Shown: positions 1 through 64,000 of the stretch, piece after piece | Numbering within the stretch: the first letter of the stretch is position 1 | How the letters are laid out: each line of letters starts with the position of its first letter | NCBI GenBank assembly: GCA_947501605.1 | Contig: CANMWZ010000010.1 | Span: 32,001-96,000 of the forward strand | Reading direction: 5' to 3' | Length of the DNA stretch: 64,000 bases | Origin: Planctomycetota bacterium | Lineage (GTDB): Bacteria; Planctomycetota; UBA1135; UBA2386 | Translations under genes and position numbers: made by a program | Notes under the pieces: model-generated | Told to the model about the DNA's origin: nothing | The model's input: only the letters and a program-made list of their open reading frames with translations | Database searches by the model: none

Positions 1-254
1 AAGAAGTGGTCGTAGAACACATCCACCAGAACGCCAGAGTAGCGGCGGAGCGAGCCACCGATTCGCTGCCGGCTGGCGGTGAACTGCGGATGCGCGTCGG
101 TGAATGCGTCTACCGCGCGATGCAAGGCGATCCCGTGTTGGATGGGGGCTGGCCACTGTCGCCAGTTCTCGCCGCGCACGAAGTCACCGAGCAGTGAGCC
201 GATCTGCCAGTCGGGATCAGGCGGCGACAACAGCAGGTGCGCGAGATGGTTCAT
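1..254 (-). CDS. acpH: ACP phosphodiesterase (3' end runs off the window)
   Basis: Not in the ORF track. Manual translation from the ATG at 254 gives MNHLAHLLLS...GSLLGDFVRG...HRAVDAFTDAHP...LVDVFYDHF, matching the AcpH motifs MNxLAH, DFVxG, HRxxDxxTD and DxxYDHF. The start overlaps the upstream stop (ATGA). Confidence 0.9.
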   Translation of the reverse strand, partial: MNHLAHLLLSPPDPDWQIGSLLGDFVRGENWRQWPAPIQHGIALHRAVDAFTDAHPQFTASRQRIGGSLRRYSGVLVDVFYDHF

Positions 255-3200
255 CCGCGCGTGGTTCTGATCAGGAGCAGACGCTTTTCTTCAGCGCGAT
301 CGATCGTTGCGAGGATGCGGATCCAGTCGGCATAGACAGAGGGTTCAATCACCGCTGGGTGCAGGCGCACTCGACGGTCGACCACCACGGCTTTGCCGTC
401 ACGCGCGAAGGTCAACTGGTAGTCGAGCGGTCCGAACGAGTGCAGGCGCGGCGACGGCAGTTCCGCGAACGCGCGTCCGTCGCCAGCCTCCATGCGCACT
501 CGGTGATGGAACTGCAGATCGGTCTGTTGATGCAGGGGCAGTTGGCGGTGGTCGCGATCGCCAAAACTGGCGCGCAACGACATCGGCGGCAATGGCAGAG
601 TCGCCAGCCAGCGGCCAGCGCCGTCGGCCTGCGCTGCCGGCCCTGTGACCTCGAGATCGAGTTGCAGCGGTTGGCCCGCGGGCTCGAGACCGCTGCAGGC
701 CGCGCTGCGGATGCGCCAGCCTTCGAGGAACTGCTGCCCGAGTTGCCGAGCCGCGAGCTTCTGGCGGTCGCCAGGGATCTTGCGGATCTGTTCCGCCACG
801 CTGAATCCCGAGTGGCCGAGGAGGCGGACTGCCGCGCTCATTCGCGTCCCGTCATCACCAAAAGTGCACGAGGCGTCGATTGCGAGGTCCTGCACTGCGC
901 CAATTGCGAGCGGCAGCCGGATCTGTTCGGCGGCATCGGCACCGATCACGTACGCCAGCGCACCACTGCGGTGGGCGGGGACCTCTCCGAGCGGCCAGTA
1001 GCGCGGGGTGTCGTAGAACAGCCACTTGGCGGCGCCATCGCGTGGGCGCAGGCGGGCGCAAGGCAAGCCGGTGCGGTCGCCTGTCGCGAATAGCGGCGGG
1101 CCGTTGCCGGTCACCTCTGGGAGCGCGATCTCGCAGGCGGCGAAGTCGAGTGGAACTTCCGCCGCCCGCAGCAACGCCAACGTCAGCAAGTAGCGGTTGC
1201 CCTTCTTCCGCAACAGCACCTCGGTGGCATCGCTGCCCTCGCCATCGGCGATATCGCGCTGGCAGAACTCGACGATGCGCGCAATGCGCGCGCTGTCCGT
1301 GGTCAAGCCCTGCAGCAGTTCGCTGGCAAAGTCGACGACCACGGGCGTCGGGTGCGTGCGCCACAGCATGGCCGCGCGCTCCGACCGCAATTGCGGCCAC
1401 GCGTCGGCGTCCTCGCCGTAGCCCGCCATCGGGATCATCTCTTCGCTCGGCGGTGGCGAGCTCTCCTGCGGCAAGCGGGCCACATCGTTGCGGCGCACAA
1501 TGTAGGCGGTGCGGTCGCCGTCGAGCGCGAGCGTCTCCGGGGTGATGCCGAGGTTGCGCAAGCGCAGTTCGCCGCGGCTGCCCTTGTGCACGATCAGGAT
1601 CCACTCGGTCACTTCGAGCGCTTCCTGTTGCGAGGCGAACAGGAAGTCGTCGAGACGCCACGGTTCGGCGCCGGAGGCCCGATGGTGGTCGCGATAGCGC
1701 CATTCGACAAAGGCACCCGGTTCGAGTCGCGGCATCGAAAATCCACCCTCGACGCGGGATGGGATGTACGTCTTGCCGTCCTTGCCGACGGTCCGCAGTA
1801 GCAGCAGTTCGCTGGCGCGTGCAGGCGCTTCCGCGGCGCGGAGCGCTTCGACGCCTTGGAGGTCGTTGACCGCGCGCAGTTCGTGGATCTCTACCAAGTG
1901 CGAGCCATCCGGCAGCAGTTCGACGATGCGCTGGTCGACCAGCATGCTGGTGGATGCACCGCGCTCGGACTCGCCAGGCGTGAAGGCCGCGATCGCGGCA
2001 TCGCCGTCCTTGCGGAAGCGGGCGAAGTCAGCGCCTTCGGCCGGTGCTCCTCCGAGGGCTTCTCGCAGCACTCGAAGGTTGCGCTGGTCAGCGTCGAGGG
2101 CGAGGCTCGCTTCCATCCTCGTGATGGCCTCGCTGTCGGCGTCGAGCTGCAGCAAGTGCGCAGCTACTTCGGCGTGTGTGTTGGCGTTGGCGTCCTCGTG
2201 CTGGGCCAACGCCGTGAGGGCCGCGCGCTGCGCCGTCTTGTCACCGCAACTCTGGGCCATGGTGAGGCGGAGGTTCATCAACCACAGCGGCGTCTTGCCT
2301 GCCGGCAAGCGCTGCTCCATCGCATCGATCTGCATGTCGGCGTAGGCGACGTCGCCGAGGTCGAGCGCGAGCAGCACGGCTCGGCGAAGAAGGCCCGAAT
2401 CCGCAGGCAGAAGGGCGCGGGCGCGATCGACGAAGGCGAACGATCGGCGGACATCGCCGAGGGCCGCGTGATGGTCGGCGAGCTGCAGCAGCGGGCGAAC
2501 ATCACCAGGGCACACGGTGCTCCACTGCTGCAGCAGGTTCGGCACTTCGGTCTGAAAATGCAGTGCGCGCAACACGGAGTTGGTCGTCGCGAACGTCATC
2601 GGTCCCGCGCGCCCGGCGTCGATCTCGGCGCGAAGCAGGCGCAGGGCCTGCTCGCGTTGGTCCTGATCCTCGAACTTGCGCACCCGTGCCAGCAGCGCCT
2701 GGTGATGCGACAGCGGCAAGTCCTTGGTCGCGAGTGCGACTAGGGCGCGTGCTTTCGCGTTGCGGATCTCGTCAGGAAACTCGGTGGCGCGAAGCCACAA
2801 CTCGGCGAACGCCAGTTGCAAGCTCGGGTCGGTGGGCGGGTCCTGTTCGAGTTGACGCAGCATCGTCACCGCCGCATCGGTGTTCTGGGCGCGGCGGAAC
2901 TCGTGCACGGCAGCGAGGCGCAGCGTAGCGCGGTCGTGGCCCTCAGCCGTCGCGGCGGCCTCGGCGAGAGTCGTCGCCGCGTCGCGGAAGGAGCCCTGAT
3001 GCCGCGGGTCGCCGGCGCCCGGTGCGGCCTCGCTAGGGCCCGGTGCGGCCTCGCTAGGGCCCGGTGCGGCCTCGCTAGCGGTAGCGCTGGCTGCCAGTTC
3101 GCTCACCTGTGCCAAGCCGCTGCCAGCAGCATCACAGCAGCGAAGTCCGAGGGGCGAATCGCTGTCGTCGCCGGTCTTGATGAGGATCTCGTGGACGCCG

Positions 3201-3976
3201 ACACCAAGTTGAATCGGCCAGCGCTTCACGCGTGGTTGTGGCGCGAGATAGGGATCGCTGCGACCGACCTCCGTGCCGTCGATGCGCGCCCAGAACGAAC
3301 CGCGGTAGTCGACTTCGAGGAAGCCGGACGTTGCAGCCACGGCAGCAACGCGCCACAACACGAAGTGGCTGCCGGCTCGCTGTGCTGCGCGCCCCTGCAG
3401 ATCAAAGCCTCGTCGATCGTGGTCGCGTTGAAGCGTGCGGACGCGAACTTCCCCAAAACGACCGGCGAGCGTCTCCATCGCAGCGGGAAACCGCGCCTCG
3501 GGCGCGAACCAGACATCGAGGTAGTGCCGTCCTGAATCGCCGAACGGGCCGACCACCTGAATGGACGCGGCGAAGCTCGCGTAGGTGGCAGCCGACCGCG
3601 GTTGCCCCGAGCGCAGCAGGATCTCGTCACGCAGTTCGTCGAGCTCGAGCTGCAACAGCCCGTGCCGCGGAGCACTCCCTTGGACTTCGCCGAGCAGCGT
3701 CAAGATGCCAGGGGTCGGCTTGCCGGCCAGCAGGCGCTGGCGAGCCTCTGCGACCAGCGCGCACGCAACGGGCGACCGCGGCGACACGAGGGCGGCAGTC
3801 AGCAGGGTCTCGGCATCGCGAACCGGGTCGTCGACCGCCGAGGTTTCGGCTTCGACCAGGGTGCGGGCGAGGATCAGCGTTGGGTCCTGGGCTGCGGCCG
3901 GGGCCGCCAAGATCGCGAGCAGCGCGCGCGCATAGATCGGAGCCAAGCGGTACGCGAGCCGGGCAGAGAGCTTCAT
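251..3976 (-). CDS. Secreted TPR / DUF3857 / transglutaminase-like protein, probably catalytically inactive
   Basis: The start MKLSARL at 3976 overlaps the upstream stop. It has a signal peptide (APAAA-Q), helical TPR-like repeats and a DUF3857-like region (MLVDQRIVELLPDG...MPRLEPGAFVEWRY). The transglutaminase-core equivalent reads KKGNRY instead of GDC. Confidence 0.75.
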   Translation of the reverse strand: MKLSARLAYRLAPIYARALLAILAAPAAAQDPTLILARTLVEAETSAVDDPVRDAETLLTAALVSPRSPVACALVAEARQRLLAGKPTPGILTLLGEVQGSAPRHGLLQLELDELRDEILLRSGQPRSAATYASFAASIQVVGPFGDSGRHYLDVWFAPEARFPAAMETLAGRFGEVRVRTLQRDHDRRGFDLQGRAAQRAGSHFVLWRVAAVAATSGFLEVDYRGSFWARIDGTEVGRSDPYLAPQPRVKRWPIQLGVGVHEILIKTGDDSDSPLGLRCCDAAGSGLAQVSELAASATASEAAPGPSEAAPGPSEAAPGAGDPRHQGSFRDAATTLAEAAATAEGHDRATLRLAAVHEFRRAQNTDAAVTMLRQLEQDPPTDPSLQLAFAELWLRATEFPDEIRNAKARALVALATKDLPLSHHQALLARVRKFEDQDQREQALRLLRAEIDAGRAGPMTFATTNSVLRALHFQTEVPNLLQQWSTVCPGDVRPLLQLADHHAALGDVRRSFAFVDRARALLPADSGLLRRAVLLALDLGDVAYADMQIDAMEQRLPAGKTPLWLMNLRLTMAQSCGDKTAQRAALTALAQHEDANANTHAEVAAHLLQLDADSEAITRMEASLALDADQRNLRVLREALGGAPAEGADFARFRKDGDAAIAAFTPGESERGASTSMLVDQRIVELLPDGSHLVEIHELRAVNDLQGVEALRAAEAPARASELLLLRTVGKDGKTYIPSRVEGGFSMPRLEPGAFVEWRYRDHHRASGAEPWRLDDFLFASQQEALEVTEWILIVHKGSRGELRLRNLGITPETLALDGDRTAYIVRRNDVARLPQESSPPPSEEMIPMAGYGEDADAWPQLRSERAAMLWRTHPTPVVVDFASELLQGLTTDSARIARIVEFCQRDIADGEGSDATEVLLRKKGNRYLLTLALLRAAEVPLDFAACEIALPEVTGNGPPLFATGDRTGLPCARLRPRDGAAKWLFYDTPRYWPLGEVPAHRSGALAYVIGADAAEQIRLPLAIGAVQDLAIDASCTFGDDGTRMSAAVRLLGHSGFSVAEQIRKIPGDRQKLAARQLGQQFLEGWRIRSAACSGLEPAGQPLQLDLEVTGPAAQADGAGRWLATLPLPPMSLRASFGDRDHRQLPLHQQTDLQFHHRVRMEAGDGRAFAELPSPRLHSFGPLDYQLTFARDGKAVVVDRRVRLHPAVIEPSVYADWIRILATIDRAEEKRLLLIRTTRG
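3017..3078. repeat. 21-bp tandem repeat x3 (GCCCGGTGCGGCCTCGCTAGG), encoding SEAAPGP repeats
   Basis: Copies at 3017, 3038 and 3059, in frame within a linker of the 251-3976 CDS. Confidence 0.9.
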
Positions 3977-6900
3977 CGCGCCTCCTTCTTCAACACGATG
4001 CGCTGCGAGTCGGCGCTGCGCAGGCCGGCCACGAAGTCGCGGAACGCTGGGTAGTCGGCGGCTTCGACGCGTGGCTTCGCGAGTGCGAGCTTGCGATCGA
4101 CGACGATCTGGTCGCCCTGCAATCGCCAAGTCATCGTGAAGCTGCCGAACGGTCCTTTCTGCTCCACGGGTTCTGGAAGCGACGTTGGCCGGTAGCCTTC
4201 AGGCAGGCGGTAGCACACCGTGCGCTCGTCGGCGCGCGGGACACCCAGCAGCAGCGGTGTCGTCCGTTCGGTCTCCGCCGTCATCTGCGCCAAGGGCTCG
4301 TCGGCAAACGTGGACGGCAACTGCCATTCGATCGCGCTGCGTTGGCCGAGTTCTTTCACGGCGAAGTCGACCCGCAGGCGCACGGGTTCGGCCAGCGCGA
4401 GGACATCGCTGCAGTCGACGTCGCCAAGGGTCACCGGGCCAAAGCGCGACACGAGCTGCCGCTCGAGGTGTTCTTTGCGGCGTGCAGGTTCGACTGACAG
4501 TTGCGTGCGCGCGCGCACGGCGGCGTTGCCGAGCGGGGTCTCCACCTGCGTCGCGCGCAGGGTGGTGTCGCGCAATTCAAGATCCCATCGCACGCGGTCG
4601 TTGTTCTGCTCGGGCGTAGTCCACGGAACCGTCTCGATGCGCGCCTTGCCCTGCTCGACGACGACAACCTTGGCCCCTTGGTCCATCTCCGGCAACGTGC
4701 CCGCCGGGTGTAGCGTTGCGGTGCCGTCGAGGAACATCGCTGGGCGACCGTCTTGCTCGGGCATCCACGCGATGCAGTGGTTGAAGTGGTGCACCATGGC
4801 GAGCTCGAGGTTGTCTTCGCTGCGCATGTCATCGGCAAAGATCACCACAGGCGAGGCCTTGACGCCGATCTCGGAGAGCAAGGCGCACAGCAGGAGAGCC
4901 TTGTCCTTGCAGTCACCGTGGCGACGTTCGTAGATCACCGAGGTTGCGTACGGCTTGTAGCCGTGCACGCCGAACTCCCAGGCCTCGTAGCGAACCTCGG
5001 TGGACACGAACTGGTAGATCGCAGCAATGCGCTGCTCTTGCGTCGTGCAGCCGTTCACGAGTTCTTGCACCTTGGCGCGCATCGGCGGCGTCGTCTCCAG
5101 TTGGCCCTGGATCAGGTTCCACCACCAAGAAGCGAAGTGATCCCACGAACGAAAGGTGGTGAAACGGACGAGTGGTGCGCGTTCGCGCGCATCGGGGCGG
5201 CCGGGTTCAGGCTTGTCGCGGGCAACGGCATCGAGCGCGAACTTCCACGCGGTGGAGCCGTCGGCCAGCGTAGAAATGTGTGGTTGCGGCGCGCCCCCGG
5301 AGGCCTGAAAGAGGTAGTCGCGGCCGAGTTCCCCGATGACGACGAGTTCGGAGCGCACCACCGCGTTGCCGTCGTCGGCGGCGAGGAAGTGGGCGAGACC
5401 GAAGTACTCGCCGAAGAAGCTCGGACCCATGTCATCGACGCGGCCCTGCACGTCGACCATGTCGCCAGGACGCAGCGAGGGCAACGCCACCGACGCTCCG
5501 CGCAGGCGCGGCTCTTCGACCGTGCCGTCCGCCTTGTAGATCGTGCAGGCGAGCAGGCGCGCACGTTGCTCCCCGGCGTAGTAGGGCAACCGGTAGCCTG
5601 ACATCTGGCGCGCACCGGCGTCACTCAAGATGCGGACGCAAACGTGGTAGTACTCGCTGGTGGTGCCGTTCTTGTGCGCTTGCACGACGCGCTGGCGTAG
5701 CAGATGGACCAGTGGATCGTTGTTGTCGATCGACTCGGCGGGAGTGCCCGCATTGCGCAGGTCCTTGGTATCGATCGCCCAAGCGGTATGGAACGGGACG
5801 GTCTCACTCGCGAGATAATCCAGGTAGCGCTGGTCGTCGCGGCGATTCGGGTTGCATTCGATCGCCGCGCGCAAGGTCTCGATCTGGTCGTCGGTGCGGC
5901 CGAGTTGGCGGTAGAGGCGGCTCTGCGCGACCAGGGCGTCGTCGTCGTCAGGGCAGAGGTGCAGCCACTCTGACCAGTGACGCAATGCGGCTTCGTGGTC
6001 GCCGTCGCTCTCGGCAAGCTCGGCGCGCAGTTCGAACACGCGACGCATCAGAGGTTCGCAACGGAGCGTCGCGTCGGCGGCTGCGAGGGCGTCGTTGCGG
6101 TTACCAAGACGCAAGTGCAGTTCGGCGAGGGCCAGACGATCGTTGGCGTCGCCGCTGCGGTCCGCGATGCGTTGCTGCAACGCGACCACGGCTTCGCGGC
6201 CGTCGCGGTTGCCGTCGGCCAAAGCGCGCAAAGCAGCGCGCAAGCAGAGAACGCTAGCATCCTCGTGTTCTGCGGCGACATCGAGTTCGCGAGCCGAGTG
6301 GGCAACCAGACCTTGCTGCTGCAGCACTTCGGCGAGTAGCAGGCGCGATGGTTCGTGGTCGCCGGCGATCGAGAGGGACCGTCTCGCAAGTCCTTCGGCA
6401 GTGGCTACGAGGCCAGTGCCCGTCAGCAGCATCTGGCCCAGCAGGGTCCGTGCCTCGACATGATCCTGGTCGACCGCGAGGATCGATTCGTAGTCAGCGC
6501 GGCGTTCGTTCTCGTCGAGCTCGGCCGAGGTCTTGGCGGTGCGGACGCGCGAGGCGGCGAGCAGCATGCGCGCCTGCGGCCATTGCGGCAGATCGGTTGC
6601 CGCAACGGCAGCCAGTCGATGGTCGCGGCGGTCGTTGGCCGGATCGGCATTGCGGCCGAGCCACAGCATCGCGAGCCAGAAGGCGTCGTGGCCGTGAGCC
6701 GCATCGGTGTCGAGCAACGAACGAGCTCCTTGTGCTGCCCGCGCTGTCGGCGCCGTCTCTGCAGGCTTCTGCCCAGCGGCCATCGCCATGATTTGCGGCT
6801 CCGCACTCGCGCGCACGCTGTCGATCGGCCCGCCCTCTACGGCGCTCACGCGCAGCGAAGTTGCGAACACGCCGTTCTCTTGGTGGCAGAGCTTGACGAC

Positions 6901-7722
6901 GACGAGGTTCGGGCCCGCCACGAGCGGCAGGGTGATGGCGTCTTGCTCGAATGCAAACGGCCGGTCGGCATCGCGGCGTTGCACGGGGGCACCATTGCAG
7001 CGAACTTCGAAACTGCCCGACGAGCCCAGATGCAGGGCGACGGCGGTCGCGCGGTCCGCGACCAGCGCGAACGCGGCGACGCACGCGACCTGTTCCGCGG
7101 GCTTCAGAATGGCGCCGAGCCAGAGTGAGCCCCGCGGGGCCATGCCATCGAGGCGACGCCATGTGACGGGCCGCTGCTTGCCCGGAAACGTCGCATGGAG
7201 AGCGAAGCTCATCTCCGGCGGAAGTTCGCGCGTCAGCGCCGCACCGCGCTCGTTGTCGAACGGACCGCAGATCCAGATGTCGTCGAGGAAGCCGAGTTCG
7301 CGCGTCAGTTCTGCGGCGCGTGGGTCGCCGCGCTGGGTCATCGTCTCCAGAGCGAGAACGCCGATCTGGTCAGCGAAGGAAGGGTCCGTGCGCGCTAGTG
7401 GGGCGCGCCGCAGCAAGAGAACCTCATCGAGGTGAAATCCGCGGCTGCGCGCATCGAGGTACAACGCGGTGGAAGCTGCACCTTCGGCAGCGATGCGGTC
7501 GCTCGTCGTCGGTCGCGCTAATCCGGCGTAGATCGCGGCCGCCGCAGCAAGGGCACTTGCCGCTTCGCGGTTGCGGCCGCGTGACTTGTGCACAAAGCCC
7601 TGCTCGATCGTCGCCAGTGGATCGGCGGTCGAGGCTTGGTCTTGGGCCGGTAGCCACGACGCTGCCCAAAACAGCACAGCCAAGCAGGGACGAGAGAAAA
7701 CAGCAGGGGTCGCGCGGCTCAC
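3973..7722 (-). CDS. Secreted TPR / DUF3857 / transglutaminase-like (papain-fold) protein with intact triad
   Basis: Signal peptide (WLPA-Q), TPR repeats and a DUF3857-like domain (LPSLRPGDMVD), then VRY...RHGDCKDKA, FNHCIA and FLDGT, which give a Cys-His-Asp triad. Confidence 0.85.
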   Translation of the reverse strand: MSRATPAVFSRPCLAVLFWAASWLPAQDQASTADPLATIEQGFVHKSRGRNREAASALAAAAAIYAGLARPTTSDRIAAEGAASTALYLDARSRGFHLDEVLLLRRAPLARTDPSFADQIGVLALETMTQRGDPRAAELTRELGFLDDIWICGPFDNERGAALTRELPPEMSFALHATFPGKQRPVTWRRLDGMAPRGSLWLGAILKPAEQVACVAAFALVADRATAVALHLGSSGSFEVRCNGAPVQRRDADRPFAFEQDAITLPLVAGPNLVVVKLCHQENGVFATSLRVSAVEGGPIDSVRASAEPQIMAMAAGQKPAETAPTARAAQGARSLLDTDAAHGHDAFWLAMLWLGRNADPANDRRDHRLAAVAATDLPQWPQARMLLAASRVRTAKTSAELDENERRADYESILAVDQDHVEARTLLGQMLLTGTGLVATAEGLARRSLSIAGDHEPSRLLLAEVLQQQGLVAHSARELDVAAEHEDASVLCLRAALRALADGNRDGREAVVALQQRIADRSGDANDRLALAELHLRLGNRNDALAAADATLRCEPLMRRVFELRAELAESDGDHEAALRHWSEWLHLCPDDDDALVAQSRLYRQLGRTDDQIETLRAAIECNPNRRDDQRYLDYLASETVPFHTAWAIDTKDLRNAGTPAESIDNNDPLVHLLRQRVVQAHKNGTTSEYYHVCVRILSDAGARQMSGYRLPYYAGEQRARLLACTIYKADGTVEEPRLRGASVALPSLRPGDMVDVQGRVDDMGPSFFGEYFGLAHFLAADDGNAVVRSELVVIGELGRDYLFQASGGAPQPHISTLADGSTAWKFALDAVARDKPEPGRPDARERAPLVRFTTFRSWDHFASWWWNLIQGQLETTPPMRAKVQELVNGCTTQEQRIAAIYQFVSTEVRYEAWEFGVHGYKPYATSVIYERRHGDCKDKALLLCALLSEIGVKASPVVIFADDMRSEDNLELAMVHHFNHCIAWMPEQDGRPAMFLDGTATLHPAGTLPEMDQGAKVVVVEQGKARIETVPWTTPEQNNDRVRWDLELRDTTLRATQVETPLGNAAVRARTQLSVEPARRKEHLERQLVSRFGPVTLGDVDCSDVLALAEPVRLRVDFAVKELGQRSAIEWQLPSTFADEPLAQMTAETERTTPLLLGVPRADERTVCYRLPEGYRPTSLPEPVEQKGPFGSFTMTWRLQGDQIVVDRKLALAKPRVEAADYPAFRDFVAGLRSADSQRIVLKKEAR

Positions 7723-7733
7723 AGCCGATCGGT

Positions 7734-8711
7734 TTATCGCCCGGCGCTGCGTTCGACCATGCCCTTGCTCTTCCCGTTGGCTGATGGCGGCAGTTCGCCT
7801 GCACGGATCACGCCGTCACTGTTGCGGTCAAGTCCTAGGAGCACCTGAGGTGCCCAACGCGCCATCTGCGGGTCGATGCGGCGAAGCGCGTGTTCCAGTT
7901 CGTGAACGCTGATTGCTTGGTTGCCGTCGAGATCGAGTGCGGCGAACGGGCTTTGCGCGACTGCGGTGGTCGGTGACTCGGCGGTGGCCTGCGGCAGCAT
8001 TCCTGGCGCGAACTGTTGCAGCGGCGGGCCGAGTTCGAGTTCGGTGAACTTGCCGTCGTGGTCGCGGTCGAACATCTGCAGCAGGCCGAAGGCAGTCGGC
8101 GGTGCGCCCAGGCTGCGCAACAGGGCTTCGGTTTCGCCCTTGTTCAGCGACCGATCGCGATCGGTGTCGAACAGCTCGAACGTCGAGCGGAGCGGTGAGA
8201 GCGCCTCGCGCGTCGCGACTGCTTGGGTCTCGGCCAATGGCCGCGCGAGCTGCAACTGCAAGATGCCACCGTTGCGGACGAGGTCGCGGTAGTAGCGGTC
8301 GAACTCTGGCCAATCGAGGAAGCCATCGCGGTCGTGGTCGAGTCGTCGGTACCAACCGCCCTGGTTCTGGTCGCCGATCCGGCGCAGCGCTGCCCTTGTT
8401 TCGAACAGATCGAGGCGGTCGTCAGCATCGACATCACAGGCCGTGAACAGGTTGCGGCTCTTCCCGTCGTCGTGGTCCTGGATCTGGACGCGCCTTGGAT
8501 CGTCCTTCTTGGCCTGCCTCGCGGCGCCTTGGTCCGGCGCCGACTTGCCGCCGGCTTGCTTGCTGGCGATGGGCTTGTTGTCGGTGCGGTCTGTACTGCC
8601 GGCGCGACTCGGGGCCTGTCCCGGCAGCTGCGGTAGTGGGAGTTGGGCGCGTACGAACGGGCCCGCAGCCACCACGGCAGACATCGCAGCGATCAGCAGT
8701 TCACGCATCAT
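7734..8711 (-). CDS. Secreted multi-EF-hand calcium-binding protein (6 EF loops)
   Basis: Signal peptide from MMRELL (8711 or 8708). Loops: DVDADDRLDLFE, DHDRDGFLDWPE, DTDRDRSLNKGE, DRDHDGKFTELE, DLDGNQAISVHE, DRNSDGVIRAGE. Confidence 0.85.
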   Translation of the reverse strand: MMRELLIAAMSAVVAAGPFVRAQLPLPQLPGQAPSRAGSTDRTDNKPIASKQAGGKSAPDQGAARQAKKDDPRRVQIQDHDDGKSRNLFTACDVDADDRLDLFETRAALRRIGDQNQGGWYRRLDHDRDGFLDWPEFDRYYRDLVRNGGILQLQLARPLAETQAVATREALSPLRSTFELFDTDRDRSLNKGETEALLRSLGAPPTAFGLLQMFDRDHDGKFTELELGPPLQQFAPGMLPQATAESPTTAVAQSPFAALDLDGNQAISVHELEHALRRIDPQMARWAPQVLLGLDRNSDGVIRAGELPPSANGKSKGMVERSAGR

Positions 8712-8784
8712 CCCGTGTTTCGGCCTCGATCGACCCGCAGCATAACTCACAGGCCAGCAGAAGTGCCGCTGGCTGCTCGCGGGC

Positions 8785-10224
8785 TCACGGCACGAACATG
8801 CAGTTCTTGCCCAGCATTCGTACCGACGCGCCCGAACTGGTAGCGGAACTTGCGATCGCACCGAAGCCAGCTAGCGCGACCGCACGGCTCCCGGTCTGTG
8901 CCGACGACAGGTCTGCATCCGTTGGCGCGCCGGCGAGGACCAGCACTTCCACCGACCAGTCCGTGGAACGAGCGAGGTCGAGGAGGGCGGTGCGGCCGTC
9001 CTCCGCGCGCTCGTAGCTGTGCAGTTCGAAGCCGGTGCTGCGCAGCGCGCTGCGGCAACTCTCGGATGCCTCCGTGGGAACGAGGCAAATGGCATGCAGG
9101 ACTTCGTCGCCCGCGGCCAGCTCGCCGCGGAGTTTGCGGAAGGCGAGTTCGCCTCCCTGACTTCGTACTTGCGCCATGAGCACGCCGAGGTCCACGAGCA
9201 AACCGATGCGCTTTTGCGGAGCGGGCGGCGGCATCGTGGGAGCTGGACGGCCACCGCGGTGCACGGGGAGTGCCGGGCGCGGTTGTTGGCCGTAGTCCTC
9301 GTCCTCGTCGCGGAAAGGGCGGGCATCGCGACCATCTCGGCGCGGGCCGCGGTCGTGATGCGGTCCGTGGGTGCGACCGCGATCGCGGCCATGCTCGCGT
9401 GGCTGCTCGCGCCCTGGTGGCGTTTGCGCATCGCGCGGAGCTTGGCTTCTCGGTGCTGCGGACTCGCTGGCAGGAGCACTGGTCGATGGGCCGCGTGTCG
9501 GCCGGATCGCGTCGAGAGTGTCTGTTGGATCTGCTGGAGCTGCGCTCGTGTCGTGCGCGCTGTGGGGTGCGCGTTCGTCCTCTTGGCGGCTCGCGCCGCG
9601 GCGGCCGCGCCGGCCGTGGCGGTTTGCACCGCGGTCCTCGCTGCGGGTGGGCTCGGAATCGAGCGGGTGATCGTCCCTGCTGGCCTCGTCGTCGCGGCTT
9701 GTGGTGCGGTCGTCGGTGGCTGGCGTTGGCGTTGGATCCGAGTTCCAGCTCGGTGTCTTCGGCCAAGTCGGTGCCGCGGGCCTGCTGGTCGCCGTCGAGT
9801 CGGTCGGTCCAGCTTTTGGTTCTGGTGTCGGCTCGCGCTCCGGGGCTCGCGTCGCGGCCTCGTTGCGCCGCGTGCGCCGCGGGGCTTGCTGGGGCTTCTG
9901 GTCCGTGGACTCAGGTTCGGTCGGGGCCAACGGCGTGACTGGTGGTTCGGCCGCGGCCGCGTTGGCTTTCGCCGAAGCTGTCTTCGACGGGAACACGACA
10001 TCCTCGGCATCGGCGTGGATGCGACGGGGTCGGCGGGTGGGAGCTCGGGTCGCCGGTCCAGGTGCGGCGGCGCTCGCCGGGGGCGCAGAGGGCTCAGGCG
10101 GTGAGGCCGGTTTGACCTCGGTCAAGGGTGTGGCTGCGGTCGCGTCGGCGGGTTTGCGCGTGCGGCGGCGCGGCGGCTTGCGCGGCGGCTCGTCGTCGAA
10201 GATGTCGGCCCCGAATTGGCTCAT
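8785..10224 (-). CDS. Protein with a long disordered P/R/D-rich N-terminus and a degenerate C-terminal NYN (LabA/DUF88, PIN-like) domain
   Basis: ATG at 10224 (MSQFGADIFDD), about 330 aa of low complexity, then IGLLVDLG...LAFRKL...VLHAICLV...LRSTGFEL...VEVLVLAG...AVALAGF, which follows the NYN strand/helix pattern. Confidence 0.6.
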   Translation of the reverse strand: MSQFGADIFDDEPPRKPPRRRTRKPADATAATPLTEVKPASPPEPSAPPASAAAPGPATRAPTRRPRRIHADAEDVVFPSKTASAKANAAAAEPPVTPLAPTEPESTDQKPQQAPRRTRRNEAATRAPEREPTPEPKAGPTDSTATSRPAAPTWPKTPSWNSDPTPTPATDDRTTSRDDEASRDDHPLDSEPTRSEDRGANRHGRRGRRGASRQEDERAPHSAHDTSAAPADPTDTLDAIRPTRGPSTSAPASESAAPRSQAPRDAQTPPGREQPREHGRDRGRTHGPHHDRGPRRDGRDARPFRDEDEDYGQQPRPALPVHRGGRPAPTMPPPAPQKRIGLLVDLGVLMAQVRSQGGELAFRKLRGELAAGDEVLHAICLVPTEASESCRSALRSTGFELHSYERAEDGRTALLDLARSTDWSVEVLVLAGAPTDADLSSAQTGSRAVALAGFGAIASSATSSGASVRMLGKNCMFVP

Positions 10225-10390
10225 GAACAACGGATCCTAGCTGCCGGTCTGCATCGGGTCCGTAGCGAAGTCATGCAAAAGACAGCTAGGCTACGTCGCA
10301 GTTTTCTGACTGCAGGCTTGTCGCCGATGGGTCGGGCGGGTTGCATCTCGCCTCCCTCCGCAGCCCTCCGACCCCATTCGAGGATCCCCC

Positions 10391-10828
10391 TTGAACGCTC
10401 GCAAAGCTCTCCTCGCAGTCACCTTGACGCTGACCGCCACGCTGACTTCCTGCGGTTCCCTGCGTCGCGCCGGCAAGGATGCCTTCGTCGGCATCACTTC
10501 GCCCTTCCTGATCGTTTACGGCGGCGCCACTGACGGCTTCGACTCGGCGCGCTCGGTTCGTACCGGCCTCGATAGCGGCTCGGCGATGGAAGTGCTCGCC
10601 TTCCCGTTCACGTTCTTCTACCACGCGATCGAGCACTCGATTTACTGCGGTATCCACGTGCTGGATCTGCCGTTCACGCCGCTCTACGCGCTGACAGAAC
10701 TGCCGCCGGCAAGCACTCCGGTCCAGCCGCTCGACTTCTACCAAGGCACTTGGTTCGACGTCGAACCGTCGGGAAGCGGGACGGATGCCACGAGCGGCGA
10801 GTCGCTGCCTCCTGGCTATAATCGATAG
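10391..10828 (+). CDS. Small lipoprotein of unknown function
   Basis: Basic N-terminus, hydrophobic stretch and lipobox LTS-C. Codon usage is typical of a real gene. Confidence 0.7.
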   Translation: MNARKALLAVTLTLTATLTSCGSLRRAGKDAFVGITSPFLIVYGGATDGFDSARSVRTGLDSGSAMEVLAFPFTFFYHAIEHSIYCGIHVLDLPFTPLYALTELPPASTPVQPLDFYQGTWFDVEPSGSGTDATSGESLPPGYNR

Positions 10829-11033
10829 TCAGACGGCGATACTCAGACGGCGATGACGGAGTTGGCGCGGATCGGAATCGGCGCTGCTCCTCACCGCGCC
10901 AACCGCGGACCGCGCTGACGCGCGCTTGGTTCTCGAACTGGCCCGCGGCGGCGACGGCGGCAGACCTTCGGGTTGGGCGCCGTGCTGTTGGATTGGCGCC
11001 GCGACAGGTTGCCGCGACAGGTTGCCGCGACAG
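10829..11033. repeat. Two short direct-repeat tracts in a convergent intergenic region
   Basis: TCAGACGGCGAT at 10829 and 10843. GCCGCGACAGGTT at 10998, 11011 and (partial) 11024. Confidence 0.7.
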
Positions 11034-11120
11034 CAGTCATGTCGCGTAGCAGTCCTGGTCGGTGCGGCGCGGCACTCGTCTCTGACCGTGCGCACCGCGG
11101 TTCGGTCGCGAGATCGAGAC

Positions 11121-11984
11121 TCAGCGGCGCTGCGCTGTAGTGGAGCGCAGTCGCTCGGCATAGATCGGCATGCGGTCGAGTAGCGCGAAGGCTCGCTCAG
11201 GAGTTGTCACGGCCGCGGTTTCGAGCGCCTGCTGCAACTGCCGCAACGTCTCTCGTTCGCCGCTGCTCAATTGGCGCTCGCGCTGCCAGCCCGCGAGATT
11301 TTCGCGCACTCGTTGCCATGCCGCCTTAGGGTCGCCAACCCAGGGTTGCGGCCGCCAGTTGGGGAAAGCGCGGCTGCGCAACGCGGCGGCGTCCTCGCTG
11401 CGGTCGGAGAGCTCGGCGCGGACGATCTCGTTGGCGCGGATGCGCTCGAGCACGCGCGACGCTTCGCTGGTCATTTGCGTCGCTCGGCCGCGAGCGCCTC
11501 GAAACAGCTCGGCCATCGCCGGGTCGGTCTGCTCGGCGGCAGCTTGCGCGGTCGCTTGGACCAGCGGTCGCAGTTGGGGGACTTCGGAACTGGCGAGAAA
11601 CAGCTTCGCTGCTTGGAACTCACCTTGTCCGGCCGTGAGTTCTCGCTGCAGGGCCACTGCCAACGCCTCCTTGTCCTCGACCGCGGTCACCTGTTGGCCC
11701 AGAAGATCTTGCAGCGACTTGCCCTCGACCTCTGGACCGGCCTCCTCGATGCCGAGTCGGTGCAGTTCGGCGAGGCGCGCAGTCGCAACCAGGCGTTCGG
11801 TGACGAGGTTCTGACCGTCGCGCGCGATCTCGCGGTAGATCTTGGCCGCCCCGTGCACATCGAGGTCGAGGATCTCACGCAGCCACGCTGCGTGTAGTTG
11901 AGGGCCGGGCGTCTGGGCCACGCCGACTGCCGCGATCGACGACGCGGCGGCAATGACGAGGATCCAGTTCGAGCGGCAGCTCAC
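11121..11984 (-). CDS. Secreted alpha-helical hypothetical protein, coupled to the two-component operon
   Basis: The GTG start at 11984 overlaps the response regulator stop (GTGA). Signal peptide WILVIAAASSIAAVGVA-Q. Confidence 0.7.
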   Translation of the reverse strand: MSCRSNWILVIAAASSIAAVGVAQTPGPQLHAAWLREILDLDVHGAAKIYREIARDGQNLVTERLVATARLAELHRLGIEEAGPEVEGKSLQDLLGQQVTAVEDKEALAVALQRELTAGQGEFQAAKLFLASSEVPQLRPLVQATAQAAAEQTDPAMAELFRGARGRATQMTSEASRVLERIRANEIVRAELSDRSEDAAALRSRAFPNWRPQPWVGDPKAAWQRVRENLAGWQRERQLSSGERETLRQLQQALETAAVTTPERAFALLDRMPIYAERLRSTTAQRR

Positions 11985-12709
11985 GGCTTCCCTTCTGCCA
12001 GCGGCTTCGATTCGAAGCAGTAGCCGAGACCGTGCACCGTGACGACATGCACGGGTGCGTCCACGTCGCGCTCCACCTTCTTGCGCAAGCGAGCGATGTG
12101 GTTGTCGACGGTGCGGGTGGTTGGCAGATGCACGTAGCCCCAAACTTTGCGGAGGAGGTCCTGACGGCTCACGACCTCGCCGCGGCGGTCCACGAGCATC
12201 CGCAGGATCTCGGCCTCGTAGCGCGAGAGTTGGATCTCCTGACCGTCGCGGGTGACGGTGAACCGCTTGAAGTCGATGACGAGATCCTGGAACTGCAGCA
12301 CCGGCGCCGCCTCCTCCACCTGGATCGTCGGTCGGCGGACCTGCGTACGACGAAGAACGGCGCGGATTCTCGCGGTCAGCTCGGACAACGTGAAGGGCTT
12401 CGTCAAGTAGTCGTCGGCGCCGAGTTCGAGCCCCTGCACTTTGTCGCGGTCCTGGCCCTTTGCCGACAGAATGATCACTGGTGTCCCATGGCCCGCGGCG
12501 CGGAGTTGGCGCAAGACCTCGATGCCAGGCAGGACAGGCAACATCAGATCGAGAAGGATCAGCGCGGGGTTCTCTTGCAGCGCCTTGCGCAGGCCTTGCT
12601 TGCCGTCCGCAGCCGTGTCGATCGAGTAGCCCTCGAGTTCGAGATTGTGCTGTAGTCCGGCGCGGAGATCCGGTTCGTCTTCGATCAAGAGAATGCGTGT
12701 GTCGTTCAT
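11981..12709 (-). CDS. OmpR/PhoB-family DNA-binding response regulator
   Basis: ILLIEDE, LLDLMLP, GADDYLTKPF and the winged-helix motifs RTVDNHIARLRKK and VHGLGY. Confidence 0.95.
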   Translation of the reverse strand: MNDTRILLIEDEPDLRAGLQHNLELEGYSIDTAADGKQGLRKALQENPALILLDLMLPVLPGIEVLRQLRAAGHGTPVIILSAKGQDRDKVQGLELGADDYLTKPFTLSELTARIRAVLRRTQVRRPTIQVEEAAPVLQFQDLVIDFKRFTVTRDGQEIQLSRYEAEILRMLVDRRGEVVSRQDLLRKVWGYVHLPTTRTVDNHIARLRKKVERDVDAPVHVVTVHGLGYCFESKPLAEGKP

Positions 12710-14838
12710 GTCGAAGGAGACAGAAGGGGGAGTGTCAGTCGAAAGATGCAGCCGTGCCCGTCGCGCGGGAGCACGACGGCGGTACCGCCATGCGCGGTCG
12801 CAAAGTGCCGGACGAGGCTGAGGCCGAGGCCGGCGCCACGGACTTCGCCGGCGTTGCTGGCTCGATAGAAGCTGTCGAACACGGCCTCTCGCTCGTTCGA
12901 CGGAATGCCGCGACCGCGGTCCTGGACGTCGATCTCGGCGTTGTTGTCGCGGCGGCGCAGCTCGATGCGGATCTCGGCGCCGGGTTCGTCCTCGCGCGCG
13001 TACTTGACCGCGTTCTCGAGGAGGTTCAACACGACGCTTCCCAGCGCCGCTCGATCCACCGAGGCGAGGATGCCGGCCGGCAGGTCGGTGGTCAACGACG
13101 CCCCTTTGCTCTGAAGGTGCGGTTGGTAGGTGTCGGTGACCTCGTGGATCACATCCGAGAGATCGGACTCGCGGCGCTCGTACACCATAGTTCCGGCCTC
13201 CTGGCGCGAGAAGTCCAGGATGCGCTGGATCATCGTCGTGAGGCGTCCGGCCTCGCGTACGATCACGGTGCCGAAGTGTGCCGCTTGATCGCTATCGCGC
13301 GCGCGTTTCAGCGCCAGCGTCTCGCCGTACAGGCTGATCAGCGACAGCGGGGTCTTGAGTTCGTGGCTCACCCGAGAGACGAGGTCCACTTTGAGCGATA
13401 GCAGTTCGGATTCGCGCGAGACCGAACGCCACAACCAGATGGCGCCGATCAGCGCGAGCAAGAACGAACCTCCGAGCAGCAGTGCTGCGCTCCGCTTCGC
13501 TTCGCCGATGTTCTGCAGATAGCGATCGACATCGGCCGGAAACGCTCGTAGCACCATGCCGTGCGTCGCGAGCGCCGGCGGCACATAGTCGTTTGGGGCG
13601 TGAGGGGCGCCGATCACCGGCTGGTCGTCGCTGTCGGCGATGGCCAACACGAACGAACCATCTCCGTGCACGAAGGGTTCGATCGCGCTGGCGAGCATCT
13701 GTCCAAGGTCGAGGCGCAGTCCGATCCACGCGGCTCGCTCCTGCTGGCTCTCGGTGGCGCGCCGCAGTAGCAGCAGGGAACTCGGATTGCCGGCCGTGAT
13801 GACCGGTCGCAAGCTCAGGGTGTCGTTGCTGGCCGCAAGGTCGGGCGAGAGGCGAAGTCGACGGCGAACGGTTTCGCGCAGCAGTCGGTCGTAGTCCGTC
13901 GCGAAGGCGCGCGCGTGCAGGTGGATACCGGCCTCAGTCCAGAGATCGGTTGCTGCCGTCCGATGCGTCTCCGGAGCACCGGCAAGCAGCCGGTCGGCAA
14001 CTGCGTTCAACAGCGCGTCGCCGAGATGATCGCGGTCGCCACGCGCAATCGCGGCCAGCAACTCGAGTCCTGTCTCGGGGACCCGGGCCAGTTCGGCCAG
14101 CGCCACTTCGGCGAGCAGTCCAAGCGTCAGCCAGTCGCTATCGAACACCGGGTCGAACGACCGGCTGTTGCGAGGGTTGGCGCTCAGGGCCGTGGCCTGA
14201 TCGGCGACCAACCGAAACGACGCCTCGGCCTCTGCGGCCTTGCCAAGTCGCCGCTGCACCGTGGCAAGCCGGAATTGCAGCGGCAGCTGCAGCACGGTTT
14301 GCTCGCCGCGTCGCCGCCCCATGCGCTCGCGTTCTGGCTCGGCATCGGCGAGTGCCGCGATGAGGTGTCGTTCGGCGTCCTCGAACTTTCCGTGGGTCAG
14401 CAGCAGATCCACGAGGTGGAGCGTGTCGGCGCTGGCGTCACCGGCCCCGCGCGTGCGCGCATCACGGTGGAACGGCAGCGCCAACCTGGAACTGCCGGAC
14501 TCGGGGTAGCGAAGGCGACAGTCGGGACCGATCAGCACGAGGTCGAGCACGGCACCGAAACCGCGCGCGCGCAGTTCGCGAACCGTGGCGGCTGGGGTGC
14601 GCTCGGCGAGCAGCGTCTCGCATTCCTGCTCCACCGCAGGAACGACGGCTTCAAATCGCTGCTCGAGGGCCTGCGCTGCGGTTCGGAGAAACTGCAGGCC
14701 TTCGCGATCCGCGGCGCTGCGGACCTGATCGGCCTGGCGGCCGAGCTCCCGCTGGCCAAGCCAGGCCAATGCCCCCAATGGCACAAGAAATGTGCACATC
14801 GCTAGGAGATGGCGACGGACAGAACGCGGGCGGGACAT
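12706..14838 (-). CDS. Membrane sensor histidine kinase
   Basis: Two TM helices flank a large extracytoplasmic domain. H-box SHELKTPL, N-box NLLENAVKY, G boxes DRGRG and GAGLGL. Confidence 0.93.
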   Translation of the reverse strand: MSRPRSVRRHLLAMCTFLVPLGALAWLGQRELGRQADQVRSAADREGLQFLRTAAQALEQRFEAVVPAVEQECETLLAERTPAATVRELRARGFGAVLDLVLIGPDCRLRYPESGSSRLALPFHRDARTRGAGDASADTLHLVDLLLTHGKFEDAERHLIAALADAEPERERMGRRRGEQTVLQLPLQFRLATVQRRLGKAAEAEASFRLVADQATALSANPRNSRSFDPVFDSDWLTLGLLAEVALAELARVPETGLELLAAIARGDRDHLGDALLNAVADRLLAGAPETHRTAATDLWTEAGIHLHARAFATDYDRLLRETVRRRLRLSPDLAASNDTLSLRPVITAGNPSSLLLLRRATESQQERAAWIGLRLDLGQMLASAIEPFVHGDGSFVLAIADSDDQPVIGAPHAPNDYVPPALATHGMVLRAFPADVDRYLQNIGEAKRSAALLLGGSFLLALIGAIWLWRSVSRESELLSLKVDLVSRVSHELKTPLSLISLYGETLALKRARDSDQAAHFGTVIVREAGRLTTMIQRILDFSRQEAGTMVYERRESDLSDVIHEVTDTYQPHLQSKGASLTTDLPAGILASVDRAALGSVVLNLLENAVKYAREDEPGAEIRIELRRRDNNAEIDVQDRGRGIPSNEREAVFDSFYRASNAGEVRGAGLGLSLVRHFATAHGGTAVVLPRDGHGCIFRLTLPLLSPST

Positions 14839-14983
14839 CAGGGAGACGAGGGCGACGGTCGGTTCGAGTGCGGCAGATTATCCAAGGTACGCAGGTCGTG
14901 CCGACCAGCCCATGCACGATTGGAGGTTGTGACCATAATGTGGCGACGGATTTCCTCGGCCCATCGTGGTAAGCACTATCGCG

Positions 14984-15775
14984 ATGACGGTGCCTGCGGC
15001 ACGAAACGATCCGAAGCTGTCGCGCTTTCCGCTGCGTCGCCTGCGGCTGTCGATGGCAGACGGAACGGTATCTGTGGTGTTGCCGCGCGGCGCCACGTGG
15101 ATGCGGCGCGAAGCCATGGCGGCACCGCTGGACGAGCCACCGTACTGGGCGGACGTCTGGCCGGCCGCGGTCGCAATCGCGCGCTGGCTGTCGCGGCGGC
15201 GCAATCTCCTCGGGCTGCGTGTGCTCGACCTTGGCTGCGGCCTCGGAGTCCCTGGGATTGCCGCGGCGCGCTGTGGCGCCGAAGTGACGTTTGCGGATCG
15301 TCAACCCGACGCCCTGGCCTTCGCCGAGTGGAACGCCAAGCATCAGTCGCCGCCGCGCCAGAAGCTCCTCATGGAACCGCGTGGCGTCAACGCGCCCATG
15401 GTGCGCTGCGTCGTGCACGATTGGCACGCTGCTACCCTGCCGGGCACCTTCGATCTGATCTGCCTCGCGGATGTCAGCTATCGTCCTGTGCATCACGCGC
15501 CCTTGTTGCGGCACCTGCGACAGTGTCTGGCCGACGGCGGCATGTGTGTGCACGCCGATCCGGAGCGTCGTGAGTCGGATGGCTTCTTGGTGCAGTTGCG
15601 CCGCGAATTCGCTACTCGCGAAGAACTCGTCGAGACGCATTTCGAGGAGACGCGCCGGCAGGTGCGGATGACGTTCGTCGCGCGTAACCCCAAAGTACTC
15701 GAGCAGTGGCACGAAGTGCGTCGACCGCACGCCACCGCCCCGACCGCGACCGACGAGGCCACGAGATCCCAATGA
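14984..15775 (+). CDS. SAM-dependent methyltransferase (Methyltransf_16 / METTL21-like)
   Basis: PPYWADVWPAA, VLDLGCGLG (motif I) and FDLICLADVSY. The start could be 14966 or 14984. Confidence 0.85.
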   Translation: MTVPAARNDPKLSRFPLRRLRLSMADGTVSVVLPRGATWMRREAMAAPLDEPPYWADVWPAAVAIARWLSRRRNLLGLRVLDLGCGLGVPGIAAARCGAEVTFADRQPDALAFAEWNAKHQSPPRQKLLMEPRGVNAPMVRCVVHDWHAATLPGTFDLICLADVSYRPVHHAPLLRHLRQCLADGGMCVHADPERRESDGFLVQLRREFATREELVETHFEETRRQVRMTFVARNPKVLEQWHEVRRPHATAPTATDEATRSQ

Positions 15776-16707
15776 CAGTCCAACTCGACCAAGTCGTGAT
15801 CCGCTACGGCACGTTCACGGCGGTGGCAGGCATCACGGTTACGTTGCCTCAGGGCGCCGTCGGCTTGCTGGGCCGCAATGGTGCTGGCAAGAGCTCGGTG
15901 CTGAAGGCGCTGCTCGGATTGGTGAAGCCGACCTCTGGCCGCATGCGGATCCTCGATCTTCCCGAGCATGCGAGTCCGTCCGAAGTGCGTTCGCGGGTCG
16001 GCTACATGCCCGAGCGCGACTGCCATCTGCCCGGCATGACCGGGTTCGAGATGGTCAGCGTGCTGGGGCGTCTGAGCGGCCTGCCAGAACGGGATGCATA
16101 CCGCCGCGCCCACGAGGTCCTCTACTTGTGCGGGCTCGAGGAACAGCGCTACCGCCCGGTGTCCGGCTATAGCGCCGGCATGCGGCAGAAGGTCAAGCTG
16201 GCGTCAGCACTGGTGCACGACCCCCAGGTTCTGTTCCTCGACGAGCCGACAAATGGGCTCGACCCGGATGGCCGCACGGAGATGTTGGCCATGGTCAAGC
16301 AGCTCGCCGGCAAACTCGGCAAGTCGGTGGTGTTGTCCACGCACATCCTCCAAGACGTCGAGATGGTCTGCGACTCGGCCGTGGTGATGGAGAAGGGGGC
16401 CGTCGTGGCAGAGGGGCGCATCGTCGATCTGTGCAAGACCAGTGAGCGTCGGTTCCATCTTCAGGTCGAACCGGCCGGACTGACGTTGCCCGAACGAATG
16501 GCAGACGGCATCCGGATCGCTCCCTTGGGTGCCGGTCGATTCGATATCGAGGTCGACGGCGACTTGTTGCCGCACGAGATCTTCGCGCTCGTCCAGGCGA
16601 ACGGTGGCACCGTCCGCGAACTCTTGCCGCATCGCCGCTCGCTCGAAGAGGTGTTTCTCGGAGCAGTGCAGGATCACGCCCAGAAGGCGGGGGAGGCTCA
16701 CTGGTGA
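15772..16707 (+). CDS. ABC transporter ATP-binding protein
   Basis: Walker A GRNGAGKS, signature YSAGMRQK, Walker B LFLDEP. The ATG at 15772 overlaps the upstream stop. Confidence 0.93.
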   Translation: MTVQLDQVVIRYGTFTAVAGITVTLPQGAVGLLGRNGAGKSSVLKALLGLVKPTSGRMRILDLPEHASPSEVRSRVGYMPERDCHLPGMTGFEMVSVLGRLSGLPERDAYRRAHEVLYLCGLEEQRYRPVSGYSAGMRQKVKLASALVHDPQVLFLDEPTNGLDPDGRTEMLAMVKQLAGKLGKSVVLSTHILQDVEMVCDSAVVMEKGAVVAEGRIVDLCKTSERRFHLQVEPAGLTLPERMADGIRIAPLGAGRFDIEVDGDLLPHEIFALVQANGGTVRELLPHRRSLEEVFLGAVQDHAQKAGEAHW

Positions 16708-17597
16708 CGGTCTATGGTCTTGAGTACCGGCCGAAGGCGTACACGCCGACCGGCCCATTCCAGCGATTGCGGCCACTCGTGCACAGCGAACTCCACGTGC
16801 TGTTTCGCAGCAAGTGGGGCATCGGCCTGTATGGGCTCTGCGTGTTCCCCGTGCTGGTGCGGCTCGTCATGCTGCTCGGCTACCTGGGACTCCTGCCGCT
16901 CGGCAATCAGCTGCGCGAAACGGCGCAGGCGCTGCCGCCTGAATTGCGCTTGTTCGTGCCAGTCAACATCGAGTTCTACGTCGAGCAGGTGGTCCGCATG
17001 GATCAGGGGTTCTTCATCATGCTCGTGCTCACGGCGATGGCGACGGCGCGTGCTGTGGCCAAGGATCGTGCGACGAACGCGCTCGAGCTCTACTGGACCC
17101 GAGGCATCCGCCCCTCCGGCTATTTCTTCGGCAAGTGGTTGGGAGCGTTCTTGCTGGTCGCTTCGATCACCGTTGGCGCGCCGATGCTGCTCTGGGTCAT
17201 CGGAGTGATGTTTGCGGCGGACTGGGCATTCCTCAGCGACACGATTGGCTTCATGCCGCGGGCGTTGGCTGCGCTGGCCGTGTTCACGTTTCTTCTGACG
17301 GGCCTGTGCCTCTTGGTGTCGGCGATTGCGGCCTCGGCCAACGTCGCGACGATCCTGTGGTGCCTGCTCCTTGGCGGCTCCTCAGCAGTGGCGCAGGTGA
17401 TTTCGGAGTTGCAGGGTGGCAACGCCGGCACCTCGATCAGCGTGTGGGACGCCGCCGCAACTCTGGCGCGGGACGTAGCCGGCATCCCGGAGCGCGGAAC
17501 CAGTACCGCGGGCGCTTTGATGCTGATGACCGGGTTCGGGGTCGTGTTGGGGTGGTTCGCGCGGCGCCGCTTGCGGCTCTCGGAGGCGATCGGATGA
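16704..17597 (+). CDS. ABC-2-type permease
   Basis: About 6 hydrophobic helices and an ABC-2 cytoplasmic loop (AKDRATNALELYWTRGI...YFFGKW). Translationally coupled. Confidence 0.85.
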   Translation: MTVYGLEYRPKAYTPTGPFQRLRPLVHSELHVLFRSKWGIGLYGLCVFPVLVRLVMLLGYLGLLPLGNQLRETAQALPPELRLFVPVNIEFYVEQVVRMDQGFFIMLVLTAMATARAVAKDRATNALELYWTRGIRPSGYFFGKWLGAFLLVASITVGAPMLLWVIGVMFAADWAFLSDTIGFMPRALAALAVFTFLLTGLCLLVSAIAASANVATILWCLLLGGSSAVAQVISELQGGNAGTSISVWDAAATLARDVAGIPERGTSTAGALMLMTGFGVVLGWFARRRLRLSEAIG

Positions 17598-18541
17598 GTG
17601 TTGCAACCGAGATTTCGACAGGAGCCGCGTCGCCACGCCTGCAGTACTCCTCTGCCAGCAAGTGGTACGGCCAGGTGTCCGCCCTGATGGACGTCACACT
17701 CGCTGTCGGCAATGAGGTGGTGGGGCTCGTCGGCCGCAACGGCGCCGGCAAGTCGACTCTGATGAAGCTCGCCGCGGGACTACTGCGGCCGAGTCTGGGT
17801 GAAGTGCGGATCGCCGGCGCAATCGCTGGAACGGTCGCCGCCAATGCCGTGCTCGGGTTCAGCCCCGACCTCGATCGACTGTACGAACGCTGTAGCGGCC
17901 GGCAGTTCGTCGCCTGGATGCTGCGTCTCCATGGGCAGTCGGGGGCGACGGCGAATGCGCGGGCAGGCGAAGTCCTTGACGAGTTGGGGCTCGGACCGCA
18001 CATGCACCGTCCGATTCGGGAGTACAGCAAGGGCATGCGCCAGCGTGTCCGGCTGGCGCAGGCCTTGGCCCATCGGCCGCGAGTGCTACTGCTGGACGAA
18101 CCGATGACCGGGCTCGACCCGATTGCTCGCCATGAACTCGCAGAGCAGATCAAGCGACTTGGACGCGAGGGTTTGGGCGTGCTGGTCAGCAGTCATGTGC
18201 TGCACGAGTTGGAGGCAATCGTCGATCGCGTTGCGTTGATCCACCAAGGGCGCTTGGTCGCCGAGGGGCGGATTGGCGAACTGCGGGGCCAGTTGCGCGA
18301 ACAGCCGCACAGGATCCGTCTGCACAGTCCGTCGCCTCGAGATCTCGCCGGTCTTTTGGCAGCGTTGCCACAGGTGATCGGAATCGAATGGCGCCCCGAT
18401 TCTCTCGATGTTGCCCTGAGCGGCGAACCGGGCTTCTACGCCGCGTTGACGTCTATCGGTGCCGGAGTGCGCGGGCTCGTGCTCGACGTGCGGCCACTCG
18501 ACGACTCGTTGGCTTCGGTGTTCGGCTACCTGGTGGGTTGA
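17594..18541 (+). CDS. ABC transporter ATP-binding protein
   Basis: Start MSVATE at 17594. GRNGAGKST, YSKGMRQR and LLLDEP. Confidence 0.93.
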   Translation: MSVATEISTGAASPRLQYSSASKWYGQVSALMDVTLAVGNEVVGLVGRNGAGKSTLMKLAAGLLRPSLGEVRIAGAIAGTVAANAVLGFSPDLDRLYERCSGRQFVAWMLRLHGQSGATANARAGEVLDELGLGPHMHRPIREYSKGMRQRVRLAQALAHRPRVLLLDEPMTGLDPIARHELAEQIKRLGREGLGVLVSSHVLHELEAIVDRVALIHQGRLVAEGRIGELRGQLREQPHRIRLHSPSPRDLAGLLAALPQVIGIEWRPDSLDVALSGEPGFYAALTSIGAGVRGLVLDVRPLDDSLASVFGYLVG

Positions 18542-18545
18542 TTCG

Positions 18546-19355
18546 ATGCATACCCTGCGAATCGTGTTCGAGATCGCGCGTCAGACCGCGCTGCTGCAGT
18601 TGCAGAACCGGTTGTTCCGCTTGCTGTGGCTCGCCTTGCTCGGCGTCGCGGCGTTGGTGTTTTTCATCGGCCTCAATGCCCCGACACACTTGCAGGGCCG
18701 ACACCTGTTCGCAGTGGCCACGTGGTGGATCCTGATGAACGTCACGATGCCATGGACGACCATGTACTTTGGTGTCCAAGCAGTGCACGGAGACGTAGAG
18801 GACCGAACGTTTCAGTACCTGTTCATCCGACCCGTTCCTCGCTTTGCCGTGTTGCTGGGCAAATGCATGGCGGTGGCTGGCTTGGCCGCGTTGAGTCATG
18901 CTTTCGGCATGGCGATGGTGTTCTTGGCGGCAGCGCTCCATCCTGATCGCTGGGCCGATGGCATCGAATGGGAGCTGTTGGTGGTGTTCGCCCAAGCGAG
19001 CTTGTTGCTGGCCGTCGCCTACTCGGCGGTTGCCTGCCTGTTCGGCGCGTTCTTCAAGCGGCCACTGGTCTGGTGCGCGGGCTTCATCCTGTTCTGCCAG
19101 ATGTTCTTGGCCAACCTGCCCTCTCAGGCTGGTATCCGGTTGGCGACCATTGCCGACCCGGTGCGCCGCTTCGTGCTCGATCGTCTCGACCCGGACCCGC
19201 GGCTTGCTCGTGCTTTGTGGCCGAGCGAGCGGAACTGGAACGATGCTCTGATCGGCAACCCGTTGCTGAACTTGTCCATCTTGGTGGCTGTCGCCCTCGT
19301 CCTCGCCCTCGTTTCGTACTCGCGCAGCGAGTACGACTCGCGCGAGCGAGAATGA
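18546..19355 (+). CDS. ABC-2-type permease
   Basis: Start MHTLRI at 18546. Multiple TM helices and the loop DVEDRTFQYLFIRPVPR...LLGK. Confidence 0.85.
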   Translation: MHTLRIVFEIARQTALLQLQNRLFRLLWLALLGVAALVFFIGLNAPTHLQGRHLFAVATWWILMNVTMPWTTMYFGVQAVHGDVEDRTFQYLFIRPVPRFAVLLGKCMAVAGLAALSHAFGMAMVFLAAALHPDRWADGIEWELLVVFAQASLLLAVAYSAVACLFGAFFKRPLVWCAGFILFCQMFLANLPSQAGIRLATIADPVRRFVLDRLDPDPRLARALWPSERNWNDALIGNPLLNLSILVAVALVLALVSYSRSEYDSRERE

Positions 19356-19382
19356 CCTCCTTCGGGGCCTCGCGCGCTGCGC

Positions 19383-20720
19383 ATGCCGAATAGTCCACTG
19401 AATCCGGGACTGCTGATCCCCGGCGAGGCACCCCAGACGCGCCACCTGCTCTCGCAGGTTGCATGGTTCAACCGCTTGCGCATCTACGCCGCCGCTGGAG
19501 TGGTGTGGGGCACGGCGTTGGCAACGCATGTGATCGCCGTCGTCGAGCAGCCGTGGCCGCTGTACTCGCTGGGCGCGCTGATTGCGCTCGTCGACGGCGG
19601 CTACATGCTGTACTTCCCGACGCTGTCGCGGCTGTCGATCCGGCACGTTCGCAGACACGTGTTCTCGCAGATCACCATCGACCTGCTGATCCTGACGACG
19701 CTGCTGCACTTCACCGGCGGAGTCACCAATCCGCTGCTGTCCTTCTACCTGTTCCACGCGTTCATCGCGGCGCTGGTGCTGTCCGAGGTTGCGGGCTTTG
19801 CCGTGGGTGCGATGTCGTTGGTGTTGGTTTGCGGGCTCGCGTTCGGCGAACGCTCAGGGCTGCTGTCGCACCACCCACTGTCCCTGGGTCTGGTGGACCT
19901 CTTTGCCGTCGAGCCGCTGGGGTTTGCGCTGGTGCTGTTTGCCTTTGCGACGACGTTGGCGTGCTCCGTCTACTTTGTCGCGCAGGTCCTGCGGCGGCTG
20001 CGCGCGGGCGAAGCCCAGCTCATCCGTATGGGGCGTCACCTGGCTCTGAGTGAAAAGCTCGCCTCGATCGGGACTCTGGCGGCCGGAGTCAGCCATGAGA
20101 TCAACAACCCTGTCGGCGTCATCGCCAACAAGGTGCAGGTGCTGCGCTACCGGGTGCAGGACGGGGACGAACCGCAGAAGCTGCTCTTGGAACTCGATGT
20201 CGTCGAGAAGCACGCTCGCCGGATCGGCCAGATCACTGCTGGGCTGCTGGCGTTCTCGCGCGAGACGCCGTTCGAGTTGCGCTCGGTCGATGTTGCGCAA
20301 CTGGTCCGCGAAGCCGTCGACCTCGTGCGGGTGCCGTTCCGGTCGGCTCAGGTCGAGTTGCGCGTGTCACCAGGAGACGCTGTGACGGTGCTCGGGTCGA
20401 CGAATCACCTGCTGCAGGTGCTCATCAACATCCTGCTCAACGCCAAGGACGCGTCGTCGGTGGGCCGCGAGGTGGAACTGCGATGGGAGCACTTGGGGTC
20501 GGAGGCGGCGATCTCGATCGTCGATGAAGGCACCGGGATTCCGCCGGACGTGCTGGCAAAAGTGTTCGACCCGTTCTTCACCACGAAGGACGTGGACAAG
20601 GGCACAGGTCTTGGCCTCGCGATCAGTCACGGGATCGTGGAGCGGCACCACGGCCGCATCGAGGTCGAGTCGAAGCTCGGGGAAGGGACGGTGTTCCGAG
20701 TCATCCTGCCGACCGAGTGA
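19383..20720 (+). CDS. Orphan sensor histidine kinase with a RegB/PilS-like multi-TM input and an NtrB-like kinase core
   Basis: About 6 TM helices containing TGGVTNPL. H-box SHEINNP, N-box NILLNA, and FDPFFTTK...GTGLGL. Confidence 0.92.
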
Positions 20721-20789
20721 AGTCGCACGTCGTTGCGGTGGCTGCGGCGCGCTGCGACGACATCTGGTGGCGGCAACGTCAAGAAGTGC

Positions 20790-20817
20790 TTGCGGGGCGG
20801 CGCACGCGCCGTAGCCT
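20790..20817 (+). promoter_or_regulatory. Putative sigma70-type promoter for the ncRNA candidate
   Basis: TTGCGG (20790-20795), 16-nt spacer, TAGCCT (20812-20817). Confidence 0.35.
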
Positions 20818-20823
20818 CTGCGC

Positions 20824-21053
20824 CTGTGTTGGGCGGTCGCACCTTGGGAGGGGGCCACCTGCACGAACCGCCAGGACTAGGCATCCTGGTGGTTCGCTCT
20901 GGTCGCTCGTTCGCGGGCTTGGTCGGCTTGCCGACTGCGGCAGATTCCGGTTGGGACCGGTCTTCGACAAGCAAGGCTGCTCGCTGTCGCTGCTCGCGGA
21001 TGAGCCTAGGGAAACCGCGCCGTCGGGGTGCAAGCTCCGGCGGCGCTCTTTAT
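20824..21053 (+). ncRNA. Candidate structured non-coding RNA (family not recognised)
   Basis: Several stems whose mismatches are G-U pairs only on the + strand: 20864-20876/20884-20896, 20905-20917/20993-21005, a G(CUUG)C tetraloop hairpin at 20922-20935, 20947-20960, and a terminal GCAA-loop hairpin followed by a U-tract. No credible ORF. Confidence 0.55.
21017..21053 (+). terminator. Intrinsic terminator (+ strand)
   Basis: 13-bp stem GCGCCGTCGGGGT/GCTCCGGCGGCGC with a GCAA loop, followed by TCTTTAT. Confidence 0.65.
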
Positions 21054-21180
21054 CGATGCTGGGCCCGAGCCATCGATTGCGGTGTTGGCCGGCAGCGCCC
21101 GCCTCGCAGTCGGGTGCGGAGCCGATCCAGCGGAGGTGAGGCCAGCCGTCGCCGGGCCAGCGTTCGAGTCGGCTGGCGGC

Positions 21181-21222
21181 AGAAACAACGCAGGCCGCTT
21201 GGTGGAACCAAGCGGCCTGCGT
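21181..21222 (-). terminator. Intrinsic terminator of the tex operon (- strand)
   Basis: Perfect 16-bp inverted repeat 21188-21203/21207-21222, followed on the - strand by TGTTTCT. It lies 60 nt past the last gene. Confidence 0.7.
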
Positions 21223-21282
21223 AAGTGCTCATGCCACCCTCCGGAGCAGTGGCCTCCGGGGACGGCTGCGTGTGAGCGATCG

Positions 21283-21504
21283 TCAGAGTTTGACGTCGAC
21301 GACCTGATCGACACGGAAATCAAAGCTGATCTCCTCGTCGATGTTGATCAGGCGGCCCGTGCCCTTGAACTCGTTGAAGATGATGGCGCCCGACAGCGAG
21401 CGGCCATCATCGAGAGACAGCTGCACCCAGTCGGCTTGACGGGCGTTCATCAGCAGGTCGTAGACCTCTTCCCGCGTGGGGCGAGTGACATTGCGCTCAG
21501 CCAT
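21283..21504 (-). CDS. Small (73-75 aa) conserved-looking beta-rich protein, possibly Sm/Hfq- or SH3-like
   Basis: AG-rich RBS (GGAGTAGAGAGGA) and high GC3. An N-terminal helix followed by VQLSLDDGRSLSGAI resembles the Sm1 motif. Start is 21504 or 21510. Confidence 0.75.
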   Translation of the reverse strand: MAERNVTRPTREEVYDLLMNARQADWVQLSLDDGRSLSGAIIFNEFKGTGRLINIDEEISFDFRVDQVVDVKL

Positions 21505-22231
21505 TTTCATTCCTCTCTACTCCTTCCGTTTGCGCGGAACGTGTCCGCAGCGCTCGGGAAACCGCATTGGGACCGGCAAGGCCGGCTTGGAACAGTATCC
21601 GTGACCAGGATTCGAATCGGGCCGGATCTTGCCACAGGTTGTCCAACTCAGCAAGGTGCCGGAAGCCCCCAGCCATTTTGGAGACCTCGCGAACGCGCAC
21701 GATGGGCACGCCGGGAGCCGGGCTCGGGAAATCGAGGGCGTAGACCAAGCCGCAATGTACGCGACCGACTTCGGTCGCGTCGTCGTTGAGCAGGCCGCAA
21801 AAAGCCGGTTTGGGCACGTCGCGGACCTCGCCGTCGGCCGTCGCCGCCGCGGTGACGAAGGCGAGTTCTTCCTCGAGTTCCTGCAGCAGCGCGGCCGCGA
21901 AGAAGCTGTGAGACCCGGTCAGGGCTGCGGGCCTCGGGTTGATGTGGCCACCGATGCCGATCGAGAGCAGATTGTGTAGGCGCACCTCGGTCTGCGCCTG
22001 CTTTCGCTGCACGCAGAACACCTGCGCGGGGCGGCGCAGCACGCAGTACGGAATCAGCTGCTTCCATTCCGGGTTCTGCTCGGCCTCGGGGCGGCCGACG
22101 AAGAAACCACGCTGGACGAATTCGTCGAGCATTCCGGCCGTGTGGGCCCCTTGCTCGAGGAAACCCTGCGGCCAGTCACCGCCGAAAAAGTCGCGACGGG
22201 CGACAACGAAGACTTCTTCCACGGCGGCCAT
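21497..22231 (-). CDS. Nudix-fold phosphoesterase (COG4112 / YmaB-like)
   Basis: AEQNPEWKQLIPY, EVRLH...SIGIGGHIN, ELEEE and GLLNDD..VGRVHCG. Confidence 0.85.
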   Translation of the reverse strand: MAAVEEVFVVARRDFFGGDWPQGFLEQGAHTAGMLDEFVQRGFFVGRPEAEQNPEWKQLIPYCVLRRPAQVFCVQRKQAQTEVRLHNLLSIGIGGHINPRPAALTGSHSFFAAALLQELEEELAFVTAAATADGEVRDVPKPAFCGLLNDDATEVGRVHCGLVYALDFPSPAPGVPIVRVREVSKMAGGFRHLAELDNLWQDPARFESWSRILFQAGLAGPNAVSRALRTRSAQTEGVERNENG

Positions 22232-22247
22232 CGATGGGTCTCGCCTC

Positions 22248-24989
22248 TCAGCTCTTCGAGCCGTCGCCCGAGCCCCCATCGCCCGAGCTTCCGTCGCCCT
22301 TGGACTTGGGCTCGGCCTGCTTTTGCAGCAGGTTGCGGAGGCCCGCGAGCGAGGTCAACTCGCCGCGGTGGCCCTTGGTCTCCGCTGCTTCGCGACCGCT
22401 CTCGATCGTGAACACGCGCGGATCGTTGGCGCGGCCAGGACCGCGATCGTCGCGATCGCGCCCGCCACGGTCCCCGCGATCGTCGCGGCCGCCAAAGCGG
22501 CTACCCCGGCCGCCACCATCGCGGCCACCAAAGCGCCCGCCGCCGCCTTCGCGACCGCGTCCACCGTGGCGCTCACCGCCGCCCTTCTGGCCTTCTCCGA
22601 CGGCTGCCGGCGTTGCGCCTTCGACCGGCGCTTCGCCGCTCTCGAGCAGCATCCGATCCTTCTCGGGCTTGCCTTCCGGGGTCAGCGGCGCCGAACGGTT
22701 GCGGCCGCGGCGGCTTTCCGGGGCCCGCGCGGCGCGCGACAACACCGGTGTCTGCGGCTCGTCGCGGCGCGGGCGGCGCTCACGGCGATCGGCCGGGCGA
22801 TCGAGTTTCTCGCCGAGCGTGGGGGCCCGCCCTTCGAACACGTGACGCGGCGGGTGCATCGTCAGCGAGATCTTGCGCGTCTCCAGGTCAAGGTGCGCGA
22901 TCCAGACTTGCACGACCTCGCCGACGCGTAGCATTTGCTGCGGGTCGCGGAGCCGGTAGCCGGGGATCTGCGAGATGTGGATCAGCCCGTCCTGACCGAT
23001 GCCGAGATCGACGAACGCGCCGAACTCTGTGAGATTGGCGATCCGACCCCGCAGTTCGAGGTCGACTCGCAAGTCGGCCATCGTGTGCACGCCCTGGTTG
23101 GTCGTCGCGGTTAGTTCCCCGCGCGCGTCCGTGCTGGCGTTGCGCAGCGCATTCACGGTGTTCAGCACACGTTGACGGTCGACATCCGGGCCGGTGAAGG
23201 CATCAAGGTCCGCATCCCGCAGGTCCTTGCCGAACAGCTCTTGGACCGCGACGCCCTGCTTCTGCGCGATCGCGCGGGCGATGTCGTAGTCTTGCGGCAG
23301 CACCGGGCTGCGATCGAGTGGCTCGTCGCCGCCTTCGATGTGGAGGAAGCTGCTGAAGTTGGCGACGGTTGCTGCATCAAAACCCGCAACCTCGAGTAGC
23401 TGCGCCCGATTGCGGAAGCCGCCGATCTTCTTCTTGTGGTCCAGGATCGACTTGGCGCGCTCCGCGCCGACGCCGGGCACATAGGCCAACAGATCGAGAT
23501 CTGCCGTGTTCAGGTCGACCCCGACGGCGCCGACGCACGAGCTGACGACGGCGTCGAGCTCGCGCTCCAGCACGCCCTGGTGCACGTCATCCAGGGTCTG
23601 GCCGAGTCCCAGTGTGCGGAACTCCATCCCGAGCAATTCGCGCATCGGGTCCTGCAGCCGGCGGCCCAGTGAGATCGCAGTGCGCACGCCGACTTCGACG
23701 CCAGGCATCGCGCGGCGGCCGGTGGAGCTGGTCGCGAAGATCGCCGAAGCCGCTTCGTCGACCGGGATCAGCATCGGTAGCTCTTCTTTGGTGAGCGACT
23801 GGCGCAATGACTCGACGAGTTTCTCGGCGGCAATCTGGCGCTTGCCGTGCGGCAGTGCGATCGCGGCCGGCTTCTCGGTGCGGATCAAGGTGCAGAGTTC
23901 CGCGACCATCGCCGAGCGCTGTTCGTCGGTCTCGCTGTGCAGCGTCTTGTGCTGTGCGACCGAGCCATCTTCGCCGAGCAGGGCGAGCCACACCGTCTTG
24001 CTGCTGTTGCGCAGAGCCAGCACCTTCTTGTGCCCGAGCGGGGGGGCCATCAACTGCGAGCGGAGGTTGCGCGCGTAGGTGCGCACCGCTTCGCGGTCGG
24101 CCTTCTCTTTGAGGCGGCGACGGACATCGCGACCGCAGCCAGCGCACAAGCCGCTCTGCCAGGCGTGGTCGAAGACGACGTCATAGAACTCGCGCAGCGG
24201 CGAATCGGCCGGCAAGTCGTCACAGTGCAAGGATCGCAGCACCTCGCGGTGCTGTTGGTCGGGCAGCGTCAGTTCGAGCTCAAGGATCTTCTCACGCTCG
24301 GCGCGGCGCAGCGCCAGCATGCGGCTGGCAGAGATACGGCTGATGGGCTCGGCGAAGTTGAAGAACTGCTCATAGCGTTCTTGACCACCCTTGCCGGGAT
24401 TGACAGCCTTGGCGCGCAGGACGCCGCGGCGCAGTTCGTCGCGACACTTTGCCCGCGTCGTTGGATCGAGCACGATCTTCTCGGCGAGGATCAAGGCAAC
24501 GCCTTCGAGTACGGACTCCACGGACGGCATGCCGTTCGCTTCCGACACGTACTGCTGCGCGGCTTCGGCGAGGCCTTGTTCCCCGAGTTGCCGGTGCTGG
24601 ATCGCCAAGGCCAATGGCAGCAGGCCCTTCTCCTCCATCTGCATCGCCGTCGTGCGGCGGCGCGGACGCAGCGACTGGTAGAGATCGTCGATCAGGTCCT
24701 GGTCGAAGCAGGTCTGCAGCATTGTGCGCAGCGGCTCGACCTCCCGACCGCGCTCCTGCGCTTGCTGGAGGATCGCATCCTTGCGCTGCTCCAGTTCGAG
24801 GAGGAAGTGCAGCCGGTCCGCGATCGCCGCCAGCCGGTCTTCCGGCATGCCGCCGCACAGGTGGCGACGGAAGCGAGCGATGAGGACGGGCGGCTCACCG
24901 TGTTCGAGCAGGGACACCGCGGCGGCGATGTGGTCCTTGTTGCTGTCGAATTCGGCGCAGAGACGATCGAGGGTGGCGTCGTTTGCCAT
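22248..24989 (-). CDS. tex: Tex-like RNA-binding transcription accessory protein (HhH + S1) with an RGG-rich tail
   Basis: Tex N-terminus (LIARFRR...DDLYQSLRPRRRT.A), SLGRRLQDPM, VGVDLNTA...PGVG (HhH) and S1 (LTEFGAFVDLGIGQDGLIHISQ). Start MANDAT at 24989. Confidence 0.9.
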   Translation of the reverse strand: MANDATLDRLCAEFDSNKDHIAAAVSLLEHGEPPVLIARFRRHLCGGMPEDRLAAIADRLHFLLELEQRKDAILQQAQERGREVEPLRTMLQTCFDQDLIDDLYQSLRPRRRTTAMQMEEKGLLPLALAIQHRQLGEQGLAEAAQQYVSEANGMPSVESVLEGVALILAEKIVLDPTTRAKCRDELRRGVLRAKAVNPGKGGQERYEQFFNFAEPISRISASRMLALRRAEREKILELELTLPDQQHREVLRSLHCDDLPADSPLREFYDVVFDHAWQSGLCAGCGRDVRRRLKEKADREAVRTYARNLRSQLMAPPLGHKKVLALRNSSKTVWLALLGEDGSVAQHKTLHSETDEQRSAMVAELCTLIRTEKPAAIALPHGKRQIAAEKLVESLRQSLTKEELPMLIPVDEAASAIFATSSTGRRAMPGVEVGVRTAISLGRRLQDPMRELLGMEFRTLGLGQTLDDVHQGVLERELDAVVSSCVGAVGVDLNTADLDLLAYVPGVGAERAKSILDHKKKIGGFRNRAQLLEVAGFDAATVANFSSFLHIEGGDEPLDRSPVLPQDYDIARAIAQKQGVAVQELFGKDLRDADLDAFTGPDVDRQRVLNTVNALRNASTDARGELTATTNQGVHTMADLRVDLELRGRIANLTEFGAFVDLGIGQDGLIHISQIPGYRLRDPQQMLRVGEVVQVWIAHLDLETRKISLTMHPPRHVFEGRAPTLGEKLDRPADRRERRPRRDEPQTPVLSRAARAPESRRGRNRSAPLTPEGKPEKDRMLLESGEAPVEGATPAAVGEGQKGGGERHGGRGREGGGGRFGGRDGGGRGSRFGGRDDRGDRGGRDRDDRGPGRANDPRVFTIESGREAAETKGHRGELTSLAGLRNLLQKQAEPKSKGDGSSGDGGSGDGSKS

Positions 24990-25239
24990 GGGGCTTAGCC
25001 GTGGGGGATCCCAGGCTGGCTGTCTTCGGGAGAGAACCTGTGGACGGAGGATCCTGCTGCAGCGGGCTGCAGCGTGCGGCGAAAGCGCAGGGTCGCTAGG
25101 CGGCGCGGAAACGGCGCGGAACCATAGCAGACATCTTCGCCGGACCACAGGGGCCCATGGCCAGACCCGCGGCGTTCGCGCCCAGGCGGAGGACAGAACG
25201 TTGCGGTGGGCCCTCCTGGACTCCAAGATCAGATCCCCG

Positions 25240-26310
25240 ATGACCGCCAACGGCGAGCTTTCCAACGTCCGTCGGATTTTTGTGCGGGCGCCAAACTGGG
25301 TCGGGGATTTCGTCATGGCGACGGCCGCGTTCGCCCGCATCCGGCGGGCGTTTCCTGCGGCTCACATTGCCCTCGGCGGGCGACCCTTCTTGCAGCCGCT
25401 GATCGCTGGCAGCGATTGGTGCGATGAGTTCCTGCCGACCCCTAGAGCCGGCGGCCTGCGCGGGTTGCTCGCCCAGATTCGGGCTGTGCGGCAGGGCCGC
25501 TTCGACCTCGCGGTGGTGTTGCCGAACTCCCTGGAGACGGGGCTGGTACCGTTCCTCGCCGGTGTGCCGCTGCGCCTTGGCTACCGCCAGGGGCGGCCGC
25601 TGCTGATGAACCGCGGCCTCACCGTGCCGGCGCAGCGCCAGCTGTGGCAGAAACGCGTCGGTCCAAGGCGCAAGCCGGTACCGATGCCGCGCTACTACAA
25701 AGAACTGCTCGACGTGCTGCAGTTGCCGGGCGCCGATATGCACCCGCAACTGTGTGTGACCCAGGAGGAGTCGGCCTGGGTCGATGCCGACCTCGAGGCT
25801 CGCGGGATCGGCCCACACGAACGCATCGTCTTGATCGTGGTCGGAGCCAACTTCGGCGCCAGCAAACTGTGGTTGCCGGAGCGCTTCGCCGAGGTCGCCC
25901 GCCACTTCCGAGCGCTTGGCTACCGCCCGCTCGTGACCGTGGGGCCGAGCGAGGTTGACCTCGGCAAGCGAATCGCCGAGGCCGGCGGCGTGCAGGCCCT
26001 GGTCGATCCCGTTCTGCCGCTCGACAAGCTCAAGGCTCTGGTTCAGCGTTGTGTGCTGATGGTGACCGGGGACACCGGCCCTCGGCACCTCGCCGTGGCG
26101 TTCGATCGACCCGTCGTGTGCTTGATGGGGCCGACCGACCGCAGCTACACGGATTACTGCACGGAACGCACCGAGTTGATCCAGAAGGACCTCCCATGTG
26201 TGCCGTGTCAGCGCAAAGTGTGCCCACTGGGGCACCATCAGTGCATGCGCGATATCGCGGTCGCGGACGTGGTGGCTGCAAGCGAGCGGTTGCTCACCCG
26301 CTGGACGTAG
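25240..26310 (+). CDS. waaF: ADP-heptose:LPS heptosyltransferase II (GT9)
   Basis: APNWVGDFVMA, LPNS, GANFGASKLW, DTGPRHLA and a C-terminal CxPCxxxxCPxGHHxCM. Confidence 0.88.
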   Translation: MTANGELSNVRRIFVRAPNWVGDFVMATAAFARIRRAFPAAHIALGGRPFLQPLIAGSDWCDEFLPTPRAGGLRGLLAQIRAVRQGRFDLAVVLPNSLETGLVPFLAGVPLRLGYRQGRPLLMNRGLTVPAQRQLWQKRVGPRRKPVPMPRYYKELLDVLQLPGADMHPQLCVTQEESAWVDADLEARGIGPHERIVLIVVGANFGASKLWLPERFAEVARHFRALGYRPLVTVGPSEVDLGKRIAEAGGVQALVDPVLPLDKLKALVQRCVLMVTGDTGPRHLAVAFDRPVVCLMGPTDRSYTDYCTERTELIQKDLPCVPCQRKVCPLGHHQCMRDIAVADVVAASERLLTRWT

Positions 26311-26322
26311 GGCCGGCGGGCG

Positions 26323-27552
26323 TTACTGCGTGAAGGCCGCGGCGCAGAAGCTGACGACCTGACTACCGTCCTCAGCAAGAGCTTGGCCGTAGTGGAGCAG
26401 CGACGCCTGGCCTTCCGCCAGCAGCGCACACAGGGTGATCGCGGGCGCCGAGCACACCCGGTCGTCGTTGCCCGGCCCTTCGATGGCCTGATGAAACGCT
26501 CCGGCATCGCCGCGCGTCAGGTGGACTAGGCGCCCCCGGTCATCGTGCTCCAGGCGCGCGCAGCGGGCGCGGTCCACCGGTTCGACATCGTCGAATAGCG
26601 GGCCCAAGTGGGCGAGGTCGGCACCGGCGATCCACAGGACCCGACCGCCGCGCTGCGCGGCCGCAGCTCGGAACGATGCGACCAGCCGGTGCAGCCAGGG
26701 CTCGCGGGTCGGGTCACCATCCCCAGAGGGCAGGGCGCCGCAGAGAAACGCGGCGACGGTCGGCGGCGGCAGGCGCAGCTGTTCATGAACGAACTGCAGC
26801 CACAGCACCTGGAACTCCAGCGAGTGTTCGCCGCGGTGCATCAGCACGTCCTCGGTCCGGGGGGCGTGAACTTCTTGGTGCACGGCGGCCACAAAGGCGC
26901 GGTCCGTTCTGCAGGTTCCAAGCGGCGTGCTCCAGTCGAGCGCAAGGCCCGCGACGGGGCCAGCTGGGCCTTGGTGACCGGTCCCGAAGAGAACGTAGAG
27001 ATCGGCTGGTCCGCTAGCGAGTAGGTGACCGTAGGCGGCGCCGTAGCCGAGCTGGCCACGAAGGAGATCGATGTGCGGCGCGATCAGCCCCGTGGTGACA
27101 CTCGTCAGTGCGGGGCGGGTCCGGCACAGAGACAGCGTCCGTTCGAGTTCGCGGCGCAGACCAGCAGCGTCGGCGGGATAGCCAGCCGACCCGGCATGCG
27201 CCGCCTCGCGAACGCCGGTCGCAAGCCACTGCGCCAAAACCTGGTCGCGGGCACGTTCGTAGCGCTCAGAGTGAAGCAGGAGTCGCTCGTCAAGGTGTGC
27301 GACGAGACCGGCGACGTCCGCCGGTCGGATGGCAAGGCGGAGCTCGCGGCTCGCTGCCGTTGCGATCGCGGCCACCGACTGCATGCCATCGAGACGTATT
27401 AAGACCGGCAAGAACTCGCGCGGTACGAAGCTCGGCTCGGCAATCCCCAGCGGATCATGGAAGGCGATGCCATCGACGTTCTGGTGCACGACGCGTTCGC
27501 TCGGCAGGGCGCGTAGCGGCGGCGGGCAGTACGAAGGATCGGCCTTGGACAT
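26323..27552 (-). CDS. amrB: AmmeMemoRadiSam system protein B (MEMO1 family) with an N-terminal PqqD/winged-helix-like extension
   Basis: AHAGSAGYP, IAPHID..RG..GY, FGTGH, TPLG, EHSLEFQ, ADLAHLG and RVC. Start MSKAD at 27552. Confidence 0.85.
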   Translation of the reverse strand: MSKADPSYCPPPLRALPSERVVHQNVDGIAFHDPLGIAEPSFVPREFLPVLIRLDGMQSVAAIATAASRELRLAIRPADVAGLVAHLDERLLLHSERYERARDQVLAQWLATGVREAAHAGSAGYPADAAGLRRELERTLSLCRTRPALTSVTTGLIAPHIDLLRGQLGYGAAYGHLLASGPADLYVLFGTGHQGPAGPVAGLALDWSTPLGTCRTDRAFVAAVHQEVHAPRTEDVLMHRGEHSLEFQVLWLQFVHEQLRLPPPTVAAFLCGALPSGDGDPTREPWLHRLVASFRAAAAQRGGRVLWIAGADLAHLGPLFDDVEPVDRARCARLEHDDRGRLVHLTRGDAGAFHQAIEGPGNDDRVCSAPAITLCALLAEGQASLLHYGQALAEDGSQVVSFCAAAFTQ

Positions 27553-27641
27553 GGGCGGGGTAGGATAGCTGGCCGGGGGGTCGCTGCGGCGACGCCCACA
27601 GGCTAACCAAGACTGCTGGGGCGAGACCCCGCGTCCGATCC

Positions 27642-29651
27642 ATGTCGCAAGAAACCTTCCTGCTGCTCGTTGCCCGCGATGGCCAGACGGAGACGCATGC
27701 ATTCCGTCAGGATGCGGTCACTATCGGCCGTTCGCATGAGTGCGACTTGGCCCTCCCGGATCGGCTGATCTCCCGAATGCACTGTCGCGTCGAGCGGGTG
27801 GACGAGGGCTTTGCGCTGGTCGACCTCGGGGCCCAGAACCCTGCCCGGCTGCGCAATCGGCCAGTGGTCCGCGCCGAGTTGCGCCCAGGGGATTCGTTCA
27901 CGATGGGCAGCTACGAGATCACGCTCTCGGTGCCAGCCGAGGAGCATGCCTCGATCGAGGACACCCGTCTGCACGGCGACGCGCGCAGCGCCCACGACCT
28001 TTCGACGTTCCTCTCGATCGCCAAGTCACTGAACGAAGAGCACCAACTGACGCGACTGCTCACGCAGATCGTCGATGCGGCGATCGAACTGGGCTCGGCC
28101 GAGCGGGGCTTCTTGATCCTGGCCAGCGGCGAGGACCACTCGGTCGAAGTTGCGCGGAACTTCGCGCAAGAAGAGGTGCTGTCGCCAGAACACAAGGTGT
28201 CGCGCACGATCGCGCGTCGAGTGCTCGAGTCCGGCGTCCCGGAGTTGACGACCAACGCGCAGCAGGATGATCGCTTCCGCGATCTGCAGTCGGTATCCGA
28301 TCTGCGGCTGCGCTCGGTGCTGTGCATGCCGATCCGCATCCAGGGCAAGGTCGGCGGCGTGCTCTACATCGACAACCGGCTACAGCAACAGGCCTTTGGG
28401 GAGCGCGAGAAGCAGTTGCTGACGTCGCTGTCGGACTATGCGGGCGTTGCGATCCAGAACGCGCGTACGCGCGAGGAAATCGAGCGCAAGACGCTCGACT
28501 TGCAGCAGGCGCTCGACCGGGTCGATCAGCTGAACGCGGCCTTGAAGGGCCAGCTGCAACAGAAGACGGCGGAGCTGAGTGAGATTCGTGAGGAACTCTC
28601 GTCGCAGAGCCACGGGCCGCGAACGAAGTACGACTACAAGCACATAGTCGGCACGGGGCGCGCGATGCGTGTCGTGTTCAACCTGCTCGACAAGTACATC
28701 GAGACCGATGATCCGGTGATGGTCGCTGGCGAATCCGGCACTGGCAAAGAGCTGGTCGCCCGCGCCATCCATTCACAGAGCCATCGGGCGCAGAAGCCGT
28801 TCATCAGCGAGAACTGCGCGGCGCTGCCCGAGTCCTTGCTCGAGAGCGAGTTGTTCGGTTACGTCAAAGGTGCCTTCACTGGGGCTACCGGCAACAAGAA
28901 GGGCCTGCTCGAACTCGCCGACGGTGGCGTGCTGTTCCTCGACGAGGTCGGAGATATGCCGCTCGACCTGCAGAAGAAGTTGCTGCGCGTGCTGCAAGAA
29001 GGCGAAGTGCGCCCGATTGGCGGCAGCGAGACCAAGAAGGTCGACGTGCGGTTGATCACGGCCACCAACCGGAATCTCGATGAGATGGTGAAGGAAGGCG
29101 ACTTCCGCGAGGACTTGTTCTATCGGATCTCGGTCCTGCCGATCACGCTGCCGCCACTGCGCGAGCGCCGCGAGGACATCCCGTTCCTCATCAAGCGGTT
29201 CCTCACCGACGTCATGCACCCGCAGCACGGACGTGTGCGACTGTCCGCCGAAGCGCTGCAGAAGCTGGTCGAGTTTCATTGGCCCGGCAACGTGCGCGAG
29301 CTGCAGAACGAGTTGCGGCGTGCGTCCGTTCTTTGCGATGGTCTGATTCTCGAGTCCCACCTGTCGCCGCAAGTTCGCTCCGGTGGCGGACCGCCCGTTG
29401 CTGACTTTGCCGATCACGGGCTCGTACCTGCCGAACGCGGCACGTCATTGCCCGACATGGTCACCGACCTCGAGGTGCGTGAGATCAAGAAGGCCTGGGC
29501 CAAAGCCCTCGGCAACAAGAGTCGCGCGGCGGACATGCTTGGCCTGTCGCGCTTCACGTTGCAGCGCAAGCTGGAGAAGTACGGCATGGATGCGGGCGGC
29601 GGCGAGGGCAGCAGTCGAGACGAAGCGGGCGAGGACCGCGCCCCGTCATGA
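27642..29651 (+). CDS. Sigma54-dependent activator with FHA and GAF input domains
   Basis: FHA (IGRS...ISRMH), GAF (AERG...SVLCMPI...GVLYID), AAA+ ([28 protein letters not shown]) and a Fis-type HTH. Confidence 0.93.
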
Positions 29652-32600
29652 CCTTCGCGCAGCCCTTCCGCGAGTATGAGATCCTCGATCGCGTCGGCGC
29701 CGGGGCCATGGGGACCGTGTTCAAGGCACGGCACGGCAAGCTCGGGCGCATCGTCGCCCTCAAGGTGCTTCGTCCGTCGCTCGCGCGCGACAAGCGTTAC
29801 GTCGATCGACTGCGGCGCGAGGCGCGCATCGTCGCGGCGCTGAACCACCCCAACATCGTCACGGGCTACGACCTTGGTGAGGAAGGCGGCTACCACTACT
29901 TCGTCATGGAGTTTGTCGAAGGCCGTTCGCTCCGGTCGTTGCTGACGGAGTGGGGCATTTTCCCGGAGGACCAGGTTCTCAACGTCGCCATCCAGGTCGC
30001 GGCCGCGCTCGACCATGCCTTCCAGCGTGGTGTGATCCATCGCGACATCAAGCCAGGCAACATCCTCATCGACGAAGCGGGCGCGGTCAAAGTCACGGAC
30101 ATGGGGCTGGCCAAGGGCCCTGCCGACCTGGCGCTCACGCGCGATGGTTCGACGGTTGGAACGCCCCAGTACATTTCCCCGGAGCAGGCTCGCAACCCGC
30201 AGGATGCGGATGTGCGCAGCGACCTCTACTCGCTCGGCGCAACCCTGTACCACATGGCCACGGGCCAGCCGCCGTTCCAGGGAACGTCCTTGGCCGAGGT
30301 CATCACCCAGGTTTTGAACGACTCGCCGGTTGCACCGCGGGTCATCAACCGCGACCTCAGCGAGGGCATGGCGCTGGTCATTCGCAAGCTCCTGGCCAAG
30401 AGCCCGAAGCTTCGTTACCAGACACCACGTGAGTTGCTCGACGACCTCGATCGCGTCAAGAAGGAGCTGCCGCCGCAGGTCGACGAGAGTCGACTGTCGA
30501 CTGAAGACACCGACCGGCAACCAGCGTTGTTGCGCTGGTCTCTCGCGATCGTCGGTGCCGGCGCGTTGATTGCCTTCGGCTACTGGCTCGGTCTTGGGCG
30601 CGGCGACCTACCGACGACTCCTGGAACGCCCGATGCGTTTGTCGCCGCGTTGCGCGTCGAACTCGACGCGATGGACACACCTGGACAACAGTGGCTTCGC
30701 TACCTCGCACGGACGAAGGATGCGCCTTTTGGCGGCAGCGAGGCGCGGTTGCGGCTGCAGCGAGAGCTCGTTGCCGACCTGCAGACGGCAGTTGACACGC
30801 TGATTGCCGAGCTGCGTTCGTCCGGCTTCGCGCGCATCGCTGCCGATGTGCGCGACCCACAGCGCTGGCCCGAAGCCGCGGTCGTTGTCCGCGACCATGT
30901 CGGAACGTTGCTGCAATCCCGAGTCGGTCTGCTCCAGGACCAGCTACCGAATGGCGTCGTCGCGACCGAACTGGACCGCCTTCTGAACGACATCGACCAA
31001 CTGGTACGCCAGCGCGATCGCGCGCTTGTCGACCGCGCGCGCCTGCACCTCGAAGTCGAGCTTCCCTTGCGCGCGGAGGAGCGCGTGCGACAGCGGGACT
31101 TCAGCGGGGCGGAGCGCCTGTGGCGCGAAGGCTTCGTCGGCTTCTTCGATGGACTGCGGCAGCCGTTGCCGGAGCGGCTGGCGACGCCGCAGCGGCAAGC
31201 TCTCGAAGACAAGTTCGAACGGCTGCGCACTGTGGGCTTGGCGCAGCTCGATGCCGCGGAGCAGCTGACGCTCGCGGCCTTGCGCTTCGAGGCCGCCGAA
31301 GGTGCGAGAACCTTGCGCGCAGGGCTGGCTGCCGCAGCCGATCTCGACGGCGAGTTGCGGCGCGTACTGCTCTTGGCTTCGCGATTTCGCGAGCAGCTTG
31401 CCGCGGCGTATCCGCAGCCGGGTCGATTTCGGGCAGCCACCGATCCTTGGCAAGAGATCGCTGCCGCCGCGACCGCGTTGGAGCGCGAGGTGGACGAGCG
31501 GTTGACGGCGGCGATTCGTCGTCACGAGAACCAGCTTGCGGATCTGGCGTGGCGCGCATTCGTCGACGGCGATGCCGCGGCTGGCCTCTCGGTGTTGCCT
31601 CCACCTTCGAGCCCTGGTGCGGACCAGGTGGACTGGACCGAGGCACATCGAACGGCGTTGCGCGCCGCCGACGCGGTCGCGCGCGCCTGCGTCGAGGCGC
31701 TGCAAAAGGCCGCACCGCCGATCCCGGGCTACCCGCGTAACGGCGGCGTCCCGGTGGAACTGCGCGCCGGAGCGGATGGGCGACTCGATGCCCGCGCGGT
31801 GGGCGGCACTTGGCGACAGGTGCAGTTGCAGGAGTTCCGGTTTGGCGACTTGTTGCAGCGCGCCATGGCGGCGAGTCCGGAGCGTATGCAAGCGATCCCT
31901 GCTGACGATTTGCGCATCGGACGGACGGTGCTAGCGATGGCCTGCGATCAGCTCGATGTCCTCGCGGCGGACCTGCCGGCCGGGGATCGGACCTTCCTTC
32001 GGGACGACGTCTGGCCGCGGCTGCTGCGCATGCGCAATGAGCCATCAGGCCGCGGCGAGGAGCGTGCCGTTGCGTTGCAGCGCCTGCGTGAGGCGCACAC
32101 TCGCGCTATCACGCAACGGGACTTGCGCGAGCTCGAAGCCGTGTTGACGCAGTGGCAGATGGGGTTCGCCAGCGACGCCTCGGCCGCAGAGCGCTCGATT
32201 GCGACGGAGGCGGCCCACTTCATCAGCCGCGAGGGCATTCGCCAACTTCGTCAGGCCGAACTCACGCTGCGCGCCCCGGCAGACTCGACCGTGACCGTTG
32301 TCGATCAAGGCAACTCGCTCCAGTCCGAGGTGCAGATCCCGGCCCCGGCGCTCCGCAACGCTGGGGATGGCTGGCAACTGCGCAGCGGTCGCCTCGAGTA
32401 CGCGTGCGCGGTACCGCGGTGGCGGGATGTCCGCGAGCATCGTCTCGATGTCGACCCCGGCTTTGGCCCTGCGGTTGCGGACTGCAGTGCGGAGCTCGAG
32501 TTCGCGATGCCCGCGATCACCGAGGGCCAGCGTCTCTACGTACTGCAGTTCCACGGCATTGCCTGTGTGGTGTTCGCGACTGCGGACGACCGCTGGCTTG

Positions 32601-32953
32601 CTGGCATCGTCGAAGGCGATGCGCTGAAGGCTCAGGATGTTGCCGCGGCGTTGCAGCGAGCGGTGCACGCCACGGCCGACCGACGGGGGGCTTCGATCGC
32701 CGGTTCCGCTGCCGCTGGCGGCGCGGAGCAACACCAGGGACGGCCGTCGGCCCTGCCGCTCGCGGTGCATCGGTTGCGCTTCTCGCTCCAGTGCGCGCCA
32801 TCGCGTCGTACGGCCGCCGCAGTGGTGACCATCGATGGAGCGGAACTTTGCCGGCAGTTCGTGCCGTTCGAGCAAGGTCGCTCGTCGGGGCTGTTGCTCT
32901 ACCCAATGCAGGAACTGTCGGTGCGTTCGGTTCGGTTCCGCGCCATCGACTGA
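29648..32953 (+). CDS. Membrane Ser/Thr protein kinase with a large extracytoplasmic C-terminus
   Basis: GAGAMG, VALK, HRDIKPGN, DMG, GTPQYISPEQ and DLYSLG, followed by one TM helix. The start overlaps the activator stop (ATGA). Confidence 0.93.
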   Translation: MTFAQPFREYEILDRVGAGAMGTVFKARHGKLGRIVALKVLRPSLARDKRYVDRLRREARIVAALNHPNIVTGYDLGEEGGYHYFVMEFVEGRSLRSLLTEWGIFPEDQVLNVAIQVAAALDHAFQRGVIHRDIKPGNILIDEAGAVKVTDMGLAKGPADLALTRDGSTVGTPQYISPEQARNPQDADVRSDLYSLGATLYHMATGQPPFQGTSLAEVITQVLNDSPVAPRVINRDLSEGMALVIRKLLAKSPKLRYQTPRELLDDLDRVKKELPPQVDESRLSTEDTDRQPALLRWSLAIVGAGALIAFGYWLGLGRGDLPTTPGTPDAFVAALRVELDAMDTPGQQWLRYLARTKDAPFGGSEARLRLQRELVADLQTAVDTLIAELRSSGFARIAADVRDPQRWPEAAVVVRDHVGTLLQSRVGLLQDQLPNGVVATELDRLLNDIDQLVRQRDRALVDRARLHLEVELPLRAEERVRQRDFSGAERLWREGFVGFFDGLRQPLPERLATPQRQALEDKFERLRTVGLAQLDAAEQLTLAALRFEAAEGARTLRAGLAAAADLDGELRRVLLLASRFREQLAAAYPQPGRFRAATDPWQEIAAAATALEREVDERLTAAIRRHENQLADLAWRAFVDGDAAAGLSVLPPPSSPGADQVDWTEAHRTALRAADAVARACVEALQKAAPPIPGYPRNGGVPVELRAGADGRLDARAVGGTWRQVQLQEFRFGDLLQRAMAASPERMQAIPADDLRIGRTVLAMACDQLDVLAADLPAGDRTFLRDDVWPRLLRMRNEPSGRGEERAVALQRLREAHTRAITQRDLRELEAVLTQWQMGFASDASAAERSIATEAAHFISREGIRQLRQAELTLRAPADSTVTVVDQGNSLQSEVQIPAPALRNAGDGWQLRSGRLEYACAVPRWRDVREHRLDVDPGFGPAVADCSAELEFAMPAITEGQRLYVLQFHGIACVVFATADDRWLAGIVEGDALKAQDVAAALQRAVHATADRRGASIAGSAAAGGAEQHQGRPSALPLAVHRLRFSLQCAPSRRTAAAVVTIDGAELCRQFVPFEQGRSSGLLLYPMQELSVRSVRFRAID

Positions 32954-32968
32954 AGGGCGTTCCCTGAC

Positions 32969-34183
32969 TCAGCGCGCCGGGGCGGCAAGCGCATCGGGCC
33001 ACCAGCGCTGCCTAGTGCCAGCCAGCCAATCCTGACCTTCGCGCCGCCACCGGCGCAGCATCGGTTGCGGCACGATTGCGAGCAGCAGCCGCGCACCTGC
33101 TCGGTCCGCGAGGGCGCGCTGCCCAGCGCGTTCGAAATCCTGCGCGAGTAACTGGTCCACGGTCCATCCCACCCCGTACTCGCGCAGCAAGAGCGCCGTG
33201 CCGAGCGAACCCCTGGTGTCGCCGCTGGTCTCCTGCAGTTGATGCCGCAGCAGTAGATCCGCGATGGGATCTGGATCCGAGGTCCGCGCCGCGAGTGCCA
33301 GCGCCCGGGCCGAGGCTTCGCAGCCGCGGTCGAGTTGTACGAGTGCGGCATCGCGCAGGCTGCTGCCGTCTGGGCTGCGCAATCGCGCCTCGGCTCGCTC
33401 GGCGCCGAGAGCGGCCATCGTCCGCGCAAGGGGATCCTCGGCACTGCGACTAGCCTTTGCGAGTCGATCGGCCGCTTGCTCGTCGAAGCCAAGCGCTTCC
33501 TCGAGTCTCCCGAGGGCATGGTCGAGCTGCGAGAGGTGCGGCGCATCGGCCTTCGCCTGCTGCAAGGCGCTGCGCGCGGCCAGAGGGTCGCCGTGTTCGA
33601 CCTGTTGCCGGGCAAGCCGGATCAGCAACTGGGCGCGCCATGGCGAGTGGTGCGCGCAACATGGGCGCAGCATCGGATCTTCGCCTCGCGCGATGCCGAC
33701 GGCGAAGCTCGTGGCGGCGTTCAGATGACGAACGAGGGCCGCATCATCGAACCCAGTCGAGGTGCACTCCACGCTCGGACCGGAGGCTCCTTCGCGCACG
33801 AGCACGACGACTTCCGCGTCGGGGTGTTGGAACCCGAGCAGACCGCGGGCCAGTTGGTAGTCCACTCGGTTCGGCAGCTCATGGTCGCTGGCGGGCGTCG
33901 CCAGCAATCGGCCGGCCGCCTTGGCTGTCCAACGACCATCCTCGCGGCGTTGGTAACGAATCTCGAAGAGGCCATCGTGCCGACGCGTTGCCGGCGCCAT
34001 GGCGTGATAGGGCAGTGGGTCGGATCCGGGAAACTCGTTGCGGCACGCATCGGCGCACAGCCATGCGACGAACTCCACGGGCACCGAGTCCGCATGGGCA
34101 GTGGCCGTGCGCGGGACAGTGCTGCACGCCGACCCTGCAAACAGCAGGGCTAGTGCTTTCAGCGTATGGAAGCGCGGATGCAT
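32969..34183 (-). CDS. Lipoprotein with TPR-like repeats
   Basis: Lipobox AGSA-C and helical TPR-like repeats in the C-terminal half. Start is 34183 or 34189. Confidence 0.65.
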   Translation of the reverse strand: MHPRFHTLKALALLFAGSACSTVPRTATAHADSVPVEFVAWLCADACRNEFPGSDPLPYHAMAPATRRHDGLFEIRYQRREDGRWTAKAAGRLLATPASDHELPNRVDYQLARGLLGFQHPDAEVVVLVREGASGPSVECTSTGFDDAALVRHLNAATSFAVGIARGEDPMLRPCCAHHSPWRAQLLIRLARQQVEHGDPLAARSALQQAKADAPHLSQLDHALGRLEEALGFDEQAADRLAKASRSAEDPLARTMAALGAERAEARLRSPDGSSLRDAALVQLDRGCEASARALALAARTSDPDPIADLLLRHQLQETSGDTRGSLGTALLLREYGVGWTVDQLLAQDFERAGQRALADRAGARLLLAIVPQPMLRRWRREGQDWLAGTRQRWWPDALAAPAR

Positions 34184-34300
34184 CGACACGCGACCCGATC
34201 GGGATGCGCAGTGGGTGCCTTGAGTCCCGCGTTGATGCAGCCACGGGGTCCATCGCGAATGCCCACCGCGAACGTCGAACTGCGGCCCCTCGCACTGGCG

Positions 34301-34684
34301 TCAGCCGCGACCCTCGGCGATTGCGACGGCGAAGGCGGTGTCCTCATTGTGGGAAATACTGAGGTGCACGCGGGTGATGCCAAGTGCTTTCGCGCGGGCG
34401 CGCGCCGCACCGTGCAGCACAACACGCAGCGCGCCGCTGGCTTCGCGAACCACTTCGATCGACAGCGGCGTGATACCCAACGAGAAGCCGGTACCGAGGC
34501 ACTTTGCGACCGCCTCCTTGGCGCACCAGCGTGCGGCCAGTGCTGCGAAGGGGCGCGCCTGTTGTTCGCAGTAGGCCCCTTCTCGATCGGTGCACACTCG
34601 GGCCAGGATTCGGCCTTGGGATCTCTGCCACAGCCCGGCGAAACGCGCGATCGTGGCGTGGTCAGTGCCGACGGCGACGATCAT
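34301..34684 (-). CDS. acpS: Holo-ACP synthase (4'-phosphopantetheinyl transferase)
   Basis: MIVAVGTD, LAARWCAKEAVAKCLGTG and VHLSISH. The start at 34684 overlaps the upstream stop. Confidence 0.92.
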   Translation of the reverse strand: MIVAVGTDHATIARFAGLWQRSQGRILARVCTDREGAYCEQQARPFAALAARWCAKEAVAKCLGTGFSLGITPLSIEVVREASGALRVVLHGAARARAKALGITRVHLSISHNEDTAFAVAIAEGRG

Positions 34685-35166
34685 GGTCGCAGCTCCATCG
34701 CAGTCACAGTGAAGGGCACGCGGTGCATGCCGTACTCGTCGGCCCACCAGAACGTGACTTCGAAGCTGCCGTCTGTTCGCGCGGCGGCAATGCCCTGCAG
34801 GCAGTGGCGCCAAGCTTCGACCCGGTCGATCGCCGACGGCTGTGCTGGACCGTGGGGATGGCTGTGCGCGAACCCGAGCCACGAGAGGCCGCGGCGCTCC
34901 GTTTGGGCGACGGCCTGGGCGAACGCGATCGGATCGAAGCGGAATCGCGAGCGCGGTTCGGTGGCCAAGTTGTCGAGTGCAGCGAATGCAGTGAGTCGCC
35001 AGGCGTCGTCGTCGCGCCGACCGACGAGCAGGCCGCCAACCTCGCACTGCCCGCCAAGTCGGACGGCGTCGCCGAGGATCGTCAGAACCGCGGGTTCGAC
35101 GGCGAGGGCTCGCGGTTGCGAGGGTGGCACTAGGTGCCGTGCCTCGCCTTCAAGTTGAGCTCGCAT
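34681..35166 (-). CDS. JAB/MPN (M67) metallopeptidase, Mec-like
   Basis: EVGGLLVG plus the JAMM motif HSHP...PS..D. Start uncertain. Confidence 0.85.
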   Translation of the reverse strand: MRAQLEGEARHLVPPSQPRALAVEPAVLTILGDAVRLGGQCEVGGLLVGRRDDDAWRLTAFAALDNLATEPRSRFRFDPIAFAQAVAQTERRGLSWLGFAHSHPHGPAQPSAIDRVEAWRHCLQGIAAARTDGSFEVTFWWADEYGMHRVPFTVTAMELRP

Positions 35167-35254
35167 TGGAGCCGCGGAGCATAGCGGCGACCACGTCGCT
35201 GCATCGACCAGCTCGTTGCGAAGGGCTACCGTAGTGAGGCTCGCGAGAACCCGC

Positions 35255-36427
35255 ATGGACGAACCCCTCTACGGCACGCCAATCCCGCACCACACGCCGA
35301 CCGGACCGCTGTCGCCACCGCTGGCGCGCGCAACGACCTCAGCGCAACCAGATGCCGAGACCCTTCGACTGCTGGGAGCCGGACAGCGGAGTGGTGAGTT
35401 CTATCAACGACTGGGGCACACCAACGGCCGCATGTTCGAGAGCCTTGCGGCCGCCCGTGAGGGCGCCGACGGCGCCGTGGCGTTCAGCAGTGGGATGGCC
35501 GCGATCAGCGGCGCGATGCTGGCGCTGGTGCGGCGCGGGGATCGGGTGCTCATCCCGCACGAGGTCTATGGTGGCACCGCGGCGTTCGTCACGCAGGACC
35601 TTCCGCGATTTGGCATCGAGGTCGAGCGCTTTCACTCGCTCGATGACGCGGGCCTGGAAGCGGGCCTCGCGCGCGGCGCGCGTCTCGTGGTGCTCGAGAC
35701 GCCGGTCAATCCGACGCTGCGGCTGGTCGATCTCGCCGTGACCACAGCCAGATGTCGCGCCCATGGCGCCATCACGTTGGTCGACGGCACCTTTGCGCCG
35801 CCGCCGATCCAACGTCCGCTTCAACTTGGTGCGGATCTGGTGGTGCACTCGGCAACCAAGTTCTACGGCGGTCACTCGGATGTGCTGGCGGGCGTGGTAG
35901 CTGGACGGCATGAACTGATGCGGCCCATCGAGGCCTTTCGTCGGCGCACGGGCGGAGTGCTGGCTCCGGATCCCGCCTGGCTGCTGTGCCGTTCGTGGGC
36001 GACGCTCGATCTGCGCCTGGCGGCACAGCAGGCCGCCTCGCTCGAGCTGGCTGTTGGATTGCAGCGACTGTGCGACGAAGGCGAACTTGCGGCTGCGATC
36101 TACCCTGGCCTACCGCAGCATCCCGATCGCGCGCTGGCGCAGCGGCAGATGCAGGGGGGCGGCACTCTGGTCAGCTTCGAAGTGCACGGCGGCCACGACC
36201 GGGCGCGGCGCGTGTTCGACGCGCTCCAAGTCGTGGCGCGAGCTGCCTCGCTCGGTTCCGTGGAGTCCCTGGCCTCCCTTCCCGCCTACACCACGCACGC
36301 ATCGCTCAGCGCGGCCGAACGGCACGCGGCTGGTATCCCCGACGGGCTGCTGCGCATCTCTGTGGGATTGGAAGGCGCGGCCGTGCTGCTGGCGGACATC
36401 GCGTCGGCGCTTCGCCGCACTCGTTGA
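35255..36427 (+). CDS. PLP-dependent trans-sulfuration enzyme (cystathionine gamma-synthase / methionine gamma-lyase family)
   Basis: YQRLG, FSSGMAAI, YGGT, ETPVNP, HSATKFYGGHSD (PLP lysine), SLGSVESL and RISVGLE. Confidence 0.92.
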   Translation: MDEPLYGTPIPHHTPTGPLSPPLARATTSAQPDAETLRLLGAGQRSGEFYQRLGHTNGRMFESLAAAREGADGAVAFSSGMAAISGAMLALVRRGDRVLIPHEVYGGTAAFVTQDLPRFGIEVERFHSLDDAGLEAGLARGARLVVLETPVNPTLRLVDLAVTTARCRAHGAITLVDGTFAPPPIQRPLQLGADLVVHSATKFYGGHSDVLAGVVAGRHELMRPIEAFRRRTGGVLAPDPAWLLCRSWATLDLRLAAQQAASLELAVGLQRLCDEGELAAAIYPGLPQHPDRALAQRQMQGGGTLVSFEVHGGHDRARRVFDALQVVARAASLGSVESLASLPAYTTHASLSAAERHAAGIPDGLLRISVGLEGAAVLLADIASALRRTR

Positions 36428-36466
36428 GTCGTTGCGCCCACGCCCGCGGTGCGCGAATCTGCGCGT

Positions 36467-38110
36467 ATGGTCGAGACTTATCGTTCGCCCCGCGGTTCCC
36501 AACTCACGTGCGCCAACTGGCAGATCGAGGCTGCCTATCGGATGGTCCAGAACAACCTGGATCCCGACGTTGCTGAAGACCCGGCGAACCTGATCGTCTA
36601 CGGCGGTCTCGGCAAGGCCGCACGCAACCACGAGGCGCTGCACAAGATCCTGGCGACTCTCAGGCGACTGCAACCTGACCAGACGATGCTCGTGCAGTCC
36701 GGCAAGTGCGTCGGCGTGATGCAGTCGCATGTCGATGCTCCGCGCGTGTTGTTGGCGAACAGCAACTTGGTCGGTGACTGGGCCACTTGGGACGAGTTCC
36801 GCCGGCTCGATGCGCTTGGTCTGATGATGTACGGGCAGATGACGGCCGGGAGTTGGATCTACATCGGCAGCCAAGGCATTGTGCAGGGCACCTACGAGAC
36901 CTTCGTTGCCGCGGGCAAGCGTCACTTCGGCGGGGACCTCTCGGGTCGACTCGTGGTGACTGCGGGCCTCGGGGGTATGGGGGGGGCGCAACCATTGGCC
37001 GTCACGATGGCGGGGGGCGTCTGTCTCGCCGCCGATGTCGACGGCACGCGCATCGACAAGCGCCTGCACACACGCTACCTCGACGAGCGCATCGATGACC
37101 CCAAGCAGGCGCTGCAGCGAGCGCTCGAGATGCGGGCGCAGAAGAAGGCCTGGTCGATCGGCGTTGCCTGTAACGCGACGCAACTGCTGACCATCGTGCG
37201 CGACGCCGGTGTCGTGCCGGATCTGCTGACCGACCAGACTTCGGCCCATGACATGCTGGTCGGCTATGTGCCCGATGGCATGTCGCTCGAACAGGCGAAC
37301 CTCCTTCGTCAGCGCGACCAGAAGGCCTACCAGCGGGAGTCCTCACGCACCGTGTGCAAGCACGTCGCGCTGATGCTCGATCTGCAGGAGCGCGGGGCGA
37401 TCACCTTCGACTATGGCAACAACATCCGCACCGAGGCTCGCGATGGGGGCGTCGCGGAGGCCTTCCGCATCAAGGGCTTCATCCCGGAGTACATCCGACC
37501 GCTGTTCTGCTCGGGGCGTGGCCCGTTCCGATGGGTAGCGCTCAGCGGTGAGACGTCGGACATTGCCAAGACCGACGCTTTGGCACTGAAGATGTTCTCC
37601 GCGAATGCATCGCTACGGACGTGGATCGAGAAGGCGCAGGCGCGCATTGCGTTCCAGGGCCTGCCGGCACGCATCCTGTGGCTCGGCTATGGCGAGCGCG
37701 CAGCGTTTGGACTTGCCGTCAACGATATGGTGCGGAAGGGGGAGCTGAAGGCCCCCGTCGTGTTCGGTCGCGACCATCTGGACTGCGGCTCCGTCGCTTC
37801 GCCCTACCGCGAAACCGAGGCGATGAAGGACGGCAGCGATGCGATCGCCGACTGGCCGTTGCTCAACGCGATGGGCAACGTGGCCTCGGGCGCCACCTGG
37901 GTGTCCATTCACCATGGCGGCGGCGTCGGCATCGGCAAGTCGATTCACTCGGGGCAGGTCTCGGTTGCCGACGGTACGGAGTCCGCCGAACGGAGACTAC
38001 GCCGCGTGCTCAACTTCGATCCAGCCTCCGGCGTCATGCGCCACGCCGATGCGGGCTACGAAGCGGCCGAGATCTTTGCCCGCGAGCGGTCGATTGACCT
38101 CGGCGGCTGA
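36467..38110 (+). CDS. hutU: Urocanate hydratase
   Basis: [53 protein letters not shown] and HHGGGVG. Confidence 0.98.
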
Positions 38111-38238
38111 GTCTGGCGGCACGCCCGACTTGCCCGGTCCGGCCCCGCTCGTATTCAGGCGCTGACACGGGCATCGCAGGCGACCGTTCGTGCTTTGCGC
38201 AGCGAAGGAAAAGTCTTGGTGGGGAGAAGTCCGACAAG

Positions 38239-39018
38239 ATGATGCACGGACCTGCCATGTTCCGATCCCGCAAGGCCAAAACCACCGCCGAGTCCCAGGC
38301 GCAGAACGATGACCTAGTGGTGATCGTCGATCGCGCCGTGAACCCGTACCTCGTGATGTTCCACGAGCCCGCGAGCTACCGTGCCGAGCAGATGCGGGCA
38401 CTCCGCAATCGCCTCGCGACGTTGAACGCCGACGCCGAGCCCAAGACATTGGTCGTGACCTCCGCCAGCCGCAGCGAGGGAAAGACCGTGACGGCGCTCA
38501 ATCTGGCGATGGCACTGTCTGAGCTCGAACGGCAACAGGTCGTTGTCGTCGATGCGGATCTTCGGCGACCCTCGATCGAGCGCTACCTCAACCTCAATCC
38601 GGGGCCGGGTCTCAGCGACGTGCTGCAAGGGGATGTTCCGCTGGAGAAGGCCCTGCGACCAGTTGGCTTCCGACGCTTGATGGTGCTCGGCGCCGGCACC
38701 CGCGTCAACAACCCGGCTGACGTCCTGAACGGGTCGCGGATCGACGAGCTCTTTGCGCGACTGAAGGAGCGCTTTCAGTACATCGTCATCGACACACCTC
38801 CAGTGCTGCCGTCGACCGATGCCGGCGTGTTGGCGGCCCGCGCCGACGGTACGTTGTTCGTGTTGCGACTCGAGCACACGCTGAAGGGCAGTGCACGCGA
38901 GGCGCTGCGTAGCCTGCAAGAACTCGGCGCCAATGTGCTCGGCACCTTTGTCAGCGAGTTGCGTGGTCGCGATCCAGAGAGTGATCCAGATCTGCGCTAC
39001 GACAGCGTGGAGGACTGA
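38239..39018 (+). CDS. Stand-alone CpsD/CapB (BY-kinase)-like P-loop ATPase lacking the C-terminal Tyr cluster
   Basis: EQMRALR (ExxRxxR), Walker A SASRSEGKT, A' DADLRRP and B IDTPP. There is only one Tyr near the C-terminus. Confidence 0.85.
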   Translation: MMHGPAMFRSRKAKTTAESQAQNDDLVVIVDRAVNPYLVMFHEPASYRAEQMRALRNRLATLNADAEPKTLVVTSASRSEGKTVTALNLAMALSELERQQVVVVDADLRRPSIERYLNLNPGPGLSDVLQGDVPLEKALRPVGFRRLMVLGAGTRVNNPADVLNGSRIDELFARLKERFQYIVIDTPPVLPSTDAGVLAARADGTLFVLRLEHTLKGSAREALRSLQELGANVLGTFVSELRGRDPESDPDLRYDSVED

Positions 39019-39024
39019 CCAGAA

Positions 39025-39819
39025 GTGGGCGGGTTCCGGGAGTCTCTGAAGCAGGCTGTGCGGCAAATCGCGTTTCGCACCGACCTGAACTCGCTGAAGA
39101 AGCAGGGTATCGAGCAGGTCAGCGTGCTCGGAATGGACCGCATCGTCGGACTCATCGAAGAGGCCGTGCACCGCAGCCTGAAGAGTCGGTTGGTCGGACT
39201 CGAACGCGAGGCCGTCGCGGATGCGACCAAGGCCGAGTTCTTGCGGTTGCTCCGCACGAACCAAGACTTGCAGCGGGAGAAGTCGGAGGTCGAGCGGCTC
39301 AAGGAGCGCGCCGAAGAGGAGATCGACCAGTTGCGTCGCCAGCTCGGTGCCGACAAGCAAGCATTGGAGCAGCGACTACAGAGCGACTCGCTGTCGTCAC
39401 AGGCTCGCTACGAGGGCGAGAACACTCGGCTGGTCGAACGGGTTCGCGAGCTGCTGTCGAGTGCAGGTCCGGGTGCAGGCGCCGCGCTGCAAGAGCAAGT
39501 GCTCGACCTGGTGTTCCAGACGGTCGACAAGGAACGTCGGTCCGCCGAGCACGCCCGCTCTGCGCTCCGCGATCGCGAGGTCGACAACCTGCAGCGCCGA
39601 ATCGAGAAGCTGACCAGCAGCCTCGAGACTACCGAGCATCGCCTGCGTCAGGTCGCGGCGATGAAGAACATCGACGACGGCATCTCATCGATTTACCGAG
39701 AAGTGCAGGGCCTCAACGACGGCTCCGAGCAGTTCGGGAAGAAGAAGGACCTGATGTCGGCGATCTTCGCGGCCAACTTGCGCCTGCAGAAGAAGACCGG
39801 CTCGACGAACGGAAACTGA
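39025..39819 (+). CDS. Coiled-coil protein of unknown function
   Basis: Heptad-rich E/R/Q/L helices (LQREKSEVERLKERAEEEIDQLRRQL; VDNLQRRIEKLTSSLETTEHRLRQV). It starts 6 nt after the previous gene. Confidence 0.8.
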   Translation: MGGFRESLKQAVRQIAFRTDLNSLKKQGIEQVSVLGMDRIVGLIEEAVHRSLKSRLVGLEREAVADATKAEFLRLLRTNQDLQREKSEVERLKERAEEEIDQLRRQLGADKQALEQRLQSDSLSSQARYEGENTRLVERVRELLSSAGPGAGAALQEQVLDLVFQTVDKERRSAEHARSALRDREVDNLQRRIEKLTSSLETTEHRLRQVAAMKNIDDGISSIYREVQGLNDGSEQFGKKKDLMSAIFAANLRLQKKTGSTNGN

Positions 39820-39835
39820 CGCATAACCAATCTCT

Positions 39836-40921
39836 ATGAGCCAAAACGACAAGCAAGGTACGGGTGCGCCCGACACTCCCAGCAAGAACCACGGCGTCCT
39901 CTACATCGGTATGGACCTCGGGACTTCGCGCACATCGGTCAGCGCGAGCAACGGCGTTCGTGAGACGGTCTACTCGGTCGTCGGCTACCCGAAGGACGTC
40001 GTGAGCAAGAAGCTGCTCAAGAAGGACGTCCTGTTCGGCAAGGAAGCGATCGAACGTCGACTGTCGCTGAAGGTCTACAAGCCGCTCGAGAAGGGCGTGC
40101 TGAAGTACAGCGGCGCTGGCGGCATGACGGATCAGGAGAAGGACAACCTGAAGGCCGCTCAGGACCTGATCGGAGAAGCGATCCGCCTAGCCCGCCCGCG
40201 CAAGGACGAGTTGGTCTACTGCGTCATTGGTGCCCCGGCCGAGGCCTCGATGAAAAACAAGGAGGCGATCATCGAAGCCGCGCGCGCCCATGTCGACTCG
40301 GTGATGCTCTGCAGTGAACCCTTCTCCGTCGCCTACGGCCTCGACTGGCTGGAAGACGTGTTGGTGATCGACATCGGGGCCGGCACGACCGACCTGTGCC
40401 GCATGCATGGCACGATGCCAGAGGACGCCGATCAGGTGATGTACGAGATTGCTGGTGACTCGGTCGATGCCGAGCTGTCGCGACTCATCCGCGAGACGTG
40501 CCCGGGAGCCCAGTTCAGTGACGTCATGGTCAAGGACATCAAAGAGCGTTACTCGTTCTTGGGCGAGACCGGGGAGCGCGTGGTCGTCGAATTGCCAGTC
40601 AACGGCAAGCCGACGCCATTTGACCTGACGGATCAGATCCGCAAGGCATGTTCGGTACTGATCGATCCGATCGTCGAAGGCATCAGCAAGCTCGTTGCGA
40701 CTTTCGATCCCGAGTTCCAGAGCCGGTTGAAGAACCGCGTCCTGCTAGCAGGCGGTGGTTCGATGATCAAGGGCTTGGACACCGCTATCGAGAAGGCGAT
40801 GCGCGAGCGCTTGGGCGGCGGCAAGGTCATCCGCATCGAGGAACCGATCTACGGTGGCTCCAATGGCGCGCTCAAGATCGCGCACGACATGCCTGAGGAG
40901 TTCTGGGAGAAGCTGAAGTAG
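39836..40921 (+). CDS. mamK: MamK-like bacterial actin
   Basis: Actin motifs IGMDLGTS, SEPF, DIGAGTTD and LAGGGS, plus MamK-type signatures SVVGYPKDV..KLL, YGLD, DQV, KERYSF, NGKP and the C-terminal GALKIA..P..FW. Confidence 0.88.
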   Translation: MSQNDKQGTGAPDTPSKNHGVLYIGMDLGTSRTSVSASNGVRETVYSVVGYPKDVVSKKLLKKDVLFGKEAIERRLSLKVYKPLEKGVLKYSGAGGMTDQEKDNLKAAQDLIGEAIRLARPRKDELVYCVIGAPAEASMKNKEAIIEAARAHVDSVMLCSEPFSVAYGLDWLEDVLVIDIGAGTTDLCRMHGTMPEDADQVMYEIAGDSVDAELSRLIRETCPGAQFSDVMVKDIKERYSFLGETGERVVVELPVNGKPTPFDLTDQIRKACSVLIDPIVEGISKLVATFDPEFQSRLKNRVLLAGGGSMIKGLDTAIEKAMRERLGGGKVIRIEEPIYGGSNGALKIAHDMPEEFWEKLK

Positions 40922-40949
40922 CTCGCTTCGTCCTAGCCTGCTACAGAAT

Positions 40950-40985
40950 GAAGGCGCGCGTGCCGGAGTCGCTCCGGGCGCCTTC
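40950..40985. terminator. Hairpin between the convergent mamK-like and HAD genes
   Basis: GAAGGCGC...CCGGAG-TCG-CTCCGG-GCGCCTTC, a bulged stem with a weak U-tract. Confidence 0.4.
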
Positions 40986-40987
40986 TG

Positions 40988-41710
40988 TCATTCGAGCGCG
41001 AACTCGCGGCGCAGGATCGCCTGCAGCTCGAAGAAGTCGCGGATCTCCCACTGAGCCGTCGTGCGACCGTCTTCGGTCGCGTGCTTGCCGCTGCGGCGGA
41101 TCCGCACCGTGTGCCAGCCCTCTTGGTTGCAGGGGTCGATGTCGTGCGTCGGGTTGTCGCCGACGTAGAGACACCGGCTCGGGTCGAGGCGCATGCGCTG
41201 GAGGATGCGGCGGTAGAGCTTGGGGTTCGCCTTGCTGAAGCCGATTTGATCGGTGAAGAAGACCGCCGACGGGGTCATGAACTCGACGAGTTGCAGGCGC
41301 ACGAGCTTTTCTGCCTGCTTGACGGTGATCCCGGCCGAGATGATGCCGCGGATCAACTGTGTGCCAGCCAGCCACTTGAGCACTTCGTAGACATCGTCGT
41401 GGACCTGCAGTTCGCGCCACTTGGTGTCGTGGTAGGCGACGACGCCGGCCGCAACGAGCACCGCCTTGTTCAGGCCCTGGCTGGCTTCTGCGGGAAGACG
41501 ATCGACGACCTTGTCGAAATGGTTGCCGTAGTTGCTGGTGAACTCGGCGAGGACCTCTTCCAATTCGCGGAGCGCCGTCGTTCGGTCGGTGCGCAGTCCG
41601 GCGCGGATCATCGAATCGACGGCCGCTCGGCGAGCCTTGTCGGCGAACACGGTTGTCGAGAACAACGTGTCGTCGATATCGAAGAAGATCGCGTCGAGGG
41701 GCTTGGTCAC
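40988..41710 (-). CDS. HAD-superfamily hydrolase (subfamily IA)
   Basis: Motif I FFDIDDTL, motif III K.NP and motif IV YVGDN..HDI. Confidence 0.92.
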   Translation of the reverse strand: MTKPLDAIFFDIDDTLFSTTVFADKARRAAVDSMIRAGLRTDRTTALRELEEVLAEFTSNYGNHFDKVVDRLPAEASQGLNKAVLVAAGVVAYHDTKWRELQVHDDVYEVLKWLAGTQLIRGIISAGITVKQAEKLVRLQLVEFMTPSAVFFTDQIGFSKANPKLYRRILQRMRLDPSRCLYVGDNPTHDIDPCNQEGWHTVRIRRSGKHATEDGRTTAQWEIRDFFELQAILRREFALE

Positions 41711-41793
41711 GGGCGCTCGCTAGGCCGGCGGCGACTGGAGGCGAACTCGCACCGAGGGCGGCGCTGCGGTCGTCCCGCAGCGCCAGGTCGAGA

Positions 41794-44355
41794 TCACTTG
41801 CCCTCGATATCGCGGATGTCCGTGATCCACGCGCGGACCATGACCATCAGACTGCGGTTCTCGTCGGCGACGCCTTCCTGCTTGAAGAAGAAGGACAGCA
41901 GCGGCAGCTGCGAGAGCAGCGGGATCTCCGCGCGGCGTTCGCGAGTGAGCACCTGACGCAGGCCACCGAGCAGGACCGTGCCGCCGTCCGGTACTCGCAC
42001 CGTGGTCGCAAAGCTGGTGACGCGCAAGTTCGGCAACTGCAGCGTCACTGGCAGCGTCGAGCCGGCGAGCGACGTGGTGAACGTCGGGATCGGGCGGCTC
42101 AGTTCGGCGATGGTCGGGTTGAGGTTAAGGATGATGTACTTACGGTCCTGCTGGATCACCGGTCGCACGTCCAGAACGATGCCGTCCTGGATCACGTCGA
42201 CCTTCGGGTCCGCGATGAACGAGGCCTGCGCGACCTCGACGTCGAAGTCACGGACATAGGCCGTCTGGTTGATCACCGCGACGTGGCCACGCTCCTTGTC
42301 GAGGACTGACAAGTATTGGCTATTGACGATCTCGACATCCTCCTGCTTCTCGACCGCGCGCAGGATCATCTGCAACTCCGTATCGCCCAGATAGGCCCAG
42401 CTTGCAGTGAATCCGCCATTGGGCGTCAGCGCTTGGCCAAGGCCTGAGGTGAACAGGTTCTCGGTCCGGCCGCGAACGTCGCCGTCGTTGCCGTCGTTGA
42501 AGAACGCACCTGAGGTCGGGTTGGCTGCCGGGTCGCCGGTGCCGCCGTTGTCGGTGCCACGCGACGCGTTGTCGTCGAGGCCATTGGTGACGTCATCAAG
42601 GGTCGCATTGGTCCCCTTGCTGCCGGCTCCGCCGAGGCCCCGGAAATCGACGCCGATCTCCTGCAGGAAGTTGCGCGTGATCGTCAGGAACTTGCTGTCA
42701 ATCGTGACCACCGGCGTCGCCGAGCGGCGCATATCGGCGAGCACGCCCGCAACGAGCTTCTGGATCGTCGGGCTAGCCTTGACGATCAAGTAGCCGGTGT
42801 CTTCGGGCGTGATTCCCACACCCTCGCTGCCCCAGTAGGCGGGATCGGTAGCGTCTTGAACGTTGGTGACGAGGTCGGCGATCTCGATGTAGGAGACCTT
42901 GTCGTCCCCTTCACCACCAGCGCGCGGCGAGTCATCCGTATCGCCGCTACCCGGGATGTCACGGATGCGAGGCGCGAGGAACTCGGTGCGCTTGAAGACG
43001 AGGTCCTTGACGTCGTAGACCTCGCTCTGAATCTGGCCAGACGCGTCGGACTTGTTGCCGATGACAACAACTCCATTCCGGACCGTCCAAGCAAGGTTCG
43101 TCGACTTCTGAACCATCAGGTTCAAGAAGTTCTCGAGCGTGACCGAGTTCACCAGCTCGATCTCCATCTTCAGGCTCTCGCCGTTGATCACCTCGCGGCC
43201 GGCCGGAGTAATGATGATCGAGACGTTGGTGACCAACTGGAGGTTCTTGACGACCTCGGTGAACTCGCCCGTCTCGGCCGTGTAGGTCAGCTTGCCGACT
43301 GGCGCGATGCGGACTTGCTCCCAGAGAGCGGCGTCCTGCGGATCGATGCTCTGCTGTGAGCCGACGGTCCCGGCGCGGCGCTGAGCCCGCTCCCAGGTGT
43401 CGTTATCCATCGACAGCACCTTGGTGTAGGGGATCTTGAGCTCCTCGCGGCTCTCGAGCAAGGAGCGGATTTCCTTCGCCTTCTGCGAATAGTAATCCTC
43501 GTTCATCTGGTCGCGCGCGGCCTTGGTGGTGACGTGCACCATCTCTTGGGCGACGGCGCTGGTCGGATCCGCCTCGAGGGCCTTGAGTGCATACTCCTGC
43601 GCGTTGCGGAACTGGCGGCTCTCGAAGGCCACCTGAGCCTGCTGCAGGAAGAGATCGAGCCGAGCGCGGCGGCGCGCTTCCGTCTGGCGGCGCTCCTCAG
43701 CGAGGCGCTGGGCCAATTGGTCGTTGTATTGGCTCTGCGTGGCCCGCTTCTGCTCGGTCAGCTTTTGCTCCGCGTCACTGAGCAGGCCATCGACTTGCTG
43801 CGGCAGAGCTTGCCAGTCCACCTGGTCGCGAGTGCGAACGATGACCTGCGCGTGACTCAGTTCGTCGACGGCACCAGCGAAGTTCTGCTCCGCCAGCATT
43901 TCGCGAGCACGCTGCAGCTTCTCGGTCACGAGCGCGCGCGAGCGGTCTTCGGCGATGCGCTGCTGTTCTAGTTGCTCGGTGTGGAAATCGATGGCGCCCC
44001 CGATCGGCACGCCGCGTTCGGCTTGCACCGCCGCGATCATGTTGCGGACGGCCTCGTTCTCAGGCTGGAGGTCCTTCGCCTTCAGCAACTCATGCAGCGC
44101 TGCATCGAGTTTGCCATCGAGGCGGAGACGTTCGCTGACTTCCAGGTACTTGGCGACGAGAGCGGCGCGGCGCTCTTGATCGAGCGTGCGCGCACCTCCT
44201 TGCGGGTCCTGCGCAGCGGCGTTGGCTTCGCCCTGGTTCGGATTCGTCGGGTCCATGCCCGGTTCGGTGGTGGTATCGCTGGATGTCGAGCACGAAACAC
44301 CAGCAAGGGCGGCGGTCAGAGATGCGGCGAGAAGGCGCGGATGTTCGAGGGCCAT
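41794..44355 (-). CDS. Lipoprotein secretin (type II/III secretion secretin family), paralog B
   Basis: Lipobox AGVS-C, helical TPR-like N-terminus and N-domains (VYDVKDL). The secretin domain has IDSKFL...GVDF, GIVLDVRPV, LQLP..., TTVRVPDGGTVLLGG and IPLLSQLPLLSFFF. Confidence 0.88.
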   Translation of the reverse strand: MALEHPRLLAASLTAALAGVSCSTSSDTTTEPGMDPTNPNQGEANAAAQDPQGGARTLDQERRAALVAKYLEVSERLRLDGKLDAALHELLKAKDLQPENEAVRNMIAAVQAERGVPIGGAIDFHTEQLEQQRIAEDRSRALVTEKLQRAREMLAEQNFAGAVDELSHAQVIVRTRDQVDWQALPQQVDGLLSDAEQKLTEQKRATQSQYNDQLAQRLAEERRQTEARRRARLDLFLQQAQVAFESRQFRNAQEYALKALEADPTSAVAQEMVHVTTKAARDQMNEDYYSQKAKEIRSLLESREELKIPYTKVLSMDNDTWERAQRRAGTVGSQQSIDPQDAALWEQVRIAPVGKLTYTAETGEFTEVVKNLQLVTNVSIIITPAGREVINGESLKMEIELVNSVTLENFLNLMVQKSTNLAWTVRNGVVVIGNKSDASGQIQSEVYDVKDLVFKRTEFLAPRIRDIPGSGDTDDSPRAGGEGDDKVSYIEIADLVTNVQDATDPAYWGSEGVGITPEDTGYLIVKASPTIQKLVAGVLADMRRSATPVVTIDSKFLTITRNFLQEIGVDFRGLGGAGSKGTNATLDDVTNGLDDNASRGTDNGGTGDPAANPTSGAFFNDGNDGDVRGRTENLFTSGLGQALTPNGGFTASWAYLGDTELQMILRAVEKQEDVEIVNSQYLSVLDKERGHVAVINQTAYVRDFDVEVAQASFIADPKVDVIQDGIVLDVRPVIQQDRKYIILNLNPTIAELSRPIPTFTTSLAGSTLPVTLQLPNLRVTSFATTVRVPDGGTVLLGGLRQVLTRERRAEIPLLSQLPLLSFFFKQEGVADENRSLMVMVRAWITDIRDIEGK

Positions 44356-44735
44356 CGGTTCACGCTCTGGAACTTGTGGGGTGCGAGCACCCACAAGGGT
44401 TTGGGACGATTCTCCGAACCGACGATTCGCGAGCGAGCGTGCGCGAGGGGTTGCTACGCGGCGGTCGTGATGCGGCGGGGGAGGGGCTTAGGGACAACAA
44501 CGTCGCGACTGCTGCAGCAGAACGCCACGTCGAAGTCGGCGAAAGCTAGCCACGCCTGCGGGCTCGTGCCAGCGGATTCTGCGTCCATCCTGCTGGGATC
44601 TTCTTCGATTTGCGCGGGGCCGAGCACTGCGGGAGGCGATCGACGCCCGCCGGTGCGGCGGGCGCGGCGCCCACCGTTCTGTGCTTAGGCCTTGGTGCTC
44701 TCGCGAAGATCGAGATCGAGCACTCGTGAAACAGC

Positions 44736-44770
44736 GCGACCCTGCTGCGGGGTTGCCGCAGCAGGGTCGC
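44736..44770 (-). terminator. Perfect 15-bp inverted repeat after exbD
   Basis: GCGACCCTGCTGCGG/CCGCAGCAGGGTCGC with a 5-nt loop, 40 nt after the exbD stop, followed on the - strand by GCTGTTTC. Confidence 0.6.
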
Positions 44771-44811
44771 AGGTGGACTCGCCCAGCGAGTCCTTGGGCA
44801 CGCTCGCCGGA

Positions 44812-45378
44812 CTACTTCTTTCCTGGAGCCTGGCCGAGGCCGCCGCCGAAGTTGATCTCGCCGAATCCAGCGGCCTTCACCAAGTCCGCGGTCTTCGCCG
44901 CATCATCATAGTACGTGCCCGGGTGTGGTTCGATGACCACCGGCATCGGCTTCTTCTGGCCGGGCTTCTCTTTGTCATCCTGCCAAGTGTCGCGGTTGTT
45001 GTAGATCCGCTTCAATTGGTTCAGCAGGTCGTCGCTGTTCGTCACCAACGTTGGGCCCACCATCCATTTGATGGTGTGACCCTGAAGGGCGAAGCGGTAG
45101 GGACGCTGGGTCTGGCTGTTGACCAAACCAGGGCCGCCGCCATTGGGAAACCGCTGGGTGCCCCTGGAGTCCTCGTAGACGCCGAGCGATAGCTGTTCCT
45201 GTGGCTCCACCTTGGTTGCTTGGCTGCCCTTGTCCTTGGGCAGGTAGGCTGGCAGCTTGGCCTCGAGCACTTTGAATTCGATGCAGATGAAGAAGATGAT
45301 CATCAGGAAGACGCAGTCGATCATGGGCGTCATGTCCGGCTTGACTTCTTCCTGGGCTGCTGCGAGTAGATCGCTCAT
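44812..45378 (-). CDS. exbD: ExbD/TolR family protein
   Basis: TM segment DMTPMIDCVFLMIIFF with the essential Asp. The periplasmic domain ends in VVI.P...YDD......VKAAG...INF. Confidence 0.88.
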   Translation of the reverse strand: MSDLLAAAQEEVKPDMTPMIDCVFLMIIFFICIEFKVLEAKLPAYLPKDKGSQATKVEPQEQLSLGVYEDSRGTQRFPNGGGPGLVNSQTQRPYRFALQGHTIKWMVGPTLVTNSDDLLNQLKRIYNNRDTWQDDKEKPGQKKPMPVVIEPHPGTYYDDAAKTADLVKAAGFGEINFGGGLGQAPGKK

Positions 45379-45399
45379 CGTCGGTTCCTTGCTGGTTGT

Positions 45400-45921
45400 C
45401 TAGTTCTTGCCCTTGAGCAGCGCCTCTTCCTTGTCCTTTTCGGACATGGCGAGCTCGACCTTCCAGAAGGCAGCTTCGGGCTGGCTGCACTGCTTCATCA
45501 CTTCGCCGACGAAGTGCCACTCGGTCCACTTGTCAGCGCGCAGGAGGATCGGATCGTCGACCAGTTCTACGTCGCGTCCGCCGAGATTCTCAGTCTTCGT
45601 CTTCACGTTGCCGGTCTGCTTGATCAGCTTCAGCATTCGTAGGATGCCGGAGTAATCGCTGCCGTGGACCGCAGGGTCGTACTGCATCTTCCCCTTGTAG
45701 TAGACCGCGCCCGTTTGCAGCAGGTTGATGACGGGTCGGTTCTCGGGCGGCGAGTCATCGGCTTGCTGATACTGTGCCTTGGGGAGAATCAGGTCTTCGA
45801 GGTTGGTCTGACTCAGGTCGATGATCAGCACGAAGAAAATCATCAGCAGGAACACGCAGTCGATCATCGGAGTCATGTCCATCTCCTGCGTCTGCTGCGC
45901 TTCTTTCTTGAGGTCGGTCAT
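45400..45921 (-). CDS. exbD: ExbD/TolR family protein
   Basis: DMTPMIDCVFLLMIFF, LPKA and ILLRADK.....V.EVM. Confidence 0.9.
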   Translation of the reverse strand: MTDLKKEAQQTQEMDMTPMIDCVFLLMIFFVLIIDLSQTNLEDLILPKAQYQQADDSPPENRPVINLLQTGAVYYKGKMQYDPAVHGSDYSGILRMLKLIKQTGNVKTKTENLGGRDVELVDDPILLRADKWTEWHFVGEVMKQCSQPEAAFWKVELAMSEKDKEEALLKGKN

Positions 45922-45983
45922 TGCTCAGCTCCTTGCCCGCGAGACGGGACTAGGTCGAACGTGCACGGGGACAAGTGGTTCGA

Positions 45984-46712
45984 TCACTGCCCCTTGCGGA
46001 AGCGCTCGAACATGTCCTCGGCGATGGCATTGACCTCGGTGCAGATGCGGACGACGCGGTTTCGGAGGACGAAGAAGCACACGCCGACTGGCATCGCGAC
46101 CGTAAGGCCGAAGATCGTCGTGATGAGTGCCATCTTGATGCCCTTGGCCAAGATCGCAGGGCTCACGGATCCACCGGCAGAGGCGATCGTTCCGAAGGTC
46201 ACGAACATGCCCGTCACGGTGCCGAACAATCCCATCATCGGTGCCGTCGCGGACATGAGCGACAGCCAGCCGACCTTTTGGAACAGCTTGGTGGATTCTT
46301 CCGCCTCCATCTCGCGGACGGTGGCCTGAATCGTCTCGAACGGGTGGCCAAGCTTGCTGAGGCCCGCGCCGACACACCGCGTCAGGTAGAACTTTTCGTT
46401 CTCACAGAGCTCGGTCGCTTCCTGAAAGTTCTCTTCGTCGAACAGCGCGCCCAGCTCGTCAATCAGGTCGGGCGGCGCAAGCTTCTCGCGCTTCAGGGAG
46501 ACGAAGTTCTCGATGATTAGCGCCAGGGAGATGACCGACATGGCGACGATGATGTAGCCGATGAGGCCAGCGTTTTCGTACGCGAACATGTCCGCGAGCG
46601 CGCCGGTTTGCTCGGCGGCGGCGGGCTTCGCATCCTGCGCGGAAGCGAGGCTGGTCACGAACAACGGCGTGGCAAGGGCGAGGAATCGAGCGATGCTAGA
46701 TGGGAGGTTCAT
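45984..46712 (-). CDS. exbB: ExbB/TolQ/MotA proton-channel protein with a cleavable signal peptide
   Basis: APMMGLFGTVTGM and GIKMALITTIFGL.VAMP. Start MNLPSS at 46712, signal peptide LASA-Q. Confidence 0.92.
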   Translation of the reverse strand: MNLPSSIARFLALATPLFVTSLASAQDAKPAAAEQTGALADMFAYENAGLIGYIIVAMSVISLALIIENFVSLKREKLAPPDLIDELGALFDEENFQEATELCENEKFYLTRCVGAGLSKLGHPFETIQATVREMEAEESTKLFQKVGWLSLMSATAPMMGLFGTVTGMFVTFGTIASAGGSVSPAILAKGIKMALITTIFGLTVAMPVGVCFFVLRNRVVRICTEVNAIAEDMFERFRKGQ

Positions 46713-46866
46713 GGAGCAGCGACTCCGTGTGCAGGAGTAGGGCAGGTAGCAGGGAGAGGGGGTTAGATCGAGCCGCAGAGTTTGCGCGGTCGCGCGACCG
46801 CGGAAAAGACCCTGAGACAGATGGAAACGAAAAAGGGGTGGGCACGCGGCATGCGGGCCGTCGATG

Positions 46867-47982
46867 TCACTTGGCGAGCTCGGTCTTCGCCGGACCAACC
46901 CAACGGCTGGTGGAGTAGCTACGAATCACGAGGTTGAAGTAGGCGGTTGCGCGATTCTTCCAGTCCTGGCTGGCGCGTTCGCCCAGCGCTGTAACCACGC
47001 GACCGAGGTAGTAGTTGGCTTTCGCAGCCGTGTCGCCGGCGCCGGTGTCGAGCACGCAGGCTTCGGCGAGCGCGATTTCGGCCGTGCGCAGCCCAGCGGC
47101 GTCGTTGGCGCCCACTGCAACGAGGAACGTGGCTTCACCGAGGCCGGCCTTGCCGGCGGCGGCGAGCGATGCGTCCGTGTTCTGGGCTAGGGTCCGGAAG
47201 TAATCCGAGGCGCGGACATAGTCCTTCTCGAAGACAAGCGATTCGCCTTCGCCGACCTTCGAGTTGACCTTGATCGCGACCATTTCCGCGCTTTGGCCAC
47301 CAGCGGCGGCGAGAGCGGTGTCCGCAGTGCCGCCGGCGCTCTGGAAGGAACTGCGGGCGTCGGCTGCTCGGCCTTGTTCGAGCAGACTCAGGGCCAATTC
47401 GTACTTCGCGCGCGCATTCCAGATCGCTCCCCAGCCATCGCTACCAGCGCGATTGTCGAGGTCCTTCAGTGTCGCTTCGGCGTCCGCATGCACTTGGCCG
47501 AGTCGCAGTGCACGGCCGAGTAGATACATCCCTTCGGGGACGCGCCAGTGGTCGGGGAACTCGCTGAGCCACGCCCGCATGGCACCCGACGCGTTCGCCG
47601 CGGCGGCGGGATCGCCGGCGGCTGCCATGACCGCGGCCCGGCCTTGCAGCAGGCGGGCTTCGGCCTTGACCACGGGACGGTCGCTGGCAGTTGCCGCCTC
47701 GCCGAATTGCTGTCTGGCCAATTCGTACTCGTTGCGAGCCATGGCGGCGAGGCCGCTCGTGAAGCTCTCAGGGACTCCGCCCCACTGGATGTCGACAATC
47801 TGGTGCGGGGGGATCTCGACTTCCTCTTTGCTGCGCGTCACCTTGACCGAGGTCAGCGTGAAGACTGTCACCGTCACGCCGCGAAGGCTCGAGCCGTCGA
47901 CCTTGACAATGGTGTCTGACGATTCCTGCGCCGGCAACCAGGCTGTGCACAGCGACAGACAGAGAACGAACAAGGAGCGCAT
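46867..47982 (-). CDS. Secreted TPR protein
   Basis: Signal peptide (WLPA-Q), a small N-terminal beta domain (DTIVKVDG) and TPR repeats (FPDHWRVPEGMYLLG; YSTSRWVGPAK). Alternative GTG start at 48003. Confidence 0.8.
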   Translation of the reverse strand: MRSLFVLCLSLCTAWLPAQESSDTIVKVDGSSLRGVTVTVFTLTSVKVTRSKEEVEIPPHQIVDIQWGGVPESFTSGLAAMARNEYELARQQFGEAATASDRPVVKAEARLLQGRAAVMAAAGDPAAAANASGAMRAWLSEFPDHWRVPEGMYLLGRALRLGQVHADAEATLKDLDNRAGSDGWGAIWNARAKYELALSLLEQGRAADARSSFQSAGGTADTALAAAGGQSAEMVAIKVNSKVGEGESLVFEKDYVRASDYFRTLAQNTDASLAAAGKAGLGEATFLVAVGANDAAGLRTAEIALAEACVLDTGAGDTAAKANYYLGRVVTALGERASQDWKNRATAYFNLVIRSYSTSRWVGPAKTELAK

Positions 47983-47999
47983 GGCGGGTGTGCGGGCGT

Positions 48000-50882
48000 T
48001 CACGGGCGGTTCAGGTCGAAGTAGGTGAAGAGGTTCATGCCGTCCTGGCCGAGCGCCTTGAGGCCGGCGAACTTGTCGAGTGCTCCCGTCGTGCGGTAGA
48101 TCGAAGCCGCGTAGCCCTTGTAGGTGCTGTCCTGCTCGCCAGCCTGTTTGGCGTACCAGTAGCATTCCCATTGGAAGCGATACCAGTCGATGCTGTACTT
48201 CTGGACTGCGGGGCGCTGAGCCCAGGTCCGGTACTCGGAGTAGTACTTGTCGTAGGCTTCCTTGTAGCGGCCGAGGCCAGGCTCCTTCACCGGCTTGCCA
48301 CGGTTATTGAGGTAGAACCAGCCGCCAAGGGCCTTGCAGACCAGGCGCTTCAGCTCGTACTGGTTGGGGTTGGCCTTCTCGGCTGCGAGCAACATGTCGA
48401 GTGCCTGCTGAAACTGGCGTTGCTCGAGCAGCGCTTCACCGATTTTCGGCCGAATCGTGAGGTCGATGACCTCCTTGGTCTTCGCCTCTGCTTCAGTTCC
48501 GTACAGTTGCAGCGCCTTCTGCGCGACCTCGTCGACTTTCTTCCAGTCGCCGAGTTTCTCGAAGGCGTTCATCGTGTTGACCAGGATGCCGAGCTGCGGC
48601 TTGCCCGACGAACGGATGTAGTCAACGCCCAGGTTGCACAGGCGCGTGCGCATCTGCGTGATGTCGTTGCGCAGCTTCTCAATGCCCGCCTTGTCCTTGT
48701 CGGCACTGACGGCAGCGTCGAGTTCTTTGTCCAGATTGGCCGTGTGCGTCAGGTAGGCACCGAAGATGACGCTTGCTAGCTTGCTTGCGCGCTGCTCATC
48801 GAGGTCCTTGATCTGCAAGTACGAGGCTTCGGCCTTGTCGAGTTCGCCCAGGTCTGCGTGCATCCGGCCAAGAGCGTCGAGCGCCTGTGCGATCGTCGCT
48901 TCTTTCGACTTGCCGTGGTTGGCGACAAAGGCCTGCATCAGCGCGATTGCCGCCGGATACTTTGCAGGGTCGCGTTGCAGCTTCAGGGTCGCATCGCCAT
49001 AGGCCTGCGCGTAGGCGATTGCTGCCTCGGTGTAATCCGTGCGCCGGATGGCACTCTCGCGGACTTGTGCCTTGTCGGCTCTCTTGGGGTCGAGAACGGC
49101 TTCCTTGGAAGCGAGCCAAGAGCGGTAGTCGGCGATGGACTGCGTGGCCTCCGCGATCTTGCCGCCAAAGAACTGCATCCGGATCAGGTTGGCGCGCGCG
49201 AGCTCGTACTGCAGGAACTCCTTCGGTACCTGAGCAAAGGCGTCGACCGCTTCCGTCCACTTGCTCTCGGCCATGCGGTCATTGCCGTTCTTCCAGTGGA
49301 CCTTGCCGGCGCCGGCCGTCGAGTAGGCCAACACGGTCGGCTCGGCCATGGCAAACAGCGGCTGCAGAGCAGGGTCGTTCTTGCTGATCGACTTGAGCTG
49401 CGTGACGGTGCGATCCAAGCGGTCTGCCATGTCGCTGGCGAGCGGCGATTCGGTGCCGTCCTCTCGCTTGCCGAAGCGCTTCAGTCCTTGCTCGAAGGCA
49501 ATCAGCGACTCGAGGAATCGATCCGTCGCAGCGAAGATCTTCCCGAGGAGGTCATAGGCTTCGAGGCCGATTGCTCTTTGCTCTTCTGGTGACATCGTCG
49601 CGAGCGCGCGGCGGAGACCCTTGATGCCCTCCTCGTAGTTCTTGTTCTGATATTCGCCCTTGGCGATTTCGAACAGGAGCGAGCCCGAAACCAAGTTGCG
49701 CTGGCGATCGAGAATCTGACGCAGCACCGCCTTGGCCTTGATGCCGACGTAATCGCTCGGATGCTTGTCGTTGATCTTCTGCGCCATGGTCAGCGCCTGT
49801 TGCACCTTGGCAGCATCTCCCGACTCGGCAAGGAACCGGCATTCGGCCAGGAAGGTAAGGTGACCAAAGCGCGGATCGCAGATCTCGAGCGGATCGAGCC
49901 CCTTCTCACCGTTCTTGGCGAGGTTGTCGCGGAACGAAAGGAACATCTCCGTCGCCGCCGCCGTGTCGCCCTGCTCGAACAGGAGTTCGCCGAGATGCGC
50001 GTAGACCTCCTGCATCATGTCAAAGAGGAAGGCCAGCGTGTCGCCGCTGAGCTCGTTGTCCTCGGCATTGAGTGTGACGCCGATCTGTTGGATGGTTGCG
50101 CTATAGCTGGCGATTGCATCGGCAGTGTTGCCCGCAACCTCACGGCACTGAGCGATCTCGAAGAGCCCGCGCAGGCCGAGTGCGGTTTCCTCCCCGTACT
50201 CAAGCACCATCTCTTCGAGTTCATTGATTGCTCGTCCCGTCTGAACTTCCCGGTCCTGCTTGATGGCGCGACCATGTTCGCGCAGCAGCACGCCTTTGCG
50301 CATCCAGGCAAGACCGTACTCGAGCTTCGTCTGCGGATCCTTGGCTGCACCCTCTTGCAGCGCCTGCATGACCTTCACGCACGATTCGCCGCCGAGTGCG
50401 AACACGTCCTTCGCTTCCTGTTCCAGTTCGGCCACGCGAGTTGGCGATTCCGTGCGCGCAACATCGAGTTCTTCGTTGAGGAACTGTCCAAATTCCTGAG
50501 CTGCTTCTGCGAGCGTCGCGCGAGCGTCGCGCTGGACCGTTGCGTCGCTGCTGCGCTCGAGCAGTTCTTTGCTCTGCAGCAGAGCCTTCTTGTAGTCGCT
50601 GCGCTGCTCGATGCGGTTCTGCTTGATGCGCGCGCCGAACAGCGAGACCTCCACTCGCAACTGCAGGACGCGGTCCTGGTCGCTAGCCGTCTTGAATTCA
50701 CTCTCGAGTCGCGCGAGCTCGGTCTCTGCGACCGACACGAGTCCGAGATCGCGCGCGAGGCCGCGCACAAAGGTCATCTCCCGGTCGAGCTTGGCCGGTC
50801 CCTGAGCGACAGCAATCGTCGTCTGGAACGACATCGCCAAGAGGCCAAGGGCGACAGGAGACAGGAACGCTCGGGCGCGCAT
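48000..50882 (-). CDS. Large secreted TPR / alpha-solenoid protein (~960 aa)
   Basis: Start MRARAF at 50882, signal peptide (IAVA-Q) and many TPR-like repeats. Confidence 0.8.
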   Translation of the reverse strand: MRARAFLSPVALGLLAMSFQTTIAVAQGPAKLDREMTFVRGLARDLGLVSVAETELARLESEFKTASDQDRVLQLRVEVSLFGARIKQNRIEQRSDYKKALLQSKELLERSSDATVQRDARATLAEAAQEFGQFLNEELDVARTESPTRVAELEQEAKDVFALGGESCVKVMQALQEGAAKDPQTKLEYGLAWMRKGVLLREHGRAIKQDREVQTGRAINELEEMVLEYGEETALGLRGLFEIAQCREVAGNTADAIASYSATIQQIGVTLNAEDNELSGDTLAFLFDMMQEVYAHLGELLFEQGDTAAATEMFLSFRDNLAKNGEKGLDPLEICDPRFGHLTFLAECRFLAESGDAAKVQQALTMAQKINDKHPSDYVGIKAKAVLRQILDRQRNLVSGSLLFEIAKGEYQNKNYEEGIKGLRRALATMSPEEQRAIGLEAYDLLGKIFAATDRFLESLIAFEQGLKRFGKREDGTESPLASDMADRLDRTVTQLKSISKNDPALQPLFAMAEPTVLAYSTAGAGKVHWKNGNDRMAESKWTEAVDAFAQVPKEFLQYELARANLIRMQFFGGKIAEATQSIADYRSWLASKEAVLDPKRADKAQVRESAIRRTDYTEAAIAYAQAYGDATLKLQRDPAKYPAAIALMQAFVANHGKSKEATIAQALDALGRMHADLGELDKAEASYLQIKDLDEQRASKLASVIFGAYLTHTANLDKELDAAVSADKDKAGIEKLRNDITQMRTRLCNLGVDYIRSSGKPQLGILVNTMNAFEKLGDWKKVDEVAQKALQLYGTEAEAKTKEVIDLTIRPKIGEALLEQRQFQQALDMLLAAEKANPNQYELKRLVCKALGGWFYLNNRGKPVKEPGLGRYKEAYDKYYSEYRTWAQRPAVQKYSIDWYRFQWECYWYAKQAGEQDSTYKGYAASIYRTTGALDKFAGLKALGQDGMNLFTYFDLNRP

Positions 50883-51114
50883 AGGGCGCCGGATGGTGCT
50901 GCCGATCACGAGGCTGACTCCAGAATGCAGAAGAGGCACGATTCGGATTGCGCCCGAGGGTGCATGCGGGCGCCACCGACTCGGGCAAAGACCAGCGCGC
51001 GGAGGGGTCTCACCACGCGTTGGACAAGGAACGCTGAACATAGCGATCGGTTCAGTGGAGCCAATCGCCAAGGGCGCGAGCGCTGAGACAGCAGCACGCG
51101 CCCCGCTAGGGGTG

Positions 51115-53790
51115 TTACTTGCTCGCGGCGACGCCGGCGTCGGGCAGGGTCATTGAGTCGGGCTGCAGCTCTTCCATGATCACGATCTTGGCATTGATCA
51201 GGATGAGGATCTTGCGGTTCTGCATCGACTGGCCTTTGCGACTGAACAAGAACGAAATGCCGGGCAGGTCCTTGAGGATCGGCACACCGGACACCAAGTT
51301 CTGCCGTTCGACCAGGCGCATGCCGCCGAGCATCATGGTCGCACCATCGGGCAGCGTGACCGTGGTCCGAACTCGTTGCAGGGAGACTTCCGGCAGCTGG
51401 ATCGAAATCGGCTGACCGACGCCCAGTGTGGTCGTGAAGTTCGGGATCGGCAGCTGCAGCGTCATCACCGTCGGGCGCAGCTCCATGGTGATGAACTTCA
51501 GGTCGCTGTCGACCACGGGCCGAACGTCCAGCGTCACGCCGTCATAGACGGTTCCGATCACTGGGTTCGCGACGCCGGCGGCCTGCGCGATCTCGACCTC
51601 GAAGTCCTTGATGTAGCTGATCTCATTGAGCACGTGCATGCTGGCGCGCGTGTTGTTGTAGATCAGCAGGCGCGGTGCCTCGATCTGCTCGCTGCGCTCC
51701 TGCTTGCTGACCGCGCGCAACACGGCCTCGACCTCGGTGTCGTCGAGGAAGGCATACTGCAGCGAGAGACCACCGAGGTTGTTCATGCCGCCGTCGCCGC
51801 CCAGGGTGCGGTCAAACAGATTCTCGGCGCGGGCCATGTAGTCGCCGTCGTTGCCGTCATCGAAGAAGATGCCGGGTTCCGTGCCTGTGCCGAGGAGTCC
51901 CGGCGTTGCGGCGTTCTGCTGCTGCGATGGCCCGAAGTCGTCAAAGCTCGCATTGGGCCGAGTCTCGAGACCACGGCCGGGGAGCCCCTGCGACGACTGA
52001 TCGCCGAGGCCGCGAAGGTCGACACCGACGTCTTCGAGGAAGTTGTCTTCGACCTTGAGGAAGCGCGATTCGACATCGATCTGGATGCCGACATTTCGGC
52101 GCAGATCGCGCAGCAGCTTCAGCACCGAATCATGGGTGTCCTTGTCGGCCCGCACCATGAGCATGCCGGCCTGGAAGTTCATCGTGAACGGGCTGCCGTC
52201 CCAGCGACCTGTGGCGACGGCTTCTTTCAGGATGTCCTGGAGGCGACTGTCGTTGACAACCGCTGGCGCCGGCTCTTCGTCGACTTCGGGGAACAGTGGC
52301 GTGTCATCGTCCGGGGCCTTGAGCTTGAGGTCCGGGCCTGGCTTGCTGGTGAAGCCGGTAACGAGGTCACTGACGTTGTAGCGATCGTAGTAAAGCGTGC
52401 CGATCGCGTTCTCTGGGGTGACCAGTTGCACCAATCCGTGGTTGATACGGTAGGCGACGCCCGTCTGGGCCTGGATGACCTTCAGTGCCTCACCTACCGA
52501 GCGGCGCGACAGACGGAAGTCGGTCAGAGTGGTCGCGGTCGCATCCATGCCGGCGACATCCGGACCGACCACAAACGTCACCCCTGTCAGGTTGCCGTAG
52601 TAGGTCGCCCAGTCCTGGACCGAGGCGCTCGGGAAGTTGTGCTCCAACGAGGTCTCCGCCAGCTTCCGTTCGATGGCGCGGTTCTCCGGGCTGTCGAGCT
52701 CCGCCGGGGTTGCGAAGGCTTGCTGCTTGCGCTGCGAGACTTCCGCCCATCGGATCGGATCGAACACGACCGTCTCGGTCTGCGGCATGTTCGACTGCTG
52801 GTTCTCCAACACCGTCGCGTTCCACTCCTGGCGCCACTGCTCGCGGTTGAGCTCCATGGCGCTGTTGTGGCGCGCGCGGTCCGCAACGTCGCGCAGTTGC
52901 GTCGCTGCGGTGTTGGTCGGGTCGATCTGCAGCGCTTGATCGATGCGCTCGACGGAGCCGTCATACTGCCCCGCGAGGAACTGATTGTTTGCATCTTCGA
53001 GCAGGCGCTCGACCCGCGCCTCGCGCGACTCCTGCTGCTGCTTGGCGATGCGATCCAGTTCGGCCTTGGAGGCGGCCTCCTGGTTCTGCAGGCTCTGCTT
53101 GTCGGATTCCAGCTTCCGCTTCGAAGCGGCTTCGAACTCAGCCTCGGCGCGCCGGAGCAGGGGGTCGTTGGGTTGGAAGTGCGGCGACAGCCGAAGGGTC
53201 GCGAGCGACCGCTGGTAGTTCTCGATTGCACGGCCGTAGGCGCCCTGCTGCATGTGGGCGTTGGCTTGCTCGAGTTCACGCTCGACCAGGGTCCGGTCGC
53301 GTTCCGCGGCGATGCGGTTGCGCAGGATCTCGTCGGCGAAGCGGCCACCGACCGTAGCTACTCGATCGCCCAGCACCTCGTTGCAGCGCCGGAGGATCTC
53401 GCGGGCTTCCGGGTTCTGGTTGTCGAGCTCCAAGGCAAAGGCTGCCTCGTTGCGCGCATCGGCAAACAGACGAGCCTCCATGGAGCGTCGCGCATTCTGC
53501 AGCGCGCCTTGCAGGAGGGCTTGCGTGCTCGGCCGGCCTTGCGGGTCTTGCGCGTCGCCTTGCGGGTTGTTGCGGTCGACGGCAGCGAGGCCAATCGCAG
53601 TCGCTGCCGTCTGCGTGCTCGCTGATGCCGTCTCTGCCTCGCTCATCACTTGGCCCTGGTTCGTCAGGGAACCTGGGTTTCCAGATCCTGAGTAACCAGA
53701 TCCGGAACTCATGGTGCCAGAACATGCAGCGAGTGCGAGCAGCGAGGACGCACAGAGGCCGCGAAGGCGCAGGGTCTCGACCTTGATCAT
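51115..53790 (-). CDS. Lipoprotein secretin, paralog A
   Basis: Start MIKVET at 53790, lipobox LAA-C and a TPR-like N-terminus. The secretin domain has VESRFL...GVDL, APRL...N, GVTLDVRPV, IQLP, TTVTLPDGATMMLGG and GVPILKDLP. Confidence 0.88.
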   Translation of the reverse strand: MIKVETLRLRGLCASSLLALAACSGTMSSGSGYSGSGNPGSLTNQGQVMSEAETASASTQTAATAIGLAAVDRNNPQGDAQDPQGRPSTQALLQGALQNARRSMEARLFADARNEAAFALELDNQNPEAREILRRCNEVLGDRVATVGGRFADEILRNRIAAERDRTLVERELEQANAHMQQGAYGRAIENYQRSLATLRLSPHFQPNDPLLRRAEAEFEAASKRKLESDKQSLQNQEAASKAELDRIAKQQQESREARVERLLEDANNQFLAGQYDGSVERIDQALQIDPTNTAATQLRDVADRARHNSAMELNREQWRQEWNATVLENQQSNMPQTETVVFDPIRWAEVSQRKQQAFATPAELDSPENRAIERKLAETSLEHNFPSASVQDWATYYGNLTGVTFVVGPDVAGMDATATTLTDFRLSRRSVGEALKVIQAQTGVAYRINHGLVQLVTPENAIGTLYYDRYNVSDLVTGFTSKPGPDLKLKAPDDDTPLFPEVDEEPAPAVVNDSRLQDILKEAVATGRWDGSPFTMNFQAGMLMVRADKDTHDSVLKLLRDLRRNVGIQIDVESRFLKVEDNFLEDVGVDLRGLGDQSSQGLPGRGLETRPNASFDDFGPSQQQNAATPGLLGTGTEPGIFFDDGNDGDYMARAENLFDRTLGGDGGMNNLGGLSLQYAFLDDTEVEAVLRAVSKQERSEQIEAPRLLIYNNTRASMHVLNEISYIKDFEVEIAQAAGVANPVIGTVYDGVTLDVRPVVDSDLKFITMELRPTVMTLQLPIPNFTTTLGVGQPISIQLPEVSLQRVRTTVTLPDGATMMLGGMRLVERQNLVSGVPILKDLPGISFLFSRKGQSMQNRKILILINAKIVIMEELQPDSMTLPDAGVAASK

Positions 53791-54135
53791 GGTATGCCTG
53801 CCCAATGAGGGCGTAGCAGAGAGGGAGTAGCGGTCCGAGGGGAGGGACAAGCGGATCACCTTGCGTCGGCTGTTGCCGCAGGGGCTCGCGGCGAAGGCCG
53901 AATGCGAGGTGAGTCTCAACCAAGACGACGGGAAAGAGCACAACTCGGCAGGGCTCGTCGATGCGTCTGGGCAACCGTGACGTCAGCGAGTCGCACGGTG
54001 TTCAGGCCTCGGAACGGGGTCTGCGAAGCAGTCTCCGTGCGCAAGAACCACAAGGTTCCCACGCAGGGACCGGCGGACGGTAGCGGCGTGCATGGGCACG
54101 GTCAAGAACGGCCAACACGCGAAACCAACAGGATT

Positions 54136-54999
54136 TCAGGCACCGGTGTCAGGCGAGCGACGGGGGTCTTCCGGCCGCCCGAGCATGCGGTTCACGCGTT
54201 TGATATCGATCCAGGTTTCGGCCTTGCGCGAGGGGTCGCGCAGCAAGAACGCCGGGTGCCAGGTCACGACCAGTGGAATGCCCTCGTAGCGGAGCTCGCG
54301 GCCGCGCAACTCGCGCATCGGTGCCTCGGTCTTGAGCAGGTTGTGGGCCGCGATCCGACCCAGGGCCACGATCACCTTCGGCTGCAGCAGCGCCACTTGT
54401 TGGCGCAGATAGGGTAGGCAGGCGGCGACTTCCTCGGGTTCCGGGTCGCGATTGCCGGGTGGCCGGCACTTGTTGACGTTGGCGATGTAGACCTCCTCGC
54501 GACGCAGGCCCATGGCGCCGTCGAGAATGCGGTCGAGCAGCTGGCCGGCTGGGCCAACGAAGGGCCGGCCGGTCTGGTCCTCAACCGCTCCGGGGGCCTC
54601 GCCAACAAACATCACGTCGGGTTGGCGGGCACCCTCGCCGAACACGACGGAACGGCGGCTCTCGCACAGCTTGCACAGCTTGCACGCGAGTGCCTCGGTG
54701 CGAAGCACGTTCAGGCGATCGGCGACCGCGTCGGTTGCTGTCGCTGCCGCCGGTGCAGGCGCCGGTGCACGCACTGGCGGCGCGCTCGGTTCGATCCCCG
54801 GTTCCGATTGTGGCGGTGAGCCCGATTGTGGCGGTGAGGTTGTCACCGACGTGACAGGGCCCGGGTCCTTCGGCTCCGACTGTGGCACAGCCAGCACCAG
54901 CTTCGGCACTGCGAGCAAGAGATCGGCGCCGTAGCCTGAGAGTGCGTTCTGCAGGGTGTTCTGCAGGTGGAGTCGCAGGCGGTCTTGGCTTTCGGTCAC
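54136..54999 (-). CDS. Uracil-DNA glycosylase family 4 (Fe-S type)
   Basis: CKLCKL, VGEAPG..ED..GRPFVG.AG, NKCRPP.NR.P...C and TWHPA. Pro-rich N-terminal extension. Confidence 0.93.
   Translation of the reverse strand: MTESQDRLRLHLQNTLQNALSGYGADLLLAVPKLVLAVPQSEPKDPGPVTSVTTSPPQSGSPPQSEPGIEPSAPPVRAPAPAPAAATATDAVADRLNVLRTEALACKLCKLCESRRSVVFGEGARQPDVMFVGEAPGAVEDQTGRPFVGPAGQLLDRILDGAMGLRREEVYIANVNKCRPPGNRDPEPEEVAACLPYLRQQVALLQPKVIVALGRIAAHNLLKTEAPMRELRGRELRYEGIPLVVTWHPAFLLRDPSRKAETWIDIKRVNRMLGRPEDPRRSPDTGA
54804..54838. repeat. 18-bp-period tandem duplication (SPPQSG/SPPQSE)
   Basis: CCGATTGTGGCGGTGAG at 54804 and 54822. Confidence 0.8.
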
Positions 55000-56168
55000 G
55001 GCGCCACCTTCGGGCCGCGTCGACTGGCAGGGGCCATGGCTACGGTTGCCGCATCCTCGCCGAGCAGCGGGAAGATGCCGTAGCTGTGGGCCAGGCTCGG
55101 GCGATCTCCGAGGGCGATCACGGAGTGCCAGGCGCAGTCGTCGAAGCCCTGCGACGGCAGCAGGATCGAGTCGCCCTCCTCGACGACGTAGACCGCGCCG
55201 AGCGCCGACAGGTGTTTGGCGAAGCCCAGATCGCGGTTGAGAAGCTGCCAGATCTGGCGATCGCCGTCGTGGTCGAGTCGATCGAGGCCGGCGCGTTCGT
55301 TCGTCGCGAGGCCAAGGCGCACGACGAGCCGCGCGAGCCGGCGCTTACTGAGCGTCAACCAAGTGGTGCGCCCTTGCAGTTGCGTGTAGCAGACGCCGAG
55401 TTGGCCCGGCTCGGCGTCGTGGTGGAACACGGCGCCACCGTCCGGCGCGTTGTTGTAGAGAATGCGTTCGGACAGGTGGTAGGGGCGCCCCAGTAACGTG
55501 CGCAACAGGCCCTGCAACTCGCCGCAGCCATCGATGGCCGCGCACTCTGGAAAGGCGCTGCGGGCGAGCGCATCGACGGCCAGCGTGGTGCGTTCGGTAG
55601 CCCTCATCCAGCCGTCTGCCGCGCCGTCGCCGCTGCTGTGGCGGATTCGCAGCGAACGATCGCTTTCGTCGTTGGCGATCCAGCTCGCTCGGGCCCACAG
55701 GTCCGCGGCGCCAGCGAAGGTCCCCGTTGCGGCGTCGAAGAACACGGTCTCGACGTCGCGAGGGTCCAGGTGCTCGACAGTGCTCCCCGAGTAGGCGAAC
55801 TCGTGCTGGTCGCGGAGTCGGCGTTCGAGTTCGTCGAGGAAATCGCGACCTTTGCGCAGGCGTTCGAACATCTGCAGCGATGCTTCGATCGCGCCGGCGA
55901 CCGAGGGCAAGATCGAGGCAACGATGCCAGGCAAGAACACGGCTTCGCTTGCATCCCAGCGATAGCGCGCGGCCGCGCGGTCCAGCGGATCGCGTCGCAG
56001 CGCGAGCACGAAACCGAAGTCGACGCCGCGCCGGCGCAAGGGCCACGCCGTCCTTTCCCGGCGCCGCCAACTCGCCACGAGCGCCTCGCTGCCCGGGGGC
56101 AGGATGCGCGCGGTAGCGGCTAGGGCCACTGCACGGTTGCTGGCACGGCGGTCCGTTTTGGTGGGCAC
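54996..56168 (-). CDS. Cupin/JmjC-like putative Fe(II) oxygenase
   Basis: FHHDAE (HxD), YTQLQGRTTW and VEEGDSILLP...WHSV (distal His). The stop overlaps the UDG start. Start uncertain. Confidence 0.6.
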   Translation of the reverse strand: MPTKTDRRASNRAVALAATARILPPGSEALVASWRRRERTAWPLRRRGVDFGFVLALRRDPLDRAAARYRWDASEAVFLPGIVASILPSVAGAIEASLQMFERLRKGRDFLDELERRLRDQHEFAYSGSTVEHLDPRDVETVFFDAATGTFAGAADLWARASWIANDESDRSLRIRHSSGDGAADGWMRATERTTLAVDALARSAFPECAAIDGCGELQGLLRTLLGRPYHLSERILYNNAPDGGAVFHHDAEPGQLGVCYTQLQGRTTWLTLSKRRLARLVVRLGLATNERAGLDRLDHDGDRQIWQLLNRDLGFAKHLSALGAVYVVEEGDSILLPSQGFDDCAWHSVIALGDRPSLAHSYGIFPLLGEDAATVAMAPASRRGPKVAP

Positions 56169-56304
56169 CCGCGCACGCTACCGCGAAGCCGGGAGCGGCG
56201 TCACGCATGCAGTCGCCGCGATCGCTCACGGCGGCGACTTCCACGCGGTGGACGAAAGGCCCGTCCTGTGCAACAGTCAGTCGCTCGCCTTCCGGACCAC
56301 GCTA

Positions 56305-59193
56305 GTGACTTCCACGAACGACGCCGCCGTTGTGCGGGTGACTGCATCGCCGCGACTGCCACCCCTGGCGTTCGCGCTGGCGGCCTTGGCTTGCACGTTG
56401 CTCGCCCTCTTGGCGTACGGGCCGAGCCTGCCGGGTGCGGGCTTCCTGAACTTCGACGACAACCTCTACTTCGGGCCGGACAACGAGCTGTTTCGCGCCG
56501 CCAACGATGCCGCGCGCGAGCGCGGCGTGTTGGCAGGGTTGTGGGCCGTGGTTGGGCCGGGCGCCGTGGTCGCGGACGTCTACCTGCCCGTTGCCCATGC
56601 GTCGCTCTGGCTCGATGGGTGGTGGTTCGACGGCCGCCCGTTCGGGCCGCACCTTGTCGCCGTCTTGCTACACGCATGCGCCGGCGTGCTGTTGCTGCGT
56701 TGGCTCCTGGCGATGCGCCTGCCGGTCGTGGTCGCGGGCGCTACAGCCGGCGCCTTCGTCGTGCATCCGGCGCTGTGCGAGTCGGTTGCCTGGGTGAGTG
56801 GTCGCAAGGACCTGCTCTGCGGCGTGTTCGTGTTCGCGGCCCTGTGGCGGACTTCGTGTTTCGTCACCACGGGCCGCCGCATGGAGTTGGTGGCGATGTT
56901 CGTACTGGCCGTGTTGGCGATGTACAGCAAAGCCACCGCGGTCGTGTTGCCGCTGGTCGCGGGCCTCACCGTGCTCTGGCTGCACGGCGACCGCCGCGCC
57001 TATCTCGCGCCGCTCGTGCTACTGCTCGCGACGTTGCCGATTGCTCTGCATCATCAGTCCAACGCAGCGCTCGCCGGAACGATGATTGGCGGCGGTGCCA
57101 TCGATCGCCTGCCGCAGGTTCCTGGTGCCTTGCTGCACTACGCGATGACGGCGGCTTGGCCGACCCATCTCAATGTCCTCTATCCCGAAGTCGCAACGCT
57201 CGAGCGTTTCCGCCTTGGCGCGTTCGCGGCTTCCGGCGCGCTCGGCGTGCTGCTGTTGGTCGCGCTGATGTGTTGCTGCCACCGGCGACTGCGTTGGACC
57301 GGCATCGGTCTCGCGGGCTTCTTCGTCGCCCTGCTGCCCTTCAACACCGCATTCCCCGCGTCCGTGATCGGCGTCGCCGACCGCTATCTGTACTTGGCCG
57401 TGCCGTGGCTGGCCGTGGCGCTGTTTTCGCTCGTGCCACAGCGAGGACGCTGGCCTTGTGTCGTGGGGGTGGCGGTGGTGTTCGTGCTGTTGGTCGCGAC
57501 CTGGCAGCGCGCGCCGACCTTCGGCTCGAGCGAGCAGCTGTGGTGCGACAGCCTCGAGCAAGATCCTGTCAATGCGGTCGCGCTACTGAACCTCATCCAA
57601 GCGACCTCGCGACGTCACGAAGGTGCGTCGGTCGTCGATCTCGCTGCCACCAAGGAGCTCGCCGAGCGAGCGGTGGCCGCGGCACGCTATCCCGAACACG
57701 AACGCCGTGCGCAGTTGTTGCTGCTGCAGTTTGCGCTGGCAGAGAACCGGCTCGAAGCGGCCTCGCTTGCCTGTCGGCGCGCCTTGGCCGCCACCGAGCG
57801 CATCGCAGACTCGGGCAGGGTGTCGCGGCCGGTTGCCGAGCAGCTTCTGGTCGAGACCTTGCTGTCGTCGATCACGCCGCTGCGGCTCGCCGGCGAAGGC
57901 GAGGCGGCTGTCCGAGCGCTCGAGCGCGCGAAGTCGCTGCGACCCAGCGACGCTCGCATCGCTGCGGCCGAGGTGCTGCTGGCGGTCGAGGCGTTGGTCG
58001 CCTCGACGGGTGGCGCTGCAGTCGCCCCGGCCGATCCCCGATTGACTGCGATCGAGCGCCAGATCGAGGCAGCGCGCAAGGACAAGGCGGAGGATGCCCA
58101 ACTCGAGTATGCCGCGGGCGTCTTCGCTCGCCTGAAGGGGCAGAGCTTGAAGGCCATCGCGTGCTTTCGCCGCGCCGCCGGACGGAGTCCGGAACTTGCC
58201 GAGGCCTGGGTTGGCGCTGCCGAAGTCTGTCTCGACGGGGCGATGGCGGCCGAGGCCGAAGAGTACGCGCGCGGTGGCATCTCGATTGCCGTTCAACTGG
58301 GCCGCGCCGCGGACCCGCGCTTGCGTTTGTGCCTCGCGCGGGCGTTGCAGGGCCAGGGGCGCCTCGACGAGGCAATCGGTTCCCTGCAGGACTACGTCAA
58401 CCAAACCGGTCTGCGTGATCGCGACGCCGCGCGGTTGCTGTCCGGTCTCCTGATGCACAAGGCGCGGCAGCGGTTGTCCGCACCCGACGTCACGCACACA
58501 GAGCTGCAGGGCATGATCGAACGAGCCCTGCGGGTCAATCCACAGGAGCCTGCGGTCGATCTCGTCAGGGCCCGGATCCTGCGGGATCAGCGGCGATTCG
58601 CTTCGGCCATCGAAGCGCTGGAGCGGCTGCAGCGAGCGATGCCCGACCTCGAAGACACGGCGGAGATGCTGGCCGAGAACCTCCGCGACCTCGGCTACCA
58701 ACGGCTCATCGCCAAGGACGATGCCGCTGCCGCCGACGCATGGCTTCGCTGCGTCGCGCTCAACGTGCCCGAAGTTCCGCTCGACGCCGTGAAGCTCCAG
58801 CTCGCGGCGATCTGGCGACGGCAAGAGCAGGCGGGCATCGCTGCGCGCCAGAATGGCGACGAGTCGGGTGCGCGGGCGGCTTTCCGCTTGTGTCTGCGAA
58901 TCGCTCCAGACCAGTGGTGGGCCGCGTGGCTGTTGGTCTTGGGCTTGGTCGAAGATCCCGCTGCAGATGTCCACGAACTGGAACAACGGAGCCAGCAGGC
59001 GATCGACTGGCAGGTGCAGCACCAGTTGGAACGCAGTCGCCAAGTGATCGTGAGAGCCATGGTGTTGCGGCGTCTGCAGCGCCAGGAGGAGGCCAGGACG
59101 CTGCTCGATGACTACTTGGCGGCGCCGGATGCCGAGACCTCGGCGGAGATGCTGCAGGCGTTGCGTAGTCTGCGCCGCGAACTCGATCCTTGA
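56305..59193 (+). CDS. TMTC-like GT-C glycosyltransferase with C-terminal TPR repeats
   Basis: First-loop NFDD, HPALCESVAWVSGRKDLL, SKATAVVLP, WP..L...YP and ADRYLYL. About 11 TM helices, then TPRs. Start uncertain (56104-56338). Confidence 0.85.
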   Translation: MTSTNDAAVVRVTASPRLPPLAFALAALACTLLALLAYGPSLPGAGFLNFDDNLYFGPDNELFRAANDAARERGVLAGLWAVVGPGAVVADVYLPVAHASLWLDGWWFDGRPFGPHLVAVLLHACAGVLLLRWLLAMRLPVVVAGATAGAFVVHPALCESVAWVSGRKDLLCGVFVFAALWRTSCFVTTGRRMELVAMFVLAVLAMYSKATAVVLPLVAGLTVLWLHGDRRAYLAPLVLLLATLPIALHHQSNAALAGTMIGGGAIDRLPQVPGALLHYAMTAAWPTHLNVLYPEVATLERFRLGAFAASGALGVLLLVALMCCCHRRLRWTGIGLAGFFVALLPFNTAFPASVIGVADRYLYLAVPWLAVALFSLVPQRGRWPCVVGVAVVFVLLVATWQRAPTFGSSEQLWCDSLEQDPVNAVALLNLIQATSRRHEGASVVDLAATKELAERAVAAARYPEHERRAQLLLLQFALAENRLEAASLACRRALAATERIADSGRVSRPVAEQLLVETLLSSITPLRLAGEGEAAVRALERAKSLRPSDARIAAAEVLLAVEALVASTGGAAVAPADPRLTAIERQIEAARKDKAEDAQLEYAAGVFARLKGQSLKAIACFRRAAGRSPELAEAWVGAAEVCLDGAMAAEAEEYARGGISIAVQLGRAADPRLRLCLARALQGQGRLDEAIGSLQDYVNQTGLRDRDAARLLSGLLMHKARQRLSAPDVTHTELQGMIERALRVNPQEPAVDLVRARILRDQRRFASAIEALERLQRAMPDLEDTAEMLAENLRDLGYQRLIAKDDAAAADAWLRCVALNVPEVPLDAVKLQLAAIWRRQEQAGIAARQNGDESGARAAFRLCLRIAPDQWWAAWLLVLGLVEDPAADVHELEQRSQQAIDWQVQHQLERSRQVIVRAMVLRRLQRQEEARTLLDDYLAAPDAETSAEMLQALRSLRRELDP

Positions 59194-59357
59194 ATCGCGA
59201 CATGAGTTCGTTTTCGCAGCTTGCCGCGCGCCTCAGCGCTGGCTAACTTCGCCGCACTTCCGGTCGGTCAACCGGAAGTGGTTTCCGCAGGCGGTTCGTC
59301 CCAGCGCCATTGCTCATGGTGCAGGAGGGTGCTTTGGCACGTCGGTCAGGCGATTTG

Positions 59358-59984
59358 ATGAGTTTGTTGGCGCATCGTGGCTCCAGTTCTAGGGGCTCCG
59401 GTCGGCGCAGTTCGGTCTCCGGCTTCTTCCACCAGGTGTCGTCGGTCATCCGCGCCGTGGTGGGCAGCAGTCGCAAGGACCCCACCGCGCCGAGGCGCAG
59501 CAGTCGTTCTTCGAGCCCTGGGCGCTCGGCCAGCATTGGCGTCGCCGGAGCGGCGATCGTCTGCATGGGCCTTGGCTATGTGCTAGGGAACACGTTCCCG
59601 TGGCAGCAAGAGGCCAGTAAGGGCGGCTTGAAGGTTCAGGCGCCGCGAGCCGGACTCGCGCCGGGGCCGATCGGGGAGCAGGAGGATATGCGGCCCTTGT
59701 CGGGCGCCTTCTTCCTGACCTCCAGCTACCGCGACGTCGATGGCGCCTCCGGCGCTGCCAAATCTCTGCGCCAAGCCGGAATCGCCAAAGCGCGCGTCCG
59801 CGAGTTCAAGAAGCCAGGGGATGCAACTGGGGCGGTGGTCTACGGCCTTGTTGTCTACTTCGACGGCCCGCGCGAGCGCGGCGTCGCCTTGACGGCTCTC
59901 CAGGCGGTGCCGGCGCCCGACGCGGCGTTCGACAACTTCAGAAAAACGGCCAAGGTCTGGCCTCTTGAGGACATCGTCCGCTAG
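59358..59984 (+). CDS. Bitopic membrane protein with a possible C-terminal SPOR-like domain
   Basis: Basic N-terminus, one TM helix (VAGAAIVCMGLGYVLG), then a beta-alpha-beta-beta-alpha pattern (TSSYRDVDGASGAAKSLRQAG...YGLVV). Confidence 0.55.
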   Translation: MSLLAHRGSSSRGSGRRSSVSGFFHQVSSVIRAVVGSSRKDPTAPRRSSRSSSPGRSASIGVAGAAIVCMGLGYVLGNTFPWQQEASKGGLKVQAPRAGLAPGPIGEQEDMRPLSGAFFLTSSYRDVDGASGAAKSLRQAGIAKARVREFKKPGDATGAVVYGLVVYFDGPRERGVALTALQAVPAPDAAFDNFRKTAKVWPLEDIVR

Positions 59985-60040
59985 ACTGCTCCGCCCTTTG
60001 AGTGCCCGGCTTGCGTCCGGGCCCATGAATCTGACTGGTC

Positions 60041-60328
60041 ATGTCGATCCACTCTAGTCTCAAGCTTTCCGGCGCCGGCAGTGGCCAGCGCAACGTCTGG
60101 TCGCGCATGGAGCGCATCGCCGTGCTCAAGAAAAGCGGCCGTTGGCAGGATGGTGATCGCGTCACCGGCCTTCCCAAGGTTCGCACCAGCTTCAAGGTCA
60201 AGTCCAAGAAGTCTGCTCCCAAGGCCGATGCGGCCGCACCTGCTGGTGGCAAGGCCGCTGCGAAGCCCGCTGCCGCGAAGGCCGCTGCGAAGCCCGCCGC
60301 TGCTGCGAAGCCCGCCGCGAAGAAGTGA
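60041..60328 (+). CDS. PVC-superphylum signature small basic protein with an AKP-rich histone-H1-like tail
   Basis: MSIHSSLK...RNVWSRMERIAVLKKSGRW......GLPKVR, then KAAAKPAAAKAAAKPAAAAKPAAKK. Confidence 0.88.
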   Translation: MSIHSSLKLSGAGSGQRNVWSRMERIAVLKKSGRWQDGDRVTGLPKVRTSFKVKSKKSAPKADAAAPAGGKAAAKPAAAKAAAKPAAAAKPAAKK

Positions 60329-60462
60329 GCTGAGGCCCTCGCGACGGAGCCCAGGAGTCCTCGCCCGTGGCCCATCCGAATCCTCCTGCAGCGCTCGTAG
60401 GTCCCTGCTGCGTGCGTTTGCTGGCGTGGCCTGCACGGGCGCGCCGCGAGGACTGAATCATC

Positions 60463-61584
60463 ATGCTTGCTGAGCGCATGGGTCGCATTGAGCCGAGCGG
60501 CATCCGCCGCATCTTCGAGCTCATGACGACCATGGACGATCCGATCAACCTGTCGATCGGACAAGCCCATTACGACACGCCGCCGGAGCTGGTCGAAGCC
60601 GCATGTCGCGCGCTGCGCGCTGGCTTCAACCGCTACACGGTGACGCAGGGGTTGCCGCGGCTGAACGCCCGCATCCTTGACGACGTCAAGCTGCGCTACG
60701 GCCGACGGCCGGAGGCGAGCCTAGTCACGGCTGGTGTTTCAGGCGGCATCGTGCTGGCGTTCCTCGCCCTGCTCGATCCGGGCGACGAGATCCTGCTGCC
60801 CGATCCGGGCTTCATGATGTACCGCAATCTCGCCACGGTGATCGGGGCCGTGCCGCGGTTTTACTCGGCATATCCCAGACAAGTCGGCGGTCGCTTTGCC
60901 ACCGACGCAGACGAGATCGAGTCGCTCATCACGGACCGCACCCGCGTGCTGTTCTTGAACTCCCCATCGAACCCGACGGGTGCGGTGATGACCAAAGCCG
61001 AGATCGAGGCCGCGTGCGCGGTGGCGGATCGTCATGGGCTCGTGGTCATCAGCGACGAGATCTACGATTTCTTCACGTACGATAGCGACTACGCATCGCC
61101 CGTTGCGTGTGCGGCTCAGTGCGTGCAACTCGGCGGCTTCAGCAAGACCTATGGCATCCCTGGATGGCGCATGGGCTATGCGACCGGACCGACCAAGGTG
61201 CTCGAGGCGATGAAGACGTTGCAGCAGTTCAGCTTCGTCTGTGCACCGGCACCGTTCCAGCACGCGCTGCTCGACGTCGCATTCGAACTCGACATGAAGC
61301 CGTACTTCGATGACTACCGCAGGAAGCGCGACTTCGTCGCACGCTCGCTGCACCCGTCGTACGCGCTGTTGCCCCCCGAAGGGTCCTTCTACGCATTCCC
61401 GCAGCTACCACGCGGCATGAATGGCGACGCGTTCCTCCAGGCTGCGATCGAACACAAGCTGCTCATCGTTCCCGGCAAGTCGTTTTCATCGCGCGACACG
61501 CACTTCCGCCTCGCCTTTGCTGCGGACGACGCCACGTTGCGACGCGGCGTCGACGTGCTGAATCAGCTCGTCGTCCACGACTGA
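60463..61584 (+). CDS. Class I/II PLP aminotransferase (AspB-like)
   Basis: LSIGQ, NSPSNPTG, ISDEIY and GFSKTYGIPGWRMG. Confidence 0.93.
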   Translation: MLAERMGRIEPSGIRRIFELMTTMDDPINLSIGQAHYDTPPELVEAACRALRAGFNRYTVTQGLPRLNARILDDVKLRYGRRPEASLVTAGVSGGIVLAFLALLDPGDEILLPDPGFMMYRNLATVIGAVPRFYSAYPRQVGGRFATDADEIESLITDRTRVLFLNSPSNPTGAVMTKAEIEAACAVADRHGLVVISDEIYDFFTYDSDYASPVACAAQCVQLGGFSKTYGIPGWRMGYATGPTKVLEAMKTLQQFSFVCAPAPFQHALLDVAFELDMKPYFDDYRRKRDFVARSLHPSYALLPPEGSFYAFPQLPRGMNGDAFLQAAIEHKLLIVPGKSFSSRDTHFRLAFAADDATLRRGVDVLNQLVVHD

Positions 61585-61601
61585 GCCGCGGCGGCCTCGA
61601 T

Positions 61602-62360
61602 ATGCAGGAACCTCGCGCGCCCCTGATCGAGATGTTCTGGTCGGTACAGGGCGAGGGGCGATTCGTCGGCGAGTCGATGGCGTTTCTGCGCGTGGCAACG
61701 TGTCCCTTGCGCTGCAGCTACTGTGACACGCCGCACAGCTACACCGCAGCAGCGGCCTACCCTGTTCACGGTGCGCGCGGCGAATCGCAGGAGCCCAACC
61801 CAGCGCCGGCGTCGCGGGCCGCCGAGCTCGTGACCTCGTTGCGGCCGCTGCAGCATCGCCCGACGCCGCGAGTGTCGATCACCGGCGGCGAGCCTCTGGT
61901 GTTTCCAGCGTTCATTCGGGCTGTTGGTGAGCGGCTGCGTCCGAGCGGGTGGAAGGTCCACCTCGAGACTGCTGCTATCGATGCCGCGGCGCTGCAGCTT
62001 TGCGCCGCCCAGGTCGACCACTTGTCGGCGGACTACAAGCTACCGGAGACGATCGGAGGCCATGACTACGGTGGGGCCCACGTCGATTGTTGCGATGTCG
62101 CACTACGGAACGGCGCCTCCGTCGACGTCAAGATCGTGCTCACGGCAGGTGCCACCGAGGCCTCCTTGAACCGTGCCCTCACGCGCTTGCAGCCCCTCCG
62201 CGCTCGGATTCTGCTCGTACTGCAGCCAGTGACGCCGTGCCTGCGTGAGACCGAGCCGCTGCCGGCAGCGGCGCTCGAACGCGCAATCGACCTCGCTGTC
62301 ACAGCGGGCTTCGACCTGCGTGTGCTGCCGCAGGTTCACAAGCTGCTCCAAGTGCCCTGA
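61602..62360 (+). CDS. queE: 7-carboxy-7-deazaguanine synthase (radical SAM)
   Basis: EMFWSVQGEG, CPLRCSYCDT, TGGEP, LQP and RVLPQVHK. Confidence 0.9.
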   Translation: MQEPRAPLIEMFWSVQGEGRFVGESMAFLRVATCPLRCSYCDTPHSYTAAAAYPVHGARGESQEPNPAPASRAAELVTSLRPLQHRPTPRVSITGGEPLVFPAFIRAVGERLRPSGWKVHLETAAIDAAALQLCAAQVDHLSADYKLPETIGGHDYGGAHVDCCDVALRNGASVDVKIVLTAGATEASLNRALTRLQPLRARILLVLQPVTPCLRETEPLPAAALERAIDLAVTAGFDLRVLPQVHKLLQVP

Positions 62361-62430
62361 TCGCCAGGGCGCTCGCCGCCAGCGATCGTGCTCGTTACGC
62401 GCTGCGCGTTGTCCGCTATGGTGAGGCTCC

Positions 62431-63636
62431 ATGGCCGATCGAATCGGACGCAGCAGTTCCCAGCGCTGGGCTGGCGCCCTCGCAGCAATCTTCGCGCTGG
62501 TCGGACTCGCAGTCGCTGGTCCTGCACAGTCGGTTCCCGCGACGACGTGTCGCACATGCGGCAACCACGGCGTTCTCGACTGCAGCAAGCACAAGAAGGG
62601 CTGGCTCGAGATCGAGCGTGCGGTTGCTTTTTGCAGCGTCGCCGAGTCGTGCAAGAGCTGTCTTGGTGCGCTCTGCTTGGACTGCAAGCAGTGCACGAAC
62701 GAGAGCGCCGAGGGCGAGATGCAGAAGCGAGTTCAGTTGGTCAAGTCATGGCGCGAGTCGCTGCGCACGACGATCGACGCGCACAGCAGGGGCGAGCCGC
62801 TGCTGCACGTGCAAACAGCGCACATCGATCTCGGCTTCGCCATTCCGAAGATTGCCGTCGACAAGGACAAGCTCGACTCGCACGAGGGCATGCATCTCTA
62901 CGGCGACCGCATCGAGGCGCTTCGCGCGCTCTACCTGCAGACTCTGGAACTCGACGAGAAGGACTTCTCGACGCGCTTGCGCATCTACATGTGCCGGGAC
63001 TCCAAGCAGGCCAACGAACTCGGCCCACGCGTAACGGGGCTTGGTGGCAACTTCGCCGTCGGCACCAAGTTGATGGGCATCGACGCCGTGTACTGCATGT
63101 GGCAAGAGCCGCGCGGCCTGCCCGACGACGAAGCCCTGCATCGCAACATCGTCCACAACGTCGTGCACCTGCTGACTTCGAACATGGATCCTGCTGGTTA
63201 CTTCGGCAACCCTGCCAACGGCTGGGTCGACGAGGGCCTTGCCCACTGGTTTGAGGACAAGATTGGCGGCAAGTGCACCAACTACTGCTTCGAGGAGGTC
63301 CTCACCCAGCAAGGACAGACGTTCAAGGGCGGGCGTTGGCGACCGGCCGTTCGACAGATGCTCGACACCGGCGCGGTGCAGAGCCTCGCGGCGTTGGCGC
63401 AGAAGAACACGGATCAGCTGACCTATCCGGAGCACGCCCAGTCGTTCGCGATGGTCGACTACCTGATGGTCGTCTACGGCGGCAGGCAACTGCGCGATTT
63501 CGTGCGGGAGCTGAAGAGGAAGACGCCGATGCGCGATGCGATGCAAGCCGTCTACGGCACGACGCCACTGTCGTTCGATACGGAGTTTCAAGCATGGGTC
63601 AAAGCCAACTACTCGCCGCTCGACTCGCAGCGCTGA
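62431..63636 (+). CDS. Secreted Cys-rich protein with a degenerate gluzincin (peptidase MA / DUF1570-like) domain
   Basis: Signal peptide (GPA-Q), CxxC clusters, HNVVH (for HExxH), WVDEGLA and AQSFAMVDYL. Confidence 0.7.
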   Translation: MADRIGRSSSQRWAGALAAIFALVGLAVAGPAQSVPATTCRTCGNHGVLDCSKHKKGWLEIERAVAFCSVAESCKSCLGALCLDCKQCTNESAEGEMQKRVQLVKSWRESLRTTIDAHSRGEPLLHVQTAHIDLGFAIPKIAVDKDKLDSHEGMHLYGDRIEALRALYLQTLELDEKDFSTRLRIYMCRDSKQANELGPRVTGLGGNFAVGTKLMGIDAVYCMWQEPRGLPDDEALHRNIVHNVVHLLTSNMDPAGYFGNPANGWVDEGLAHWFEDKIGGKCTNYCFEEVLTQQGQTFKGGRWRPAVRQMLDTGAVQSLAALAQKNTDQLTYPEHAQSFAMVDYLMVVYGGRQLRDFVRELKRKTPMRDAMQAVYGTTPLSFDTEFQAWVKANYSPLDSQR

Positions 63637-64000
63637 CTGTCGTTGCGGTCCAGCTTCTGGCCCAGGGTCCGCTCTATCGCGAGCGCTGGGCTGACCTGCA
63701 CCTTCTGCTGCTGCGCGAACGTGTGCTGGTCGAGTGCGGCGGTCGCGATGACGAGACCGTGAAGAAGGTCGCGTCGTTGCTCGTGGAGGGGAACGACTCG
63801 ATCCCGTTCCGGCCGGCCAGCAAGGCTCTGGCGCACTTGCGCGGCGTTGCCTGTGACGAGGCGTTCCTCGTGCGCTCGACGATTGGTGCATTCGTGCTGC
63901 CCGAGGTGGTGGACCCCGAGGGCCAGCAGCCGGCGTGTCACTCGCTCAACGTGACGGTCTTGCTGCCCTACTTGCTGCCGATGCCGGGGGGCGCGCGGTT
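63594..64000 (+). CDS. Secreted hypothetical protein (truncated at the window end)
   Basis: Not in the ORF track. GGAG lies 8 nt upstream of the ATG at 63594. MGQSQLLAARLAALTVVAVQLLA-QGPLYRERW... stays open to the end of the window. Confidence 0.7.
   Translation, partial: MGQSQLLAARLAALTVVAVQLLAQGPLYRERWADLHLLLLRERVLVECGGRDDETVKKVASLLVEGNDSIPFRPASKALAHLRGVACDEAFLVRSTIGAFVLPEVVDPEGQQPACHSLNVTVLLPYLLPMPGGAR

Follow-up and report, generated by a model that had tools for sequence, protein, structure and literature searches.

The window analysed here is a 64,000-nucleotide stretch of a planctomycete contig. Between positions 41794 and 53790 it carries seven co-oriented genes on the minus strand, confirming the gene order proposed by an earlier sequence-only reading of the same DNA. 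The first encodes a secretin of 891 residues with TPRs (secretin A; 53790-51115, PF00263), and is followed by genes for a large exported TPR scaffold of 960 residues (50882-48000; Pfam TPR matches, with a signal peptide recognised by eye) and a small exported TPR protein of 371 residues that forms a TPR solenoid (47982-46867). Next come an ExbB/TolQ-type motor subunit of 242 residues with a cleavable signal peptide (46712-45984; PF01618) and two ExbD subunits with a transmembrane Asp21, namely ExbD1 (45921-45400; PF02472) and ExbD2, which is of a distinct class (45378-44812; PF02472). The run closes with secretin B, an 853-residue paralogue of secretin A (44355-41794; PF00263). An HAD-family hydrolase gene follows secretin B on the same strand (41710-40988; PF00702, with TIGR02253 below cut-off) and is an eighth member of the conserved block, with a profile match at 39 of 80 loci. 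At 56104-59193 the window also encodes a TPR-containing multi-pass membrane protein, with homologues at 8 of the searched loci.

Secretins A and B scored 86 and 83 bits, respectively, against PF00263 (cut-off 27.5). The proposal that they are paralogous lipoproteins was borne out by an identity of 28% over 848 columns and by signal peptides that both end in Cys (LLALAAC23 in secretin A and LAGVSC22 in secretin B), a residue at least 90% conserved among 72 aligned secretins. From its N-terminus, secretin A comprises the lipoprotein signal (Cys23), a disordered linker, TPR hairpins, a helix of ~60 residues, a further TPR region, two small alpha/beta N domains and the secretin barrel; no C-terminal S domain was seen in it. 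Its AlphaFold model (pLDDT 81) has a secretin fold, since the top Foldseek matches were all secretins, with PilQ (6w6m) and BfpBG (9u5s) as the best. Secretin B has the same architecture and lies in a separate clade (support 97). The two form a clade apart from the genome's four canonical secretins; the trees of secretins and PilM were built with FastTree without bootstrap and leave deep branches open. The secretins of the genome's own pilMNOQ (contig C1) and gspDEF (contig C6) loci fall in other clades. Matches to the secretin tail on contigs C27, C58 and C2 came without a PF00263 match and were left aside. An 1815-residue secretin of genome G178 was considered as an A-B fusion and rejected, as it contains a single secretin domain.

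The motor subunits carry all the features of their class, namely PF01618, PF02472, the transmembrane Asp and the conserved Thr pair. The transmembrane Asp was found, as had been noted from the sequence, within DMTPMIDCVF in each ExbD, and Asp21 was invariant in 42 ExbD1 and 38 ExbD2 sequences; Thr165 and Thr199 of ExbB were likewise invariant (42 sequences). ExbD2 matched the ExbD1 profile at 99.8% with 23% identity, and has a motif of its own consisting of F35, L46, P47 and G51, all invariant in the alignment of 38. The large TPR scaffold is single-copy, its profile giving one match in the genome. The small TPR protein was modelled (pLDDT 93) as an N-terminal beta domain of ~45 residues followed by the solenoid; it showed weak matches of the YbgF/BamD type, and a structure search returned generic TPR proteins only. 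The structure atlas yielded only unnamed TPR and squalene-cyclase-like clusters. The predicted complex of the small TPR protein with residues 85-475 of secretin A scored 0.00, which speaks neither for nor against their association.

We surveyed 78 Planctomycetota genomes from 69 families, picked by the secretin alone. ExbB and at least two ExbD genes lay beside the secretin in 45 of the 78 genomes (39 of the 69 families), and the linkage of secretin, TPR, ExbB and two ExbD genes is therefore conserved across the phylum, as expected from the sequence-only reading, and is not due to chance. The motor was placed between twin secretins in 33 genomes, and co-orientation and nesting held over 28 families in which secretin identity fell to 22-35%. 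Five genomes (G002, G021, G093, G179 and G076) had lost the motor from the cluster with the TPR genes still beside the secretins, and several lineages, among them the single-contig genomes G008, G042 and G001, had the motor block with no secretin linked to it. A paralogous module of the form transducer-TPR-TPR-ExbB-ExbD-ExbD was present in 8 of 79 genomes, and the 46 genomes with an in-cluster motor all lacked it; seven genomes without the in-cluster motor carry the paralogous motor in its place. Its ExbB forms a clade with support 100 in a quick tree whose deep branches are open.

In many relatives, secretin A occupies the 'PilQ' slot of a pilMN-O-P-Q-like operon of the Akkermansia Amuc_1101-1098 type, with PilMN, PilO-slot and PilP-slot genes upstream in 30, 30 and 42 of 80 relative loci, respectively. 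Secretin-linked PilMN, PilO-slot and PilP-slot genes were not found in this genome, where the PilP-slot gene (c1) gave no match and the TPRs of secretin A are present. All five genomes of its family (f1), one of them a single contig, are without the secretin-linked PilMN, and the family keeps both secretins and the motor (the window and loci L025 and L026). A PilMN gene on contig C22 was tried as the missing secretin-linked PilMN and rejected, since the two types fall into different clades (support 100) and other genomes carry both.

The apparent lack of a TonB, receptor, pilin or ATPase holds at the locus by domain searches and fails for the genome, which encodes candidates elsewhere. Profile searches for TonB_C, TonB-dependent receptors and PilB/GspE gave no match within the window; no PilC/GspF platform protein, ATPase, pilin or glycoside hydrolase was found in the block, no pilin N-terminus on the contig carrying the cluster, and no tolA, tolB or pal domain among the scanned cluster and flanking proteins. 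Two TonB_C and two receptor matches lie on contigs C6 and C30, none tied to the block motor; the ordinary TonB comes with an ExbB/ExbD set of its own on C6, which agrees with the view that the ExbB and ExbD subunits of the block are not its partners. Candidate TonB-like transducers are encoded at G000:C4:60581-62110 and C1:287273-288811. These have a transmembrane helix with Ser-x3-His, an acidic proline-rich linker and a squalene-cyclase-like helical-barrel head; they keep only part of the SHLS pattern, and in the protein at C4:60581-62110 the later Leu/Ser is out of register. Full-length transducer-like proteins occur in at least 49 of 61 genomes, in multiple copies and unlinked to the cluster, and no match was obtained in 6 of the 61, including the cluster-bearing G010 and G035. 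The idea of a stand-alone machine devoid of ATPase, pilin and TonB is thus not supported, given the pilMN-O-P-Q-like operon of relatives, a pilin locus near the cluster in nine genomes, and the TonB-shaped proteins encoded elsewhere.

The nearest model for the block is found in two loci of Akkermansia, MUL1 and MUL2, whose genes are reported to be needed for mucin uptake (PMC12418764, PMC12570417 and PMC13174399). Like the block, MUL1 (Amuc_0544, which is Mul1A, and Mul1B) brings together in a single run an ExbB with a signal peptide, two different ExbD subunits and two exported TPR proteins, of ~1000 and ~360 residues. The window ExbB and the Akkermansia ExbB encoded upstream of Mul1A and Mul1B are each other's best match (36% over 217 residues). 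The Akkermansia order is ExbB-ExbD-ExbD-TPR(1077)-Mul1B, so that the TPR genes come after the motor there, whereas in the block they precede it. The large TPR scaffold matched the 1077-residue TPR protein beside Mul1B at 96.7% (E 4.5e-10, 483 columns), a score inflated by the TPR repeats, and the small TPR protein matched Mul1B at 50% (E 1.6e-4). The Mul1B family model NF052542 (cut-off 75) did not match the window protein and matched 2 of 42 relatives weakly (best E 2e-7); it had no match in five genomes and does score the Akkermansia protein. Unlike the block, MUL1 has no adjoining secretin, and the resemblance between the TPR proteins of the two is weak and perhaps generic. The synteny of MUL1 is reported in PMC13174399 to be absent in aquatic Akkermansiaceae that keep MUL2.

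The secretin of MUL2 (Amuc_1098-1102; PMC4960237 and PMC13174399) shares with those of the block N-terminal TPRs, a C-terminal secretin domain and a length of ~900 residues. The MUL2 gene order is matched in relatives, in which a PilM-PilN fusion (NF045709, 250 bits), a PilO-slot and a PilP-slot gene precede the secretin; Amuc_1101 scored 257 bits against the upstream PilMN profile and Amuc_1098 148 bits against the secretin profile. Among the secretins of this genome, A alone matches NF042912 (Amuc_1098) over positions 141-796, and the cut-off of 750 bits, which the Akkermansia protein passes with 1095, was missed by both secretins (105 bits for A and 56 bits for B). MUL2 has one secretin, whereas the block has two, with lipoprotein signals, far below the family cut-offs and with the three upstream genes missing in this family. 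The PilP-slot protein of relatives carries an Fn3 domain in 6 of 23 and did not align to Amuc_1099, and Amuc_1098 itself, which has a long branch, lies outside the clade of planctomycete secretins. In Akkermansia, separate contigs carry MUL1 and MUL2. By homology, the block unites in one place the two gene sets that Akkermansia uses for mucin import, which makes it a candidate route for large molecules across the outer membrane.

Another comparison drawn from the sequence had been with Myxococcus AglRQS, in which one plus two motor subunits are arranged with TPR partners. The likeness stands for this subunit count and goes no further. The Agl-Glt system has Glt outer-membrane barrels in the place of secretins. 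AglRQS is named as such a motor in PMC12204202, which also describes a PVC module of TPR, tolQ-like and two tolR-like genes with a vWA transducer. In the block, no membrane-anchored vWA gene stands beside the tolR-like pair, as secretin B comes after exbD2; secretins flank the block, and its candidate transducer is helical-barrel-headed and encoded elsewhere. The word 'secretin' is absent from the main text of that paper. We found the TPR-ExbB-ExbD-ExbD module with vWA transducers and without a secretin at loci L233, L239, L240 and L242 (see also PMC12204202), indicating that the module needs no adjacent secretin. With the type IVa pilus pilMNOPQ and type II secretion systems, the block has in common the secretin fold and the ancestral operon layout. 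A search of main texts, mostly of openly accessible papers, found no publication on the combination of a secretin with ExbB/ExbD in Planctomycetota.

We infer from gene order and gene content that motor and pore may be coupled. The reading we favour, with our judgement evenly poised over it, is that a Ton-like motor works with dedicated secretins, probably in polymer uptake. The block would encode the core of one envelope machine, in which the inner membrane holds an ExbB5-ExbD1-ExbD2 proton motor, the periplasm two TPR scaffolds, and the outer membrane a channel made by a pair of lipid-anchored TPR-secretins. The motor would pull on the secretin or its cargo through a TonB-shaped transducer encoded elsewhere and the TPR scaffolds, and the C22 pilins and the PilB/PilT proteins of contig C8 may contribute in trans. 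By analogy with MUL1 plus MUL2, its likeliest job would be to take large glycans or glycoproteins into the periplasm; a sulfatase-TPR gene within the block of many relatives is counted in favour of this reading. A bolder version, which we hold tentatively and think rather doubtful, is a planctomycete 'TonB-dependent secretin' for polymer uptake, in which a channel, perhaps a mixed A/B ring, would be opened or loaded directly by the proton motive force via barrel-headed TonB-like arms and TPR scaffolds, without an ATPase or PilMNOP link; family f1 would then be a stripped-down form that has lost the secretin-linked PilMN-O-P genes. To our knowledge, the well-studied secretins all depend on a cytoplasmic ATPase for power, and the targets of Ton-type motors are plugged beta-barrels or Pal. 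A conserved union of motor and secretin, if true, would be a new means of powering an outer-membrane pore. A further prediction from the cluster is that MUL1 and MUL2, unlinked in Akkermansia, are halves of one machine, and its genes can be tested for a part in the uptake of macromolecules by planctomycetes. Should motor and pores prove unrelated, the block would come down to a lineage-specific pair of pilus-type secretins beside a motor module predicted in 2025.

The secretins might instead serve as the ordinary pore for type IV filaments powered by ATP, the other parts of that system being encoded elsewhere and the motor-TPR block being a co-regulated neighbour that acts on something else or only helps pore assembly; we consider this possible, if somewhat unlikely. 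A locus at C22:34-51 kb (FHA-PilMN-O-TPR-pilin) could supply the pilins and alignment complex, with PilMN, a PilO-slot gene and four pilin-like genes, and neither secretin nor ATPase was found in it. Of the 51 genomes that have the C22-type PilMN, 9 (7 families) carry it no more than ~20 kb from the cluster, and in G080 it is contiguous and co-oriented with the cluster; it was not found in eight single-secretin genomes (G001, G003, G006, G031, G040, G042, G088 and G107). A PilB-PilT-PilB locus at C8:19.9-24.3 kb could supply the ATPases; the two Akkermansia PilB genes match its PilB pair best and in order, and C8-type PilB occurs in 35 of 36 genomes. However, no PilB match came closer than 20 kb to the cluster in these 35. 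Seven genomes with two or three secretins (G075, G098, G011, G005, G019, G035 and G038) had no FHA-type PilMN match at E 1e-45, a secretin on contig C33 is another possible pore for C22, and the motor is nested between the secretins in 33 genomes. Inheritance of a neighbourhood without functional link seems to us hardly probable: housekeeping genes travel too, such as a uracil-DNA glycosylase gene beside the block in 14 of 80 loci, and kin are not independent, but the nesting and co-orientation across 28 families and the replacement pattern of motors speak against it.

Motor and secretins could also form a single machine that works outwards, using protons to drive the export of surface glycoconjugates or glycosylated proteins. 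Export is the usual function of secretin pores, and the conserved neighbours, the HAD gene and the multi-pass TPR protein among them, resemble surface-glycan genes (also sulfatase-TPR, with a profile match in 21 of 80 loci; GT2 in 7, GT4 in 4 and an asparagine-synthase-like amidotransferase in 4). Wzx/Wzy/Wza genes were not seen in the block, however, the glycosyltransferases are patchy, and Akkermansia, the sole relative with phenotypes, points to uptake, so that we regard export as improbable. A still smaller likelihood attaches to an Agl-Glt-like motility or shape-changing motor with secretins replacing the Glt barrels, and a gliding function is unlikely. Such a motor would fit the presence, alongside TPR partners, of a single TolQ-like subunit and two TolR-like subunits that differ from each other, and a MamK-family actin gene (403 bits, cut-off 400) whose end is 66 bases away from the HAD gene; a parallel is offered by Saltatorellota, with unexplained amoeboid movement and a MamK-like actin (10.1101/817700). 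Yet the actin adjoins the block in family f1 only (2 of 80 loci), GltG matched over its FHA part only (6 of 6 genomes, with no positive control genome), and Akkermansia, which PMC12418764 describes as non-motile, has the homologous genes too.

The gap between exbD2 and secretin B measures 456 bases, and a single transcript for the whole block is therefore only putative. No sigma-70-type promoter was found at the block, and terminator matches were uninformative. RNA contigs from three studies covered parts of all seven genes, none spanning the block; these contigs cannot rank the genes by level, and DNA may be present among them. The X1 and X5 contigs end before they reach secretin B, at 44466 and 44483, and one X2 contig bridges the gap, which is at most a weak hint of a separate transcription start for secretin B.

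All seven genes of the cluster lie on the minus strand, from 53790 to 41794, in the order described by the sequence-only reading (secretin A, a 960-aa TPR protein, a 371-aa TPR protein, ExbB, ExbD1, ExbD2 and secretin B), with intergenic gaps of 232, 17, 154, 62, 21 and 456 bases. Pfam matches were obtained for both secretins, ExbB, both ExbD proteins and the large TPR protein. The secretins are paralogous (28% identical across 848 columns) and predicted lipoproteins, both with a signal peptide ending in a Cys that no fewer than 90% of the 72 relatives aligned retain. The predicted model of secretin A (pLDDT 81) showed a secretin fold, running from TPRs through a long helix and a second set of TPRs to a pair of small N domains and then the barrel, and its structural neighbours were PilQ, BfpB, InvG and GspD. 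The transmembrane Asp noted earlier in both ExbD proteins was found as Asp21 in 42/42 ExbD1 and 38/38 ExbD2 sequences, and ExbB Thr165 and Thr199 were present in all 42 sequences aligned; the motor residues of ExbB, ExbD1 and ExbD2 are intact.

Secretin A was matched in 245 of 251 genomes of the phylum at E 1e-10. We sampled 80 loci, none longer than 20 kb, in 78 genomes and 69 families, picked for family spread among the matches listed; genomes outside the matches listed for secretin A were reached by further search. The linkage of secretin, ExbB and ExbD is conserved and deep, with ExbB and at least two ExbD genes co-oriented with a secretin in 45/78 genomes (39 families). Twin secretins were present in 49/78 genomes, accompanied by a linked motor in 36/78, and the motor sits between both secretins in 33/78 (28 families). 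Among the 33 genomes outside the linkage count, G033, G037 and G023 are linked at their other secretin, G064 and G005, which are cut by a locus or contig end, have ExbB, and several show a true separation of secretin and motor (e.g., G008, G042 and G001). Chance linkage is estimated at a few percent (1-8 such ExbB genes per ~5 Mb), kin genomes not being independent. In many relatives a gene for a sulfatase with a C-terminal TPR-like tail, absent from the window cluster, separates ExbD2 from secretin B (as at L036:11854-13767).

The window's genome (G000) encodes four further secretins, at gspD-gspE-gspF on contig C6, pilM-N-O-Q on C1, a T2SS-like locus on C52 and a locus on C33, as well as a C6 operon combining TonB, ExbD, two ExbB and one receptor. 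The secretins and motor of the cluster are therefore surplus to canonical systems. A tree built from 139 secretin domains placed A and B inside a planctomycete clade of 134 rows (support 96) that leaves out all four other secretins. A and B occupy separate deep clades, and secretin twinning seems to have arisen more than once. A third motor (G000:C7:91262-98831, plus strand, locus L010) comprises TPR-ExbB-ExbD and, next to them, a gene for a 1118-aa protein that combines WD40-like repeats with the helical barrel also seen in the TonB-shaped proteins described below.

Upstream of secretin A, relatives carry a PilM-PilN fusion (30/80 loci), a PilO-slot gene (30/80) and a membrane-anchored Fn3 protein (42/80). 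In Akkermansia, Amuc_1101, Amuc_1100 and Amuc_1098, the last being the secretin of the MUL2 mucin-uptake gene set, matched the PilMN, PilO-slot and secretin profiles with 257, 28 and 148 bits and in the same gene order, whereas Amuc_1099 did not align to the Fn3 protein. The cluster itself fell below the cut-offs of the Amuc_1098 and Mul1B families. PMC4960237 shows that Amuc_1098 is more abundant than any other outer-membrane protein and combines TPRs with a secretin domain. PilMN, PilO-slot and Fn3 genes upstream of the secretin were not found in f1, the family of the window's genome; the PilM types of its five genomes (one a single contig) were only canonical, FHA-type and, in three, GspL-type, which are clades apart from the secretin-linked PilM. 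The secretins of f1 appear to have lost the alignment genes and retained the motor.

The motor is homologous to parts of MUL1. The Akkermansia gene that the ExbB profile hits best (E 1.8e-50) is the first of a run ExbB-ExbD-ExbD-TPR (1077 aa)-TPR (355 aa) near mreB, and in the reverse search it matched the window ExbB best in G000 (91.7 vs 54.3 bits). Since the 355-aa protein ending this run passes the Mul1B family model, the run is, or adjoins, MUL1; likeness between the TPR proteins of the two systems is modest. In PMC11480725, Amuc_0540 is identified as MreB and Amuc_0546 is listed as a biopolymer transporter, and a PVC module of TPR, tolQ-like, two tolR-like and vWA transducer genes is predicted in PMC12204202. 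According to PMC13174399, mucin is transported and processed through MUL1 and MUL2, and aquatic Akkermansiaceae lack MUL1 synteny; PMC12570417 and PMC12418764 describe mul1A as a gene of mucin transport and state that internal accumulation depends on those MUL genes that serve pili and periplasmic complexes.

A paralogous TPR-TPR-ExbB-ExbD-ExbD module, whose ExbB forms its own clade (support 100), was found in seven of the 78 genomes, all without an in-cluster motor (six families), and in G091 and G174. Below E 1e-100, the profile of this clade matched 8/79 genomes, namely the seven used in building it and G176, which has both ExbB types, and none of 46 genomes with an in-cluster motor. Four of the seven genomes keep TPR genes between their secretins, and it looks as if one motor was replaced by another. 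Each of seven modules with complete context includes a TonB-shaped protein with a Ser/Ala-x3-His helix (His present in 6/7), an acidic linker and a squalene-cyclase-like barrel. Two full-length candidates with no adjacent motor are encoded at G000:C4:60581-62110 and G000:C1:287273-288811, and might serve the cluster motor as transducer in trans. Such proteins occur in at least 49 of 61 genomes among the matches listed, in tandem arrays in many relatives, and had no match in six of the 61. A flagellin-like gene, recognised by eye, lies beside one candidate (G000:C1:289067-289897).

We liken the cluster to MUL1 and MUL2 of Akkermansia, and consider it about as likely as not that it encodes a proton-assisted secretin machine that takes up polymers, in which the cluster products would assemble into one complex with a transducer encoded in trans and transport would run inward. 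A machine for export is unlikely, and one for motility distinctly more so. Mere neighbourhood is the least probable reading. One genome with secretin and motor apart carries a displaced TPR-TPR-ExbB-ExbD-ExbD block (L225, G008:C1:784000-800000); 5 kb downstream of it the Fn3 gene of the PilP slot occurs again, as an extra copy.

A possible, if doubtful, alternative is that the secretins form a pilus pore and the neighbouring motor is unrelated. Two loci of the window's genome keep the reading of an ATP-driven filament in play. G000:C22:34003-51125 (minus strand, L105-L106) encodes an FHA-membrane protein, a PilMN fusion, a PilO-slot protein, an 897-aa TPR protein, four pilin-like proteins and a 1715-aa PilX-like protein, with no secretin or ATPase in the locus. 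Its PilMN type was found in 51/79 genomes with E values no higher than 1e-79, and its distance to the cluster is 8-19 kb in at least nine of them (G206, G032, G080, G176, G072, G010, G024, G151 and G033), a lower bound given fragmented assemblies. The C8 pilB-pilT-pilB genes are the best match of the Akkermansia PilB pair; this PilB is near-universal (35/36 genomes) and was never close to the cluster in those 35. The C22 and C8 genes may belong to the same machine as the cluster. The literature searched, the primary MUL paper aside, yielded no paper combining a secretin with ExbB/ExbD in Planctomycetota.

Other genes of the window lie around the cluster. A multi-pass membrane protein with C-terminal TPRs (56104-59193, plus strand), with homologues near the cluster in eight loci, had no family match except TPR and presumably resembles a GT-C/TMTC-type glycosyltransferase. 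An FHA-GAF-sigma54 activator is followed by a 1101-aa Ser/Thr kinase (27642-32953, plus strand). An actin-like protein over the MamK family cut-off (403/400 bits; 39836-40921, plus strand) is encoded convergently with the HAD hydrolase gene that follows secretin B, preceded by a CpsD/ParA-like NTPase and a coiled-coil gene; it adjoins the cluster only in f1, and is possibly the 'saltatorellin' described in 10.1101/817700.
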